Positions 1 through 64,000 of a stretch of 64,000 nt of DNA are shown one piece after another (positions within the stretch are counted from its first letter, which is position 1; each line of letters starts with the position of its first letter). Where the stretch lies: contig NW_027362762.1 of NCBI RefSeq assembly GCF_046119375.1, forward strand, positions 341,620,001 through 341,684,000. The letters are read 5' to 3'. The notes under the pieces were generated by a model. That model made no database searches, was not told where the DNA came from, and saw nothing but the letters and a program-made list of their open reading frames with translations. The DNA comes from Phyllobates terribilis. Its lineage: Eukaryota. The position numbers and the translations under genes are program-made.

Positions 1-233
1 ACTAAGTCCTGCCGCTTGGTGCTTCATGGCGGGGCCAACCACTTCAATACACCTTCCCACCTGCTTGTTTTCCCTCTCTCTTCACCCTGTCCTCCTTTGA
101 TTGACACCCCTTGCTTCATAGAGCCAGGGAAGAATGGAGATAAATGGAGAACAAGCAGGTGGTAAGGTGTACATTGGCCACACTATGAAGCACCGAGCAC
201 CTGTACTTTGTACAGTTGTTCTGTGCTGTCCCT
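1..233. mobile_element. Palindromic T2/Kolobok-type MITE, cut by window start
   Basis: Internal inverted arms (about 1-75 vs 145-207); ends in TGTCCCT followed by TTAA (234-237); homologous to 565-840. Confidence 0.6.
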
Positions 234-564
234 TTAAATCCTGTGTAGCTGGGTTACAGGAGTAGGAAATATAAGGAAAAAATTAAGCTACATCCTCCCT
301 GCCCTCATTCACTTCCGGTCATTGGGGTAGTACAGAAGGCTGTTACCATAATCGATCACTACACATTGAACGCAGCTGTAGTCACTGACCAGTACTTTGA
401 TTGACAACTAGCTCTACAGTGTGCAGAAAGTGTGTGCAGAGCAGGCTGACAATCAATGTGAAGGGGAGTGATTACAGGGTTCTCACGGTGTAGTGAGCGG
501 TGCTTGCAACTGCTCCCTGCACCTCCCCAATAACTGGAAGCGAGTGGCCGGAGGGAGGATTTAA

Positions 565-840
565 AGGGACTCTGTCAGCACAGAATGACTGTTCAAACTT
601 AGTACAGGTGCTTGGTGCATCATGGCGGGGCCAATCATTTATATACATCTTTTCACCTGCTTGTTTTCCAACTATGTCCTCCCTTCTCTGGTCTATGAAG
701 CCAGAACATGTCAATCAAAGAAGGGGGTGGAGAAAGGGAGAACAAGTAGGCGGGAAGGTGTTGATAAATGATTGGTCCCAACATGAAGCACTGAGCGGCA
801 GGACTTAGTTTGAACAGTCATTCTGTGCTGCCAGAGTGCA
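565..840. mobile_element. Palindromic T2/Kolobok-type MITE
   Basis: TTAA then AGGGACTCTGTCAGCACAGAATGACTGTTCAAAC at left; near-reverse complement GTTTGAACAGTCATTCTGTGCTGCCAGAGT at right. Confidence 0.65.
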
Positions 841-948
841 TATAAGTTCATCTTCTCTGTAGTCACTGCAGCAGTATGATTTTAATGCTATTTACCTGCA
901 AATTGACCCTATATCTGGAGGCAAATAGCTTTTGTAGATGTGATAGGT

Positions 949-1625
949 AACATTTCTCCTTATGGAGAGTGACACACCAGCTCTGGCACGTCAAGGTAAG
1001 GAGGCTTATTTGCCATGCAATGCTCCTCTGGGAAATTTAATATGCAAATTGCCTCTTCAGAGAAAAAGAGGACTTGTATTCTATAGCGCCACCTATTGGA
1101 AGCAGCAATCTTACAAGTCACAATCAACCCTTTAACAAGTCGTGCAATATGACTTAGGATAAAAGCCAAATCAGAATCTCAATTTGCAGACACGGTGTTT
1201 TGGGCTGTTGGCCCTCGTCAGTGCAAAGTATGAGAACTGATTTGGCTAGGTGAGAGGCTCTGGACTGAGGTCTAGTCCAGAGCCTCTCACCTAGTCAAAT
1301 CAGTTCTCATACTTTGCACCCAAGGGGTAACGTTTCTCCTTGCGAAGAGTGACATGTTAAGCATGTCAAGGTGAGGAGACTTTTAAGCCGCAATGCTCCC
1401 CTCGGAAATATGCAAATTGTCTCTTCAGAGGTGATGAGGATGAGGGGCAATATCCTGAAACACAGTGTTTGCAAATTGAGATTTTGATTCTGGCTTTTAT
1501 CCTAAGTCATGTGACAAGGCTCGTTAGAAAGTCGATATAGACTTTTAGAATTGCTACTTCCTATAGGTGGCATTAGAGTTCTAGTCCTCTTCCTCTCTGA
1601 AGAGACAATAGCCATGTACATGACT
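949..1625. repeat. Composite palindromic repeat (probable non-autonomous DNA transposon) with central 46-bp-arm hairpin
   Basis: Hairpin 1221-1319 (7-nt loop, one G-T pair); about 1055-1200 inverted vs about 1460-1610; about 949-1060 direct-repeated at about 1329-1430. Confidence 0.6.
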
Positions 1626-1904
1626 CACTACATGTGTAATATCCATGGACAGCTTGAGTCAGCTATGGAAGCCAATCTTAAGCCCCCTATAAACAATAGT
1701 CAGCTGTTAACTGATCACTCAGCTGGCAGCTATCACTCCTGACTCCTCCATACACAGGGTCGCTCAGCGGAGCCGCTACTTGACTCTTATGGCTGCAGGT
1801 TATCTTCTGGAGAAGAGTAGGATCACCTCTCAGAAATTCGACGTGCCGGATCCTTCTCTCTCCCAACATCAGCTGTCAAGGGAGAGTTGGGAAGCTATAC
1901 ACAG

Positions 1905-1995
1905 TAGACACATACAGCACACACACACACACAAACATTAGACATGCGCAGCTCACACACACACACATTAGACACATACTGTGCCATACACACAT
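1905..1995. repeat. Degenerate (CA)n microsatellite
   Basis: Interrupted ACACAC runs. Confidence 0.8.
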
Positions 1996-2530
1996 ACAGC
2001 AATATTGGAAGGTTCAGGCCACATTAGTCTAATGTCTATGGGGGCCTTTACAGATCAGTTTATAGAGGAAAATGAAAATGGCAAATACAGATGGAGGAAT
2101 TTGATGTCTCCAATCCATCTTCATGGAATTCATATGCTGAAAGGCTCATGTTTTACGTAGAAGGGTCTGATACTGTTCAGAAATGCTCTTTCAGCTCTCT
2201 GGTATTAACTATTGACTATAATTTTGAGGATATCTTTCCAGTGTTAAAAATCATTTAGCTCCAAATGAAATCAGCTTCCAAGTGAAAGCATAGCAGTTTA
2301 TATTGCTGAACTGCGCAAGATTGTCATAAAACAGCAATTTAGTAACAGTTTAGAGTCCTATTAAGAGACAGACTTGTGTGCGGCATCAGAGATGTGGCTC
2401 TTCAGAGGAAGTTATGGCTAAGAAAAAAAATGTAAAATTTGCTACAGCTTAAAATGAAGCACTAGATATAGTACTGTACATACTCCAGTCGTAAATCTGC
2501 TGCATAACAAAGACTTTGATGCCACATTAA

Positions 2531-2907
2531 AGCACCACTCCAGCGTTTTATTCCCACACTGGAGTAATGCCACTAATGTAAGTTCACTAACCTCAGTAAT
2601 ATACTTTCCTGTCGCCATCTACAGCTGTTCCCGGCGCCGCTCAGGTCCCGCAGTGCCATCTTGTGAACGCTACTTCTGACTGACTTCAGAGGTAACGGTC
2701 ACAAGTTCTCTGGCTTCTGGCTCCCATAGACTTACATTGAGTAGTGACTTCCGAACACTGGAGCGATCTGCAGGTCACAATCTGCTGCATACTGACCAGA
2801 GCAGCGCAGATAACAGATTAAAACGGCAGCTGAGTATGAGTCTAGGTGCAGGGAATTTAGTGGCACCACTCCAGTGCTGCAATAAAAAAGCACACTAGAG
2901 TGGTGCT
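2531..2907. mobile_element. T2/Kolobok-type MITE
   Basis: TTAA-AGCACCACTC at left, GAGTGGTGCT-CTAA at right; shares its right site with the next MITE. Confidence 0.65.
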
Positions 2908-2911
2908 CTAA

Positions 2912-3378
2912 AGGAGTTGTCCACTACTAGAACAACCCCTTCTTGAACTAAATCTTTGGTCCTGATAAAATAAAAAAAACAATACTCACTTCCCGTGCTG
3001 GCGCCCTTCCATCGGTGTCAGCACTGGTGGTCTCAGGGCTGCCGTGTGCTTGTTGTAACACGTGACCCCGGCGCCCAATCAGTGCTGAAGTCACTGTCTC
3101 CACCTTCGAACAAATTGAACATGCAGAGGAAGTCAGGGATGTGGCTGTTCTCTGACTTCCTCTTCATGTTCAATTCGACAGGAGAAGGGGACAGTTACGC
3201 CAGCGCTGATTGGGGCACCAGGGTCACGTGTCACAACAACCGCACGGGGGCCCCGGGGAGAGCAAGTGCCGACATTGCGGGAACGGCAGCGGCACGGGAG
3301 GTGAGTATAAGCTTGTTTATTTTATCGGGAACAAGCTTAGGGGATGACAAGGAGTTGTCCAAGAAGTGGACAACTTCT
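2912..3378. mobile_element. T2/Kolobok-type palindromic MITE
   Basis: TIR AGGAGTTGTCCACT / AGTGGACAACTTCT, CTAA and TTAA flanks, internally self-complementary. Confidence 0.75.
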
Positions 3379-3518
3379 TTAACGTGTGAACAAAGCAACA
3401 TCTTAACCCTACAAAAAGGATATTGCTATAGTTGCCATCTGCCACCAGTGTAAAAGTTAAGGACACGTACAAAGAGTGTGTTGCCAGAGACAAAATTTAC
3501 AAAGTAAAGGTTAACTAC

Positions 3519-3827
3519 TAGTGATGAGCGAGCATGCTTGTACTCGAGATTTACGAGCATGCTTGGGTGTTTTCCGAGTATCTTCGGCGTTCTCGGGTGT
3601 TAAGTTTGAGTCACTCCGTGCTCATGATTTGCGACTGTTTGACAGCATTAGTACATGTGAGGAATGCCTGTTTCTTAGGCATTCCTCACATCTATTAAAG
3701 CTGTCAAACAGTCGCAAATCATGCACACGGAGTGACTAAAACATAAAACTCGAGCACGCTGAAGATACTCAGCGAGCACCCGATCATGCTTGCCGAAAGG
3801 GTTAACAGAACATGTCGCTCATCACTA
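3519..3827. mobile_element. hAT-type MITE
   Basis: TIR TAGTGATGAGCGA / TCGCTCATCACTA; perfect 8-bp TSD TTAACTAC (3511-3518, 3828-3835). Confidence 0.85.
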
Positions 3828-6800
3828 TTAACTACCCATTTCAGCCCATTAGGTTAACGCATCAGGTAATGTTTTTGAATCAGATGACAGTGTATATGCC
3901 TCAGAAAATTTGTTTTTCAATATAGAAACTCACATAGATGAGCAAAAGAATCCTACTGAAGGAAAAAGAACAAATTTAAATGCAAAATGGGCAACTGTCT
4001 TTTCAATATGTACTATGGAACAAAACAGAGGCAAACTGTCATCACTAAAGGTCATTGTGCAAGTTTTCTAAGGAGTAGAATGGATATAACCTCTAGATAT
4101 ACGGTTAACAGGAACACAACTTGTTAAGTTGTACTATCTGCCATATGTCATCATAGACTGTTGTAGGAAGAAGGTCTTGGAAATTTTAACTCTCCATCGG
4201 TATCTTTTTAATGACGTCTTAAAGCGGCACTAATATGCATTTATCAATTACCTATTCCTATGACATTTTTAGCCGTAGTGATGTACCACACGTGGGCTTC
4301 ACCCATTGTTCCTGTTCTAAAGCCAAATGGTTCTGTTAGAATATGCGCTGAATACAAAAGTCCAGTTAAAAGTCTATTACAGTTACAAGTTATCACCTAT
4401 TCACAGGATAGGTGATAATGTCTAGATTTGGCTACTAGTTTCTAGGAAACTGGCCATTTTTGACAGACTGCAGCAGTGGCCAGTAACCTAGGCAACAAGC
4501 TGTAAATTATAGAATTACAAATCCTTCTTATCTTGAGAACTGAGAAAAATTTTAATAGGAGGTAAATTGTTAAGTTTATTTGTTTTTACAGACAGTTTGC
4601 AATTTTACCCATTTAAGAAGTTGAGGCAACCCCTCCCTGTATGCCTACTCTTCTGTCAAAAACAGCGCTGGACAAATATACTATATAAAAATGTTCTGCA
4701 AAGTCATAGTGAAAACCATGAAAACCTTAATGACGCAAAGGCTTTATAACACCTATTAATTATGCAACGTTATTTCATCCTGGCAATCAATGAAGGCTTC
4801 TTAGAAAACGAAAATTCAGTCTTTGCCATGAATGGAATACATATTCCTTGCCAATGGTGTAGATTAAGTTATTCAAGAACATAGTATATGAAGTTAGGAG
4901 CTGCAATATTATATAACAATCTACCTGTGAGAATGAAAGCTCACGTAATAAAAAAGGTGAAAAGGTGTGTTTCAGACTATGAGGTAGCATTTGATCCAGG
5001 GTTATTCCCTGGGGTCCCATGTTATCTGTCAGTAAGAAAATCTTACAAGGATTTGGAAGAATGTAGCCCTATTCTGAAACAACTATATAGTGAGGCATTT
5101 TCCATCATGGTGGGGGTCTGTTTGCAATTCACACAGGGCTACAGCTTTTAGTCTGAACAGCTTGGTCAAAACGCATTGCAGCAATACAGTGCCCTACACA
5201 GCAAGTAGACTGAATAAAGACAGTGCTTCATTGTGCTCAGCCCTCTCCCCCCAGTAAGTTACCCCACACCTACACTGCTCTATCTAGTGAGATATCCTGG
5301 CTGCTAATGACAGATCCATAAATGTTGTAATACTAGACCTGCTATTTTAACCCCTTTTTCCAACCCAGCATTGCATCTCCTTCAAAAAAATTTGGATGCA
5401 ATCATTTTCTGCAAGAATAAACACATTCTACTTATGTTTAGCATTTATTTTATCATACGTTTTCTTTGCTTGCTCGATAGATAATAAAAGAATTGAACAA
5501 TATATTATATTTTACACATTAACAGTAGCTGAGTTTACTTACTTGATACCGATCATTGAGATATGAAAATGAACTGTTATCTTTAGGTTTTCCACAGGTA
5601 TGAACATGGGGCTTGTTTCCACCTATCCAGCTGTCCATTAATTTTTCCCTCCACCATGGTACAGAAATACAGGAAAAGGATGTGAAAATGTATCCCCTGG
5701 ATTTCTATGGAATAGTTCCCATTCATCTGTCAAATTAGTTATTGCACCTGATTGGTCCTAGAGCCGAATCAAGAAATGCCACATGCAACGTTTTCTGATC
5801 CAGACTGGTACAATTATGGCATCAGCTGTGTCCGCTTTAGGTTTAGAGAAAACTGTCCAGACCCAACTAATAAATGGTTGTAAGGGCAGGTGCAGATGAT
5901 CGTATGTTATCCATCTGAGAAAATTGGTCTGAATATGCTAATCACACTCTGATCAAACTCTGCCACAGATATCTGAGAATGTTCTACCATGACTTTATTT
6001 ATTAATGTAGAACCTTTTGGGCTTCACAGGAGTACTAAGATGGCAGCCAGGGACAGACCTTTGGCTCCCTGAGATCGGGCACAATCTGACAATCACATAA
6101 TTTAAATGCTACTGTCAGTTATTGACAATGGCAATTAAATAGTTAAAAGGTTGCGGTTGCTGCTGTTATGGGCAGATGCAGGTTATATAACACATCTGCT
6201 GGATATGATGCAGGCTCAGCTCTTTAGTCCATTCCATATTATTATTAAATTGTACATTAGGAAGGGGTTAAAGGATTTGCATGAAACTCGAAAACAAAAA
6301 AAGCCATGTTCTTCATTTAACATCATTACTCTTGTCCGAAGGTTGTGTCTAGTATCGCAGTGACACTGTTTTTTTTCTATTTTACTTTTCTAATCTCATA
6401 CAAGCTCTAATTTTTCTTACGCAGTGTAGAAAAAGAGAAGAATTAAAAAGGTTGTCCCAGGGATAAATAATTTTTTTTTGATAGATCACACAAGCATAAA
6501 ATGTTTTAATTGGAATGAGAATAAGAAATGCTCCTGTGAATAGATATAAGGTCACAACTACGCAGTGACTTTAACCACAACAGCAACTAAAGTTCGCTCA
6601 GTGTCACTACTACATCACAGCGCTATACAAGTTGATAGGAGCCGCATTCTGACACCTACATTACTGTGACCACTAAAAGCAAGTCAAAACAAACAGACTT
6701 GCGTGGATTTTTTGCGAATTGCCTGTCGTGGTAGTGTAAGTGTTGCAATGTGACCCCATTCATTTCACGCCATTATGCAGCAACGGTATTGTGCGAACTT

Positions 6801-8451
6801 CAGTCGCGCAACAGCTGTTGCAGCCAAAGTCACCATGTAGTCCCAGCCCTACTTTTACATACTTATTACGGTGCCCTATAGACCAATACTGTCTCATCAC
6901 AGGAGGATCACAAAATAATTGAAAGAGATCCAAAAGCGAAAAAAAGGTAACCCTATACACAAGAGTTTTCAATCTGTGATAAATACCTTATTGATACCTA
7001 TAATTACTAAAAAACATACATAAAAAGGAGTGTTTTTTTTTTCTTTCTCTGCATCACTTTTTACCACTTTTTATTATAGGTATCAATAAAATATTTATTA
7101 CAGATTGAAAATTCTTGTATTGAGGGTTACCTTTTTTCATTTTTGAATCTTATTATGGTGCCCTCTGATTATCTTTTGATTCATAATTAAAAGGAACCTG
7201 ACAGGTGATACATGTGGGCAGCATGTATCAGCCATTGGCTGTACGAACACAGCCACGTACAGTTAGTCTCTGTAACGCAGTCAGGGACCAAGCCGTACCA
7301 GTGACTAGTCATACAAGTGGGGCCCAGGGGCTTCTCTCTGACTGCTGACAGTGCGCGTATAGGCAGAAGACCACGGTGCCTGATTTAACGTACTCCTGCA
7401 CTGATTAAAAGCACTTCACCATCATATTATTAAACAGTACAGGTTTCTGCTAGTAGTGCAGGGGTTAATCTATTCAGTTGAGAGCTCCTGTAGCTTTCTT
7501 GCTTTGATGGTTTCAGCTGTTCAGTGTTGGCCACTCCACTCAGCTATATATACTCACCTCTTGCAATCAGTGATTGCCAGTGTTAGTTTCATACTGCCTG
7601 GTTCTGGAGTTGGAGGTGTTGGTTGTTTAAAGAAGCATTTGAAGTGTTGTTCTGAAGACTTTTGCTTGGCGATTTATCTGTGTGCATATCCTCATCCTCT
7701 CATATTTGGTTTTTCCTTCCTTCACTTCCTGGTGTTCCACTCTGTTGTTTGTGAGTGCATATTTGTATGATTGGAACTTTGATTTCTCCCTGTACATCTT
7801 CCCTTGTTAGTCTGGTTTGTGTATTCTTATACACTACTACTCCCTACTTTTCTGACTTGAACAGTGAACCGAACAGAATGGTATAACATTAATAGCATAT
7901 TAAATGCTAGGGATACTCCCAACTAGACACATCTCCTACAAATGAATGGAGTATAAATCCCACAAGACAAAAGAGTTACTAAAATATAAATTTTATTAAA
8001 TTGCAATATAAAAAGAAAAACACACACAATTTGCTTAAAACAGTAAATAGATCCCTTGGGGTAAGAATCACACGAAATCAGTTTGGCAAATAGATCTGGG
8101 TTCAGATGGTGTCATTCAAGAAATGTAAAAAATATATATAGAGACAGGCAATAAAGAAATATATATCGCGAGTCCTCAATCCACAGCAACAAAAATCTAT
8201 ATGTGTAGGATACCAAGGTCCAAACATATGAGAGAGGTAAGCCACAATATGCAAATTCTGTAATCAAAAAAGTACAATATAATTATATGTGGCTAAGAAC
8301 ATCATCCTCCTTCAAATGGAATGAAGGATAGTGTGAGCTGTACATAATAGACTACCCCATAAGGTTATGTGCCATAGAGTTAATACAGGTTATATGATGC
8401 AAACTCCTAAATGACTCACCCATCTGTGTAGTAGCCCCTATGCCGCACTGA

Positions 8452-8492
8452 AGCCCCGACGCGCGTTTCGCGTGTTGCTTCTTCTGGAGGCT
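8452..8492 (-). ncRNA. Minimal type I hammerhead ribozyme motif in the 3' pLTR
   Basis: AGCCUC-CAGAAGA-A-GC-AACAC-GC-GAAA-C-GCGC-GUC-GGGGCU: 6-bp stem I, 2-bp stem II, palindromic loop III, GUC triplet; core position 4 is A instead of U. Confidence 0.7.
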
Positions 8493-9179
8493 GTGATAGA
8501 GCGTGTGGATCGCCATTTTTAAATGCCCAGAATAATTAGGATGCCGGTGTCAATGCCGGTGTATGCAGCGCGTGCGAGAGTTACCGCCCCCCCGAGACGC
8601 GTCATATCCGGCCATTTCCTTTCGGGGCTGTGGGCCGGAACAATGCGTTCCAGTGACGTCAAAGGCCCACCTCCCCATCATACGGAAGCCTTGATGACGC
8701 GACGGGCCGGGGCGGGCCTGCGCACGCGCAGCTCAGCAGTAGACAACGTAAGAAGGGAATAACAACTGGGCAAGTATAATGATACATACAGGCCATACAC
8801 CCGATAACAATATATATAAGCACAACGTGGACACCCATTGTATGTGCCATCAAGACATACCAAAATGAAAATAGCCATCATAAGTTATCCGTCCAAAATA
8901 TTCTAATACCCACATCTCGTAATCAGAAGAATTTAAATAAAAATATATATCTTCAATGGGGCTTTTTAGTGTAGATCATATTATGTTGATGGTATCCAAG
9001 ATTCAACATGTAGGGAATTCATTTCATCCATACTAAGAAGGGTATGTCCAGATAAAGTTGAGATCAGTCCAATTATGGTCCAAGTATGTACCCAAAAAGC
9101 AAATATACTGAAAAAAACAATGAAACAAATAATAATTTAAAATCCACACATAAAAAGGGGAGAGAGAAAAAAGATCAAT

Positions 9180-12100
9180 CTACAAATAAGGAGCAAAACT
9201 ATTGAGCTCATTGAGACCCCTAGGGGTCACAGTGTCCAGGACAGCTATCCAGCGGCACTCCAGCTGCGCCAAAATACGCTTGTGGTCCCCACCCCGACTA
9301 CCGAGGTGTATCTGATCGATGCCTCTGAATTTGAGGCAAGAGGGGTCACAGTTGTGGCGCAGCTTGAAGTGCCGCGGGATAGTCTTCAGTAGCGCTAAAT
9401 CAGAGACCTCACGTGCCGCCAATATAGCTCGCACGTGTTCTCTCACTCGAACCCGAAATTCCCTAGATGTGAGCCCCACATAACTCAAATTGCAAGGACA
9501 TCGGGCCATATAAATAATATGCGTGGAGCTACAGGAAATATGACGGGTAATCTTAAAGTTCCGTACGCCATCCGTGGATGAAAATGTCATGGCCCTCTCT
9601 ATATTCCTGCAGGCCAAGCAGGAACCACACGGATAGCAACCCCACTTTGGTTTTCCAACTCCAAACAGAGTAGTTGAAGGGGCGACATAGTGGCTTCTTA
9701 CCAAAGAGTCTTTTAAACTTTTACCCCGCCTTGCTGTCATTAATGGTCTCTCAGGTAAGATTTGATTAAGTATCGGTTCCGTTTTTAATATGGGCCAGTG
9801 TCTAGATAGGATCTCACGTATTTCCCGCCACCGATTATTGTAGGTGGAAATAAATCTGATGGGAGAGTCTCTCTCCTCCTGTTTTTTTGTTGTATTTACT
9901 AGGAGGGAGACTCGTGGAGTCCTCCTTGCACGTCTGTAGCCCCTTTTGATACTTTGTGCACTGTATCCACGGTCCCGAAATCTATGGTTAAGGTCCCGAG
10001 CCTGAGCCTCAAAAGCCACCTCTGAAGAGCAAATACGTTTCATTCTTAGATATTGTCCTACAGGAATGGCCCGGATGGTAGATGAAGTATGTGCTGAAGT
10101 AGCATGCAACAGAGAGTTGACCGACGTCTCCTTACGGAAGACGTCGGTCTCCATCTTGCCATCCTGCTGGACAATGATCCTAATGTCCAAGAATTCAATT
10201 TCACTCCGATTGTACTTATATGTGAGTTTGATGTTCCGATCGTTATGATTTAAAGAGGAGATAAACTCATGTAGCTCAGGCTCGGGACCCTGCCAGATAG
10301 AAAAAATATCGTCAATGTATCTATACCAGCACTGCGCATGGGAGGCGGCGCCCACCCCATCCTCGAAAATCTCCCTCTCCCAATAGCCGAGGAAGAGATT
10401 AGCGTACGATGGGGCACACGCCGCGCCCATCGCAGTGCCGCGTTTCTGTAAAAAAAACCTATCTTTGAAAATGAAAAAATTATGAGTCAATATAAATTGT
10501 AATAATTCCATCAACAGTGCACAAAGTGGGGCATTTAAATCACTAGACTCCAGAAAGAACTCAACGGCTCGTAAGCCATCCTCATGACCTATGCTCGTAT
10601 AAAGTGACTCCACATCAATAGCCACCAGGGTCATATCCGTGTCCAAATGCAAACCCTCTATTTTTCTCAGGACGTCACCAGTGTCCCTGACATAGGAGGG
10701 CAGCGTCTCCACCAGTGGATGAAGATAGTATTCAATGAACTTACAAACTGGATCACACAGCCCTCCAATGCCAGAGACAATGGGACGCCCCGGGGGGTCC
10801 ATAAGGCTCTTATGGACCTTAGGTAGCAGATAAAATGTTGGGGTCACTGGAAATTTAGTGCATAGGCCATCAAAGATCTTTTTAGGAATAATACCCTGCT
10901 CATAAGCTCGTTCCAGAATGTCAAAGAGTTCAGCCATAAAGGTTGTTAATGGATTATTAGATAGAGAGATATAAGAGGCTCTATCCCGCAGTTGTCTAAA
11001 AGCCTCCTTCTCATATTTTGCGACTGGCCAGATCACAACGTTCCCTCCCTTGTCTGCCGGTTTAAATACCACGTCCCTCATAGATTGGAGTTCTCTGAGT
11101 GCTTTTCTCTGTTCTAATGTGGGGTTGTCATTCCTCAAGTGTCCACAGAGTTTTCTAAGGTCATTACTCACCATTTTATTAAAAATTTCAATCTGGGGAC
11201 AAAGAGAGAAGGGAGGGAAAGTGGTAGATCTGGCCAGGGCAGTAATGGGAAAAGTACCTGAGGAGGCCGGAGTACTCTCTCTCTCCAATTCTTCCAATAT
11301 GGATAAAGCCTCTCTCTCTTGGGTCGTATCCAGCAACTGACATGTTGGTTTGGTGTGTAATTTGCGTAATAGCACCTTCCTGAGGAAAAGTTGTAAATCC
11401 TTTAGTGCTGAAAAAAAATTATAATTATTAGTCGGAACAAAGGTTAAACCCAATGACAGTACTTCATTTTGGCTTTCTGAGAGGGTATGAGCAGAGAGAT
11501 TAATTACCTCTAAATTGTTAGTTCTCAATTTTTTCTCCAGAGGTTGTGGGGGGGTTGTTTTCCTTTTAGAGTTATGTTTCCCCTTCCACTGACCATGGTA
11601 CGCACTGCTACTCCCAGCCTGCATTCCCTTTGGTGCTTCTTCCTCCATAGATGATAAGGAGGAGATTGAATTCCACCGATTCCCCGGCCTTGTCTTATTG
11701 TGAGTTTTTCTACCTCTCCATCTGTAGACCTGTTTTTGTTTAAAGTCTGCAAGATCTCTTTGGTACTTCTTGGTTTTGGAAGCCACTATGTCTTTTTCCC
11801 ATTTCACAAATTCCCTGTCAAGATCCTGATTAAATTGATTTAGGGCTTCAGGGGTTAACTTGGTGGATAGTGAGTCCTGGAGTTGAGTAATCTCCAACTC
11901 AATGCTATGTAGGGACTGTTCATTAGATCTAATTAGAAGTTCCATGTGCCCTTTAGAACAGGTAGATGAAATGTCCTCCCATTGTTGTTCCAATGAGACA
12001 TCTTGAAACTCAAATGCCGGAAAAACCTGAACACGAAGACCCCTAGGGATCAGTCCTTTAGCAATGTAGAGCTCCAAAAAGGCCTTATTCCACCAAAGGC

Positions 12101-12851
12101 GGATCTTTTTATTGTGTAGGTCTTTTAGTTTAAAAATCAAATCATCACTCTCCCTTGTATTTAAAATCACAGTGGATTCCTCCCCAAAGACCTTATTTAG
12201 TTGGGTGAGCCAGGTCTGCTCACGCTTTTTGTGATCCATGTGTTCGGACCCAGATGCTGTGAAAAGACACAGAATTAACCAGACTTGAACAGTGAACCGA
12301 ACAGAATGGTATAACATTAATAGCATATTAAATGCTAGGGATACTCCCAACTAGACACATCTCCTACAAATGAATGGAGTATAAATCCCACAAGACAAAA
12401 GAGTTACTAAAATATAAATTTTATTAAATTGCAATATAAAAAGAAAAACACACACAATTTGCTTAAAACAGTAAATAGATCCCTTGGGGTAAGAATCACA
12501 CGAAATCAGTTTGGCAAATAGATCTGGGTTCAGATGGTGTCATTCAAGAAATGTAAAAAATATATATAGAGACAGGCACTAAAGAAATATATATCGCGAG
12601 TCCTCAATCCACAGCAACAAAAATCTATATGTGTAGGATACCAAGGTCCAAACATATGAGAGAGGTAAGCCACAATATGCAAATTCTGTAATCAAAAAAG
12701 TACAATATAATTATATGTGGCTAAGAACATCATCCTCCTTCAAATGGAATGAAGGATAGTGTGAGCTGTACATAATAGACTACCCCATAAGGTTATGTGC
12801 CATAGAGTTAATACAGGTTATATGATGCAAACTCCTAAATGACTCACCCAT
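9180..12851 (-). CDS. Penelope-like RT + GIY-YIG endonuclease ORF; predicted exon 1 at 12851-12848, intron 12847-12257, exon 2 at 12256-9180
   Basis: 1056-aa open frame 9180-12350 with DKGGNVVIW, LPKVHK...GRPIVS, DVESLYTSI, GTAMGAACAPSYANLF, YIDD, a Cys-rich linker (CYPCGSCLAC), IIY...YVG...R..EH and a terminal GLN. ATG-G/GTGAGT donor and TTTTCACAG acceptor join in frame to give MASGSEHMDHKK. Confidence 0.9.
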
Positions 12852-12879
12852 CTGTGTAGTAGCCCCTATGCCGCACTGA

Positions 12880-12920
12880 AGCCCCGACGCGCGTTTCGCG
12901 TGTTGCTTCTTCTGGAGGCT
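12880..12920 (-). ncRNA. Minimal hammerhead ribozyme motif in the 5' pLTR
   Basis: Identical to 8452-8492; predicted cleavage at 12886, 35 nt upstream of the predicted ATG at 12851. Confidence 0.7.
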
Positions 12921-12928
12921 GTGATAGA

Positions 12929-14825
12929 GGACGTGGTATTTAAACCGGCAGACAAGGGAGGGAACGTTGTGATCTGGCCAGTCGCAAAATATGAGAAGGA
13001 GGCTTTTAGACAACTGCGGGATAGAGCCTCTTATATCTCTCTATCTAATAATCCATTAACAACCTTTATGGCTGAACTCTTTGACATTCTGGAACGAGCT
13101 TATGAGCAGGGTATTATTCCTAAAAAGATCTTTGATGGCCTATGCACTAAATTTCCAGTGACCCCAACATTTTATCTGCTACCTAAGGTCCATAAGAGCC
13201 TTATGGACCCCCCGGGGCGTCCCATTGTCTCTGGCATTGGAGGGCTGTGTGATCCAGTTTGTAAGTTCATTGAATACTATCTTCATCCACTGGTGGAGAC
13301 GCTGCCCTCCTATGTCAGGGACACTGGTGACGTCCTGAGAAAAATAGAGGGTTTGCATTTGGACACGGATATGACCCTGGTGGCTATTGATGTGGAGTCA
13401 CTTTATACGAGCATAGGTCATGAGGATGGCTTACGAGCCGTTGAGTTCTTTCAGGAGTCTAGTGATTTAAATGCCCCACTTCGTGCACTGTTGATGGAAT
13501 TATTACAATTTATATTGACTCATAATTTTTTCATTTTCAAAGATAGTTTTTTTTTACAGAAACGCGGCACTGCGATGGGCGCGGCGTGTGCCCCATCGTA
13601 CGCTAATCTCTTCCTCGGCTATTGGGAGAGGGAGATTTTCGAGGATGGGGTGGGCGCCGCCTCCCATGCGCAGTGCTGGTATAGATACATTGACGATATT
13701 TTTTCTATCTGGCAGGGTCCCGAGCCTGAGCTACATGAGTTTATCTCCTCTTTAAATCATAACGATCGGAACATCAAACTCACATATAAGTACAATCGGA
13801 GTGAAATTGAATTCTTGGACATTAGGATCATTGTCCAGCAGGATGGCAGGATGGAGACCGACGTCTTCCGTAAGGAGACGTCGGTCAACTCTCTGTTTCA
13901 TGCTACTTCAGCACATACTTCATCTACCATCCGGGCCATTCCTGTAGGACAATATCTAAGAATGAAACGTATTTGCTCTTCAGAGGTGGCTTTTGAGGCT
14001 CAGGCTCGGGACCTTAACCATAGATTTCGGGACCGTGGATACAGTGCACGAAGTATCAAAAGGGGCTACAGACGTGCAAGGAGGACTCCACGAGTCTCCC
14101 TCCTAGTAAATACAACAAAAAAACAGGAGGAGAGAGACTCTCCCATCAGATTTATTTCCACCTACAATAATCGGTGGCAGGAAATACGTGAGATCCTATC
14201 TAGACACTGGCCCATATTAAAAACGGAACCGATACTTAATCAAATCTTACCTGAGAGACCATTAATGACAGCAAGGCGGGGTAAAAGTTTAAAAGACTCT
14301 TTGGTAAGAAGCCACTATGTCGCCCCTTCAACTACTCTGTTTGGAGTTGGAAAACCAAAGTGGGGTTGCTATCCGTGTGGTTCCTGCTTGGCCTGCAGGA
14401 ATATAGAGAGGGCCATGACATTTTCATCCACAGATGGCGTACGGAACTTTAAGATTACCCGTCATATTTCCTGTAGCTCCACGCATATTATTTATATGGC
14501 CCGATGTCCTTGCAATTTGAGTTATGTGGGGCTCACATCTAGGGAATTTCGGGTTCGAGTGAGAGAACACATGCGAGCTATATTGGCAGCACGTGAGGTC
14601 TCTGATTTAGCGCTACTGAAGACTATCCCGCGGCACTTCAAGCTGCGCCACAACTGTGACCCCTCTTGCCTCAAATTCAGAGGCATCGATCAGATACACC
14701 TCGGTAGTCGGGGTGGGGACCACAAGCGTATTTTGGCGCAGCTGGAGTGCCGCTGGATAGCTGTCCTGGACACTGTGACCCCTAGGGGTCTCAATGAGCT
14801 CAATAGTTTTGCTCCTTATTTGTAG
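12929..14825 (+). pseudogene. 5'-truncated inverted copy of the Penelope-like ORF (RT C-terminal part + GIY-YIG)
   Basis: Open frame matches the 1056-aa protein from DVVFKPADKGG onward with 8 amino-acid differences; the annotated start at 12900 lies in pLTR sequence across the inversion junction. Confidence 0.9.
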
Positions 14826-15274
14826 ATTGATCTTTTTTCTCTCTCCCCTTTTTATGTGTGGATTTTAAATTATTATTTGTTTCATTGTTTTTTTCAGTAT
14901 ATTTGCTTTTTGGGTACATACTTGGACCATAATTGGACTGATCTCAACTTTATCTGGACATACCCTTCTTAGTATGGATGAAATGAATTCCCTACATGTT
15001 GAATCTTGGATACCATCAACATAATATGATCTACACTAAAAAGCCCCATTGAAGATATATATTTTTATTTAAATTCTTCTGATTACGAGATGTGGGTATT
15101 AGAATATTTTGGACGGATAACTTATGATGGCTATTTTCATTTTGGTATGTCTTGATGGCACATACAATGGGTGTCCACGTTGTGCTTATATATATTGTTA
15201 TCGGGTGTATGGCCTGTATGTATCATTATACTTGCCCAGTTGTTATTCCCTTCTTACGTTGTCTACTGCTGAGC

Positions 15275-15494
15275 TGCGCGTGCGCAGGCCCGCCCCGGCC
15301 CGTCGCGTCATCAAGGCTTCCGTATGATGGGGAGGTGGGCCTTTGACGTCACTGGAACGCATTTTTCCGGCCCACAGCCCCGACAGGAAATGGCCGGATA
15401 TGACGCGTCTCGGGGGGGCGGTAACTCTCGCACGCGCTGCATACACCGGCATTGACACCGGCATCCTAATTATTCTGGGCATTTAAAAATGGCG
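15275..15494 (+). promoter_or_regulatory. CpG-rich putative PLE promoter (mirror copy on the minus strand at about 8511-8730)
   Basis: NRF1-like TGCGCGTGCGCA (15275), GC box, CRE TGACGTCA (15344), ETS-like GGAAAT, and ATTTAAAAATGGCG (TATA-like plus YY1-like) just upstream of the hammerhead and ATG. Confidence 0.5.
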
Positions 15495-15512
15495 ATCCAC
15501 ACGCTCTATCAC

Positions 15513-15553
15513 AGCCTCCAGAAGAAGCAACACGCGAAACGCGCGTCGGGGCT
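15513..15553 (+). ncRNA. Minimal hammerhead ribozyme motif in the inverted-arm pLTR
   Basis: Exact reverse complement of 8452-8492; GUC ends at 15547. Confidence 0.7.
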
Positions 15554-17741
15554 TCAGTGCGGCATAGGGGCTACTACACAGATGGGTGAGTCATTTAGGA
15601 GTTTGCATCATATAACCTGTATTAACTCTATGGCACATAACCTTATGGGGTAGTCTATTATGTACAGCTCACACTATCCTTCATTCCATTTGAAGGAGGA
15701 TGATGTTCTTAGCCACATATAATTATATTGTACTTTTTTGATTACAGAATTTGCATATTGTGGCTTACCTCTCTCATATGTTTGGACCTTGGTATCCTAC
15801 ACATATAGATTTTTGTTGCTGTGGATTGAGGACTCGCGATATATATTTCTTTAGTGCCTGTCTCTATATATATTTTTTACATTTCTTGAATGACACCATC
15901 TGAACCCAGATCTATTTGCCAAACTGATTTCGTGTGATTCTTACCCCAAGGGATCTATTTACTGTTTTAAGCAAATTGTGTGTGTTTTTCTTTTTATATT
16001 GCAATTTAATAAAATTTATATTTTAGTAACTCTTTTGTCTTGTGGGATTTATACTCCATTCATTTGTAGGAGATGTCCCTACTTTCCTGGCCTGGGTGGG
16101 GGAGGGGACAGATAAGGGCTGATTTAGGAGCTCAGCAAGGCACAAAGCCCTGATGTCTTCCCCATTAGAAGTAATCTGAAGAGCAGGGATAGCTAGGACA
16201 CCCCTAACTTTAGGCATAGGGAAGGAGCCCCTAGCCCTGGGATATCAAACAACAGTGCAGTGACAAGACGCTTGTCAGTCACTGTCAGAAGGCGGGGGGG
16301 AGGAGCCGGCGGTTGACCCACCTGTACAACTAGTCACTTATGCGGCTTGGTCTCCAGCGGCTATCAAAAGTATACCGTTCTCTGAAACACTGCAATGGTT
16401 CAGAATCAAACATACCTGCATGTGATTGTACAGCCAGTGGCTGATACATGCTGCCCACAGTTTGGGCAGCATCTGTCACCTGTCAGATTCCCTTTGAACA
16501 GTAACTCTAATATGTTCAGTGCTGGTGGTCACAAGTGCTCAGATGCTCAGTCAGTCCACCAGGATCCTCTTGTACACAGAGGGCTGAATGATTCCTCCTA
16601 CGGGGTAGATTAGACAAGGTGAATTAGTGCACAAGAAGCGGCTTCTTTTTGCAAAACTACATTTTTTCTAATCTAAAGAAAGATACTTTTGATAACATTA
16701 TGCATAAAAAAACTTCTACATAAAAATGATCCTATAGGGTATTGCTGCAGAAGAAAGATATAATAATATGCAGAAAACAGATTTACGTGACTATGCTCTT
16801 CTACCTATTCAACGTAATTGTAATTTTCTAATTATAGAAGAACGTGTTGATGTGACTGAGGGCAGAAATTTGCTTAAGCTTGGAGAAAAGTAAATAAATA
16901 AGTATACCCATTAAACTGATCATTAACGCAGAGTGTAAATTAAAAATCAATATCATTATTTTTAATGGCAGTCATTTCTGTAACACCGAAAAAAACTTGC
17001 TGATGAACTAGTAGAAGACCAAAACACTTAGCTTATTACTCCATAATTGGCCTCTTCTAGGCTGCTGGTTTCCACCACCTAGAGATTTACACATGGTGGA
17101 GATAATTTTGCCATGATCACTGTTCCACTCAACTGCAAAAGCTATTCATTATTCAGCATGAAGTAATTGTGGGTTAGCGAGAAGCCAATAACTCCAGAAA
17201 TATCGCATTACGGTCACGTTATTTAATAGGTTTACTATTTAGAAAATACTGCATATCTAATTGTAGTGTACAAGGAAATGACATCTAAGGTGACCTAGAT
17301 TGTATTTTCTTCCCACGGGCTCAGATCCAATTTATTGATAATTTTTATAGGATACAGTGTTACATATACTGTAGTATGAAATATCAAGTGATGCTGAGAA
17401 AACTACAATGATATTGTTGTATTATTTCTTAGTTCATAGCAACATACTGTAGACTTGCACAGTTTGAGTATAATATAATCTGATAAAAAGAAAGATAATC
17501 TTCATTTAAGCAAAAGGGAGAGGGGCATGTAAATAAAACTGATTTTCAGCCATATTGTGGCTAAACCATGCCTGCTATGTGTGCCTATTGGTTTCAAGTT
17601 CAATATCGGTCATTTATTTCTACTACAGCTGTATAAAACTGGGACAATATAACCAGTGATTCGGAAGGCAAAGACAGGCCTTATTCAGATGTCTATTTTT
17701 CACATACATGTTCTGTCTGTATTGTTCACGGTAAGAACACA

Positions 17742-18744
17742 TGTGGCACCCCAGGGGTCTGGTTTCCCACAGTAATGTAATGTTATGTCTGAGAGCAGGT
17801 GGGAGGTCCTTTGGTCAGGGATCCTGTGCATGCCACACCTCCTGCCCAGTCTTGGGAGGGGAAGAACTTCCCCTATATAAACCCGGGGCTGAGGCAGGGT
17901 GAGGAGTAGAGAAGAAGTAGAGACGAGAAACAGTCATAGGAAGAAACAGCAGAAGCTCAGTGGGAGCAATACTACTACGAGTCAGGGGCTGGCAGCTGCA
18001 GAGCTCGCCCTGACTGAGAAGCTTTCTTACCGGACCCGGCGTCCGAGGCTGTGGGGACTAACTCTTACCCAGCAGCAAAAGCCGACCGGCAGGGGATTTC
18101 AGGTCCCCAGGCCCAGAAACCCAAAGGCACGGTCACACGCGTGGGACCAGCAGCGCCATCGTGGAGCGGAAGCCATAGAAGGCCCCGAGTCACCGGCCAT
18201 ACGGGTGAGCACCACACGGTACACTCAGGGACGTGGGCTACTTATATCCGCTTCTAGCAAGGTAGCCAGAGGAGTACAGTCAGTTTGGGAGGCCTACAAC
18301 TCCGCCTGGCCAGGGGAGATCCCATCTGCTCAAGGACTGACCAGGCCCCGTTCGCTAGCAAGTACTCCGGGAGGGTCTATCGTTGTTACCAGTAAAGACC
18401 CTGAATTACACCGCACCGTCTCTGAGTGGTTCCTGCTACCCCCATCTTCCACGACGGCTGCCCTGAGGCCATACCCCTCCCGTTGGGGGTTATACTATCA
18501 CGCTGCACAATTCTACACCGGCCTCAGCGGTCTGCCCTGCAGCGGCAGCTCCATAGCTGCAAATCAACGGGTGGCGTGGTCGACACTCAAATAACATCTA
18601 TCAAGACTGCCACACACTGAGTTTGACTCCCTGGGCACGGACCGGGTCCCCGCCACTCGGAGACTACAACCCTCATCTGATCCGGTTCCGGGTAAGCCCC
18701 GTGCGCGAGACGCTGCGCGACACAGCAGGCCCAGGGGCGCGTCA
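17742..18744 (+). mobile_element. Solo LTR related to the cold-shock-domain element LTR
   Basis: TG...CA termini, 4-bp TSD CACA, TATATAAA near 17874, AGTAAAGACCC, and several U5 blocks shared with 20118-21332. Confidence 0.85.
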
Positions 18745-19544
18745 CACATACCTATTACAATCAATGTGGCTGTTCACAATTTAGAGTTTTTTTGTCAACC
18801 AAACAGTCCAGAAAAATAGCAGAGACATGTCCAGTTTTGATCTGAGTCATGGATCAAAATTACCCATAAAAGTCTATAAGTCCATAAAAATCAGGGACAA
18901 CACAGGGATGCAATTTTTTAGCATTGCACTGGGTAAGAAAAAAATCCCTGATGCAATATTGCTGGTAACAGCTAAAACACTGACTTCTGAATAAGGTATA
19001 AAGACCAGGGTCAGGACTAGATATTTTGGTGCCCTAGGCAGTTGAAGTCTATGGAGACTCCACCCCTCAGCCCCCAAGCAAAGGAGTGGGTTAGAGTCTA
19101 AGGTAACAGGACCCCTAATGCACCCTCCTCCGATAGGTCAGGTAACAACCTCTTACTATCATTTCCACTAGAATTGTTATCTTTTTCACCTAAAATACCA
19201 GCAAAAAAAGTAAAAAAGTGGTGTACTTTAGGGGTGAGGCTCAACAGGGTCTGCAATTTCAAAGTTAGATATAGATATAGAATCATTCATTATTTGGGGA
19301 GCATTTACACAATACGAGGGACAAATAGCAATATTCATCCTTGACATCCTATATTTTAAATGTCAGACAGAAGGACAGTCATGGAAACTAATATTGATTA
19401 ACTATAATGGGGGCAGTTTGGTTTCAATTAAAGTGTCCAGCATTTGGCGGATATACTAATGGAAATTAAACAGAACCCATGATAAATAAAGGGATAAGTC
19501 TGAAGATTTTTGAGTCTGCCATGTAACAAAAACAGCTTGCAACA

Positions 19545-20110
19545 AAGCTGATGGTGGTTCTAGTGTCATATTCCCATTCTGATTGTTGTTCTGGTGATAT
19601 ATTTCTGTTTAGATAGTGGTTCTGGTTTACAAATTACTGTAGCGATGGTTATTCTACTGCTGTATTCATATACTACTGAAGGTTCTGATGTTGTATTCAT
19701 GTAGTGATGACGATCCTGGTGATGTATTCATGTAGGCATGGTTATTCTTGTGACATATTCATCACCAAAACCACCATCAGTATATGACTACGAAACCAAC
19801 AACAGTACATGAATAGAACACCAGAGCCATCAATAGCACATAAATACAACACTAGAACCATCATTAGAAAATAAATAGGTCACTAAAACCACCATCAGCA
19901 CATAAATATGTCACCAGAACCACCATCAGTAAATGAATACAATGCAAGTACCATCATAAGTACATGAATGCATCAACAGAACCACCATAAGTACTTGAAA
20001 ACAAGAACCAAGCTTAGTACAGCAATAAATAGTAATGTCAGGTCAGCCCCATACACAATTGTATTGCATGAACCTACAACTCCCAGTATGTCCTTAACAA
20101 TGGCAAGTAG
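19545..20110. repeat. Degenerate minisatellite of about 30 bp, in two opposed orientations
   Basis: GCTGATGGTGGTTCT-type units to about 19740, then ACCACCATCAG-type units; target of the LTR insertion at 20118. Confidence 0.5.
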
Positions 20111-20431
20111 ATGCTGGTGTAGCACCCTGAGGATTCGGCTGCTACAGGGGTATTGCACCTCAACCCAGAGGTGTGATATTCCACTCCCGGGTAAGGATGG
20201 AGTGTGGATCTGAGCTCAGATAGACTGCATGCACTACATACATCCCATTCCAGAGGAGCAGGCCGACGGTACTCCCACTTAGAAATGTGCAGGTACAACC
20301 GAGCCTGTTCCTGGCTGGAGTGGGAGGGGGGTGGTACATCCCATGTAGTGTAGGGGCAGAAAGGGGGAGCAGTCTGGGTAGTGATAGGAGCTCATTGGGT
20401 GCTGGTCACCTGAGCTCACACATAGAGGGTG

Positions 20432-20962
20432 TATATAAGGTGGGCACCATCAAAGATCAGGGTCAGACGCAGAGAGGAAGTCAGATGCAGAGGACAAGCC
20501 TGCAGCAAGAGAGAGAAAGAAACAACAGCCCTGGAGAGAGAGTGGAGTGCAGAAAGACCCAGAGGGGGACAAAGAAGGGACCCAAGAACCCAAATAAGAA
20601 CACCGGGTGAGGAGTCAGCAGAAGGGTACCGGAACCCAAGCTGGTGGGGGCAAAGACATTCCCCAGCCAGAGACCGGAGACCGTGGGCAGTGTCTGTCAC
20701 GGTCACCCACTACATTCACCCTGAAGGCACACCACATGGAGGGTCAGGGAACCTTAGGCCAAAGGTTGCCCAACAGAAGGCCCGAGGGAGCTGGATTTAG
20801 GTGAATCACTGGTGGGGACGGCTGAAGAAAGGACAGAGGGAGAGCTCAGGGCCACGCTCCGGACTTGTTTGGGGGTTGGCTGGATCCAGGACCTGGTGGA
20901 CGCAGCACGGCTCGGGAGGTCACTTGGAGCTAGAGTGACCAGGAACATCTGCAGTAAGTAAA
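20432..20962 (+). promoter_or_regulatory. LTR TATA box (20432-20438) and AGTAAA polyA-signal variant (20957-20962)
   Basis: TATATAA and AGTAAAGACCC both occur in the related solo LTR at 17742-18744. Confidence 0.55.
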
Positions 20963-21336
20963 GACCCTTAACTGCACAACCCGAGTCTGTCATCATTACC
21001 GGCTGCACCGCACCACCACAACCCCCATCCTCTGCGCCTGTCCCCTCTGAGGCTATACCCCTCCCGTTGGGGGTTATCCCACCAAGCTGTGCACCCACCA
21101 TCAGCCTCAGCGGACCCTGCAGCAGCGGCGGCCACAGTGACCGCATCACAACGGGTGGCGTAGTCGACACAACGAACTTTAATAACATCAGTAAGGACTG
21201 CCACATAACACTGAGCTTGACGCCCTGGGCACGGGACCGGGTCACAGCCGCTCGGAGACTACAACCCCCCCCCCATCTGATCCGGTGCCGGGTATTCCCC
21301 TCAAAAAGGAATATGTCCCAGGGGGCGCGTCAACTT

Positions 21337-21355
21337 TGGCGTAGTCGGCAGGATT
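21337..21355 (+). promoter_or_regulatory. Primer-binding site complementary to the tRNA-Ser 3' end
   Basis: TGGCGTAGTCGGCAGGATT, 4 nt after the 5' LTR; reverse complement of the vertebrate tRNA-Ser end AAUCCUGCCGACUACGCCA (recalled sequence). Confidence 0.9.
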
Positions 21356-21591
21356 ACGTGCCCGCAACACCCGGGTACTGCGTGCCTGAAGAAAAGTGCA
21401 AGTTTACCTCAGAAAGAAGTCTCCCGCCGGTTCCGGAGGGTCCACGCCATCGGACTCCATCACCAGTCGTTTCCCGCCGATTGTCCGCCATTTCCAGCTT
21501 GTTCCCGCCATCTGCAGAGTTTCCCGCCACTGGGAAGCGATTCCCGCCAAAACCGCAGATTTCCCGCCCTGGAAGAGCAGCGGACGCCATT

Positions 21592-23367
21592 ATGGGCGTG
21601 CCAAAGGAGAGCAAGAGGCTACCTCCCATCGTGGGCCGGGACAGAAAATGGCGCCAAAAGTGGAAACCGCCCCCACCAACAGAGACTGTGATGCTGGAGG
21701 TGTCTGTCAGCGTGAAAGAACTCCCCCTGGAGCTGACAGTCACCGAGTTGCCCCGGGACCGCCCTCGAAGTAGGAGGAGACGAAAGAAAAGAGAAAAGAT
21801 GGGTGTCGCTTGGAGCAGTCTAGAACGAGCGCACCCGGAGGCAAGGTGTCTAGAGCGAGAGCACCCGGAGTCGAGGAGAGAAAGAGTAGACCCGGGAATG
21901 GAGCGGCAGCAGAGCAGCACCGGCCCGCTGGCCAGGAGCCTGCTGGAGGAAGAAGGAGGAGAGCAGAGCAGCACCGACCCGATGGTCAGGAGCCTGCTGG
22001 AGTCAACAACCCCGCTAGGCTTAGCGGAGATCCTGGCGCAGCTTCCCCGAGACCGGGAGTGCGCGCGGAGTGCCCTGGAGGGCCTCGCGGGAAGGATGGC
22101 CCGAGTGCAGAGGGAGATCCTGGCGGAGTGGGGCCGGGAGATGGCCCAGCAAGCTGGAACCCGTCCACGGAGCCCGCTCCCTTGGAAGAAGACATCGACT
22201 GCCTCTGCGGATGACGCGGGAGGACCCAAGGCCGGAGACGGCGCAGAAGAGGGAGCGAGACGCATGGCAGCGGGTAAGGGGGACGCCTATACCCCATACC
22301 GGAAGACCGCTTACCTGCCCCAGCTCCCCGTCGCAGAGCCCGAAGGTCCCCCGGCCGTACCCGAGACCGCCATGACACCGCCACCGACTAGGCCCCGACC
22401 GGAAGCCGCCGTCGCGACCCCGGTGACGTCACGCGTCGTGACCCGGAGCGTGGCGAAGGAGGAGGAGCCTCCGGCCTGGTCGCAGGGCCTAGCGTTTCCG
22501 GGCGCCGCATCCCCAGCAGAGCCATCTACCTCCGCGGAGCCTCCGGCCTGGTCGCAAGGCCAGGTAGCCCAGGGCGCCGCCGTCCTAACAGTTCCATTTA
22601 CCTTCCAGATGCCCCCGGCCTGGCCGCAAGGCCTGGGCAACCTGGGTGCCCCCACCATCGCGCCCGCACCCGCAACACCAAGGGTGCCATATCTGGGAGA
22701 GGACCCCTTCAGCCAGCTAACGTGGCCGGACGGGCGGCCTTTCATCTGGCCCAAAGAATTCTTGGAACTGGAGCGACAAAAGAAGTTGGGGCCCTTGTGT
22801 GAGCCCCTAATCCCGGCTCCGAAGCCCGTGACTCGGGTCTCGCCTCCACTCGAGGAAGCCCAGTTCGTGTGGGACCCCACGGGAGAAGATTTGATGGGGT
22901 TCACCGGAGAGACTCGGGCAGCTGCAGCAGAGCGTACCGAGTGTTGCCGTCAACAGCTGGCAGAGTTCAAGAGAGAGCGGGAGGAGAGGCGGGCCAGAGA
23001 GCAATGGGCCCAGACCCGCAGCGCGGAGCAAAAGAGTCGGACCAGAAGGAACCCCCGTGCAGCAGATCGTCCCCGTACCATCGGGACGGTAATAAAGTTT
23101 AATGCGCAGCATGGGTGGGGCTTCATAAGGGACCGGAACACCATGGGTGACGTCTTCGTTACTCGACGGGACGTCGAGTCCCACCTTCCAGAGGGTCACA
23201 AAGGCCGTGACCTCTACGTCGGTGACGAGGTAACGTTCACCCGGCACAAGTGTGCCAAGGGACCTTATGCCCTCCACGTGCACCGCCTGACGGAGGAGGA
23301 GTTGCGGTGTAGGGAGGAGGAGCCAGAAGACCCGGACGGGTTCAAGGCTAGAAGGTACTATGACTGA
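21592..23367 (+). CDS. 591-aa protein: basic, proline-rich and coiled-coil low-complexity regions with a C-terminal cold-shock domain (about 23080-23290)
   Basis: ATG 21592 has A at -3 and G at +4; the frame is open from 21067 (another in-frame ATG at 21313). CSD: GTVIKFNAQHGWGFI (RNP1), DVFVT (RNP2), LYVGDEVTF, KGPYALHV. Confidence 0.85.
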   Translation: MGVPKESKRLPPIVGRDRKWRQKWKPPPPTETVMLEVSVSVKELPLELTVTELPRDRPRSRRRRKKREKMGVAWSSLERAHPEARCLEREHPESRRERVDPGMERQQSSTGPLARSLLEEEGGEQSSTDPMVRSLLESTTPLGLAEILAQLPRDRECARSALEGLAGRMARVQREILAEWGREMAQQAGTRPRSPLPWKKTSTASADDAGGPKAGDGAEEGARRMAAGKGDAYTPYRKTAYLPQLPVAEPEGPPAVPETAMTPPPTRPRPEAAVATPVTSRVVTRSVAKEEEPPAWSQGLAFPGAASPAEPSTSAEPPAWSQGQVAQGAAVLTVPFTFQMPPAWPQGLGNLGAPTIAPAPATPRVPYLGEDPFSQLTWPDGRPFIWPKEFLELERQKKLGPLCEPLIPAPKPVTRVSPPLEEAQFVWDPTGEDLMGFTGETRAAAAERTECCRQQLAEFKREREERRAREQWAQTRSAEQKSRTRRNPRAADRPRTIGTVIKFNAQHGWGFIRDRNTMGDVFVTRRDVESHLPEGHKGRDLYVGDEVTFTRHKCAKGPYALHVHRLTEEELRCREEEPEDPDGFKARRYYD

Positions 23368-23818
23368 AATAGTACAAAGGACTGTATATAGTTACCTGTC
23401 GGGGTACCCAAGTAACCGTGGCTGCTTTAAAGTTTAGTCCCCGTTGGGACCAGTGAACTGTTTACCTGTGTGACCCCTTCCATACCAGGCTGAGGACTGT
23501 GAGCAGCCATCCCTTTCCCTTTACCTGGCCGGGGACTGAGAACGGCCAAAATTTCCCTGTATATAGTTGCGCTTCCTAAAGCGCCCCCTACCGGTTTTAT
23601 AGGAGAAACCATTTTTCTAGAAAGACTGTCGCACTTTTCCCGGACACACGTTGCACAGTGTCCGGAGGAGGAACCTGAAACCAGAGAAGTCTACGAGAAT
23701 GTTTATATAGAAAAAAGTTTTATATATATATAATGTTTATATGTTTTATATGTTCATATAAAAATTTTGTATGTTTTGGTGTTTTGTCTTACAGCCCGAG
23801 GACGTGCTGTGGTTTACC

Positions 23819-23827
23819 AGGGGGGAA
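23819..23827 (+). promoter_or_regulatory. Polypurine tract
   Basis: AGGGGGGAA abutting the 3' LTR TG. Confidence 0.75.
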
Positions 23828-26237
23828 TGTAGCACCCTGAGGATTCGGCTGCTACAGGGGTATTGCACCTCAACCCAGAGGTGTGATATTCCACTCCCGG
23901 GTAAGGATGGAGTGTGGATCTGAGCTCAGATAGACTGCATGCACTACATACATCCCATTCCAGAGGAGCAGGCCGACGGTACTCCCACTTAGAAATGTGC
24001 AGGTACAACCGAGCCTGTTCCTGGCTGGAGTGGGAGGGGGGTGGTACATCCCATGTAGTGTAGGGGCAGAAAGGGGGAGCAGTCTGGGTAGTGATAGGAG
24101 CTCATTGGGTGCTGGTCACCTGAGCTCACACATAGAGGGTGTATATAAGGTGGGCACCATCAAAGATCAGGGTCAGACGCAGAGAGGAAGTCAGATGCAG
24201 AGGACAAGCCTGCAGCAAGAGAGAGAAAGAAACAACAGCCCTGGAGAGAGAGTGGAGTGCAGAAAGACCCAGAGGGGGACAAAGAAGGGACCCAAGAACC
24301 CAAATAAGAACACCGGGTGAGGAGTCAGCAGAAGGGTACCGGAACCCAAGCTGGTGGGGGCAAAGACATTCCCCAGCCAGAGACCGGAGACCGTGGGCAG
24401 TGTCTGTCACGGTCACCCACTACATTCACCCTGAAGGCACACCACATGGAGGGTCAGGGAACCTTAGGCCAAAGGTTGCCCAACAGAAGGCCCGAGGGAG
24501 CTGGATTTAGGTGAATCACTGGTGGGGACGGCTGAAGAAAGGACAGAGGGAGAGCTCAGGGCCACGCTCCGGACTTGTTTGGGGGTTGGCTGGATCCAGG
24601 ACCTGGTGGACGCAGCACGGCTCGGGAGGTCACTTGGAGCTAGAGTGACCAGGAACATCTGCAGTAAGTAAAGACCCTTAACTGCACAACCCGAGTCTGT
24701 CATCATTACCGGCTGCACCGCACCACCACAACCCCCATCCTCTGCGCCTGTCCCCTCTGAGGCTATACCCCTCCCGTTGGGGGTTATCCCACCAAGCTGT
24801 GCACCCACCATCAGCCTCAGCGGACCCTGCAGCAGCGGCGGCCACAGTGACCGCATCACAACGGGTGGCGTAGTCGACACAACGAACTTTAATAACATCA
24901 GTAAGGACTGCCACATAACACTGAGCTTGACGCCCTGGGCACGGGACCGGGTCACAGCCGCTCGGAGACTACAACCCCCCCCCCATCTGATCCGGTGCCG
25001 GGTATTCCCCTCAAAAAGGAATATGTCCCAGGGGGCGCGTCACTGGGAGTTGTTGTTGCTATCAGTCTTTATCAGATTGCGGACCATACAGGAGCCACAG
25101 CACTGATGAGACACAGGCAGGATCCCAAATAAAATTTGACAATCCAGGTATCTTACAAGTGACATCTTCCGTGATTGGAGTCGTTCTCTTTCTCTTCGTC
25201 TCCATCTTGTCTAGACACCATGTTGACTTCTATCCACAGATCGTCTCTACCGACTTCCATCCTGTCGGGTTTTCTTCAACACATCCTGCCATGATGCCCT
25301 TAAAAAATAAGAGTGTTATTAAACTATTATTAAAAACATCTGTCTATACTCTGCCCTAAATAAGCCTCTTATTGTATATGGCCTCCACACTCTCTGCCCT
25401 TATGAGATATAAACCCACCACAGTGATTAGTGACTGTGCTTACAGCTCCATGCTCATGTGTGGATGAGAAATATGATCCTACACCAACCAGACAGCATGG
25501 AGCTCAGGCATCATAGTCACTAAACTACTGATTCTAATCAGTAACTCCTGCAGAAGCTGGCAGGCAGCAATTTGCATTCTCGGCAATCCTCATCTTTACT
25601 GAAGAGTCCCTGGGTCCCTATGTGCAGACGCCGCTCAGCATAGGCTGGAGGAGGGGAGCTGAAGGTTGTAAGTGGCTGAGGAGAGGACGAGCGGGAGGAG
25701 GAGCAGCCTGCATGCATGGCCTTGAGGCCGGCGTGTCAACGCTGTGGAGCTACAGCGCGTGGCACTGGTTTTGAATTTGAACCGAGGCACAGGCTCGTCA
25801 GCGACTGACATCGCTCACCACAGTGCCTGTGCCCCGGCTGTCGGGGTGCTGAATGCTTGCGGCCAGAAGAAGGTGCCTGGTGGTGGGAGGAAGTTGCCTG
25901 GCGGCCACAGGCATTCAGCAATGTCAGTTTGTTTTTTGTTTTTTTTTACACTGCACCCCCCTCAGGGAGGCAAGAGTTAGTGCCCTAGGCAGGTGCCTTC
26001 CCTGGCGGCGTACCCCTCATCTCGACCCTGCTAAGGGATATAACGCAAGGCACAAAGTCTGAATGGCAGCCCTATGGTTCTGCATCATCAAGTTGTGGGT
26101 ATTTTGTAAGCAGTGTATTATGGCCTCATAAACTTCTATGGGTGCCATAAGAAGAATCTGTACAGTACAGAGCCCATAGCCATAAAGGCACATACAAACA
26201 ACATCACTGCCCACTTTGCTTGATTTTTAACATGATA

Positions 26238-26678
26238 AAGAGGCCCTTTCACTGATTTTTTTTTTTTTATTTAAACTGAACACCTCCTCCAACAGGCGCA
26301 GCTCCAATTATTGTGGATTGATCAGTTTTTCTATTTTTATGTGCCCCTCTGTTCCAAAGTTATGCCCTCTAGTAGTAAAAGTACAAGTTTTCCCTTTTAC
26401 AACCTGGCCACATATTATAGAACTTCTCTGTGGGCGTTTGCTCCTCTGATAATGGCCAATCAAAACATAGCCGTGGCCACAGAGAAGTGCTGTGATATAA
26501 ATAATACGGCCAGCTGGTTGAATGGAAAATTTACACCACTATTGCCAGTGGGGGACGGACATAAATTTGGAATGGAGGGGCACAGATGAAAAATAAAACT
26601 GTTCTAGCATCAGAGGAACAGCAGCAAATGGAGGCGTTATTCAGTTTAAATGAAAAAAAAAAACAGTGAAAAGTTCTC
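26238..26678. mobile_element. T2/Kolobok-type palindromic MITE
   Basis: TAAAGAGGCCCTTTCACTG...TTTAAACTGAA vs TTCAGTTTAAA...CAGTGAAAAGTTCTCTTAA. Confidence 0.6.
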
Positions 26679-26714
26679 TTAATGAGTGTGACGTATCATT
26701 TCTGTCATAAGACA

Positions 26715-28096
26715 TTCATGATGGGCACAGAACAATCACTAATAGATCAATCTGTCCCCATACAGTATCATGTTATCAGCAGCACATCTGCAGTTTTCAC
26801 CGGGTGATGTGCTACTGAGAACAAGGATGTTTGTTCCAGCATTAACAATCCAATCAATCGATGAATAGACAGCATTTTGCAAGTTTAGTATAATGCACTT
26901 TCACAGTCCTCCACATAGTATAAAGCACTCCCCATAGTCCTCCATACAGTATAATGCTCTACCCATATTCCTCTATATAGTATAATGCACTCCCACAGTC
27001 CTCCATATAGTATAATGCACTCCCCATAGTCCTCCATACAGTATAATGCACTCCCCATATTCCTCCAAATAGTATAATGCACTCCCCATAGTCTTCCATA
27101 CAGTATAATGCACTCCCCATATTCCTCCATATAGTATAATGCGCTCCCATAGTCCTCCATATAGTATAATGCACTCCCCATAGTCTTCCATACAGTATAA
27201 TGCACTCCCCATATTCCTCCATATAGTATAATGCACTCCCAATATTCCTCCATATAGTATAATGCACTCCCCATATTCCTCCATATAGTATAATGCACTC
27301 CCCATATTCCTCCATAGAGTATAATGCACTCCCCATAGTCCTCCATACAGTATAATGCTCTACCCATATTCCTCTATATAGTATAATGCACTCCCACAGT
27401 CCTCCATATAGTATAATGCACTCCCCATAGTCCTCCATACAGTATAATGCACTCCCCATATTCCTCCAAATAGTATAATGCACTCCCCATAGTCTTCCAT
27501 ACAGTATAATGCACTCCCCATATTCCTCCATATAGTATAATGCACTCCCATAGTCCTCCATATAGTATAATGCACTCCCCGTAGTCTTCCATACAGTATA
27601 ATGCACTCCCCATATTCCTCCATATAGTATAATGCACTCCCAATATTCCTCCATATAGTATAATGCACTTCCCATATTCCTCCATATAGTATAATGCACT
27701 CCCCATATACCTCCATAGAGTATAATGCACTCCCCATAGTCCTCCATACAGTATAATGCACTCCCCATAGTCTTCCATACAGTACTCCCCATAGTACTTC
27801 ATACAGTATAATACACTCCCCATAGTCTTCCATACAGTACTACCCATAGTCTTCCATACAGTATAATGCACTCCCCATAGTCTTCCATACAGTATAATGC
27901 ACTCCCCATAGTCTTCCATACTGTACTCCCCATAGTACTCCATACAGTATAATGCACTCCCCAAAGTCTTCCATACAGTACTCCCCATAGTACTTCATAC
28001 AGTATAATGCACTCCCCATATTCCTCCATATAGTATAATGCACTCCCCATATTCCTCCATATAGTATAATGCACCCCTCATATTCCTCCATATAGT
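26715..28096 (-). repeat. 31-bp minisatellite array (about 26890-28096) with its unique subterminal flank; same family as 39369-41204, inverted
   Basis: Unit TAGTATAATGCACTCCCCATATTCCTCCATA with shorter variants; 26715-26890 is the reverse complement of about 40835-41010. Confidence 0.9.
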
Positions 28097-28465
28097 AACA
28101 TAGTAACATAGTTTTTAAGGTTGAAGGAAGACTAAGTCCATCTTGTTCAACCCATAGCCTAACATGTTGATCCAGAGGCAAAAAAAAACATGTGGCAAAC
28201 ACTAAGCTCCACGTTGGGGAAAAAAAATTCCTTCCTGACTCCATACGACAATCAGACTAGTTCCCTGGATCAATGCCCTATCAAGGAATCTAGTATATAT
28301 AACCTGCAATATTATACTTTTCAAGAAAGGCATCCATGCCCTTCTTAAATTTTAGTAGTGAATCACTCATTACAACATCATGTGGCAGAGAGTTCCATAG
28401 TCTCACTGCTCTTACAGTAAAGAATCCGCATCTGAGATTATGATTAAACCTTTTTTCCTACAGAC
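28090..28465 (-). mobile_element. CR1 LINE 3' end
   Basis: (GTAACATA)n tail; minus-strand FFTVRAVRLWNSLPHDVV-type ORF2 C-terminus. Confidence 0.8.
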
Positions 28466-29319
28466 ATAGAAGATGCCCCCTTGCATAGGCGGATTATAAT
28501 GAGGACGATCTGGGCTACCTCCCGGGGCCCCAGGCTCCGGCAGGGTCCACAGCCAGATAGCCCTCATTATAATGTTTTCTGGAGAGGCAGGGGCAGGGGG
28601 ACCGCACATTACCATTAGACGCCGGCCGCATCAGGGAGACAGACACGCCCCTTGCACGCTGTGGCTGTGTCTCCAGGACTGACGTCACACAGCAGCACCT
28701 GGAGCTTCTTCACTTCATCCTGCTGGAGAGGAGCTCGTGCATCAGTGGATGGCGGTAAATACAAGGTCGAGGTCGGGCCCTGGGCAGGATGTCTGGAGTG
28801 AGGAGGGGGCTGCAGGACGCTGCCCCCCTCCTGATGAGTTCACATGGATCCCTTAGTGTCAGGTCGGCGGGCCGCTCTGCTGGGGCCCTGTATGACTTAT
28901 GGCCGGAGTCTGACCTTTGCTGCAGATCAGGTCACTCTGGGTCATCGGCTCCAGAGTCACCAGATCTGCAGGAAAATTCAGAGTCCTGCAATAAATCACA
29001 CTGAGCCCCTGCAGAGCGACCACAGACATCAGCAGAGCGGATCCTGCACTGACTGATCAACCCTGAACCTACAGGACGTCACATACTATACTGCTCCATA
29101 TATAATATGTGAGGTCCTGTAGGCAGGTCCAAGTGTGATCAGTACAGTGTATACCCATGTACAAAAAATGTCATCCAGTATATTGATTACTGTATAGTAT
29201 ACTGTGGTACAGACATCAGATGGGATATAACAATGTGTATAGCATATAACATCTAATGTCTGTATCACAGTATATCATACTAGCTATTGAACCTGTTCTA
29301 CGCCCGGGTGGCGAGCTTT

Positions 29320-30050
29320 TTTATTGGTATATGCTCTCCCATCCTGGCCCCGTATCCCGGTATATGCTCCCCCATCCTGGTATATGCTTCCCCATACTGG
29401 TCCCTCATCCTGGTATATGCTTCCCCATCCTGCTCCCCCATCCTGGTATATGCTCCCCCATCCTGGTATATGCTTCCCCATCCTGGTCCCCCATCCTGGT
29501 ATATGATTCCCCCATCCTGGTATATGCTTCCCCATCCTGGTATATGCTCCGCCCATCCTGGTATATGCTCCCCCATCCTGGTATATGCTTCCCTATCCTG
29601 GTCCCCCATCTTGATATATTCTACCCCATCCTGGTATATGCTCCCCCATCCTGGTCTGACATCCTGGTGTATGCTTCCCCATCCTGGTATATGCTCCCCC
29701 ATCCTGGTCCCCCATCCTGGTATATGCTCCCCCATCCTGGTGTATGCTTCCCCATCCTGGTATATGCTCCCTCATCCTGGTCCCCCATCCTGGTGTATGC
29801 TTCCCCATCCTGGTGTATGCTCCCCCATCCTGGTGTATGCTCCCCCATCCTGGTGTATGCTTCCCCATCCTGGTGTATGCTCCTTCATCCTGGTCCATGC
29901 TTCCCCCCCATTATGGTATATGCATCTCTCCATCGTGGTCCATGCTTCTCCCCATCCAGGTATATGCTCCCCCATCCTGGTATATGCTCCCCCATCCTGA
30001 TCCATGCTTCCCCCCATCCTGGTATATGCTCCCCCCCTCACTTTGGTCCA
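29320..30050. repeat. Minisatellite, 19-20-bp unit (CCCCATCCTGGTATATGCT, with shorter variants)
   Basis: Tandem copies directly visible; explains the stacked repetitive ORFs. Confidence 0.9.
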
Positions 30051-30140
30051 TGCTCCACATGTTCGCATAGCGCAATATCTGGTTTCATTTGAATGAATAC
30101 AAATGTGCAGAGTGTATTCAATAAAATGGTGCCAAAGTAC

Positions 30141-31822
30141 TGTTAGAACCCTCCTGTTTGTTTTTGTTTCTATCTTGTGTTTTGCAGTCACGTGATCATC
30201 TTCCTATATATTCCAGCTCCGCCCTTCTGGCTTTGCTGGACTTCAGTGTTGTTTTGACTGTCTCTCTAGCCAGGTGCTTTTGTGCCTATCTATCTCTAGT
30301 TTGCTTGGTCCTCTGGGACCTCTAGTACTTTTTGTCAGTTTATCTTTTGCTCTGCAGCAACTTCTGTTAGGAGGTGTCCCATTTTTGTCTCAGTCCTTAG
30401 TTCCTTTAGGGACCCCTCCCTTTCTCTATAGGTCTCCGTTAAGACTAGCCGAGGACGAAGGCGGGTCTGTTCACAAGGAACAGGTAGCCCGCTACAACGT
30501 AGGGGCTCAGCTTAGTCTTACTGTAGGGACAGCTCTCCCCTTCTTTCCCAAGCCTATGTTGCAGATCATAACAGTAAGTCCAGCCCAAACAAAAACTTTA
30601 AGGAAAGAAATCCGGGGATCAGTATGGTTTCTGTTCAAGATTTGGCTCAACGCCTGCAGGGATGGTCTCTGGAGGTGTCCGAGCTCCGGCAACAGGTGAG
30701 TAGCTGTTCTGTAGCGCATTTTGTGGAACCGAAGGTAGGACTGCCTGATATTTTTTATGGTAAACAACAAGATTTTTTTTCCTTTAAAATTGCTTGTTTT
30801 TTATATTTTCGTTTGAGACCAAGGTCCTCTGGGAATGAATCTCAGCGCATTGGGTTTATCATGTCACTTTTGCGCAAGGAACCACAGGGGTGGGCCTTTT
30901 ATCTCCAACCTAATGATCCGTGTTTTAGGTCAGTGGAGGATTTTTTTTCTGCTATGGGGCTATTGTACGACGATCCTGATCGAGTCTCATCTGCTGAGAC
31001 AGAACTGAGGCGTTTGAATCAGGGGTCAGGTGATGTTGAAAATTATTGTACACACTTCAGAAGGTGGTCCTCAGAAGTGAAATTGAATGATTCGGCGTTA
31101 AAATGTTTCTTTCTTGCTGGCCTAAGTGAAAGGGTTAAGGATCTGCTTATTGCATTCCCTGCACCTGAGACCTTGCAGGAAGCCATGCAATTAGCTATAC
31201 GTGTGGACAGGAGACTGCGTGCCTGGGTTAATTATGAAAAAATTCCTGCAATGGCAGCTCTTAGTCCCCAGAGGGTCTGCTCGGATGGCGGAGAACCGAT
31301 GGAGGTTGAGGCGATGTCACTCCGCTCTCAGGAAAGAGACCGCAGGTTTTCCAAGGGATTGTGTTTTTATTGTGGTAAACCTGACCATTTGATTAAGAAC
31401 TGTGAGCTTCGTTTAAGTAAAGAAAAAAAAAAGGTCAGTTACGCCCGTATTGCTTGTTTGAGCTCTAAGGGAGTATTTCTTTCAGGGAGTACCTCATTGC
31501 GAGAAGATTTGATTGAATTTCGGGTATTTGTGGATTACTCACAAGGTTGCGGCATTTCCCCTCACTATCAATGGTACTTTTTGTCAGTTTATCTTTTGCT
31601 CTGCAGCAACTTCTGTTAGGAGGTGTCCCATTTTTGTCCCAGTCCTTAGTTTCTTTAGGGACCCCTCCCTTTCTCTATAGGTCTCCGTTCAGACTAGCCA
31701 AGGACGAAGGCGGGTCTGTTCACAAGGAACAGGTAGCCCGCTACAACGTAGGGGCTCAGTTTAGTCTTACTGTAGGGACAGCTCTCCCCTTCTTTTCTTA
31801 GCCTATGTTGCAGATCATAACA
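30141..31822 (+). mobile_element. Internally deleted sushi-type Gypsy element: 5' LTR 30141-30573, gag, partial 3' LTR 31574-31822
   Basis: TGTTAG...ATAACA LTR; 31574-31822 repeats 30324-30573 with roughly 3 percent differences; pol absent; TSD not found. Confidence 0.85.
30624..31619 (+). CDS. gag: Sushi-type Gag with CCHC zinc knuckle, fused to LTR sequence after the deletion
   Basis: LPDIFYG, LNQGSGDVENYCTHFRRW, EPMEV, CFYCGKPDHLIKNC (31362-31403); VFVD marks the truncated protease start. Confidence 0.8.
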   Translation: MVSVQDLAQRLQGWSLEVSELRQQVSSCSVAHFVEPKVGLPDIFYGKQQDFFSFKIACFLYFRLRPRSSGNESQRIGFIMSLLRKEPQGWAFYLQPNDPCFRSVEDFFSAMGLLYDDPDRVSSAETELRRLNQGSGDVENYCTHFRRWSSEVKLNDSALKCFFLAGLSERVKDLLIAFPAPETLQEAMQLAIRVDRRLRAWVNYEKIPAMAALSPQRVCSDGGEPMEVEAMSLRSQERDRRFSKGLCFYCGKPDHLIKNCELRLSKEKKKVSYARIACLSSKGVFLSGSTSLREDLIEFRVFVDYSQGCGISPHYQWYFLSVYLLLCSNFC

Positions 31823-32124
31823 AGAAAGCGCATGCGCATACCACGCTGTCCATTTTGTCGAAGACACTGTTCATATTTGTCTTCACTAAAATAGCGCCGG
31901 AAATCGGCGCCTGTGCCACACTCCTCCCCTGGCCTCTCCAGAGATGACAGGACCGAACACGTATGTGTTTATGGTGCCGGAGATCGCGGTATGCGCTCAG
32001 TGCTTATGCATACCGCGATCTCCGGCACCACACTCCTCATCCCTGTCTGGGATGTGGATGTGTCTTTCTGTCTGTGGCCAGACTGCGCAGGTATTGCGCT
32101 TGCACAATCTATAGAGGCTTCTAT

Positions 32125-34037
32125 ATAATAATATAATAATAATAATAGTTAATTTTTATAGCGCCAACATATTCCGCAGCACTTTACAAATTTTAGGGGG
32201 GACTTATACAGACAATACAGAATAAGCATATCTCATATCGAAAGGAGTGAGGGCCCTGCTCGCGAGCTTACAGTCTATGAGGAAGTGGGGGAGACACAAA
32301 AGGTAAAAAGTACATATATTGTATAATGCAGCCTTGATATACTGAATAGGATAAATAATAATACATGAACTGGTCGCCAGCCAGTATGTGTGCAGTCCTG
32401 ACAGAGGCTTTTATGTGCATGGTTGGTTTGAACCCGAAGTTGAAGAAGATTTTAATATGGGGGAAACCTGGGATGGACACAGTGTGTTTAGGTGATACGC
32501 CAGTCTAAAGAAATGTGTTTTTAGGGTTCGCTTGAAACTGTGGGTATTGGGAATTAATCGAACTGTCCTGGGTAGTGCATTCCAGAGAATTGGCGCAGCA
32601 CGCGAGAAATCTTGGAGACGGGAGTGGGAAGTTCGGATTATGGAGGATTTTAGTTTCAAGTCATTTGCAGAACGCAGGGCACGTGTAGGGTGGTAGACTG
32701 AGACGAGGGAGGAGATGTAGGGGGGTACTGAAGCATGGAGCGCTTTGTGGGTACGCGTGATAAGTTTAAAATGAACTCTATATTGGATGGGCAACCAATG
32801 CAATGACTGGCACAGGGAAGAGGCATCTGAGTAGCGGTTGGCGAGGAATATGATCCTGGCTGCTGCGTTCAGGACGGATTGGAGAGGGGAGAGTTTAGTA
32901 AGAGGGAGACCGATTAGTAGAGCGTTGCAATAGTCAAGACGAGAATGAATAAGAGCTACAGTAAGAGTTTTTGCCGAGTCAAAGGTGAGAAAAGTCCTGA
33001 TTCTTGAGATGTTTTTGAGGTGTAGATGACATGAACGAGCGAGTGATTTGATGTGAGGAGTGAAGGAAAGATCTGAATCAAAAATGACCCCAAGACAGCG
33101 GGCTTGTTGCTGGGGAGCAATGGTGGAGCCACAAACAGAAATGGCAATATCGGGCACAGGTAGGTTAGTGGAGGGAGGAAAGACGAGTAGTTCAGTTTTT
33201 GACAGATTCAGTTTTAGGTAGAGGGAGGACATAGTGTTAGACACAGCAGAAAGACAATCACTGGTCTTTTGTAATAATGCAGGGGTGATGTCCGGAGCAG
33301 AGGTGTATAATTGGGTGTCATCAGCATAGAGATGGTACTGAAAACCGAATCTACTGATTGTTTGTCCAATAGGAGCAGTGTATAAGGAGAAAAGAAGGGG
33401 GCCTAGGACTGATCCTTGAGGAACCCCGACAGTAAGAGGAAGTAGGGAGGAGGAGGAGCCGGCGAAAGACACAGAGAAGGAGCGGTCAGAGAGATAGGAG
33501 GAGAACCAGGAGAGAACAGTGTCCTTGAGGCCGATAGAGCGGAGCATAATGAGGAGGAGCTGGTGATCCACAGTGTCGAATGCTGCAGAGAGATCCAGGA
33601 GAATCAGCAGGGAGCAGTGACCATTAGATTTAGCTGTTAGCAGATCATTAGAGACTTTAGTGAGGGCAGTTTCAGTAGAATGTAAAGAGCGGAAACCAGA
33701 TTGTAAAGGGTCAAGAAGAGAGTTGTCTGAGAGATAGCGGATTAGACGGGAATGGACCAGGCGTTCCAGGAGTTTAGAGATAAAGGGAAGATTGGAAACA
33801 GGTCTGTAGTTGGCCGTGCAGTTCTGGTCGAGGGATGGTTTTTTAAGTAATGGTTGTATGCTGGCGTGTTTAAAAGAAGAGGGAAAGATACCAGATGAGA
33901 GGGAAAGGTTGAAAATTTTAGTTAGGTGAGTGGTGACAGCTGGAGCAAGGGACTGAAGGAGATGTGAGGGAATAGGATCGCTGGTGCAGGTGGTAGGGCG
34001 AGAAGATGCAAGGCTTCTGGCAGAAGGACACATCCCT
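32125..34037 (-). mobile_element. 5'-truncated L2-clade LINE with an open 540-aa RT segment (32411-34033)
   Basis: [46 protein letters not shown]; (TAA)n-type tail at about 32125-32150. Confidence 0.92.
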
Positions 34038-34249
34038 GATTATACTATAGATACCAGTCATGTATTGTCATATAAACTATACAGGGCCATACCTATGGGA
34101 ATCAGGGGGGGCATGTGACCTGGGTACAGCCGTCAGGGGGGTGCCTTCGGGCCACCTCATGTGGTGGTCAGAGGTGTCTCCCAGGTAGCGGCATTTTGCA
34201 TTCGACCATTCTCTGAACTGGCTATGGAACCAACAATCGATCAGAGGAG

Positions 34250-34530
34250 GGAGCTATGTACGGGCTCATATTGTATGTAGGGAGCTATGTGGGTGCTCAT
34301 ACTGTATATAGGGAGCTATGTGGGGCTCATACTGTATATAGGGAGCTATGTACGGGCTCATACTGTATATAGGGAGCTATGTGGGGGCTCATACTATATA
34401 TAGGAGGCTATGTGCGGGCTCATATTGTATATAGGGGCTATGCGGGATCTCATACTGTATCTAGGGAGCTATGTGGGGGCTCATACTGTATCTAGGGAGC
34501 TATGTGAGGGCTCATACTGTATATAGGGGG
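34250..34530. repeat. 31-bp minisatellite
   Basis: GGGAGCTATGTGGGGGCTCATACTGTATATA, about 9 copies. Confidence 0.85.
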
Positions 34531-34561
34531 ATGTCAGCATACTTAATTCTGCTCAATATTA

Positions 34562-35450
34562 AGGCTTTGTGCCCATGATGCGTTTAAGTGTTTCCGCAGC
34601 GGCAAAAACGCTGCAGAAACGCTTAAAAAACGCTTGGTAGAAGGTCTGCCATGTTCCTCAATGTAATCCGCATGTGCTGTGCACATGCTGTGGAAATTTC
34701 CGCTGCGGATTATCATTGCGGAAAAAAACGCAGCACTATTAATTATTTTGCGGAAGTGCTGCGTTTTCGCCGCCATTGACTTGCATTGGAACGCATGGAT
34801 TACGCATCACTGTATATGTAGATGCGGAATCCACACATTTCAATGTGCGGATGGTACCCAGGTCTAGAGGACAGGAGACTCTCCTCCGGACCCGGGTACC
34901 ATAGAAACTGTGAAAAAGATAAAATAAAAACTAAATGTTATATTTACCTTCTGGCGGCCCCCGGTGCACTCTTCCTCTCATGCCGGCAGATCGCGAAGGA
35001 CCTGCGCTGACGTCATAGTCATGTGACGGGTCACGCAATGCTGACGTCGGCAGGTCCTTCAGTGTACCGTGATCTCCTGACAAGGGAGAATGGAGAGAAG
35101 CAAGACTCCAGGGGCCATCAGAAGGTAAGTATAGATTTATTTTTTATTTTTCACCATTCTTTTCGTCACAGTATATAAATCCATGCCGTTTGCATGGATT
35201 TATATATTGTGACCAAGTTGATAAGCACTTTCCAAGTGATGCTAAAATCGCTTGGAAAGCGGTTGTCAACCCGCATGCGGAAATGCATGTGAAGAACGCT
35301 TCACATCCGCATGTCCCTGGCAGGAAAAACGCATGTACAATCCGCATGTACAATCCGCATGTACAATCCGCATGCGTTTTTTTCTGCCAGGGAGATGCAG
35401 AAACGCCCAGGAAAAATTCGGAGCATTTCTGCATCGTGGGCACATAGCCT
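34562..35450. mobile_element. Palindromic MITE (Harbinger-like termini)
   Basis: AGGCTTTGTGCCCATGATGC vs GCATCGTGGGCACATAGCCT; sits between the inverted TTAATTCTGCTCAATATT arms of an older repeat. Confidence 0.55.
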
Positions 35451-35603
35451 GAGTCATACAATTAATATATTTTTTTATTATTTTGTTAATATTATTAATA
35501 TTGAGCAGAATTAATTTCAGCCTATTGATTCACCTTCCACAACAGTCATCGTCTCTCATGTGGCCCCTCAAAGAAATTAATCTCCCACCGCTGCTCTACT
35601 ATA

Positions 35604-37164
35604 CACCGCGTGCAGAATTATTAGGCAAATGAGTATTTTGATCACATGATATTTTTTATACATGTTGTCCTACTCCAAGCTGCATAGGCTTGAGAACCAA
35701 CTACCAATTAAGTAAATCTGGTGATGTGCATCTCTGTAATGAGGAGGGGTGTTGACTAATGACATCAACACCCTATATAAGGTGTGCTTAATTATTAGGC
35801 AACTTCCTTTCCTTTGGCAAAATGGGTCAGAAGAGAGATTTGATGGGCTCTGAAAAGTCCAAAATTGTGAGATGTCTTGCAAAGGGCTGCAGCAGTCTTG
35901 AAATTTCCAAACTTTTGAAGCGTGATCACCGAACAATCAAGCGTTTCATGGCAAACAGACAACAGGGTCGCAAGAAGCGTGTTGGCCAAAAAGGCGCAAA
36001 ATAACTGCCCATGAATTGAGGAAAATCAAGCGTGATGTTGCCAAGATGCCATTCGCCACCAGTTTTGCCATATTTCAGAGCTGCAACGTTACTGGAGTAT
36101 CAAAAAGCACAAGGTGTGCGATACTCAGGGACATGGCCAAGGTAAGGAAGGCTGAAAAACGACCATCTTTGAATAAGAAACATAAGATAAAACGTCAAAA
36201 ATGGGACAAGAAATATCTTAAGACTGATTTTTCAAAGGTTTTATGGACTGATGAAATGAGAGTGACTCTTGATGGGCCAGATGGATGGGCCAGAGGCTGG
36301 ATCAGTAAAGGGCAGAGAGCTCCACTCCGACTTAGACGCCAGCAAGGTGGAGGTGGGGTACTAGTATGGGCTGGTATAATCAAAGATGAACTTGTGGGAC
36401 CTTTTCGGGTTGAGGATGGAGTGAAGCTCAACTCCCAGACCTACTGCCAGCTTCTGGAAGACAACTTCTTCAAGCAGTGGTACAAGAAGAAGTCGGTATC
36501 ATTCAAGAAAAACACGATTTTCATGCAGGACAATGCTCCATCACATGCATCCAACTAGTCCACAGCGTGGCTGGCCAGTAAAGGTCTAAAAGAAGAAAAA
36601 ATAATGACATGGCCCCCTTGTTCACCTGATCTGAACCCCATAGAGAACCTGTGGTCCATCATAAAATGTGAGATCTACAGGGAGGGAAAACACTACACCT
36701 CTCGGAACAGTGTCTGGGAGGCTGTGGTGGCTGCTGCACGCAATGTTGATTGAAAACAGATCAAGCAACTGACAGAATCTATGGATGGAAGGCTGTTGAG
36801 TGTCATCGTAAAGAAAGGTGGCTATATTCATCAAAAAATTTTTTTGTTTTTGTTTTTGCATGTCAGAAATGTTTATTTCTAAATTTCGTGCACTGATATT
36901 GGTTTGCCTGGTGAAAATAAACAAGTGAGATGGGATTATATTTGGTTTCCATTAAGTTGCCTAATAATTCTGCACAGTAATAGTTACCTGCACAAACAGA
37001 TATCCTCCTAAGATAGCCAAATCGAAAAAAAGCTCACTACAACTTCCAAAAATATTAAGCTTGGATATTTATGAGTCTTTTGGGTTGATTGAGAACATAG
37101 TTGTTGATCAAAAATAAAAATAATCCTCTAAAATACAATTTGCCTAATAATTCTGCACACAGTG
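35604..37164 (+). mobile_element. Full-length DD37E (TRT-type) Tc1-like transposon, inactivated
   Basis: TA flanks; TIR CAC(C/T)G(C/T)GTGCAGAATTATTAGGCAA; transposase from ATG 35822 to about 36835 with a frameshift near 36000 and stops at 36556 and about 36750; 37 residues between QDN-Asp and PIEN-Glu. Confidence 0.9.
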
Positions 37165-37384
37165 TATATAGCACTATGTTAAGTATAGGGCTGTGTACAT
37201 AATGGAAAAAAATTTCCATAATTTTCCGTCTACAGATGTCACCAAAGCATCTGTGTTAGTCACATGACCTATCACATGATCTATCAAAGGGACATGTCAC
37301 ATGATACATCGGGTACCTGTGGGGGGCCCACACCTTCTAAACTGCCCTGTGCCCTGGCTACTCTTAATCCACCCCTGACCCTTG

Positions 37385-37715
37385 TCCCCGTCTCAGGCCT
37401 CAGAGTAAAAAGATCAGTAGAAAGGTCTTTGTACTGTCCCCTCATATACTTGTACATAGTAATAAGATCACTCCTAAGCCTTCGTTTTTCCAAACTAAAT
37501 AACCCCAAGTGTAATAACCTGTCTTGGTATTGCAGACCCCCCCCCCCCCAGTCCTCTAATAACCTTGGTCGCTCTTCTCTGCACCCGCTCTAGTTCAGCT
37601 ATGTATTTCTTATACACCGGAGACCAGAACTGTACACAGTATTCTAAGTGTGGTCGCACTAATGACTTGTATAGAGGTAAAATTATGTTCTCCTCATGAG
37701 CATCTATGCCTCTTT
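37385..37715 (-). mobile_element. CR1 ORF2 fragment
   Basis: LYKSLVRPHLEYCVQFWSP...ELERVQRRATK and LFSLEKRRLRSDLITMYKY. Confidence 0.9.
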
Positions 37716-37719
37716 TTAA

Positions 37720-38122
37720 TGTATAATGTGTATATAATGCATAGTATAATGCATTCCTCATATTCCTCCATCGTTCCCTCGCAGCTCCAGTATCAGCAGT
37801 GCATCTCAGTAGCTCCACTGCCCTGCACAGCGTGGAGCAATGATGTCATGACGCTGCGGCAGAGGCAGTAGGGGAATGATGGCAAAGAGAGCATCATGTG
37901 ACACTCTCTCCTCCATCATTACTATCAACTGTATCGGCATCTACTGTATGATGCCGATACAGTTGAATACGCGATGCAGGGAGGCGGAGTTGACGTCGGG
38001 GGCTCCTTGACTCACCTGACTAACGGGCCCCATAGTGGCCGGGCGGTGGCGGGCAGGGGTCCCCTGGGAGAGTGGTGGCCATAGGTTGATGCCTAGTTTG
38101 CCTGCCCCTAACGCAGGCCCTG
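37720..38122 (-). mobile_element. Partial copy of the hAT-type element at 39369-41204, inverted
   Basis: Ends TGCCTGCCCCTAACGCAGGCCCTG (matches TIR CAGGGCTGGCATTAGGGGCAGGCA); about 37780-37960 is inverted vs about 39530-39700; only about one minisatellite unit is left. Confidence 0.7.
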
Positions 38123-38499
38123 GGAGCAGTACTACTTTTCCAATATTTTACAAAAAAAATATTACTTCCGGGACGACCCTCTAATAGAAGATTTGTGGAC
38201 AGTGACTGTTTAATTGTTTGATGGAGCAGAGGCAGACACAGACAGAAGAGGGCCTCCGTGCAAGAACAATATATGCTCTTTGAAGTTCATCATAATGTAG
38301 CCCTTTATGTCTGTGATAGAAGCTTCTGCTGCTTTGGATTTAGAAATGGACCACACTGTTAGGTCCCTGTGCAGCTTCACAGATTGCACCAATGGTATGT
38401 CGCCCCTATGAAGGAGACAACCTTTGTTGTTTTGTGCCGTTGTTTTGCAAAAAATAAAAGTTTTTCCATATACATTGTCCATCAACCAGCCATCCTCCA

Positions 38500-38848
38500 C
38501 TCCATCCATCTGGACCATCGAGATCATTTCATGCATGATAATGCCCCGTCTCATGCTGCACATAACACAATGCTTATAATTTCAAAAATGACCATTTTTT
38601 TGTTCTTTATTAAAATGAAAAGGTTGAAAACTCTGCTATGCATAATAATTTGGAACATGCATTTTGAGTGCAGTTTGAGTTTTTTATTTTTTAAAAAATA
38701 TACTGTTATCATAGGCAGTTTGTACGAAAACCTTTCAATTGTACTCTAATAGTTATTTGACTGGAAAATTACAATGACTGCAATTCATATAGATAATTTG
38801 GGAAAATCTGAGAAAATATTATTTGCATAATAATTTGAAACACAGTGT
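38500..38848 (+). mobile_element. Tc1-like remnant
   Basis: FMHDNAPSHAA motif followed by a terminus ending GAAACACAGTG-TA. Confidence 0.55.
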
Positions 38849-39318
38849 AAACATATAAACCAACTTTGGTCTGTGACTGCCTAACCACCATTTTACAGAT
38901 TATCAGATTTATCACACTTGTCGTTTGTACTTTTCTCTCATGGTCTACACATTTTGCTAGTTCCCCTCGAAATATTAAGGATGCTGATGAAATATATTTT
39001 GCTTTTAAAAGCTTATTGTCATATAGCATATTTGCTGAGGGTGTTCCTTTTTCATTTTTAACTTCTAGAAATCATTTTTACCAAATTATTCAAAATATGT
39101 ATGAATTAATTTTTCGTCAACTGTGAAACTCATTGGACATAACACTGTAGCACAAAAAAACAAACAATAGTGCAATTTAAAAATACATATGCTTAGTTTT
39201 ACTACGGCTTTTTATCTAAATAGATCCAAAATTCTGAGCTGATCAATTTTATTGCATATCTTTATAGGAGTTTGAGATTCGCTTTTCTGACACAGAGCAG
39301 CAAGAATTTTATATGCTA

Positions 39319-39349
<31 letters not shown>

Positions 39350-39368
39350 TCAAAGGTACTGCCTTGGT

Positions 39369-41204
39369 CAGGGCTGGCATTAGGGGCAGGCAGACTAGGC
39401 ATCTGCATACGGCCCCCACTCTCCCAGGGGACCCCAGCCCGCCGCCACCCAGCCGCTATGGGGCCCGTGAGTCAGGTGAGTCATGGGGGCCCCTGATGTC
39501 AGCGCCGCTTCCCTGCAACGCGTATTCAACTATATTGGCATCATAGATGCCGACACAGTTGATACTAATGATGGAGGAGAGAGCGTCACATGATGCTCCC
39601 TCTGCTTCTGCCGCAGTGTCATGACGTCATTGCTCCACTCTGTGCAGTGCAGTGGAACTACTGCGATACGCTGCTGATACCGGAGCTGCGAGGGAACAAG
39701 GAGGAGAGGTATTATATTTTTTAACTCACTGAGGCCATAATACTGGAGGACTAGGGGCTACATTATACTATATATGGGGGGCTGCATTATACTCTATATG
39801 GGGGCTTCATTATACCTGCATTATACCCTAAATGTCTGCATTATACACTAAATGGCTGCATTTTACCCTAAATGGCTGCATTATGCCATATATGGCTACA
39901 TTATATCCTAAATGGCTGCATTATACCCTAAATGGCTGCATTATGCCCTAAGTGGCTGCATTATGCCCTATATGGCAGCATTACAACCCTAAACTGCTGC
40001 ATTATGCCCTATATGGCTGCATTATACCCTATATGGCTGCATTATACCTGCATTATACCCTAAATTGCTACATTATACCTGCATTATACTCTAAATGGCT
40101 GCATTATACCCTAAATGGCTGCATTATACCCGAAATGGCTACATTATACAGTATTGGGACTGCATTATACTCTATGGGGCTGCATTATACTGTATTGAAG
40201 ACTATGGGGTGCATTATACTGTACAGAGGACTATGGGGATGCAATATACTATGGGGCTGCATTATACTGTATCTAGAACTATGGGGTACATTATACTGTA
40301 CATAGGACTATGGGGATGCAATATACTATGGGGAGTGCATTATACAGTATCTAGGACTATGGGGATGCAATATACTTTGGGAAGTGCATTATACTGTATC
40401 TAGGACTATGGGGTCACAATATACTATTGGGAGTGCATTATACTATATGGAGGAATATGGGGAGTGCATTATATTATATGGAGGAATATGGGGAGTGCAT
40501 TTTACTATATGGGGAGTGCATTATACTATATGGAGGAATATGGGGACTGCATTATACTGTATGGAAGACTATGGGGAGTTCATTATACTGTATGAAAGAC
40601 TATAGGGAGTGCATTATACTGTATGGAGGAATATGGGGAGTGCATTATACTATATGGAGGAATAATGGGAGTGCATTATACTATATGGAGGAATATGGGG
40701 AGTGCATTATACTGTATGGAAGACTATGGGGAGTGCATTATACTATTTGGAGGAATATGGGGAGTGCATTATACTGTATGGAGGACTATGGGGAGTGCAT
40801 TATACTTTGTGGAGGACTATGGGAGTGCATTATACTAAGCTAGTAAAATGCTGCCTATTCATCGAGTGATTGGATTGCTTATGCTGGAACAAAAATCATG
40901 GATCTCAGTAGCACATCGCCCGGTGAAAACTGCAGATGTGCTGCTGATCACATGATACTGCATGGGGACAGATTAATCTATTAGTGATTGTTCTGTGCCC
41001 ATCATTCTTCCTTAGCCGCTGTAAAGAAGCCAGAAAACAATCGCTGAACGACTTCAATACTGTCGATCACGGTCGTTTAGTGGCCTGAATTCAACATGTA
41101 AATACAACCGAAATGTTTCTGTGTGATGGTGCAATATGTGAGCATTTGGGGCCCCACTATAAAAACTTTTGCCTAGGGCCCCTCTTTGTCTAAAACCGGC
41201 CCTG
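39369..41204 (+). mobile_element. Non-autonomous hAT-type element carrying a minisatellite (about 39770-40840)
   Basis: TIR CAGGGCTGGCATTAG / CTAAAACCGGCCCTG; 8-bp TSD GCC(T/C)TGGT (39361-39368, 41205-41212). Confidence 0.85.
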
Positions 41205-41384
41205 GCCCTGGTTTAGCTATAGGGGATAGAGATATATAGTCGTGGTCACACACCAGGCCATGCCCCCACCGTGATGTCCAAAGAACCTTCTATTGTATAA
41301 GAAGAGACTAATATTATACATGGCACATGGTTGGATGGCTGCCATATTACAGATTTTGCATTGAGCCACAGGAACTTCAACTAA

Positions 41385-41599
41385 GGCCACGGCCCCAATA
41401 TCACTATTTGGTCAGTATTCGGTCAATATTTTTTCTCAGTAGTGGGAGCCAAAACCAGAAGTGAATGATAAATTCAGAATTGGTACATTTGTTTTTATTA
41501 TACGTTTTCTCTGATTGTTCCTCATCTGGTTTTGGCTCCCACTCCTGAGAAAAAATACTGACCGAATACTGACCAAATGCTGATAGTGGGGCCGTGGCC
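41385..41599. mobile_element. PIF/Harbinger-type MITE
   Basis: TIR GGCCACGGCCCCA; TAA TSD on both sides; whole element palindromic. Confidence 0.8.
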
Positions 41600-41893
41600 T
41601 AAAATGTAGAATCGCATAATAGATGCTATGGCAAATATGTATATGCAAAATAGCAAATATTATACCTTGTTCTAGGTGACAGATAATTTTACTGTCTTTT
41701 TGTTAAGAGTTCCGAGGATTTTTTTTACAAATAGCAAAGTTATAATTACTACTATTGTACTTTAGTACATAGATATACTGTAATGCAAGACACAATAGGG
41801 CAGATTTACTGCACCTCAACTTTGTTTAAAAAATGCACCAAATTTTGATGCAATTTGTGACCTACAGTTTTTAGACCTACAGTGGATAAGAAA

Positions 41894-42851
41894 TGTTACG
41901 GGTCCGGGGGGTGGAACCTCTGTGCCGCGGTGCAAGGAGGGACCCAGAGGGGCGTAACTAAGTATCAACTCAGACCGACCCTGGTCGTACGGCGGCTAGC
42001 GACTCCGTGACCAGGGAGGGACCAAGCAGAGGGACCAGGTGATACTCTGGGGACGACCTTGTAAGAGAGCAGGTGGCTCCCACGGGTCAGATGACTGGGA
42101 CTGACCGGTATAGCGGATGGGCACAACAAGCAGGCAGAAGTCTCTGGGTTAGCTGACAGGTGGTCACGGCACATGACGGCAGAGCAGGCTGAAGTCTCTA
42201 GCTTAGCAGACAGGTGGTCACGGCAAGTGACAGCAGGAGCCACCAGGTAGGCTATCAGGTGGTCACGGCAAGTGACGGCCGAGCCTCCAGGTAGGCTAGC
42301 AGGTAACAGGCGAGTGCTCCCTGGTGAGCGGGCTAGCAGGTACGGCAGGTAGCAGGCAGGTAACAAGTGAGTGCTCCCAGGTGAGCGGGCTAGCAGGCAC
42401 GGCAGGTAGCAGGCAGGTAATTGGCGGGTGCTTCCTGGTAAGCAGGCGGACTTGCCCATAGACAGACTGGCGGGTTGAACGGAAGACAGACTGTCGGGCT
42501 GGAGAGTAGTCAGGCTGGCAGACTGAAACAGTAGTCAGGCTGGCAACTGGACCTGAGGGTTGAAGCAGAGGTAAGTATACTGTGCAACAACTATTGCTCG
42601 GGCACCTCCATTTTGGAGGAGGTGCCTTATATATGGGAGGTCCTCCGGCTATTGGCCGGGGACTCCTTAGGACGGCACGCACGGCCACTTTAAGAGAGAG
42701 GGAGCGTGCGCGCCCTAAGCACAGTGCCTGGGAAGCAGCGCGCGCAGCAGCAGCAGCAGGAGGAGGAGCGCTGGAGGACGCCGCGCGGGGAGCGAGGAGG
42801 TGAGAGGGACGGCGCCTCGGCCTGGCAGGGGGCAGAGACGCCGATACTACA
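41894..42851 (-). mobile_element. Solo LTR (Gypsy-type)
   Basis: TG...CA, 5-bp TSD AGAAA, minus-strand TATA near 42630, internal short tandem repeats; shares GAGGGGCGTAACTAAGTATC with 47977-50876. Confidence 0.85.
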
Positions 42852-42929
42852 AGAAACACATACCCCTGTTAAAATGCCGGGTTTTTCTTATGTAAAATAA
42901 AATAAAATCATACCAAGAACAATCATTTC

Positions 42930-43960
42930 AGAACTGTTTCAATCCATATTGTCACAAAACAAAGCAAAATGACAAAACAAATTAAAAAAACACAGGTCAG
43001 AAAACGAATGCACTCACAGGATGCAGAAATCCCTTTTGATAAAGGCGGAGGCAACACAGGTGCAAAATACTGATGAAACAACCACTCACAAACTTAGCAA
43101 TTCATGTAGGAGGTGGATGCGGGTAGTATTGCAGGGACACACTGCTGTATAACTCGTGCGATGATCGATCGTATCGCACTGAACAGACTTGGCCGGCACC
43201 TCTCCTGACCTGAGCGTGACAGCATGATGGATTTCTATGCAGCTGTCAAGGTTAGGTCAGGAGAGAAGACAGCCAGTACGAGGTTTACCATGCGATCCTC
43301 AGACGTGAAATACGGCAGTGTGTCTCTGCCCTTAGAATTGCACACAGATAAGACTTGTATTGGATACCAGTCACACAGATGTAGTGAACAGTATCTGGCT
43401 TACAGCCTATTAGCGACGCCCAAACTATTAGATTAGGTGAGCTTCCCAACACTATATAAGTGCACATCACAGGGTCAGGCTCCCTAGATAACAATGCCAA
43501 CATTGATGGGTTTGCTGCATCCTGCATTAAAATGAAAAACATGTGAAGAAAAATAGATCTTTCTTTTCTTCATTTTTATGCAGAATGTAGCCAGGCCCAT
43601 CAATGTTGGCCTTGTAACCGAGGGTGCCTGTCCCTGTGGTATATATTACTGGACAGCCCACATAATCTAAGGGTATCAACGTCGCTAATAGGCTTCAAGC
43701 CAGACACTGTGCACTACATCTATGTGACTGGCGCGCTATTTAAGCCTTATCTGTGTGCAGTTTTTCATGAATTGGTAGGTTTGTGAGTGGTTGATTCATC
43801 AGTATTTTGCACCTGTGTTTTCTCCACCTTTATCAAGGGGGGCTGCTGCATCCTAAAGAGCATTATTTTTCTGACCTGCGTTGGTAAATACAGCTGCCTT
43901 TTTTCTGCTATGTTTTTTGTATCTTTCTTGTCATCTATAATCATAACAAATCCATTAAGA
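42930..43960. repeat. Nested inverted repeats (probable MITEs)
   Basis: About 43055-43095 inverted vs about 43775-43820; inner hairpin about 43365-43420 vs 43680-43735. Confidence 0.55.
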
Positions 43961-44259
43961 AACAAACTGAAATAGTTTTGAGGGGGATTAGAAATAAAAC
44001 TCAAATGTAATTGTATTCAGAATTAGTAAATCACATTTAAACTCAATTTAAATAGTAATCAGTACACAGCTGCCATCATTAGGGTGATTCTGATTAACCC
44101 CGTATAAAATTTAGTTGTTCTAGTAGGGGTTTCCTGACATTTTCTTAGTTTACTTTTACAACAAAAGCCATGGTCCATACACAGCTTACAACACAGCAAA
44201 GGGATCTCATTTTTTAAAGTCAGAAATGTATAAAAAAAATTCCAAGGCTTTAGTTATTC

Positions 44260-44790
44260 ATAGTAACATAGGCTGAATAAAGACCTAGGTCCATCCAATT
44301 CAACCTTTCTCCCTCAATTGTACTCCGTACACTAACTTACTAACTTACTGGGACTAGGTCTCACAAATGTATTATTACCATTTTTATTATTGTTGCACTA
44401 TTACAATTAAAAATGAACCCGTTTATAATTTGTGATTAGTTTTATATTTTGTATTACTTTAGTGATTCTAATAAAGGTATTACTAAAATCCCTATGCCTA
44501 AATCTATTGATCCAGAAGAAGGCAAAAAGCCCAGGACACATTAAGTCAATTTGCATCACGGGGAAAAATTCCTTCTTGACCCCGAGAAAAGGCGATCTGT
44601 CCAAAAACCCTGGATCAAACCTAATTATGATACTAGTTGTGTAATTACTATTATCACATTAAATGTACTACCATAGGTGTAACATTTTGTCTAATTTAAC
44701 TGTGTAACCCACAATATTATGTGTATCGAGGAAATCGTCCAGCCCTTTTTTGAAACCTGTTATAGTGTCTGCCATCCATGGAACACAATG
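44260..44790 (-). mobile_element. CR1 3'-end fragments
   Basis: CATAGTAACATAG tail at about 44260, and 3' UTR / C-terminal sequence resembling 28090-28465. Confidence 0.55.
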
Positions 44791-45900
44791 AAGATGTTTA
44801 TCAAGAAGTGGCTTACATTTGGCACAACAATGACATTACCTAGAACTGAATGTCTCTCAAAAATTGTTGAAAAGTCAAGAAGAAAACTGGTCCTGGAGAC
44901 TACCAAGAGGCCTACAGCAATAGTAAAGGAGTTGCAGCAATTGCTGTAAAGTATTAGTTGTGTACTGCATGTTACAACAATCTTCCATATTCTTCATATG
45001 TCTGGCCAGTGGGGTATTGATGGCAAGACAGAAGCCTATTCTTACAAAGAAAAACATCCAAGCCCAGCTACGTTTTGCCAAAACCTATATCAAATCTGCA
45101 AAAAAACTGTGGCAAAACATGTTATAATCTGATGAGACCAAGGTTCGACTTTTTGGCCATAATTCCAAAAGGTATGTTTGGAGCTAAAATTGCACATCAC
45201 CACAAGAACACCATACCCACAGTGAAGCATTATAGAGGCAGTATTGTGCTTTTTGGCTGTTTTTTGGCAGCTGGAACTGAGGCTTTAGTTAACTTGGAAG
45301 CGGAGGGAATTGTGAATGGCTCTAAATATCAGTCCCTTTGGAGCACTACTGCAAGGACTCCTACCCAAAGAGACTGAATGCTGTCATAAATTCAAAGGGT
45401 ATTTAATAATAATAATAATCTTTTTATTTATATAGTGCCAACATATTCCACAGCGCTTTACAAATCAGACAATTTACAGACATTATAGGCACTGTCCTCA
45501 TTGGGGCTCACAATCTACATTCCCTATCAGTATGCCTTTGGAGGGTGGGAGGAAACCAGAGAACCCATGCAAGCACAGGTAGAACATACAAACTCCTTGC
45601 AGGTGTTGTCCTTGGTGGGATTTGAACCCAGGACCCCAGCGCTGCAAGGCTACAGTGCTAACAACTGAGCCATCGTGCAACAAGGTATTAGTGTAAGGGT
45701 ATGCATATTTATGCAGCCACAATATTTTAGTTCTTTATTTTTCTTTTCCACCTAAAAAGACTTCAGTTTATTTTTCAATTGAATTGTACAAATTATGGGT
45801 GACATTAAAGGTGGAAACAGTTCTGAAATAATTCTTCTTGGTTTGTTTCTTTTTACATGCCAAAGCCTGCCATTTTAACAGGGGTGTATAGACTTTTTAT
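44790..45900 (+). mobile_element. Degraded Tc1-like transposon interrupted by a SINE
   Basis: Frame-broken transposase pieces (ETTKRPTA, LWSDET-like, TVKH.GGSIV-like) and a terminus ...AGGGGTGTATAGACTTTT. Confidence 0.65.
45405..45678 (-). mobile_element. tRNA-derived V-SINE with an L2-type tail
   Basis: Minus strand: A box TGGCTCAGTTGTTAG, B box GGTTCAAATCC, V-domain-like GGAGTTTGTATGTTCT...GGTTTCCTCCCAC, and a tail shared with the L2 at 32125-32200. Confidence 0.85.
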
Positions 45901-48287
45901 ATCCTTTTTAAATCCTCTTTATTATTTATGTCTTTTAGATTTATTTGCTGGTTACCAGAAAAGGGCTCTGGCTTTCACCAGGAGTGACATATGCAAGATG
46001 GAAATAAGTGTGAGTTAAATCATGATAAAGTATGACAAAATTTACATGGAATAAAGTAAGCCAATCAAAAATTGGTGAAAACGGTATCAATTAAGAACTG
46101 GATTAGTAAATATAAGCCATTGAGGACAACATATGCAAAATAATATTTTAAGAAAATTATAAAGGTAACCAACTAATTTGGTCATTTTCCATATGGCATC
46201 ATACCACTAAATGTTACAGTTAGCAAGTCACTTTATAACATGCATGTTAAAAGCATTTTTGGTGCTTTGTTTTACTACAACTGGATCTTAGTTTTACGGT
46301 GCAAGTTTAGGTCACAGTCTTTGCTTTTCCAAGTGTTATCCCACTGCAGTGAAGTATTTTCTTTGAAGAGAGATTAGCCTCAGTGTGTTTATTTTCATTC
46401 TTTAACCTTGTAAATGTTGCTTTGCAGAGCTTCCCAAAGGGAATATGTTTTTTAACATGAGAGCTCATCTGTGATAGTTTAAAACAACAGTCACACTAAA
46501 GGCATTTAGAGATGTAGATAATACTAATATAGGAATGAGCTGTATCAAGTCAAATATTCAACTTTTACAATGTCAAATACATCCTTCAAGGCACTCAAGT
46601 AAGGGAATTGAGAATAGAAAATTATAGGGAAACTGACAACAAAAATAAATGATCCCTAACATAACATAAGTAGAGAAGAGCGGATCTTTTGAATTTTGAA
46701 TTTGCAGTATTTTTCCACAAAATTCGACTTGTGGTGAATACACTTGTGCAAAACTCAATATTGGAAAGCTCAGAATTGCTCAGAAAATACACATGGGGGA
46801 AAGAAGAGAGAAAAGCCTGTTGACCATAAGAGCTTACACTCTACAGGCGAGAGAGAGAGGATCCCTGTGCTCCACTGGGAACTGATGATCTGTGGTAGCC
46901 ATGGTATTGACCACCAATGTACAAGGTATGATATTCCATAAGATATCATACAGTGGCATGAAAAAGTTTGGGCACCCCTGGTCAGAATTACTGTTATTGT
47001 GAACAGTTCAGCAAGTTCAAGATGCAGTGATCTCTAAAAGGCCTAAAGACGCATTTCCTTTGTATTTTAGGCAAAAAATATATACACTACAGACCAAAAG
47101 TTTGGACACACCTTCTCATTTAAAGATTTTTCTGTATTTTCATGACTATGAAAATTGTACATTCACACTGAAGGCATCAAAACTATAAATTAACACCTGT
47201 GGAATTATATACTTAACAAAAAAGTGTGAAACAACTGAAGATATGTCTTATATTCTAGGTTCTTCAAAGTAGCCACCTTTTGCTTTGATGACTGCTTTGC
47301 ACACTCTTGGCATTCTCTTGATGAGCTTCAAGAGGTAGTCACCGGAAATGGTCTTCCAACAATCTTGAAGGAGTTCCCAGAGATGCTTAGCACTTGTTGG
47401 CCCTTTTGCCTTCACTCTGCGGTCCAGCTCACCCCAAACCATCTCGATTGGGTTCAGGTCTGGTGACTGTGGAGGCCAGGTCATCTGGCGTAGCACCCCA
47501 TCACTCTCCTTCTTGGTCAAATAGCCCTTACACAGCCTGGAGGTGTGTTTGGGGTCATTGTCCTGTTGAAAAATAAATGATGGTCCAACTAAACGCAAAC
47601 CGGATGGAATAGCATGCCGCTGCAAGATGCTGTGGTAGCCATGCTGGTTCAGTATGACTTCAATTTTGAATAAATCCCCAACAGTGTCACCAGCAAAGCA
47701 CCCCCATACCATCACACCTCCTCCTCCATGCTTCACGGTGGGAACCAGGCATGTAGAGTCCATCCGTTCACCTTTTCTGCGTCGCACAAAGACACGGTGG
47801 TTGGAACCAAAGATCTCAAATTTGGACTCATCAGACAAAAGCACAGACTTCCACTGGTCTAATGTCCATTCCTTGTGTTCATTGGCCCAAACAAGTCTCT
47901 TCTGCTTGTTGCCTGTCCTTAGCAGTGGTTTCCTAGAAGCTATTTTACCATGAAGGCCTGCTGTACAAAGTCTCCTTGTAACGCACGCGCCCGGACTGAC
48001 TGGCGTGAGCGTGATTAGTGATTCCACTGTGCCAAGAACCAGAGAGTGCCTGGAGGGGCGTAACTAAGTATCTGCCCGATCCGACCAAGGCCGCACGACG
48101 GCATACGACGCCAGTGCACCAGGGAGGAACCAAGTAGAGGGACCAGGTGCCACTCCAGGTCAGACCCCGGACACGGCTGTTGACCCACACTGGGGAATAC
48201 GGGAACAGGCAGGCTAGAGTGCAGGCTGGGTAGGGTCCAGTACAGACTGTGAGACGGGTTCAGAGCCGCAGATGCGGTAATAAAGGA

Positions 48288-49143
48288 GAGCAAAGCGAAA
48301 CCGCAGACGCGGTAGACAAGGTTGAGCAGAGCGAAACCACAGACGCGGTAGACAAGGCTGAGCAGAGCGAAACCGCAGACGCGGTAGACAAGGCTGAGCA
48401 GAGCGAAACCGCAGACACGGTAGACAAGGCTGAGCAGCGCAAAACCGCAGATGCGGTGCACAAGGCTGAGCAGAGCAAAACCGCAGACGCGGTGGACAAG
48501 GATGAGCAGAGCAAAACCGCAGACGCGGTGGACAAGGCTGAGCAGAGCGAAACTGCAGACGTGGTAGACAAGGCTGAGCAGAGCAAAACCGCAGACGCGG
48601 TAGACAAGGCTGAGCAGAGCAAAACCGCAGACGCGGTGGACAGGGCTGAGCAGTGCAAAACCGCAGACGCGGTGGACAAGGCTGAGCAGAGCAAAACCGC
48701 AGACGCGGTGGACAAGGCTGAGCAGAGCAAAATCGCAGACGCGGTGGACAAGGCTGAGCAGAGCAAAACCGCAGACGCGGTGGACAGGACTGAGCAGAGC
48801 AAAACCGCAGACGCGGTGGACAGGGCTGAGCAGAGCAAAACCGCAGACGCGGTGGACAGGGCTGAGCAGAGCAAAACCGCAGATGCGGTGGACAGGGCTG
48901 AGCAGAGCAAAACCGCAGACGCGGTAGACAAGGCTGAGCAGAGCGAAACCGCAGACGCGGTAGACAATTCTGAGCAGAGCGAAACCGCAGACGCGGTAGA
49001 CAAGGCTGAGCAGAGCAAAACTGCAGATGCGGTAGACAAGGCTGAGCAGAGCAAAACCGCAGACGCGGTAGACAAGGCTGAGCAGAGCGAAACCGCAAGT
49101 GCGGTGGACAAGGCTGAGCGGGCAGGAACCGCCGAAGCGGTAA
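48288..49143. repeat. 36-bp tandem array, about 23 copies
   Basis: Unit GACAAGGCTGAGCAGAGCAAAACCGCAGACGCGGTA. Confidence 0.95.
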
Positions 49144-49447
49144 GTAAGACAGGACAGAGATAAATCGCCGAAGCGGTAAACAAAGACAAAGCAAAGGGGA
49201 CAGGGCTCTGTTCACATGGAACAGACTGGAAAAGAAAGGCAGAACCAGATACACACAAGGTACTTGCAAACAAGTAGCGAAAGGACTCCAACTCACAAAC
49301 GGAAGTACAATGACAACGAGTAGAAGTTAGGTGCAGGTTCAGATTCTACAGAAAAAGGGAGCAAACGGACATAAAGACAAAACAGATAAGAAGCTAGGAG
49401 ACAGTTCAGACAAGAACAGTTACTGCAACAAAATGCAAGAAGGAGCC

Positions 49448-50000
49448 CCCCGAGGAAGCAGCACGCGAAACGCGCATCGGGGCTTCAACGCGACATCGGA
49501 GTATACATTGCACATGGGTGAGCCACCTTATTTGTTGAAGACACCATTATGACTGTCTCACACATATATGAGAATGACTGGAACAGTTACTGAATCTGTA
49601 TACCTGTAGATTCCATCCATTTCTTGGATTTCTCTGATCATACACACTGCCATTTGGGTATACTATTTATGTATGTTCCCTTCATGTGACTGGTTGCATT
49701 TATACCAGAGTGCAACCTTTATTTCTATGCTATCAGATGATCTCATGTGCACTCCTATATAGAATTGTCGCATTGTATTTGTGTTTTCCATCCCCGGTGA
49801 CCTACTAAATTGTTATGAGTATATTGATTTTAATATTTATACTGAATAAAATTTGTCTTTTTAATATTATTCAATATTGTTCTATATTTCTTTTCTTGGG
49901 GGTCATACTTCATATATTTCTATAGGCTATGCATTTCAGTAGGAGTACCCTGTGTATATAATATGGTATTCTTTCATATGGTTCGGTTCAATTGTATTTA
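49448..50000 (+). mobile_element. Solo pLTR of a second Penelope-like family, with a hammerhead-like motif
   Basis: 18-bp TSD AAAATGCAAGAAGGAGCC (49430-49447, 50001-50018); CCGAGGA-AGC-AGCAC-GCGAAACGCGCATCGGGGCT; ATGG/GTGAG donor; GTTCGGTTCA near the 3' end, as in 7854-16075. Confidence 0.75.
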
Positions 50001-50018
50001 AAAATGCAAGAAGGAGCC

Positions 50019-50400
50019 TAGGTAAAGCCAAGTGCTGGTTCAGACACTGCAGAAAAAGGGAGCAAACGAACATAAAGACAAAACAGGTAAGAAGCTAGGA
50101 GACAGTTCAGACAAGAACAGGTACTGCAACAAAATGCAGGAACGAGCCTAGGTAAAGCCAAGTGCTGGTTCAGACACTGCAGAAAAAGAGAGCAAACGGA
50201 CATAAAGACAAAACAGGTAAGAAGCTAGAAGACAGTTCAGACAAGAACAGTTACTGCAACAAAATGCAGGAACGAGCCTAGGTAAAGCCAAGTGCTGGTT
50301 TAGACACTGCAGAAAAAGGGAGCAAACGGACATAAAGACAAAACAGGTAAGACGCTAGAAGACAGTTCAGACAAGAACAGTTACTGAAGCGAGATACAGG
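50019..50400. repeat. 130-bp tandem repeat, 3 copies (a fourth at about 49330-49447 is split by the pLTR insertion)
   Basis: TAGGTAAAGCC at 50019, 50149 and 50279. Confidence 0.9.
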
Positions 50401-52009
50401 AGCGAGTCTGGGTATGCGGCCCCCAGAGGGCGGGACGAACAGGCTAAGAGCGAGTTCACACGGGCCTGGAATTACAGCCTCCAGGAAAGGCAGAAAGACA
50501 GCTGGCTAGAGTGCACAGACAGGACACAGTTCAGACACGGGAACTGATACCATAAGGCAGGAAACATAGACAGGACCTGGCACATCAGTGACTAGAAGCC
50601 AACTGACAGAACAAGATGCTCAGGCAAGGATTCCAAGGAGGAGCTGGTTTAAATACCAGGTGACATACAGCAATAGGCTGAGGACACATTAGGGGTGTGT
50701 CTGCAGCAGCTACAAGAAACAGGAAGTTCGGCGGGCGTCGCCCTAAGCAGCCAGAGCAGAGCAAAGCAGACAGTATGGAAAGAAGCCAGAGTGACAGTCT
50801 GGACTGGAAATCAAGTGCGCGCTCTTGCACAGTGGGAGATGGACCACTATGCAAGGATGCCGCCAGGTATGTTACACTCCTCTTAACAGTTGTTGAAGAG
50901 ATGTGTCTGCTGCTAGAACTCTGTGTGGCATTGACCTGGTCTTTAATCTGAGCTGCTGTTAACCTGCGATTTCTGAGGCTGGTGACTCAGATAAACTTAT
51001 CCTCAGAAGCAGAGGTGACTCTTGGTCTTCCTTTCCTGGGGCGGTCCTCATGTGAGCCAGTTTCTTTGTAGAGCTTGATGGCTTTTGCAACTGCACTTGG
51101 GGACACTTTCAAAGTTTGCCCAATTTTTCAGACTGACTGACCTTCATTTCTTAAAGTAATGATGACCACTCGTTTTTCTTTACTTAGCTGCTTTTTTCTT
51201 GCCATAATACAAATTCTAACAGTCTATTCATTAGGACTATCAGCTGTGTATCCATCTGACTTCTGCACAACACAACTGATAGTCCCAACCCCATTTATAA
51301 GACAAGAAATCCCACTTATAAAACTTGACAGGGCACACCTGTGAAGTGAAACCATTTCCAGTGACTGCCTCTTGAAGCTCATCAAGAGAATGCAAAGAGT
51401 GTGCAAAGCAGTCATCAAAGCAAAAGGTGGCTACTTTGAAGAACCTAGAATATAAGACATATTTTCAGTTGTTTCACAATTTTTTGTTAAGTATATAATT
51501 CCACATGTGTTAATTCATAGTTTTGATGCCTTCAGTGTGAATGTATAATTTTCATAGTCATGAAAATACTGAAAAATCTTTAAATGAGAGGGTGTGTCCA
51601 AACTTTTGGTCTGTACTGTATATATAGTTTCATCTTTTACATTTTAAAAATTACAAAAGGAAAATGGGCTGATGCAAAAGTTTGGGCACCCTGCATGGTT
51701 AGTACCTAGTAGCACCCCCTTTTGAAAGTAACACAGTTTGTAAACACTTTTTGTAGCCAGCCAAGAGTCTTTCAATTCTTGTTAGAGGGATTTTCATCCA
51801 TTCTTCTATGGAAAATTCTTCCAGCTCTGTGAGATTCCTGGGTCGTCTTGCATGCACTGCTATTTTGAGGTCTAGCCACAGATTTTCAATGATGTTCAGA
51901 TCAGGGGACTGTGAAGGCAATTGTAAAAGCTTCAGCTTGCACCTTTTGAGGTAGTCTATTGTGGATTTTGACGTGTGTTTAGGATCATTATCCATTTGTA
52001 GAAGGCATC

Positions 52010-55000
52010 TGTCATGCAAGGGGTGGGAAAGACTAAGTGCAACACAAAGGAAAGAGGGAAAGGGAGCCCAGACTCTAGGGAAAGGGGGGAGTGGAGACCT
52101 CCTAGGCTGATCTAGTATCACCCTGTCTCCACTAACTTCCCTATATTGGTTCTTCACCAATCGCTGCACGAGTACCTCGCCATGTCTTTCCCTGGCGTTA
52201 GACTCAGGCTAGGGAAGGGAGGGGATGAGCACTAGTCAATCCCCACTGAACACTAAAGACAACAAGGGGGGGCAAACAAGGGAAAATCGCTTAGCTTTAG
52301 TCGACTCCAGACAAATGTACACACATCCTCTAGCACCAGAGAGGAAGAAGTACTGCTCTTGCTCAATCCTTCACAAGGGGTAATGAATATCACCCGCACC
52401 TCCCTCTGACACATAGCAGTTATTTATACACCCAGGCCAGAGTGTTAATTAGCCAGACGAAGGTAGCCACTGGGTCCTAGAGATACAGCTTCTAAGAATT
52501 TGTCTGTAATGCCAAATGAAGAGATCTCCTGCAACCAACTGCAGGGTGACTGTCTGTCACTTCTGACACACCAGTGACAGTACCCCCCCTCTACGAGTGA
52601 CCTCCGGACACTAAGGACCTTGTTTCTCAGGATAACAGGTGTGAAATGAACAAACCAACCTGGGAGAGTTCACCTCTGTTGCTGAAACCCACATCCTCTC
52701 CTCTGCACCATAACCCTTCCAGTGCACCAAGTATTGTAGATAACGACGTGGAAAACGAGAATCTACAATCCTCGAAATCTGGAACTCCAGATTACAATCA
52801 ATCATTACTGGGGGCGGTGGTAGAGGTGAGGGTTCAAGAAGTTCCACATACTTTTTGAGTAAGAACCTGAGGAACACATTGTGGACCTTAAGGGCCTGAG
52901 GAAGTTCAAGACGAAACGCTGCTGAGTTAATGATGGCGGTTATTTTATAGGGATCAATAAACCTAGGTCCCAGCTTCTAAGAAGGAACTTTCAATCTTAT
53001 ATTCCTGATAGACAACCACACAAAGTCACCGGTAGGTCAGTAATAAAATCCATGGACAAGTGTGTCCATGGCCAACTAGGGATAGATAGCGGAAGAAGAG
53101 TACCAGACAGACGGGTATGCAAAATTTTAGAACGAGCACAAATACTACAAGCAGCAACGTGTTCAATCACATCCCGATGCAACCTCGGCCGCTAAAAGCA
53201 ACGAGAGAGGAGGCCCACAGTTGCCGTACCACCTGGATGCCCAGCAAGGACAGAGTTATGATGTTCCTTAATTACTTTGCGCAGATTAGATGATACAAAT
53301 AACCTTCCTGAAGGGCAAGAGGCAGGGGCATCCCCCTGAGCCTCCAAAACCTCACCCTCCAGTTCAGGATACAGTGCCAAAATGACTATTTCTTTCTGTA
53401 ATATTGGGTCAGGGTTCTCATGTTTACCACCACCAGGGAAGCTCCGGGACAAAACATCAGCCTTGACATTTTTGACCCCTGGACGGAAAGTGACAACAAA
53501 ATTGAACTTAATAAAAAACATGGAACCATCTGGCTTGGCTAGGGTTGAGACATTTAGCTGACTGGAGATATAACAGGTTCTTATGGTCAGTAATAACAGC
53601 AATAAGATGAACAGCCCCCTCCAACCAATTCTTCGAACGCCAATTTGATCGCCAAAAATTCCCTATTACCCACGTCATAATTTCTCTCAGCTGAAGACAA
53701 TTTTTTAGAAAAGAAGGCGCATGGACGCTGTTTACCAGGTGACGGACCCTGAGACAACACAGCACCAACCCCGACATCCGACGCACAATAAAGGGTTGGG
53801 AAACATCAGGTTGACTGAGTATAGGTGCAGTGGCAAAATGATTCTTTAAGGAAGAAAAAACCTGGAGGGAGGTATCCGACCATTTGGAAAAATCAGACCC
53901 CTTCTTAGTCATGTCAGTAAGGGGTTTCACAATTACTGAGTAATTTTGGATGAATTTCCGGTAAAAATTAGTAAAGCCCAGAAAATGTTGAAGAGCCTTC
54001 AGGTTCTCGGGACGTTCCCAATCAAGGACTGCACGGATCTTCTCCGGATCCATCCGAAAACCCGAAGATGACAACAAGTACCCCAAAAACTGCACCTCCT
54101 ATATGGCGAAAACACGTTTTTCCAGTTTGGCATAAAGTTTGTTATCCCTTTATATATGTTGCACCTGCTTAACATGCACCCGATGTGTCTCAATATCAGG
54201 TGAGTAAACCAAAATATCGTCCAGATAGACCACCACAAACCTGATGGAAAATATAATTTATGAAATGCTGGAATACCACAGGTGCCTTGGTCAAACCAAA
54301 AGGCATAAATAGACTGTCAAAATGTCCTTCCGGGGTATTGAATGCTGTTTTCCATTCGTCCCCTTCTCTGATTTTAACCAGATGGTAGGCTCCTCTTAAA
54401 TAAAAGATGGAGAATACCTTAGCCCCTATAATCTGGCTGAACAAATCAGGAATCAGAGGAAGAGGGTATGGATGGTAAGTTGATTTAATTCCCGGAAATC
54501 TAAACAGGGACGTAGACCACCATCTTTTTTCTTCACAAAGAAGAACCCTGCCGCCACCGGTGAAGATGAGGGTCTGATATGTCCCTTCTCCAGACTTTCT
54601 GCAATGAAATCCTTCATGGCTTGTCTCTCAGAGCCAGAAAGATTATACAGTTTGGACTGCAGTAGTTTAGCTCCGGTGGTCAAGTTAATAGGACAGTCAT
54701 ATGCACGATGAGAAAGCAAATCCTGACACCCCCTCTAAGAAAAAACGTCCTCAAAACCAGACAGAAAAGCAGGTCATATTTCCGTAGAGACAGTAGCAAG
54801 GGAAATTTGTAAACAGTTCTCATGACTGTAATCTCCCCATTCAATCATCTCCCCGTTTTGCCAATCCACTAACGGATTATGTTTAACAAGCCAAGGAATA
54901 CCCAAAACAATAGGTGTGGGAAGATTGTCAAGGACATAGCAAGGGATTATTTCACAATGACCTGACCCCACCCGCAGTTTTACATTATGTACAATCTGAG

Positions 55001-56135
55001 TAAATGCTTTCTGTGCAAGTGGCGCCAAGTCGATGGCGAAGATGGAAATAGGTTTAGCTAAAGTACAGCAAGCAAGATCATGAATTTTCACAAACTCAGC
55101 ATCAACCATGCTGACTCCGGCTCCACTGTCAACAAACACAGAAATTTTCTTGGTTTTGCTCTCTAGCACCACCTCTGCTGTCAGGACAAAGCGGGAACAG
55201 CAGGCTTGCAACAAATGCACCCCTTGTTTATCCAACTCCAGACTACCAAGAGTTAATTGAGTCTCCTTTTGTTTAGGAATTGAAGGACAGGTCCCAACAA
55301 AATGTCCCTTTTTCCCACAAAAACAAATACGCCTTTTTCCTTGCAAGTCTCAGGGAGATGTATGATGCAGAGACACCCCCTAACTGCATGGGTTCCTCCA
55401 CCTCACCCAGAAGTGATTCACCCCAGACCGCTCCCCCAGCAGAGGTACACAACTCTGACAAGAAGGCCCCAGAGAAGGTGGTCTCACCCGTCTATCCCGA
55501 AGGCATCTATCAAGATGTATGGCCAACGACATGGCAGCCTCCAAGGATTGGGGGTTTCATATACTGCCAAGGCACCTTTCAACCTTTCAGTAAGCCCCTC
55601 AAAAAATTGATTTCTATGAGCTCAGTCATTCGATTTGGAATCTGTTGCCCATCTACGGAATTCCGAACTGTACATCTCCACTGACCGATTCCCCTGCTGA
55701 AGGCGGCGTAGACTAGACTCAGCCAAGGTGACTCGGTCAGGGTCATCATAGATGAGGGCCAGAGCCCCGAAAAACCCCACCACAGACTGGAGACAAACCG
55801 AGCCCTGTGGTAAAGAAAACGCCCACGACTGAGGATCTCCCTGCAGTACAGAGATCACAATTCCAACCCGTTGCTCCACCTTTCCTGGAGGAGTAAGGAC
55901 GAAGTTTAAAATACAGTTTGCAGGCCTCCTTGAAAACAAAAAACTTGTCCCTAACTCCTGAAAACCTGTCCGGGAGGGCAACCTTGGATTTAGGCTGCAT
56001 AGGCCTACCTGCAGAGACCTCCACACTGGCGACCTGTAGCCGCTGATGCTGCTGCTGAACCTCACAGCAGAGGTCATTCACCTCCAGAGACAGACAGCGG
56101 AACTGCTTTGCAGGCTCTGCAACGGAAGTGCTCTG
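52010..56135 (-). mobile_element. Decayed sushi-type chromovirus (Ty3/Gypsy): gag, protease, RT, RNase H, partial integrase, chromodomain, PPT, 3' LTR 52010-52579; 5' LTR absent
   Basis: [52 protein letters not shown]...CSICARSK, QYLVHWKGYGAEERMW; purine tract abutting 52579; many frameshifts. Confidence 0.92.
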
Positions 56136-56269
56136 CTTAAAACAACTAATATAACGTGATTTTTTACAAATTCAACACAAAATGAAACTTTTAATGATAC
56201 CTGCTGTTGTAAAATTATTTAACACCTTAGTGAAAAATATCTTTAGTACCTGGCTGTTTTAACCTACTG

Positions 56270-56880
56270 CAAACGTGATATCTAACCACATCAACTTCTT
56301 GGTAGTGTTTCCATGGAATGTTAGCCCAGTTCTCGTAAGTAATGGCCTCCAGTTCACTAATATTCTGGTGTTTGTGTGCTGCAACCTACATCTTCTTCAA
56401 ATCACAGCAAACATTTTTTATAGGGTTCAGGTCAGGCAACTATGTCTCAGAATCTTCCAAGACTTATTATGCAGCCAAGACTTGCGTGACTGGCTTTGAT
56501 GTATGTTTGGGATTATTGTCCTGTTGAAAAGTTCTGTAACATCCAAACTTCAATTTGATGTTTCCTCGTATGATTTCTCCCAGGATGATTGTATTAATTT
56601 TGCTTTCCACACACTGCAGGTTTCCAATGCCAGAGGAAGCAAAGCAGCCACAGAGTATCAGCAAGACACCACTGTGCTTCTCTATAAGCAGGGTGATCAT
56701 GGTATGCTTTGCTTTATTTTTCCTCCTCCAGACACAAACTGATTCATAGTTCCAAAAAGTTTAAGTTTTCAATTTTGTTTCAGCAATCCACAAAACAGAA
56801 TGCCAAAACTTATGTGGCTTAATTATCTTAATTATTTGCTTTTGAGTATACTCAAGTCAACTTTTCTTGTGCTTTGGGGT
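56270..56880 (-). mobile_element. Tc1-like transposase remnant
   Basis: GVLLILCGCFASSGIGNL and FQQDNNPKHTSK motifs. Confidence 0.75.
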
Positions 56881-56927
56881 CAGTAGAGTACAGAAATGGA
56901 GACTTTCAGCATTTAGTTTGTGTATTA

Positions 56928-57575
56928 GGCCTCATTCACAGGTCCATGTCTCCAGTACATGTGGTGCCAGTCTTCACACGTACTGGAGAGACTTACACAA
57001 ATGAATGGGTCTGCGCACATGTCAGTGTGTCTCCATGGACCATATGTTCATGGGAAAACACACTGAGATGTCAGTTTTTTACATGCAGCATGGGCGACAA
57101 AATGTCCCACACATGTGCACACTGATGACACACACTGTCATTAGTGTTACAAGTACCAGCGCCTGGGAATCAGCGGTGCAGTTAGCACTGTTACCAAGCG
57201 CATGCTGAGGCAGATGTATTACGGCGTGCGACACTTACTTCATCTTAGGAAAGGTGAGTATAATGATTTTTTTATTTTATTCTTATTTTTACACTTGGAG
57301 ACATTGGGAGCAGAATACTACTCTCAACATTGTCCCTTGCTCGCGCGGATCGCAGCATAAGCTGGGGACAATGATGACAGATGCCTCCAGCACCCGGCGC
57401 TTGGGAACAGTGCAAACTGTACCCCTGATTCCCAGGCGCTGGTATGTGTTATTATGATGCTGCACATGGGCGGCACACGGTTGCCACACGTATGACACAC
57501 AGGGACACACGGACACGGATATCTCCGGTACTGGTTTTTCCAGTACCAGAAATATCTGGACGTGTGAAAGAGGCC
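56928..57575. mobile_element. PIF/Harbinger-type MITE
   Basis: TTA-GGCCTCATTCACA ... TGTGAAAGAGGCC-TTA. Confidence 0.7.
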
Positions 57576-57578
57576 TTA

Positions 57579-57772
57579 GGCCATGTGCACGTGTTCAGTA
57601 TTTGGTCAGTATTTTACATCAGTATTTGTAAGCCAAGACCAGGAGTAGGTGAAAAATACAAAAGTGGTGTCATGTTTCTATTATACTTTTCCTCTGACTG
57701 ATCCACTCCTGATTTGGGCTTACAAATACTGATGGAAAATACTGACCAAATACTGAACGTGTGACCATGGCC
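57579..57772. mobile_element. PIF/Harbinger-type MITE sharing a TTA site with the previous one
   Basis: TTA-GGCCATG ... CATGGCC-TTA; long palindromic arms. Confidence 0.8.
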
Positions 57773-57920
57773 TTACTGTGAATACTGGAACATTGATGCA
57801 GGTCTTCTGCAGACACTTGAAGTTTTTTATCACCTACCTCCTCAGAAAGCTGACAAGTGACAGCTGGTGATAGCTTCCTTTCGCTGCCATATCCAGTTAG
57901 TATAGCTAGTGTTCTTTTAA

Positions 57921-58145
57921 CCCTAGAACACATGACCATAAAAATCTACAATTTCACATACCTGGGGCCTTTTAGGCCCGTGTGCAAATAACATGGAATA
58001 ACTCAAACAAAAATGACAAACAACTACTATACTATATACCTGAGGAATACCTAGAGTTTCAAAATTCTGACTAAAGTAATCTTGCAGAAAATAGAAAACA
58101 ATTAACAGGGCGGGCCTTCGAGGCCCCCAGGTATGCGTTCTAGGG
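57921..58145. mobile_element. piggyBac-type MITE
   Basis: TTAA-CCCTAGAAC ... GTTCTAGGG-TTAA. Confidence 0.75.
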
Positions 58146-58149
58146 TTAA

Positions 58150-60860
58150 CCGGTTCAGGAGACACTCACTGTGAAACAGTCAGCAAAGATGTCATGTAAT
58201 GTAATACATGTCTATTACATTGCATGACATCAGTGATTAGAAAAATAAAAATTAATGTCCCATACAGGGACTAAGTAAAAATGTAAAAAAAAGTCAAAAA
58301 AATGTTTTCAAACTGTTAAAAAAAAATCACAAAATAAAAAAAAAAAAATAAACAAAATATTAAACCGATAAATCCGTATATTTATGCAAAAACAAAAAAA
58401 GTACACATATTTGGTATCGCCGCGTCCGAAACAACCCGATCTATAAAACTGTCACACTAATTAACTCCTTCTGTGCACACCGTATTAAAAATAAATAAAA
58501 AATGGAGCAAAAAACTATGCTTTTTCATCATATCGCCAAACAAAAAGTGGAAAAAAATGCGATCAAAAAGCAAAATGGAAATAAAAATGCTACCGCTGAA
58601 AATGTCATCTTGTTCTGCAAAAAAAAGCCGCCATACAGCTCCATCAGCCGAAAAATAAAAAAGTTATAGTGCTCAGAATAAAGCGATGCAAAAAAAATAT
58701 TTTTTTCGATAAAACTGTTTTATTGTGTAAAAGCGCCATAACATTAAAAAAATATACAGTAAGTGTAGTATCGCTGTAAACGTACTGACCCGAAGAATAA
58801 TGCTGCCTTATCACTTTTACCACATGCAGAACGGCATAAAAAAAAACTCAAAAACAATTCCTGAATTGTTGGTTTTTGTTAATTTTACCTCCCAAAAAAC
58901 GGAATAGAAAGCGATCAGAAAATGTCACGTACCCAAAAATGGTACCAATAAAAATGTCAACTCGTCCTGCAAAAAACAAGCCATCACATGACTCTGTCGG
59001 CCGAAATATGGAAAAATTATAGCTCTCAAAATGGCGATGCAAAAACTAGATTTTGCAAAAAAAAGCATCTCTTAGTGTGTGACAGCTGTCAATCAAAAAA
59101 AAACGATATATATCTGGTATCTCTGTAATCGCACCGACCCGAAGAATAAAGTAATCTCATCACTTATACCGCACGAGGAACGGCGTAAAAAATAAATAAA
59201 ACCAATTCTTCACCTGCTACTGATTTGTTTATTATGTCTCCCAAAGATCGCAGTAAGGCTCTGCTCACATTTATCCTGTGCTCTGCGCTGAGCACTTACA
59301 CCAGAGTTTCCGTGTAAATCTCTGAAATACGTGATTCAGACGGAACCCATGACGGAAGATTCCCTGTAATGAGGCAGATATAGGCCACTGTGGATGCCAT
59401 CTGGCCTGTGATCCCACAGTGTCAGTTTTTTTAGGCGTGCATAAAAGTGCGGTTGGCCACAGTTTTGTGCACTTCTGAAAAAAAGGACACCGCTAAACAG
59501 AGGCCAGACGGAGTCCAGAGTAACTCTGCTGCCTCATTACAGTGAATGGATCCGGCAGGGGTTTCATCTGAATTATATCACTTGGAAATTTAGATGGAAA
59601 CCCCGATGTAAGTGCTCAGCCTAGAGCACCGGATAAATGTTACGTAAAATGTTCCCAATAAAAGCTTCAACTCAGTCCTCGAAAAAAGCTAGTCCCCACT
59701 CAGGTCTGTCATCTGTTAAAAATATTCCAAGTTACTGGTAGCAGAAAGGCTCTGGAAAAGCGAAATGGCCCTTGCCCCCCAAAAGAAATTCAGAAAACTT
59801 TGTGCTCCCAAATCCAAATGCCTATTCTACAATAATTTGTTCTCCAATTGTCAAATAGCGCTCCGTCCCTCCCAGATCTCGCTGTATGGCTAAGCGGTAC
59901 GATACAGCCACATATGGGGTATTGCCACTTTTAGAAGAAATTGTGTGACACATTTCGACACTATTTTTACCCATTGCCCTGTGTGAAAATGTAAAATCTG
60001 AGGGTAAAACATTTTTTTGTGGTAAAAATATAATTATGTTTTTTTCACTGCCCAATGGTATAAATTTAAAAATTAAAAAATACTCACTATTTCCCTAGAT
60101 GAATTCCTTGGGGGATGTAGTTTACAAAATGGGGTCACTTGTGAAGGTTTCTGCTTTTTCGGCATGTCAGCGACTCTTCAAATGTGACATGGTGTCTGCA
60201 ACCTATCCCAGCCAACATAGCGCTCGTTTCTCTTCCGAACCCTGCCGTACACCAAAGCAGTGGTTTTCCCCCACATATGGGGTATCGGCGTGTTCAGGAG
60301 AAATTGCACAACAAATTTCATGGTGCAATTTCTCCTGTTATCCTTATAATAATGCAAAATTAGGGGATGAAAAACATTTTTTGTGGGAAAAATGTGAAAA
60401 TTTTATTTTTACGGCTTAATATTATAAACTTCTGTGAAGCAGCTGGGGGAGCAAGGTGCTCACCACACATCTAGATAAGTTCCCTAAGGGGTCTATTTTC
60501 CAAAATGGTGGCACTTGTGGGGGGTGTCCACTGTTTAGGCACATTAGGGGCTCCCCAAATGCGACATGGCGTCTGCTAATTATTCAAACAAATTTTACAT
60601 TCAAAAAGTCAAATGGCGCTCCTTCCCTTTCAAACCCTGCCGTGCGCCCAAACAGTGGTTTGCCTCCACATATGGGGTATCGGCGTGTTCAGGAGAAATT
60701 GCACAACAAATTTTATGGTGCAATTTATCCTATTACCCTTATGATAATGCAAAATTAAGGGATGAAAAACATTTTTGTGGGAAAAATATGAAAATTTTAT
60801 TTTTACAGCTCAATATTATAAACTTCTGTGAAGCACCTTGGGGTTCAATGTGCTCACCAC
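58150..60860. repeat. Large non-coding repeat (probably a piggyBac-like non-autonomous element) with tandem units of about 394 bp at about 60060-60860
   Basis: Recurrent CCGACCCGAAGAATAA and GGTATCGC motifs; CACATATGGGGTATCGGCGTGTTCAGGAGAAATTG repeated about 394 bp apart. Confidence 0.55.
59257..59645. mobile_element. Harbinger-like palindromic MITE, right end degraded
   Basis: TAA-GGCTCTGCTCACATTTATCC...TGAGCACTTACA vs TGTAAGTGCTCA...GGATAAATGT. Confidence 0.55.
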
Positions 60861-63800
60861 TAGTGTTGAGCGATACCTTCCGATATCAGGAAATATCGTA
60901 TCGGATTGGATCGGGCCGATACCCAAAAAGTATCGGATATCGCCGATTCCGATACCGGAAACCAATGCAAGTCAATGGGACACAAATATCGGAATGAAAA
61001 TAAACCCTTTCTTTCCTTGTAGGTTAATTCTACATGAAGTAAAACAACTAAGAATAATGTAGAATGACATGAAAAGCCGGCAATTCATCAGCGGCATTCA
61101 CCGGTACCCGACAATTTACAACAGAAAGAATAGAGCACCACACATAGATTAGATAGATAGAAACATGTCAGTCACATATATATGAAGTACAGTGACAGTG
61201 TTGCTTACTGTACTTGTCATTTAGTGTAAAGGATTTATTTTAAAAAATATTAGTGTTTTCGTGCACCGTCTCTTTAAGAAAGCCGGCCGGCAATTCAGTA
61301 GCGGTACCCGACAATTTATAACAGACAGAATAGAGCTTCACACATAGATTAGATAGATAGAAACATGTCAGTCACATATATATGAAGTACAGTGACAGTG
61401 TTGCTTACTGTACTTGTCATTTAGTGTAAAGGATTTATTTAAAAAAATATTAGTGTTTTCATGCACCGTCTCTTTAAGAAAGCCGGCCGGCAATTCAGCA
61501 TCTGTACCCGACAATTTAGAATAGAAAGAATAGAGAATCACAGATAGATTAGATAGATAGAAACATGTCAGTCACATATATATGAAGTACAGTGACAGTG
61601 TTGATTACTGTACTTGTCATTTAGTGTTAAAATAAAGGATTTATTTAAAAAAAAATTGGCGTGGGGTTCCCCTTAATTTTAGGCTCTAGCGGAGGTTAAG
61701 CAGACAGCTGGGGCAAATGTTTGAAGCCTGGGAAGGGGGTAATACCCACGGAGCTTCCCCCCAGGCAACTAATATCAGCCCCCAGCTGAATACCTAGCCT
61801 TTACTAGCTATTAAAATGGGGGAACCCCCCAAAAAAAATAACGTGGGGTCCCCCCTAATTTAATAGCTAGCAAAGGCTAGGCAGACAGCTGGGGGCTGAT
61901 TTTAATAGCCCAGGAAGGGTGCCATGAATATTGGCCCCCTCCCAGGCTAGAAACACCAGCCGTCAGCCGCCCCAGAAATGGCGCATCCATAGGATGCGCC
62001 AATTCTGGCACTTAGCCTCGCTCTTCCCACTGCCCTGTAGCGGTGGCAGTGGGGTAATAGGGCTGGGGTTGATGTCAGCTTATAATGCCAGATGACATCA
62101 AGCCCAGGTTAGTAATGGAGAGGCGTCTATAAGACACCCCCATTACTAACCCCATAGTCAAAGTTAAAGAAAAACACAAACACCCAGAATAAAGTCCTTT
62201 AATTGAAATAAACACACAATTCTTTATTGTTCTAAATTAAACCATACTTACCATCACGCCCATTCCAGCTGAAGCCAACGATCTCCTGCAATAAAAGAAA
62301 AATAATAAAGCAACATCATCCTTACCTTTCGATGGTTCCCAGGACAGCTCCAGCTCTGCTACATCGAGATGACAGGCTGGACCGCAGCAGAACGCTGCCA
62401 TCCAGCCTGTCATCCCGCAGACACTGAGAAGCGCAGGCATGCTTGCGCTCCTCAGTGTCTCTCTGTGACGTCATCCAGATGAGCCGAGTTCATGTCCAAT
62501 GAACTCAGCTCACCTCATGCACGTCACTGACAGCGTGGGAAAATTCTCCTGCACTCAGCGCTTCAGCGTGAGAATTCTCCCACGCTGTCAGTGACATACA
62601 TGAGGTGAGGTCATGTCCAATGAACTCAGCTCACCTCATGCACGTCACTGACAGAGTGGGAAAATTCTCACGCTGAAGTGCTGAGTGCAGGAGAATTTTC
62701 CCACGCTGTCAGTGACGTGCATGAGGTGAGCTGAGTTCATTGGACATGACCTCGGCTCATCTTTATGCCGTCACAGCCAGACACTGAGGAGTGGAAGTAT
62801 GTCTGCGAGATGACAGGCTGAATGGCAGCGTTCTGTTGCGGTCCAGCCTGTCATCTCGATGTAGCAGAGCTGAAGCTGTCGTGGGAGCCATGGAAAGGTA
62901 AGGATGAGGTTGCTTTATTATTTTACTTTTATTGCAGGCGATCGTTGGCTTCAGCTGGAATGGGCGTGACGGTAAGTATGGTTTAATTTAGAACAATAAA
63001 GAATTGTGTGTTTATTTCAATTAAAGGACTTTATTCTGGGTGTTGTGTTTTTTTAAATACTTTACTAGAAATTCATGGTGGTCATGTCTAATATTGGCGT
63101 GACCCCATGAATTTCGGGCTTAGGGCCAGCTGATAATGCCAAGCTGGCCTTAACCCCTTTATTACCCAGTGAGCCACCGCACCAGGGCCCTGGATGAGTT
63201 GGGTACAGCGCCAGAAGATGGCGCTTCTATGAACGCGCCATTTTCTGGGGCGGCTGCGGACTGCAATTTGCAGCGGGGGTGGCCCAGAAAGCTTGGGTCT
63301 CCCTGCGCTGCGGATTCCAGCCCCCAGCTGCCTAGTTGTACCTGGCTGGGCACAAAAATAGGGCGAAGCCCCACGCATTTTTTTTTTAAATTATTTCATG
63401 AAATTCATGGAATAATTAAGAAAAAAAGGGCTTCCCTATATTGTTGTGTCCAACCAGTTAAAAATAGGCAGCTGGTGGTTGGGGGCAGCCCGTTCCTGCC
63501 TGCTGTACCTGGCTGGACACAAATATAGTGCGAAGCCCCACGTCAATTTTTTTTTAATTATTTCATGAAATAATTTTTTTGAAAAAGGGCTTCCCTATAT
63601 TGTTGTGTCCGGCCAGGTACAAATAAGCAGCTGGTGGTTGGGGGCAGCCTGTTCCTGCCTGCTGTACCTGGCTGGACACAAATATAGTGCGAAGCCCCAC
63701 GTCAATTTTTTTTTAATTATTTCATGAAATAATTTTTTTGAAAAAGGGCTTCCCTATATTGTTGTGTCCGGCCAGGTACAAATAAGCAGCTGGTGGTTGG

Positions 63801-64000
63801 GGGCAGCCTGTTCCTGCCTGCTGTACCTGGCTGGACACAAATATAGGGCGAAGCCCCACATCAATTTTTTTTAAAATAAATCCTTTATTTTAACACTAAA
63901 TGAAATTTGAGGAGTTAATAAAGATGCAGTCCCTAAATTATTATTTATTTTTTAATTAATTTTTCCCAAAACTTTTGACGTGGGCTTCGCCATATTTTTG
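60861..64000. mobile_element. Large hAT-like non-autonomous element running off the window, with tandems of about 205 bp (x3, 61070-61640) and 159 bp (x3, 63425-63870) and a central palindrome 62170-63054
   Basis: Starts TAGTGTTGAGCGA (compare the TIR of 3519-3827), interrupting a 394-bp unit at CACCAC; 61617-61670 is inverted vs 63855-63905. Confidence 0.6.

Follow-up and report, generated by a model that had tools for sequence, protein, structure and literature searches.

The locus examined here is a young head-to-head double copy of a Penelope-type element, and its sister copies suggest that copying likely begins from both cut strands of the target, at two sites close together on a single RNA. 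The head-to-head layout is already known for the Penelope-like class, and within its own family the locus is nothing out of the ordinary; the findings of value are the statistics across the family, namely one end of each kind per insertion, arms of the same source, coupled arm lengths, and run-off at two RNA 5′ ends. The window, by which we mean the whole 64,000-nucleotide stretch analysed, comes from Phyllobates terribilis (NCBI RefSeq GCF_046119375.1, NW_027362762.1, 341,620,001-341,684,000, forward strand) and contains the following features.

7364..7853, no strand assigned: left portion of the target, a high-copy host repeat, from paralogue comparison
7841..7853, plus strand: left TSD copy, a 12/13 match to 16076-16088
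7854..12929, minus strand: tailed arm (pLTR-ORF-3′UTR-pLTR), 5076 bp, that is, a 4428-bp unit plus 648 bp, from self-comparison
7854..7928, minus strand: 75-nt tail between the two putative RT start sites, 7854 and 7929, from arm comparison
7854..8501, minus strand: 3′ pLTR, 647/648 identical to 12282-12929
8452..8492, minus strand: minimal type I hammerhead-like motif (Rfam RF00163), core CAGAAGA, predicted cut after 8458
9180..12350, minus strand: ORF, open over 1056 codons from stop to stop, with DKG at 11057, YIDD at 10319, linker C-x2-C-x2-C-x2-C at 9638, GIY-YIG-type IIY..CPC..YVG at 9518, EH at 9449 and HF..H at 9374
12257..12847, minus strand: intron of 591 nt, predicted from sequence, holding both RT start sites of the 5′ pLTR-ORF junction
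12282..12929, minus strand: 5′ pLTR, a 5′-truncated upstream partial tandem, with a putative transcription start near 12922
12880..12920, minus strand: hammerhead-like motif of the 5′ pLTR
12929, no strand assigned: head-to-head junction, from arm comparison
12929..16076, plus strand: inverted tail-less arm, 3148 bp, with core RT and endonuclease (12930-14825), 3′UTR and pLTR (15504-16076)
15513..15553, plus strand: hammerhead-like motif of the inverted-arm pLTR
16076..16088, plus strand: right TSD copy, matching the left copy
16091..16266, no strand assigned: right part of the host repeat, which paralogues join directly to the left part

The structure first described in a sequence-only reading, a minus-strand pLTR-ORF-pLTR unit with an inverted arm, is real. 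Specifically, 5076 bp are joined at 12929 to 3148 bp, and 12929-16076 is the reverse complement of 11076-7929 over exactly 3148 bp, without the 75-nt end 7854-7928, as claimed; the 1-nt microhomology reported at the junction also stands, base 12929 (G) being compatible with both arms. Over the 3148 bp the arms differ by 13 substitutions (0.41%) and no gaps. Among near-identical copies, 12 of the 13 differences are private to one arm (5 in one and 7 in the other), and four are G>A changes at CG, in line with ageing in the genome. The tailed arm ends 7 nt upstream of the modal 5′-end hotspot of the family and is likely a near-complete run-off.

Both arms lie within a single TSD, whose motif is present once in each of 11 of 11 host-repeat paralogues, which bears out one insertion event. 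The 13-bp TSD that had been described is present, although its copies match at only 12 of 13 positions, with 10 exact bases; the length becomes 14 if one includes the G common to 7854/16089, and the right copy and the arm end have base 16076 in common. A repeat of this quality would be expected by chance at the two fixed offsets with a probability of about 6e-7. A search of the assembly for a second allele, with 631 bp of right flank, matched only the locus itself, and public contigs over 6800-17200 contain joints from ~7849 to 16091 that derive from host-repeat paralogues and are not proof of an empty allele here.

Membership of the Penelope-like class is likewise supported, by RT, endonuclease, pLTR and TSD features. 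The layout is that of EN+ Penelope-like elements (PLEs), in which a partial tandem yields the pLTRs and an inverted copy, a one-sided tail and a TSD are present. The single ORF contains an RT with the DKG motif (ADKGG, DVESLY, GTAMG, YIDD) as well as, at the C terminus, a GIY-YIG endonuclease with CCHH and two Cys between GIY and YIG (IIYMARCPCNLSYVG, RVREH, RHFKLRH, LECRWI, GLNE), features by which EN+ PLEs are defined (PMC8557442). The match of the ORF to RVT_1 (E=1.3e-6, 28.8 bits) is slightly below the cut-off of 29.6, and that of the likewise open fragment in the inverted arm (12930-14825) reaches 32.6 bits (E=8.1e-8); because this arm begins just ahead of the DKG motif, it contains the entire core RT without ~425 N-terminal codons. 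Pfam GIY-YIG had no match on the window protein; several protein relatives carry PF01541 or the GIY-YIG name, and the best relatives are frog proteins with 54-66% identity. Between RT and EN lies a Neptune-type CX2-5CxxC linker (CYPCGSCLAC at 9638), and Neptune-type PLEs of frogs, like the window element, combine this linker with a C-terminal GIY-YIG with CCHH. By motif and host range only, the element would be assigned to the Neptune-type clade, the linker being found also in Nematis (PMC8557442).

Junctions were tabulated over 59 independent family insertions, with 100 of 102 pattern matches listed. One insertion with three further copies was counted once (C17, with C35, C251 and C500), a tail/tail locus with inverted flanks and no TSD (L049) was excluded from the counts, and a locus with a gap of N at its centre (L073) was excluded from the length tests, leaving 25 measurable two-armed loci. 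Two arms within a single TSD are found in 26 of the 59 insertions. Inverted arms terminate in pLTR sequence at every locus, both arms are at least 1 kb in 13 of the 25 measurable loci, and the shorter arm is at least 3.1 kb in 6; a pLTR-re-copying arm of over 3 kb is therefore not unusual, contrary to what had been thought, and the legend to Fig. 1C of PMC2377424 describes the inverted terminal repeats of D. virilis Penelope as large and variable in size.

At all 26 TSD-bounded two-armed loci the two 3′ ends point outward within a single TSD, and the outer ends comprise one tail end and one upstream end, an outcome that free primer choice would produce with probability 0.5^26. The offset between these ends is 70-85 nt in 22 of the 26. 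The single-armed copies (n=33) have 17 tail ends, 15 upstream ends and 1 other; this about equal use indicates that each site primes alone, and several of the single arms at the upstream site have 12-14 bp TSDs. The tailed arm has the longer reach in 16 of the 25 measurable loci and the upstream-site arm in 9, by up to 4.5 kb. Furthermore, in L020, L037 and L042 it is the upstream-site arm that ends at a 5′-end hotspot and the tailed arm that is shorter, and in L034 and L055 the roles are exchanged, from which we take both types to be primary cDNAs. Central joints have 0-3 nt of microhomology or short insertions, mostly 1-7 nt and up to 25. Primer-template microhomology has a median of 1 nt at each 3′ end, several ends being mis-scored (negative values), and we draw from it no requirement for homology. 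Separately, a 33-nt insertion called at the centre of L055 is a short second arm, and longer primer-template matches occur at some shifted upstream ends (L013, L088).

Arm length class is coupled in 23 of 25 loci (table [[15,1],[1,8]], Fisher p=7e-5), also when arms are permuted within subfamilies (p=0.0015). The coupling is stable over cut-offs of 643-2000 and gone when the cut-off is 500 nt (p=1). A run-off arm is paired with a long arm in 0 loci against 5.8 expected (p=2e-4), and arms that stop at a likely RNA 5′ end are nowhere joined to a longer partner, with the 5′-end hotspot windows defined post hoc from the same data. Partner arms also have haplotype alleles in common, though several haplotypes coexist. 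Arm pairs are 98-100% identical in all subfamilies, which are 78-99% alike to the window copy, and no pair mixing subfamilies was found among the two-armed loci; the short pairs L039 and L065 have 7 alleles in common with C8a, and the same haplotypes also produced long insertions. At window position 10458 the arms differ (G/T), as they do in L013; each of the two alleles is also present in further copies. Since T is present in three haplotypes we read this as recurrent change beside a T8 run; the discordance could also mark two templates. Discordant alleles in L039 and L046 were apparent only, reflecting alignment shifts, and the search for unit-specific variants that would give the template register yielded none that were informative.

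What is observed directly is the geometry, together with the pairing of ends, the sharing of haplotypes and the coupling of lengths, and genomic data of this kind do not separate one RNA from two same-promoter RNAs packaged together. We regard priming on both target strands as highly probable. For the insertion as a whole we lean towards both copies having been written from one RNA, primed by the two cut strands at starts 75 nt apart, the one-RNA step being a modest preference. The GIY-YIG endonuclease would make a staggered cut of ~13 nt, one 3′ end would prime RT at the tail site and the other 75 nt upstream in the same pLTR, and the same RNA stretch would be copied into both first-strand cDNAs. 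The RNA would have to survive and the trailing RT would have to displace the leading cDNA; such double copying would depend on displacing a strand and on evading host RNase H, and in the literature covered neither is on record for a PLE. The cDNAs would halt at different points, one after 5076 nt, close to the 5′ end of the RNA, and the other after 3148 nt, whereupon end-joining would unite their 3′ ends and each would serve as template for the other's second strand. The earlier judgement that a single template fits poorly is true only for L1-style twin priming with non-overlapping arms; end pairing, haplotype and lengths fit one RNA at least equally well.

It is these same features that lead us to favour adjacent priming on one RNA over two co-packaged RNAs. 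The sequence-only reading had preferred two RNA templates on opposite target strands, of which the opposite-strand priming is supported by the geometry of all 26 loci, whereas two RNAs rank below one. A pair of RNAs with a common source and promoter, bound in an asymmetric RT dimer with one priming at the tail site and the other at the upstream site, would make strand displacement unnecessary, and would be compatible both with the 10458 discordance and with L047, where the putative start site forms the end of one arm and the other arm stops at most 3 nt from the ribozyme cut, an awkward result for one molecule. PLE minimal hammerheads have been proposed to work as dimers (PMC4209133), a possible RNA pairing route, and L1 insertions exist whose opposite ends came from different RNAs (PMC11702581). 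However, extra rules would be required for ends of one kind each (26/26), the same haplotype and the same length class (23/25), and no cross-subfamily arm pair was found among the two-armed loci; we consider two RNAs rather unlikely. Quite improbable is a fold-back, in which the cDNA loops back and copies itself, with resolution falling 75 nt before its start, or the antisense-template self-priming proposed for Adineta (PMC3846280). Either would give the same final layout and account for the common haplotype and coupled length, and L039 has a near-perfect palindrome at its centre and L020 a 25-nt snap-back insertion; yet a copy cannot outreach its tailed cDNA template, as the upstream-site arm does in 9 of 25 loci, nor can a tail be gained by copying a tail-less cDNA. 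The single upstream-site arms, and the in vitro extension of both strands described in PMC11167929, also argue against it.

Classical twin priming on a concatemeric RNA, with the second primer in an earlier unit so that the arms overlap in sequence and not on the template, had also been put forward. An arm passes the upstream start site in 6 of 25 loci (over 5.1 kb; clearly in C8a, C6a, L038, L043 and L050, and by 7 nt in the window), which means that longer or circular templates must exist, and circular ones have been proposed (PMC4209133). Nonetheless, tail-arm lengths do not cluster at 75+4428k nt, the short run-off plus long arm pairs predicted on a pLTR-ORF-pLTR RNA are the very pairs that are missing, one 5.07-kb RNA suffices for the window, and the four-unit C6a array, whose units have derived alleles in common, was probably amplified after insertion; we hold this route to be very improbable. 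We give scant credence to two adjacent independent insertions, to an inverted duplication at a later time or to a fold-back artefact of the assembly. The one TSD mismatch (~5% likely given arm divergence), L049 as a tail/tail inverted duplication including its own flanks, and the lack of a contig bridging 12929 among the public pieces listed (12830-13030; X1, X2, X3, X5), which weighs neither way as short-read contigs drop such joints, could be cited for these, but against them stand the single TSD and once-only target motif, a layout repeated at 25 other loci with different junctions, and arm differences of the kind expected of ageing.

It is also worth considering where the RNA ends may lie, the transcription start and ribozyme cut being predictions from DNA. 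The full-length RF00163 match is below the gathering score (23.6 bits vs 34, E=0.042). Stems and GAAA/GUC are conserved, core position 4 is A in the motif census, and unconstrained folding did not return the active hammerhead fold; nor did the predicted folding of the tail stand out (z=-1.2). Five of 83 family arms start exactly at the predicted cut, which suggests that the ribozyme may act on templates in vivo despite its non-standard core base. An ATG at 12851 would join the ORF in frame after splicing of the predicted intron. With more doubt than conviction, we offer the idea that PLE integration is a double reading of one RNA, in which two coupled RT sites at fixed starts ~75 nt apart, in the intron of an unspliced transcript, would each prolong one strand at a staggered cut of 13 nt, both reading the same kilobases as far as a capped or ribozyme-cut 5′ end. 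If true, this would account at once for the inverted arms, the one-sided tail and the intron retention.

The closest known systems are complex EN+ PLE insertions, namely D. virilis Penelope form C (PMC2377424), Adineta Pen2a_Av (PMC3846280) and the scheme in the legend to Fig. 2 of PMC8557442. Their tails are 30-40 nt, compared with 70-85 in the window family, and they are ascribed to endonuclease resolution or antisense self-priming, two-strand priming not being invoked; TSDs are 8-10 bp in the Adineta examples (PMC3846280) and ~13-16 bp here. The origin of PLE tandem and inverted structures has been termed undefined (PMC8557442), and in mostly open literature, with the early D. virilis papers outside it, we found no publication that connects the inverted arms of PLEs with coupled priming at two sites of a single RNA. 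L1 twin priming (PMC11702581) is similar in that both target 3′ ends are extended, the TSD is kept and joins have microhomology or small insertions; in the window, both-strand priming is judged from geometry. L1 arms do not overlap, because their breakpoints lie side by side on the RNA, with deletions or duplications of 1-10 bp, whereas the window arms lack this adjacency, overlapping by 3148 bp with a second primer at a near-fixed site 75 nt from the first.

The Poseidon element of Anolis carolinensis (PAc) offers a biochemical parallel (PMC11167929). In vitro, both strands are cleaved and extended, RT starts at two internal sites bounding the tail, and PAc is predicted to be a dimer; like the window family, it combines two-site RT starts around the tail with little primer-template homology and a hammerhead in the pLTR. 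No difference in start-site use was seen between strands, and in the main text site coupling is not addressed, two-strand extension is not connected with inverted insertions, and the steps after priming are left unvalidated. PAc RNA-seq had no reads ending at the ribozyme cut, in contrast to the window-family arms that start there, and its clade, Penelope/Poseidon, differs in having no linker zinc finger (PMC8557442). The rules followed by the window family provide a direct test of the unsolved PLE insertion mechanism with this existing in vitro system.

Main features of the Penelope-like element (PLE) insertion:

7841-7853 and 16076-16088: target-site duplication (TSD)
7854-12929 (-): tailed arm, with a 75-nt tail at 7854-7928
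12929-16076 (+): inverted, tail-less arm
7854-8501 and 12282-12929: repeated element ends (pLTRs)
12257-12847 (-): predicted 591-nt intron, with an ATG at 12851

Self-comparison and a base-by-base check bear out the anatomy proposed in the sequence-only reading: over 3148 bp the inverted arm matches 11076-7929 in reverse complement, with 13 substitutions and not a single gap; it lacks the tail and joins the tailed arm at 12929, a base compatible with both. The pLTRs differ at one base, and both copies of the proposed 13-bp TSD are present, although only 12 of 13 bases match. The Penelope-like identity also stands: a minus-strand ORF, open for 1056 codons, encodes DKG and other RT motifs together with a linker of the form C-x2-C-x2-C-x2-C and, with CCHH, a GIY-YIG-type domain; its top protein relatives are frog proteins (54–66% identity). 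By the class definitions in PMC8557442, these domains mark it as a PLE with a C-terminal endonuclease, of Neptune type by its motifs.

The flanks of the insertion are two halves of one high-copy host repeat. In all 11 fetched paralogues of this repeat the left and right flanks are contiguous and the duplicated motif is present once, which supports a single insertion event, with the empty site known from paralogues and not from a second allele here. The left-right joint recurs in public contigs; none of the contig pieces listed bridges 12929, a kind of joint that short-read contigs drop. The right flank has 5 bases more than the paralogues, and a search of the assembly with 631 bp of it returned this locus alone. 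When near-identical copies are compared, 12 of the 13 differences between the arms turn out to be unique to a single arm (5 tailed, 7 inverted; 4 are G>A at CG). This is what two copies that started out identical and aged in place would show, rather than an assembly fold-back. A 47-bp inverted pair (7213-7259 / 16413-16459, 87%) surrounds the host repeat; the PLE is nested in the host repeat, and the host repeat in a MITE-like element. Elsewhere in the window lie a 1215-bp direct repeat of 100% identity (20118-21332 / 23828-25042), which may be the LTR pair of a very recent element or else a duplication made in assembly, and an imperfect palindrome of ~1.3 kb (61964-63256, 82%) amid many smaller fold-back repeats.

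In the same genome a 24-mer close to the upstream end matched at 102 places, of which 100 were listed; these and a few more were fetched and mapped on the element. With four copies of one insertion counted once and L049 set aside, they comprise 59 insertions, 26 two-armed and 33 single-armed. All 26 two-armed loci among them are head to head within one duplication and pair one tail end with one upstream end. Their TSDs measure 13–16 bases in 21, 18–19 in four, and are ambiguous in one (local repeat); tail and upstream ends lie 70–85 nt apart in 22 loci and further apart in the other four. Of the 33 single arms, 17 end at the tail, 15 at the upstream site and one elsewhere. An arm of over 3 kb had been thought unusual; in the 25 two-armed loci with a measurable centre, the shorter arm reaches at least 1 kb in 13, at least 2 kb in 9 and at least 3.1 kb in 6 (window included), so that a long inverted arm is normal for the family. 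PMC2377424, where the inverted terminal repeats of D. virilis Penelope are said to be large and to vary in size, also counters that view, and the rotifer layout in PMC3846280 is as here. The window insertion is a real, young, ordinary representative of a known kind.

Several loci deserve separate mention. L049 (1-8700), set aside from the counts, is a tail/tail head-to-head pair without a TSD, whose flanks are inverted copies too (97.8% over 3.8 kb); it may be part of an inverted duplication of greater extent, or a fold made in assembly. The insertion present on four contigs (L043-44, L005/L058, L059-60 and L081-82, on C17, C251, C500 and C35) carries a 6.2-kb secondary insertion in its C251 copy and an additional ORF-start-plus-tail piece in its C500 copy. 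Templated inverted pieces of ~25–30 nt at the 5′ junctions of L020 (8537-8563) and L075 (near 1465) resemble snap-back synthesis in end-joining.

Among 83 arm ends, 16 fall at element positions 4434–4442 and 5 exactly at 4473, in hotspot windows set after data inspection. A TATA-like word precedes the first cluster by 29 nt, which makes this cluster the putative transcription start. In the window, the end of the tailed arm lies 7 nt upstream of the modal start, so that this arm probably copies a 5.07-kb RNA almost in full. Position 4473 is the first base past the predicted hammerhead cut (arms at L042, L063, L068, L074 and L083). Every pLTR of the window element has a minimal hammerhead-like motif scoring below Rfam gathering (8452-8492, 12880-12920, 15513-15553); here and in family copies core position 4 is A, common to subfamilies up to ~20% apart. 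An 80% match to this region (49444-49525), adjoining short tandem units (49331-50414), is possibly another PLE end or a retrozyme. Removing the predicted intron would put an ATG in frame with the ORF. The intron contains both RT start sites, and its donor is intact in 78 of the 84 copies that were scored; all 16 ORF-start junctions of the fetched loci retain the intron. One single arm, at L018 (8420), starts one base inside the donor, the only such case, and might be a copy of an excised intron.

Both arms direct their 3′ ends outward, as expected if first-strand cDNA is primed from each of the two strands at a staggered cut, which supports the opposite-strand priming suggested earlier. The central joints of two-armed loci show 0–3 nt microhomology or short insertions, as end-joining between the two cDNA ends would leave.

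Partner arms are 98–100% identical, in subfamilies whose identity to the window copy ranges over 78–99%; even among near-identical sources they have haplotype alleles in common. Length class is coupled as well: both arms run beyond the start site in 15 loci and both stay within it in 8, while 2 loci are mixed (Fisher p=7e-5; p=0.0015 by permutation within subfamilies). This coupling disappears at a 500-nt cut-off. Seven loci have an arm that stops at a first-unit hotspot, and in these no partner exceeds the start-site limit (mixed pairs 0 observed vs 5.8 expected, p=2e-4); haplotypes behind short pairs also produced long insertions. One RNA primed at two adjacent sites, with both arms copied from the same molecule, would yield end pairing, shared haplotype and coupled lengths together, and we lean slightly towards this origin. 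However, double copying would require strand displacement and intact RNA, the arms of L047 stop at two different hotspots, and site 10458 is discordant between arms in the window and L013, probably a recurrent change next to a T run. PLE RT is not known to have an RNase H. The observed pattern would also arise from a pair of co-packaged RNAs made at one promoter, and dimeric hammerheads are proposed in PMC4209133; we regard such an RNA pair as possible but rather less likely. Coupled two-site priming on one RNA was not found stated in the literature covered, which includes few older or subscription papers, and a 2026 retrozyme preprint (10.64898/2026.07.22.740005) yielded nothing further on inverted arms.

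A concatemeric template was also put forward by the sequence-only reading. With staggered priming, tail arms should then cluster in length near 75+4428k, and short arms should be found paired with long ones; neither is seen. A concatemer is unnecessary for the window locus, since the tailed arm is probably a nearly complete copy of its RNA. A few arms exceed 5.1 kb, which calls for templates that are longer or circular, but the C6a array of four units seems to have been amplified after insertion. In L006-L008 (G000:C6:13171093-13195607) the tailed arm comprises 3.5 tandem 4449-bp units with derived alleles common to units in a mosaic arrangement, which suggests that unequal crossing-over followed the insertion; its partner arm is interrupted by a secondary insertion of 3.46 kb. 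Fold-back, in which a single cDNA copies itself back, fails because in 9 of 25 loci it is the tail-less arm that extends further and because either arm kind can be the one stopping at a 5′-end hotspot.

The novelty is not in arm length; rather, the pairing and coupling rules offer a modest, testable clue to PLE integration. For a lizard PLE, PMC11167929 shows cutting and extension of both strands and RT initiation at two internal sites with the tail between, and its protein is predicted to dimerise; inverted insertions are not discussed in the text covered. The proposed working mode of the window insertion resembles L1 twin priming, but L1 breakpoints lie 1–10 bp apart on the RNA (PMC11702581), whereas the PLE arms overlap by kilobases.

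Follow-up and report, generated by a model that had tools for sequence, protein, structure and literature searches.

Can a hammerhead ribozyme lose the uridine at position 4 of its core and still cut? The question is raised by a 64,000-nt stretch of the Phyllobates terribilis genome (assembly GCF_046119375.1, contig NW_027362762.1, positions 341,620,001-341,684,000, forward strand), hereafter the window. The canonical core reads C3 U4 G5 A6 N7 G8 A9, with G12 A13 A14 A15.1 U16.1 H17 on the other side, and U4 is treated as an invariant base, to the point of being built into published search descriptors. The window contains three identical copies of a 41-nt motif without U4 (A4 in 3/3 copies). 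Each copy comprises a 6-bp stem I with one G-U pair, the core CAGAAGA, an extra A after A9, a 2-bp stem II with a 5-nt loop, GAAA, and an 8-nt palindrome running from A15.1 to U16.1, followed by C17. The motif keeps the C3-G8 pair, G5, A6, A9, G12, A13, A14, A15.1-U16.1 and H17, and the three stems can form around the core, although the monomer fold is thermodynamically rare. The three copies were the sole matches of a generic type I hammerhead scan of both strands of the 64 kb with position 4 left free, and Rfam RF00163 (Hammerhead_1) matches all of them at 23.6 bits, below its gathering score of 34. A preliminary description had recognized three minimal hammerheads with a non-canonical core; their coordinates and architecture were confirmed.

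The motif is located in both pLTRs (pseudo-LTRs) of a Penelope-like element (PLE), and displays the extra base after A9, the G10.1-C11.1 pair, and the palindromic 15.2-16.2 and loop III segment of minimal PLE hammerheads, which supports the proposed minimal type I fold. The hammerheads of Cervera and de la Pena (2014, PMC4209133) are likewise of type I and located in pLTRs, with an extra base between A9 and G10.1, a G10.1-C11.1 pair, a palindromic stem/loop III and a proposed dimer. They differ in the core, whose consensus is CUGANGAH, with U4 in all the Fig. S3 rows listed, whereas the window core (CAGAAGA-A) does not match this consensus and its relatives carry C or G. Stem II differs as well, being 4-8 bp long in most of theirs and 1-2 bp long in many families here. 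That paper also describes a U3-A8 swap; its consulted parts document cutting neither from genomes nor in vivo. Small PLE hammerhead variants (Lunse, Weinberg and Breaker, RNA Biol 14:1499) are, according to PMC6765202, PLE-linked, have a short palindromic stem III and cleave as dimers. No report of a natural U4A hammerhead was found in the literature, the 2017 Lunse study of small PLE variants not being covered.

The three motifs do not represent independent cases, as all lie within a single PLE insertion made of two arms that are 99.5% alike (Table 1). The 4,428-nt spacing of the two C17 residues of the full unit and the position of the ATG, both given in the preliminary description, are correct, but a predicted intron comes right after this ATG; its removal would create an in-frame join and a 1,026-aa protein. 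Neither intron-spanning joins nor end pile-ups were seen in the assembled contigs of four RNA runs, which, being contigs only, speak neither for nor against. The full unit begins at -44, below the position of the TATA-like box, which is missing before its upstream motif, and may therefore be devoid of a promoter of its own. The element is young and its ORF is intact. The RT, with its YRYIDD motif, is followed by a zinc linker, CYPCGSCLAC, and thus fits the RT and CX2-5CxxC linker arrangement that serves as the Neptune-type criterion (PMC8557442). The RVT_1 match (28.8 bits) is just under the cut-off (29.6), and a GIY-YIG-like motif was seen: the window protein gives no Pfam match there, while several relatives match PF01541. 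The RT and linker, together with the pLTRs, which are tandem or inverted with fixed tail ends, point to a Neptune-type EN+ PLE, the clade name being drawn from the linker. The window also contains, as previously noticed, a second PLE family without U4: its motif starts a stub of about 555 nt that ends near 50000 and is bracketed by an 18-bp duplication (49430-49447, 50001-50018).

Table 1. Features of the PLE insertion and of the sister-family stub (window coordinates; negative offsets and +n are relative to the predicted cut site)
Feature	Position	Strand	Basis
A4 hammerhead motif, upstream pLTR of full unit, C17 at 12886	12880..12920	-	Rfam match and motif scan
A4 hammerhead motif, downstream pLTR of full unit, C17 at 8458	8452..8492	-	Rfam match and motif scan
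A4 hammerhead motif in inverted arm, predicted cut between 15547 and 15548	15513..15553	+	Rfam match and motif scan
PLE arm 1: 1.15 units, reaching from -44 (first cut site) to +604 (second cut site)	7854..12929	-	
PLE arm 2: inverted, 5'-truncated copy, mid-RT to +529 past own cut site	12929..16076	+	
Predicted coding exon 1: ATG and one base, 35 nt after cut site	12848..12851	-	
Predicted 591-nt GT-AG intron, kept in genomic copies, contains both 3'-end clusters (+529, +604)	12257..12847	-	
Exon 2, uninterrupted ORF: RT (YRYIDD), CxxCxxCxxC linker, C-terminal GIY-YIG-like region	9180..12256	-	
Putative promoter: TATA-like box at -66; the 5'-end cluster (-35 to -38) follows about 29 nt downstream	15482..15489	+	
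Twin of TATA-like box	8516..8523	-	
Left target-site duplication, 12 bp, one mismatch with right copy	7842..7853		
Right target-site duplication	16077..16088		
Sister-family motif, C at position 4 (CCGAGGA), G16.2-to-A change	49444..49484	+	

A4 is not a product of decay, since it is fixed in the window family (31/31 motif instances at 30/30 loci). Nor is the motif a chance occurrence, as its 3'-half 14-mer occurs 6,598 times in the genome compared to 2 for the reversed control. Among 5,489 genome copies with an intact core, position 4 is U in 3,587, C in 862, A in 516 and G in 524, the last figure being an overestimate because many of these rows are 9-nt cores with an inserted G; all controls gave 0. 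About 35% of the copies are thus devoid of U4, and the suggestion that position 4 is tolerant in this lineage holds more widely than guessed, with all four bases present in relatives. Intact ORFs are also found in C4 (L120, 1,055 aa) and G4 (L147, 1,025 aa) elements. A4 occurs on two branches parted by well-supported forks and arose at least twice; since the window family is placed among C4 families, its apparent U4A change was probably, historically, C4A. A compact motif scan of metagenomes gave no match.

G5, A9, G12 and the 3-8 pair are kept across related families. Of 64 flank clusters, 14 that parsed poorly on structure alone, their cores being 5'-truncated, decayed or enlarged by an inserted base, were removed, as was one with a 9-nt core; the remaining 49, a few of them visibly mis-registered, were parsed on structure only, with the core letters unused. 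While position 4 varies (U30 C8 G6 A5), G5 is kept in 48/49 clusters, A9 and G10.1 in all 49, and the extra base after A9 is A in 48. The 3-8 pair is U-A in 34 clusters, C-G in 11, U-G in 3 and A-A in 1, and covaries across clusters (MI 0.56, reached in 0/1,000 shuffles); in the 19 non-U4 clusters, it is of the Watson-Crick type in 17, and G5 is present in 18. Position 6 is also relaxed (U in 7/49), which could reflect a general loss of constraint. In the 3' half, which was left free, a hand count of the listed rows gave G12 in 92/100, A13 in 100/100 and A14 in 98/100. Stem I forms 126 Watson-Crick pairs out of 156 across families, compared to a shuffled mean of 90 and a maximum of 109. The stem covariation looked for among copies therefore exists across families, for stem I and the 3-8 pair; within the family it is uninformative because the copies are near-identical.

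Whether the motif cuts may be gauged, indirectly, from the 5' ends of genomic copies anchored downstream, 100 of 213 of which were listed and counted by hand (72 of about 600 for the canonical CUGA clade). Six of the 100 listed copies begin exactly at +1, i.e. at the predicted cut, whereas 3 begin in the 27 positions before it and 21 at -28 to -44 (Poisson p about 2e-7 for the excess at +1); 4 further listed copies begin at +4. The cluster of 21 copies, just before stem I, likely marks the transcription start. Three of the six copies belong to the A4 family, for which the cut-end evidence consists of these 3 copies out of 34 listed (p below 1e-3). The cut-to-start ratio is indistinguishable from that of the canonical CUGA clade (4 of 72 listed copies at +1, 10 at the start cluster; Fisher p 0.7-1.0). 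In one locus (L217), a 14-bp target duplication directly abuts +1; in another (L216), a 15-bp duplication is followed by 4 nt. Decay of C17 to T does not account for the +1 starts: it affects about 3 of the intact listed copies, and in none of the junction matches does C17 follow foreign sequence. As far as the cut site is concerned, the cleavage previously proposed thus coincides with genomic 5' ends. With moderate confidence, and on sequence grounds, we propose that the motif is the pLTR hammerhead of a young Neptune-type PLE, with A at position 4, and that it still cuts, probably slowly and partly, at the predicted GUC site.

The +1 ends could instead be reverse-transcription stops at a structure, the A4 core being catalytically negligible and the fold being kept as a dimerisation, packaging or protein-binding signal. 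We regard this as unlikely: for a polymerase travelling upstream, the structures in the way are stem I, at +6, and stem III, at -2, C17 preceded by foreign sequence was found in 0/5 junction matches, and the catalytically important 3-8 pair, G5 and G12 are kept in non-U4 families. A signal would fit the invariance of the 8-nt palindrome across families whose proteins are only 32-60% alike, and most 5'-complete copies among those listed do carry the uncut motif. It would also fit the arms of an insertion differing at the shared non-CpG site 2428 in two loci, as two templates would; when inverted arms were tested for two templates, most differences between them proved private, and in the youngest copies a single non-CpG site was shared. 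U4 mutants described earlier also perform poorly (PMC9901934, PMC3088659): mutations in the CUGA region of a canonical hammerhead, the 3-8 swap excepted, leave low activity (PMC9901934). The natural viroid U4C hammerhead (Perreault et al. 2011, PMC3088659) resembles the present case, in that the position-4 change lowers activity in vitro yet suffices in vivo. It is, however, a single rare case, in a study whose covered passages do not include U4A or U4G and in which repeat-borne core mutants were discarded by rule, in contrast to the large non-U4 fraction of the 5,489 copies here.

The 3' ends of copies cluster 518-537 and 598-610 nt past the downstream cut, and this mapping gave no copy ending at the cut. 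Long copies therefore derive from RNA that is continuous across the downstream ribozyme, uncut or re-ligated, and the doubly cut 4,428-nt unit, the release of which had been suggested, is not supported as the insertion template. The same unit could be rescued if, after both ribozymes had cut, it was circularised and gave tandem copies by rolling reverse transcription, a model already published (PMC4209133). On a circle, RT could begin at +529 or +604 and read through the junction, where a linear doubly cut unit could yield only stubs of about 600 nt, and both cut-site ends and several-unit arrays do occur among copies. But a circle has no 5' end at -37, where 21/100 listed copies begin. Two separate insertions also have, at site 298, a C in their upstream unit but an A in their downstream unit, a pattern that, for this one site, fits a multimer made from a tandem donor. 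We judge the circle improbable. The Poseidon PAc hammerhead of the green anole (Frangieh et al. 2024, PMC11167929) offers a parallel, as two fixed internal RT starts define copy ends there too; the ribozyme is protein-assisted and dispensable in vitro, and uncut RNA is the main template. It differs in belonging to another clade, in overlapping the start codon, in the distance between end clusters (about 75 nt here compared to a cited 30-40 nt tail) and, in the parts of that study considered, in having no RNA reads ending at the cut, as opposed to the genomic cut-site starts described here.

Folding calculations were excluded from the support for cleavage. The monomer fold has a probability of about 7e-6 and a z-score of -0.49. 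The double hammerhead, in which the core of one copy cuts the other, is the minimum-energy state of the bare 41-mer only; adding native flanks places it 7-26 kcal/mol above the optimum, and only 12-15 of 50 clusters have it as their most stable state. The dimer gain is no better than that of shuffles (343/500 as good). Dimer action, as previously proposed, is thus plausible for the isolated motif but not the optimum in its native context. Since the copies beginning at +1 no longer possess a core of their own, the cutter could be the core of another family, and non-U4 families might be cheaters whose RNA is cut in trans by a canonical core, the shared palindrome and similar strands of stem I allowing the two to pair. 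Together with CUGA or UUGA motifs, the A4 motif can build heterodimers that have 5-6-bp stems I and an 8-bp stem III, with energies (-28 to -29 kcal/mol) matching that of the homodimer. We nevertheless find this very improbable, as a pure substrate would need neither the 3-8 pair (17/19) nor G5 (18/19), pairing should be easier between two copies on one tandem transcript than between RNAs from different families, and the heterodimer is not the optimum fold for CUGA partners. Finally, a decayed relic or chance look-alike, to which the Rfam score under gathering and the monomer z-score would lend themselves, is hardly credible and largely refuted by fixation at 30/30 loci of the family, which is young and has an intact ORF, and by thousands of covarying relatives (controls 0-3).

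Slow and partial cutting by the A4 hammerhead would fit into the following scheme. Transcription would start 2-3 nt before stem I, so that the ribozyme would occupy nucleotides 1-40 of the RNA; in a minority of transcripts, cutting would strip off a capped leader of about 37 nt. Reverse transcription would start at the two fixed sites inside the retained intron and run to whatever 5' end the RNA has. As a full-length copy would require an uncut or re-joined downstream ribozyme, fast cleavage would be costly to the element; a slow ribozyme would be tolerated or favoured, and U4 freed. Active folding would likely need a second copy, paired via the palindrome, and help from a protein.

More tentatively, frog Neptune hammerheads may form a large overlooked class in which the CUGA uridine is dispensable and which cuts in cells as often as the canonical one, the element being selected for incomplete cutting and 5' ends recording the cut and uncut pools; CUGANGA descriptors would miss about 85% of it. 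Such a class might, just as provisionally, accept any base at position 4, even an inserted G, and sometimes U6. Copies at the cut site beside a start-site class would constitute a genome-only readout of cutting, and the natural core series, with any of the four bases at position 4, C-G or U-A as the 3-8 pair and A or U as base 6, provides a ready test set. If these readings are true, reports of elements without a hammerhead may partly reflect the descriptor, thousands of copies of active retroelements would cut without U4, and the core rules would need revision for small hammerheads that act as dimers or with the help of proteins.

The three 41-nt hammerhead motifs are, as the preliminary description had it, identical, each comprising a 6-bp stem I, a CAGAAGA core, an extra A, a 2-bp stem II, GAAA, an 8-nt palindrome and C17; a generic hammerhead scan of the window with position 4 left free matched these three only, and each scores 23.6 bits with Rfam RF00163 (threshold 34). 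All three are parts of one insertion of a Penelope-like element (PLE), bounded by a 12-bp target duplication. Its ORF is uninterrupted and its ATG sits, again as described, 35 nt past the predicted cut; a predicted 591-nt intron comes right after the ATG, and splicing it out would give a protein of 1,026 residues that contains an RT motif and a zinc linker and has a GIY-YIG-like region at its end. Because this predicted protein has the linker by which such PLEs are recognized in the available part of PMC8557442, we call the element Neptune-type, an assignment by linker. The closest proteins come from frogs, dendrobatids among them. Elsewhere in the window, a 766-aa ORF, which ends in what we take by eye to be a cold-shock-like domain and has repeated neighbours, probably belongs to another mobile element; five further regions, judged by eye from the ORF list, seem to hold gag-like and pol-like LTR pieces, LINE-type RT and Tc1-like transposases.

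Features of the window and their positions
Feature	Positions	Strand	Remarks
Hammerhead motif	8452-8492	-	
Hammerhead motif	12880-12920	-	
Hammerhead motif	15513-15553	+	
PLE insertion, arm 1	12929 to 7854	minus	1.15 units, period 4,428
PLE insertion, arm 2	12929 to 16076		inverted, 5'-truncated, joined to arm 1
766-aa ORF	21067-23367		
Repeated neighbour of ORF	20754-21245		
Repeated neighbour of ORF	24464-24955		
Transposon remnant	30624-31619		
Transposon remnant	32411-34033		
Transposon remnant	36016-36558		
Transposon remnant	47248-48027		
Transposon remnant	53508-56077		
C4 sister-family stub	49430-50018		~555 nt

CAGAAGA is present in 31/31 motif instances from 30 loci, taken from the 40 best DNA matches, and the A at core position 4 (A4; textbook U4) is, judging from these sequences, not decay. 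A search of the 10.6-Gb genome with a 14-mer from the motif's 3' half gave 6,598 sites, its control 2. Given a core Y-N-G-W-N-R-A-A-G before this 14-mer, 3,587 copies have U at position 4, 862 have C, 524 have G (a figure raised by numerous cores of 9 nt that contain an inserted G) and 516 have A, all controls giving 0; all four bases thus occur, which bears out the suggestion that position 4 is tolerant in this lineage. The textbook CUGANGA was counted by hand in just 23 of the first 100 of the 3,587 U4 rows, corresponding, by extrapolation, to some 15% of all 5,489 copies. A tree of C-terminal fragments (54 fragments, 206 columns, midpoint root) places the window family among C4 families; on it A4 takes two changes, each imposed by branches with good support, and C4 takes five. 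Some C4 and some G4 elements have intact ORFs and repeats that are 99% alike. Note that the families of copies L176-L180, with a 10-nt loop III palindrome, are mixed, having C4 or A4 depending on the copy, and A4 may have arisen there a third time.

Outside position 4, the core is constrained. Clustering the first 100 of the 6,598 3'-half sites on their downstream flanks gave 64 groups, which were parsed by stems alone; 49 were counted, 14 being left out for a poor parse and one for a 9-nt core. Position 4 in these clusters is U30 C8 G6 A5, while G5 is found in 48, A9 in 49 and the extra A in 48; position 6 is A42 U7 and position 7 is free. The 3-8 pair is U-A in 34, C-G in 11, U-G in 3 and A-A in 1, with mutual information exceeding 1,000/1,000 shuffles, a significance that is inflated because the clusters are related. 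The preliminary description had looked to stem covariation, and it is found for stem I between clusters: 126/156 pairs are Watson-Crick, against a shuffled maximum of 109 (register set by the core). A search anchored on the 5' half, with the 3' half unconstrained, returned 3,284 matches (control, 3); a hand count of the 100 listed gave G12 in 92, A13 in 100 and A14 in 98, the 8 exceptions at position 12 being G-to-A at CpG. In two separate groups the core is apparently 9 nt long, an extra G standing between positions 4 and 5: UAGGAAAA-A and CUGGACGA-A (L061, L062, L123, L137; L101, L107, L138; plus many rows of the G4 count), the register being ambiguous in some. A U6 group (L063, L064, L102, L105, L111, L118) combines U3-A8 with G4, C4 or U4 in cores UGGUUAA, UCGUCAA and UGGUAAA, differing from the textbook core at as many as four points, some copies lying in tandem arrays; in L076, L098, L112 and L132, stem II consists of one G-C pair around a loop of 4-6 nt and stem I has 5-7 bp.

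The monomer is predicted to adopt the hammerhead fold with a probability of ~7e-6, a competing hairpin being preferred. Action as a dimer, proposed earlier, is plausible for the isolated motif: the optimum for two bare 41-mers is a double hammerhead (-28.7 kcal/mol), but its energy gain is no better than that of shuffles, and with native flanks the optimum is 7-26 kcal/mol lower. Of 50 clusters, 12-15 have the double hammerhead as their optimal fold. The motif RNA by itself would probably cut poorly, in agreement with the protein-assisted behaviour of the Poseidon PAc element of the green anole, as given in the accessible part of PMC11167929. That the motif is a non-catalytic dimerization signal we regard as unlikely.

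Some copies start exactly at the predicted cut site. An anchor downstream of the cut retrieved 213 copies of the A4 + C4 clade; among the first 100, assessed by hand, 6 start exactly at +1 (the first nucleotide 3' of the cut), 4 at +4, 3 from -1 to -27 and 21 from -28 to -44. The +1 starters include L216, L218 and L248 with A4-family downstream sequence (3/34, another 11 starting between -28 and -44), L217 from a C4 family, whose 14-bp target duplication abuts +1, and two lacking an intact partner in the set. The +1 excess over the neighbouring rate has p ~2e-7 (A4 family alone, p < 1e-3). A genome-wide filter for foreign sequence preceding +1 gave five matches, including two additional C4-family copies, of which one is ambiguous by one or two bases. 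The +4 starters (L244, L257, L273, L278) are possibly trimmed cut-site ends, or stops inside stem I. The peak at -35 to -38, with a TATA-like box ~29 nt above it, probably marks the transcription start. In a canonical CUGA clade (72 copies assessed of ~600 matches), 4 starts fall at +1, one is ambiguous and 10 lie near the start; the cut-to-start ratio does not differ from that of A4/C4 (Fisher p 0.7-1.0, with little power), and such ratios are not rates, as either ribozyme could supply cut ends, and their integration may differ. The C4 stub in the window would span the stretch between the putative transcription start and the second RT start site; its 18-bp target duplication shares 4 bases with stem I. 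L205-L210 (four contigs) and C500 are one insertion with identical junctions on several contigs, either a segmental duplication or uncollapsed haplotypes.

The doubly cut 4,428-nt unit is not supported as the template for insertion: among the window and 26 A4-family loci, no 3' end lies at the cut site. The ends cluster inside the intron, at +518 to +537 and +598 to +610, a few being shorter, and inverted pairs usually carry one from each cluster, matching the two internal RT start sites of the anole element in the accessible part of PMC11167929. Since these ends lie beyond the cut, the templates of long copies were RNAs unbroken at the downstream ribozyme. A single polymorphic site shows the same order in successive units of two separate insertions, which agrees more with a template of several units than with a circle of one; a circular template we consider improbable. 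Cutting of the A4 RNA in trans, which the equal predicted stability of A4/canonical heterodimers and the homodimer allows, we consider improbable too.

We consider it fairly probable that the A4 hammerhead cleaves itself slowly and partially, with RT starting in the retained intron and U4 released. What is observed of this mechanism is that the sequence is constrained and that copy ends fall into two classes, and we infer the other steps: transcription would begin just upstream of stem I, self-cleavage would strip a ~37-nt capped leader from a minority of RNAs, and RT would initiate within the retained intron. Full-length copying would require an uncut downstream ribozyme; we propose that slow cleavage is therefore tolerated or favoured, freeing U4.

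No natural U4A or position-4-free family was found reported in the portions of the literature available, and Lunse 2017, reportedly a survey of small PLE hammerhead variants, might already note such variation. The available parts of PMC6765202, PMC6155905, PMC11014351 and bioRxiv 10.64898/2026.07.22.740005 contain none. As far as the accessible text goes, the motif would act as do the minimal hammerheads that Cervera and de la Pena 2014 (PMC4209133) describe in PLEs and has their other marks of sequence and position, but departs from their CUGANGAH consensus, the aligned rows of the supplement being all U4; Perreault 2011 (PMC3088659, in part) gives one natural U4C viroid case and excludes core mutants in repeats, and Roberts 2023 (PMC9901934, in part) finds CUGA-region mutants low in activity, the 3-8 swap excepted. 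The U4A of the window motif is a real feature and a single instance of how position 4 has been released across the lineage, and the genomic evidence suggests, indirectly, that cores so released probably still cut.

What the first reader, a model, noticed from the sequence alone, without database searches (positions are those of the whole stretch)
20118..25042. LTR retroelement whose only gene encodes a Y-box-like cold-shock-domain protein
Seen: complete cis machinery (apparently identical 1215-bp LTRs, 19-nt tRNA-Ser PBS, PPT, CTGG TSD) around a 2495-bp interior with one intact ORF and no capsid, CCHC, protease, RT or integrase motifs that I can recognise. The C-terminus aligns by eye to the YBX-type CSD (GTV..FN..G.GFI....T..DVFV........P....R....G..V.F.....KG..A..V), including the longer P-containing loop. 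RNP1 and RNP2 aromatics are kept, while the strand-1 Trp and the VFVH His are replaced by K and T. Known: Y-box proteins (YBX1, Xenopus FRGY2) bind and mask mRNA and chaperone RNA. Inference: a recently mobile non-autonomous element that captured a CSD, placed where Gag carries its nucleocapsid. It may package or stabilise element RNA, shield it from germline small-RNA silencing, or co-assemble with helper particles. I know of no described family with this layout but could not search.
Basis: partly seen in the sequence, partly recalled or inferred. Interest (0 to 1): 0.92.

Follow-up and report, generated by a model that had tools for sequence, protein, structure and literature searches.

The report
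Frog LTR element encoding cold-shock protein
This is a very recently inserted frog retrotransposon with no copying enzymes of its own, whose single gene encodes a cold-shock-type RNA-binding protein. The same gene-in-LTR layout occurs in three frog families, so the element lineage has kept this gene for a long time.

Summary
Window 20118-25042 is a complete LTR element:
- Two 1215-bp LTRs with no differences, TG..CA ends and a CTGG target duplication.
- A 19-nt primer-binding site matching the tRNA-Ser(AGA/TGA) 3' end, and a polypurine tract.
- One long ORF (21313-23367). Its only recognisable domain is a cold-shock domain (Pfam PF00313, 35.7 bits, above the cut-off of 27).

AlphaFold and Foldseek give a confident five-strand barrel (TM 0.88 to CspA). 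No capsid, zinc-knuckle, protease, RT or integrase signal was found.

New here: the element belongs to a family. Homologous proteins from Phyllobates, Ranitomeya, Anomaloglossus and Bufo lie between LTRs at all five loci whose DNA could be read. Three of these have a tRNA-Ser-type primer site. Their LTR identities range from about 85% to 99.8%.

The cold-shock domain is under purifying selection. Synonymous sites are saturated while pN is 0.24-0.50. None of the 31 differences from the Phyllobates homologue fall inside the domain.

So the domain is an old, family-wide feature, not a recent capture by this copy.

The function (binding or chaperoning the element's own RNA while a helper supplies RT and integrase) is inferred. 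No helper was found.

Bird endogenous retroviruses carrying cold-shock domains are already published, so this is a new variant of a known kind.

The parts
20114..20117 (+). Left copy of the 4-bp target-site duplication (CTGG)
20118..21332 (+). 5' LTR, 1215 bp, TG..CA. TATATAA at 20432-20438. AGTAAA at 20957-20962 is a candidate poly(A) signal, also present in the related solo LTR. The first ~30 nt form a terminal inverted repeat.
   Evidence: The U3/R/U5 assignment is by eye only.
21337..21355 (+). Primer-binding site, 19 nt, complementary to the 3' end of tRNA-Ser(AGA/TGA). It is followed by a leader block of about 40 nt that is conserved in the Anomaloglossus element L001.
21313..23367 (+). 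The single long ORF, 684 aa from the first in-frame ATG, which lies 20 nt inside the LTR end. The true start is uncertain. Other ATGs with good context are at 21592, 21799 and 22096; the last is where the Phyllobates homologue is annotated to start.
21979..22152 (+). N-terminal helical segment (ORF residues 223-280, pLDDT 73-84). By eye, similar helices occur near the N-termini of other family members.
22464..22607 (+). Two 72-bp tandem copies inside the Pro/Ala-rich, predicted-disordered middle of the ORF. They encode the repeated PPAW motifs.
22906..23049 (+). Long, highly charged helix (residues 532-579, pLDDT about 90) followed by an Arg-rich linker, directly upstream of the cold-shock domain. 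It is alignable in the Phyllobates and Ranitomeya variabilis homologues (P0001, P0002) and more loosely in the Anomaloglossus homologue P0003.
23083..23283 (+). Cold-shock domain: a five-strand beta barrel. It is the only domain conserved across the family.
23792..23809 (+). Conserved 18-nt block, preceded by a pyrimidine run ending in CAG (splice-acceptor-like). It is identical in the window, L001 and L003 and recognisable in Bufo L005. Function unknown.
23819..23827 (+). Polypurine tract abutting the 3' LTR
23828..25042 (+). 3' LTR, identical to the 5' LTR
25043..25046 (+). Right copy of the target-site duplication (CTGG)
17742..18744 (+). Solo LTR of a related family, with the same kind of termini and its own CACA target duplication. 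It is 75% identical to the last ~280 bp of the element's LTR. This is a separate, older insertion 1.4 kb upstream.

Best explanation
The element is a young copy of a long-lived family of non-autonomous LTR retroelements of hyloid frogs. Its termini and 4-bp target duplication fit either an ERV or a Ty3-like element.

Shown:
- The cis machinery is complete and no enzyme gene is present.
- The one ORF has a variable, disordered Pro/Ala-rich N-terminal part, then a charged helix, an Arg-rich linker and a divergent cold-shock domain.
- The same LTR-plus-CSD layout recurs in three frog families.
- The CSD evolves under purifying selection.

Inferred:
- The element is transcribed from its LTR.
- Its protein binds single-stranded element RNA, probably in cis as it is translated, and acts as a chaperone or coat in place of Gag/nucleocapsid. 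This is functionally like LINE-1 ORF1p.
- The resulting RNP is reverse-transcribed and integrated by RT and integrase from an unidentified autonomous relative that recognises the same tRNA-Ser primer site, polypurine-tract region and LTR ends.
For: Structure:
- Identical LTRs, target duplication, primer site and polypurine tract.
- The CSD is the only domain, by Pfam, PDB sequence search, AF2 and Foldseek.
- No gag, pro, RT or integrase motif.

Family (LTR-flanked CSD ORFs in other frogs):
- Anomaloglossus L001: LTRs 99.5% identical.
- Anomaloglossus L003: LTRs 99.8% identical, TAAA target duplication.
- Bufo bufo L005: LTRs 96.8% identical.
- Ranitomeya variabilis L004 and R. imitator L002: degraded LTRs.
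- Sources.
- The primer-site/leader block and the block before the polypurine tract are conserved, while the rest of the LTR and interior has diverged beyond BLASTN detection.

Selection:
- Across the CSD codons pS is 0.67-1.0 (saturated) and pN is 0.24-0.52.
- Against the 93%-identical Phyllobates protein, none of 31 differences fall in the 67-residue Pfam CSD. My calculation from those counts gives P about 0.004.
- The CSD is the only Pfam domain in every family member tested.
- GxGF and FV nucleic-acid-binding motifs are invariant.

Precedent:
- Host YB-1 is a cofactor of HIV and assembles with MMTV Gag and RNA (PMC6040738, PMC4486188).
- Bird ERVs acquired CSDs repeatedly (PMC12287698).
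Against: - No helper element was found, so trans-mobilisation is assumed, not shown.
- RNA binding, cis-preference and any role in particle entry are untested.
- Two of the four stacking residues of canonical CSDs (the strand-1 Trp and the RNP2 His) are replaced, so the binding mode may differ.
- There is no capsid-interaction or late-domain motif in the window copy.
- The related loci were found through annotated proteins, so their open reading frames are ascertained. They do not measure how many genomic copies are intact.
- Copy number is unknown.
- The translation start is uncertain.
Confidence: 0.5

Rival explanations
1. The CSD protein is an accessory factor that acts on host pathways, not a Gag/NC substitute. 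It might mask or stabilise element mRNA as FRGY2/YBX2 do in oocytes, boost its translation, or blunt small-RNA silencing. Packaging would depend entirely on the helper's Gag recognising the element RNA.
For: - The CSD resembles Y-box CSDs in loop length. NCBI labels the Bufo homologue 'Y-box-binding protein 2-A-like'.
- No oligomerising capsid-like fold is present.
- Host YB-1 supports several steps of retroviral replication.
Against: No expression or interaction data exist. The domain is no closer to YBX than to bacterial Csp. The Y-box C-terminal tail is absent. Nothing here separates this reading from the cis-chaperone model.
Confidence: 0.2
2. The element is a deletion derivative of an autonomous CSD-bearing retrovirus or retrotransposon, like the bird ERVs that carry a CSD alongside gag-pol. 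The ORF is a passively carried remnant with no role in the short element's own spread.
For: - Bird ERVs with CSDs exist.
- The splice-acceptor-like block before the polypurine tract and a possible donor after the primer site look like relics of a more complex genome.
- PPxY motifs upstream of the CSD in the bufonid-type copies hint at Gag p12-like ancestry.
Against: - The same short layout of roughly 4.8-5 kb recurs in the window and in L001 and L005. L003 would be about 5 kb once its nested insertion is subtracted.
- No gag-pol-bearing relative was seen at any fetched locus.
- Purifying selection on the CSD persists through that divergence. A passive remnant would decay.
Confidence: 0.15
3. 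The CSD ORF is, or is becoming, a host gene driven by an LTR promoter, kept for a host function rather than for the element.
For: In Ranitomeya variabilis (L004) the 5' LTR is truncated and fused directly to the ORF with no primer-binding site, yet the ORF is open and is a RefSeq gene model. Several homologues are annotated as genes.
Against: The window copy has identical LTRs, an intact target duplication and a full primer site and polypurine tract, so it is a fresh transposition. Copies sit at unrelated loci in satellite or repeat DNA. At least two diverged lineages coexist within Anomaloglossus. This may hold for single copies such as L004 but not for the family.
Confidence: 0.1
4. Artefact: the long ORF is a chance open frame in GC-rich DNA, or the perfect LTR pair comes from assembly error.
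For: The region is 54-59% GC and many overlapping ORFs are open on both strands.
Against: The Pfam hit is above the gathering score. The fold prediction is confident. Homologues exist in five other frog genomes with the same context.
Confidence: 0.02

Closest known systems
CSD-carrying endogenous retroviruses of birds (PMC12287698, Mol Biol Evol 2025)
   Same: LTR retroelements of vertebrates that encode a Pfam PF00313 cold-shock domain. The authors report repeated acquisition and argue it is adaptive for the virus.
   Different: Those ERVs were classified by their RT proteins, so they retain RT. Their CSD sits at varying positions. Here there is no gag, pol or env at all: the CSD protein is the only gene, and the layout is a heritable family trait across three frog families. 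Homology between the frog and bird CSDs could not be tested because no bird sequences were at hand.
Non-autonomous LTR elements mobilised in trans (mouse ETn/MusD, VL30; plant LARD/TRIM, BARE2). Named from general knowledge.
   Same: Complete LTR, primer site and polypurine tract without RT or integrase. Dependence on an autonomous partner. Recent activity.
   Different: Those elements carry no ORF or a defective gag. This one keeps a selected ORF for a non-Gag RNA-binding domain.
Replication-defective transducing retroviruses (delta-gag fused to a cellular gene). From general knowledge.
   Same: A cellular-type domain replaces the viral genes between intact LTRs. A helper is required.
   Different: Transducing viruses are short-lived laboratory or tumour isolates. 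This lineage has diversified in germlines of several frog families under purifying selection.
LINE-1 ORF1p and retroviral nucleocapsid. From general knowledge.
   Same: An element-encoded single-strand nucleic-acid binder or chaperone with an adjacent helical region. This is the proposed functional analogue.
   Different: The fold differs: an OB-type CSD rather than an RRM with CTD or CCHC knuckles. Trimerisation and cis-preference are not shown.
Vertebrate Y-box proteins (YBX1/2/3, FRGY2) and LIN28
   Same: CSD with the long eukaryote-type beta3-beta4 loop. It aligns almost without gaps to YB-1, whereas a bacterial Csp needs a 5-residue gap.
   Different: About 33% identity only, and no better score than to bacterial Csp. 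The RNP2 His and strand-1 Trp are lost and a family-specific FVxRR(D/S)V signature appears. There is no Y-box C-terminal basic/acidic tail and no CCHC knuckles.

Membership tests
LTR retroelement (structural definition) | Two direct long terminal repeats ending TG..CA, flanked by a short target-site duplication | tested here: met
   1215-bp LTRs, 100% identical, TG..CA, CTGG/CTGG
LTR retroelement (structural definition) | tRNA primer-binding site after the 5' LTR and a polypurine tract before the 3' LTR | tested here: met
   19-nt complement of the tRNA-Ser 3' end at 21337-21355. Purine run at 23819-23827.
Autonomous LTR retrotransposon / retrovirus | Encodes reverse transcriptase, RNase H and integrase | tested here: not met
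   Pfam finds only a CSD in the ORF. No RT or integrase motifs in any frame of the 2495-bp interior.
Gag (capsid/nucleocapsid) protein | Helical capsid fold and/or CCHC zinc knuckle | tested here: not met
   No Pfam gag family and no CCHC. AF2 shows a mostly disordered N-terminal ~530 residues with helical segments (223-280, 482-491) but no capsid-like fold, though the alignment was shallow. Foldseek PDB and viral hits are CSD/OB only.
Cold-shock domain family (PF00313) | Profile score above Pfam's gathering threshold | tested here: met
   35.7 bits against 27. Relatives score 23.7-43.1 bits.
Cold-shock domain family (PF00313) | Five-strand OB-type beta barrel | tested here: met
   pLDDT above 90 for strands at residues 588-658. 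TM 0.86-0.90 to CspA/CspC and 0.77-0.79 to YB-1.
Cold-shock domain family (PF00313) | RNP1 (GxGFI) and RNP2 (VFVH) nucleic-acid-binding motifs | tested here: inconclusive
   GxGF and FV are invariant in the family. The RNP2 His is replaced by T/N/A/G and the strand-1 Trp is lost in all aligned members except P0037. Binding was not assayed.
Y-box protein family (YBX) | CSD closest to YBX CSDs, plus a C-terminal domain of alternating basic and acidic clusters | tested here: not met
   YB-1 scores 25.5 bits against 28.5 for a bacterial Csp. Only 27 residues follow the CSD in the window ORF. No CSD phylogeny was run.
CSD-bearing ERVs of birds | CSD homologous to those ERV CSDs, inside a gag-pol-bearing provirus | not testable with these tools
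   The paper's sequences and supplements are not held. The window element has no gag-pol.

The most novel reading that the evidence does not exclude
Hyloid frogs harbour an old lineage of 'semi-autonomous' LTR retroelements, predating the split of Bufonidae and Dendrobatoidea. In this lineage Gag has been replaced by a cold-shock-domain RNA-binding protein. The elements supply their own RNA coat or chaperone, in the manner of LINE ORF1p, and borrow only RT and integrase (and perhaps capsid) from a helper. That would be a replication strategy not described for LTR elements, and it is still active today.
Probability: 0.35. Interest if true: 0.8.

Novelty: new variant of a known kind. Interest (0 to 1): 0.65.

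Why it matters
Non-autonomous LTR elements are usually thought of as gene-less parasites of their helpers. Host-gene capture by retroviruses is usually seen as a short-lived accident.

Here a captured-type RNA-binding domain is the one gene that a helper-dependent element lineage has kept. It has stayed under selection across three frog families and up to a copy with no LTR divergence at all.

If the protein serves the element's own RNA, then an OB-fold cold-shock domain can stand in for nucleocapsid or ORF1p. Together with the independent acquisitions by bird retroviruses, this would make CSD proteins a recurrent solution for retroelement RNA handling.

It also gives a tractable system, a 4.9-kb element with one ORF, for testing what a parasite of a retroelement needs to encode. 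It may help explain TE-driven genome expansion in poison frogs.

Tried and rejected
- Word-indexed protein searches returned almost only the Phyllobates protein, because low-complexity words crowd out candidates. The exhaustive phmmer run supplied the family.
- Exact look-up of ten start variants of the window ORF found none in the collection, so this copy is unannotated and the source species is not established.
- DNA for the Phyllobates homologue was unavailable because the file is too large. No dN/dS could be computed for the closest pair; only the distribution of amino-acid differences was available.
- A primer-site/leader pattern scan of metagenome and viral contigs gave no hits. No frog genome collection is searchable, so copy number and the helper could not be addressed.
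- Rfam found nothing in 17500-25500. ARAGORN found no tRNA gene in the window. The bacterial promoter/terminator scan is irrelevant here.
- P0033 turned out to be a marine protist or microbial CSD protein and was dropped.
- The P0004 gene model is a chimera spliced to distant exons. Only its first exon belongs to the element.
- Pfam gave no hit for the foreign ORF nested in L003.
- A capsid relic in the N-terminal part was looked for and not found.
- Literature searches found no description of an amphibian LTR element with a CSD. The SRA run behind L006 could not be identified.
Full report
**1. The observation**

A direct-repeat search and a base-by-base comparison show two 1215-bp repeats, at 20118-21332 and 23828-25042, with no mismatch. 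They start TG and end CA. The four bases outside them are CTGG on both sides.

Four bases after the 5' LTR lies a 19-nt sequence at 21337-21355. It occurs once in the window and is not expected by chance. It is the exact complement of the 3' end of human tRNA-Ser-AGA/TGA as printed in PMC10359600, and it appears in tRNA-Ser templates in PMC3299991. A purine run, AGGGGGGAA, abuts the 3' LTR.

The element is GC-rich (54-59%) in a 37-50% GC background. The 2495-bp interior contains one long ORF. It is open stop-to-stop from 20962, and one search lists it as 21067-23367 from its first alternative start. The first in-frame ATG is at 21313, 20 nt inside the LTR. Further ATGs with good context are at 21592, 21799 and 22096.

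**2. The protein**

Pfam finds one domain, the cold-shock domain PF00313 (E=7.7e-9, 35.7 bits against a cut-off of 27), at nt 23083-23283. A sequence search of the PDB returns only cold-shock proteins. The top hits are a Corynebacterium Csp (28.5 bits) and YB-1/YBX2 (about 25 bits). The YB-1 alignment is nearly gapless, while the bacterial one needs a 5-residue gap in the beta3-beta4 loop.

AlphaFold2 was run on a 10-sequence family alignment, which is shallow. It gives:
- a mostly low-confidence, Pro/Ala/Arg/Glu-rich N-terminal ~530 residues;
- a helical segment at residues 223-280 (pLDDT 73-84);
- a long charged helix at 532-579;
- a five-strand barrel at 588-658 with pLDDT above 90.

Foldseek against the PDB gives only CSDs (TM 0.86-0.90 to CspA/CspC, 0.77-0.79 to YB-1). 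Against viral models it gives only CSD/OB folds. No capsid or Gag appears. Regular-expression checks find no CCHC, protease, YxDD, PPxY or PTAP motif.

GxGF and FV are kept. The strand-1 Trp and the RNP2 His are replaced, and a family-specific FVxRR(D/S)V signature takes their place.

**3. It is a family, and the context is always LTRs**

An exhaustive phmmer search of 1.84 billion representatives found these frog proteins:
- a 93%-identical protein in Phyllobates terribilis (P0001);
- more distant ones in Ranitomeya variabilis (P0002), R. imitator (P0004) and Anomaloglossus baeobatrachus (P0003, P0006);
- a Bufo bufo protein labelled 'Y-box-binding protein 2-A-like' (P0046);
- one from an unidentified sequencing run (P0037).

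I fetched the DNA around five of them. The window element is included in the table for comparison.

| Locus | Species | LTRs | Size and other features |
|---|---|---|---|
| window | source species not established | 1215 bp, 100% identical | 4925 bp; tRNA-Ser(AGA/TGA) primer site |
| L001 | Anomaloglossus | 1284 bp, 99.5% identical | 4869 bp, sitting in a satellite; a different primer site of the same form (TGGCG...CAGGAT), which from memory matches another tRNA-Ser isodecoder |
| L003 | Anomaloglossus | 1150 bp as aligned (about 1147 bp after trimming to TG..CA), 99.8% identical | TAAA target duplication; same primer site as L001; ORF split by a nested ~4.6-kb foreign insertion; about 5.0 kb without it |
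| L005 | Bufo bufo | 1132 bp, 96.8% identical | 4836 bp; same primer site with one mismatch |
| L004 | R. variabilis | 3' LTR about 1.1 kb; 5' LTR truncated | 5' LTR fused to the ORF, no primer site |
| L002 | R. imitator | LTR starts about 85% identical | degraded LTR starts flank a short CSD ORF |

Between species, BLASTN detects only three things: the primer-site/leader block, an 18-nt block about 20 nt upstream of the polypurine tract, and one ~100-bp stretch at 70.6% identity inside the CSD coding region of L002. These are therefore long-separated lineages that keep the same cis signals and the same gene.

A related solo LTR with its own CACA duplication lies 1.4 kb upstream in the window, at 17742-18744.

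**4. Selection**

Over the CSD codons of seven copies, Nei-Gojobori proportions give pS of 0.67-1.0, which is saturated, against pN of 0.24-0.52. Where dS could be estimated, omega is 0.15-0.5.

Between the window ORF and the Phyllobates protein there are 31 differences in 415 aligned residues. None falls in an 87-residue stretch covering the CSD. Taking only the 67 Pfam-defined residues, I calculate the chance of this as about 0.004.

The CSD is the only Pfam domain in all members tested. The N-terminal parts are barely alignable.

Caveat: the related loci were found through annotated proteins, so their open frames are ascertained. The proportion of intact copies in a genome is unknown.

**5. 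Age and activity**

Zero differences in 1215 bp, with an intact target duplication, means a very recent insertion. Assuming a neutral rate of about 1e-9 per site per year, which is my assumption, the 95% upper bound is about 1.2 million years.

LTR identities of 99.8%, 99.5%, 96.8%, about 95% and about 85% at the other loci indicate activity spread over a long period in several lineages.

**6. Mechanism**

Shown: complete cis machinery, no enzymes, and a selected CSD ORF in the gag position.

Inferred: the element is mobilised in trans. Its protein binds its own single-stranded RNA as a coat or chaperone, so it works like nucleocapsid or LINE-1 ORF1p. The charged helix and Arg-rich linker next to the CSD fit a nucleic-acid-binding module.

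Host YB-1 is a known cofactor of HIV replication and is assembled with MMTV Gag and RNA (PMC6040738, PMC4486188). This makes an element-encoded CSD plausible as an adaptation.

Alternatives are listed in the Rival explanations section: an mRNA-masking or anti-silencing accessory factor, a passive remnant of a CSD-bearing autonomous virus, or host domestication of particular copies such as L004. No helper was found in the window or in about 147 kb of fetched frog loci (L001-L006).

**7. Comparison with what is known**

A 2025 survey of 758 bird genomes reported 46 ERVs encoding CSDs, acquired several times in two ERV groups, and argued for adaptive convergence (PMC12287698). CSD capture by retroviruses is therefore known.

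Three things were not found in the literature searched: an amphibian example, a gag-pol-less element whose sole gene is the CSD protein, and evidence that such a layout is stable and selected across host families. Repbase and Dfam could not be consulted.

I rate it a new variant of a known kind. The 'Y-box' label is only weakly supported (section 2). There is no Y-box C-terminal domain, so membership of the YBX family is not met.

**8. Verdict**

Interest is 0.65. The finding is real, extends to a multi-family lineage with selection, and is experimentally tractable. It is tempered by the bird precedent, the missing helper and the missing copy-number data.

Noticed in passing
window 17742-18744: Solo LTR (1003 bp) of a related family, with its own 4-bp CACA target duplication. 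It has similar TGTGGCACCCC...GCGCGTCA termini, a TATATAAA box and the same AGTAAAGACCCT motif. It is 75% identical to the last ~280 bp of the element's LTR.
   Followed up: partly
window 23780-23809; L001 ~11990-12015; L003 ~12286-12311; L005 ~11735-11760: A pyrimidine run ending in CAG followed by a conserved 15-nt block, just upstream of the polypurine tract. It looks like a 3' splice site. It is identical in three elements whose other non-coding sequence has diverged. A possible donor (GGTAC or GGTGA) lies in the conserved leader after the primer site. Function unknown.
   Followed up: partly
window 20118-20146 and the first ~30 nt of the LTRs in L001, L003, L004, L005 and the solo LTR: The 5' end of U3 forms a short terminal hairpin (TGTAGCA..TGCTACA in the window, TGTGGCG..CGCCACA in L001) with compensatory changes. 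RNAalifold finds 11 pairs, 5 of them with double-sided changes, but only six sequences were used.
   Followed up: partly
L005 9515-11089 (Bufo bufo) and L006 (Logan SRR23595345): In the bufonid-type copies the CSD is not C-terminal. In L005 a 155-aa ORF and the 362-aa CSD ORF are in the same frame, separated by one stop codon. Both L005 and L006 carry a PPxY motif (PPAY, PPSY) 45-70 residues upstream of the CSD, reminiscent of a Gag late domain. The window copy instead has three PPAW repeats.
   Followed up: partly
L004 9217-11149 (Ranitomeya variabilis, LOC143808358): A truncated 5' LTR is fused directly to an open 382-aa CSD ORF with no primer-binding site. It is annotated as a RefSeq gene. 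This could be an immobilised copy or one being domesticated under an LTR promoter.
   Followed up: partly
L003 5367-9983 (Anomaloglossus): A ~4.6-kb foreign element is nested in the CSD ORF with a 263-bp perfect duplication of the target (5104-5366 = 9984-10246). Its long ORF shows, by eye, an RT YIDD motif and a GIY-YIG-like C-terminus (Penelope-like), but Pfam gave no hit. A 68-bp stretch matches the window's RT-bearing repeats.
   Followed up: partly
window 7854-16084: Two copies of a ~3.2-kb repeat in head-to-head orientation (7921-11076 against 16084-12929, 99.5% identical). Each carries a long ORF with a weak RVT_1 hit. They are probably Penelope-like elements.
   Followed up: no
window 30325-31822: A 331-aa ORF with Retrotrans_gag / Ty3-capsid similarity (30624-31619) is flanked by 249-bp direct repeats that are 96.8% identical. 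The repeats do not end TG..CA. An RT ORF lies on the opposite strand at 32411-34033. This may be another gag-only fragment or a rearranged Ty3-like element.
   Followed up: partly
window 47078-51625: Inverted 275-bp repeats (96% identical) enclose a Tc1/mariner-type transposase remnant (HTH_Tnp_Tc3_2 and DDE_3, 47248-48027, minus strand) and a 36-bp tandem array (48266-49142).
   Followed up: no
window 26886-28097, 39816-40837, 34248-34528, 19763-20010: Related 31-bp satellite arrays occur in both orientations. The 'TPR' Pfam hits of the ORFs at 26962-27792 come from translating this repeat. A separate, degenerate 31-bp array ends about 100 bp before the element's insertion site.
   Followed up: no
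L001 7784-8450 and 13320-13853; L005 689-7874 and 13542-21363: The Anomaloglossus and Bufo copies both sit inside long tandem satellite arrays. This may reflect an insertion or retention bias toward satellite or heterochromatic DNA.
   Followed up: no
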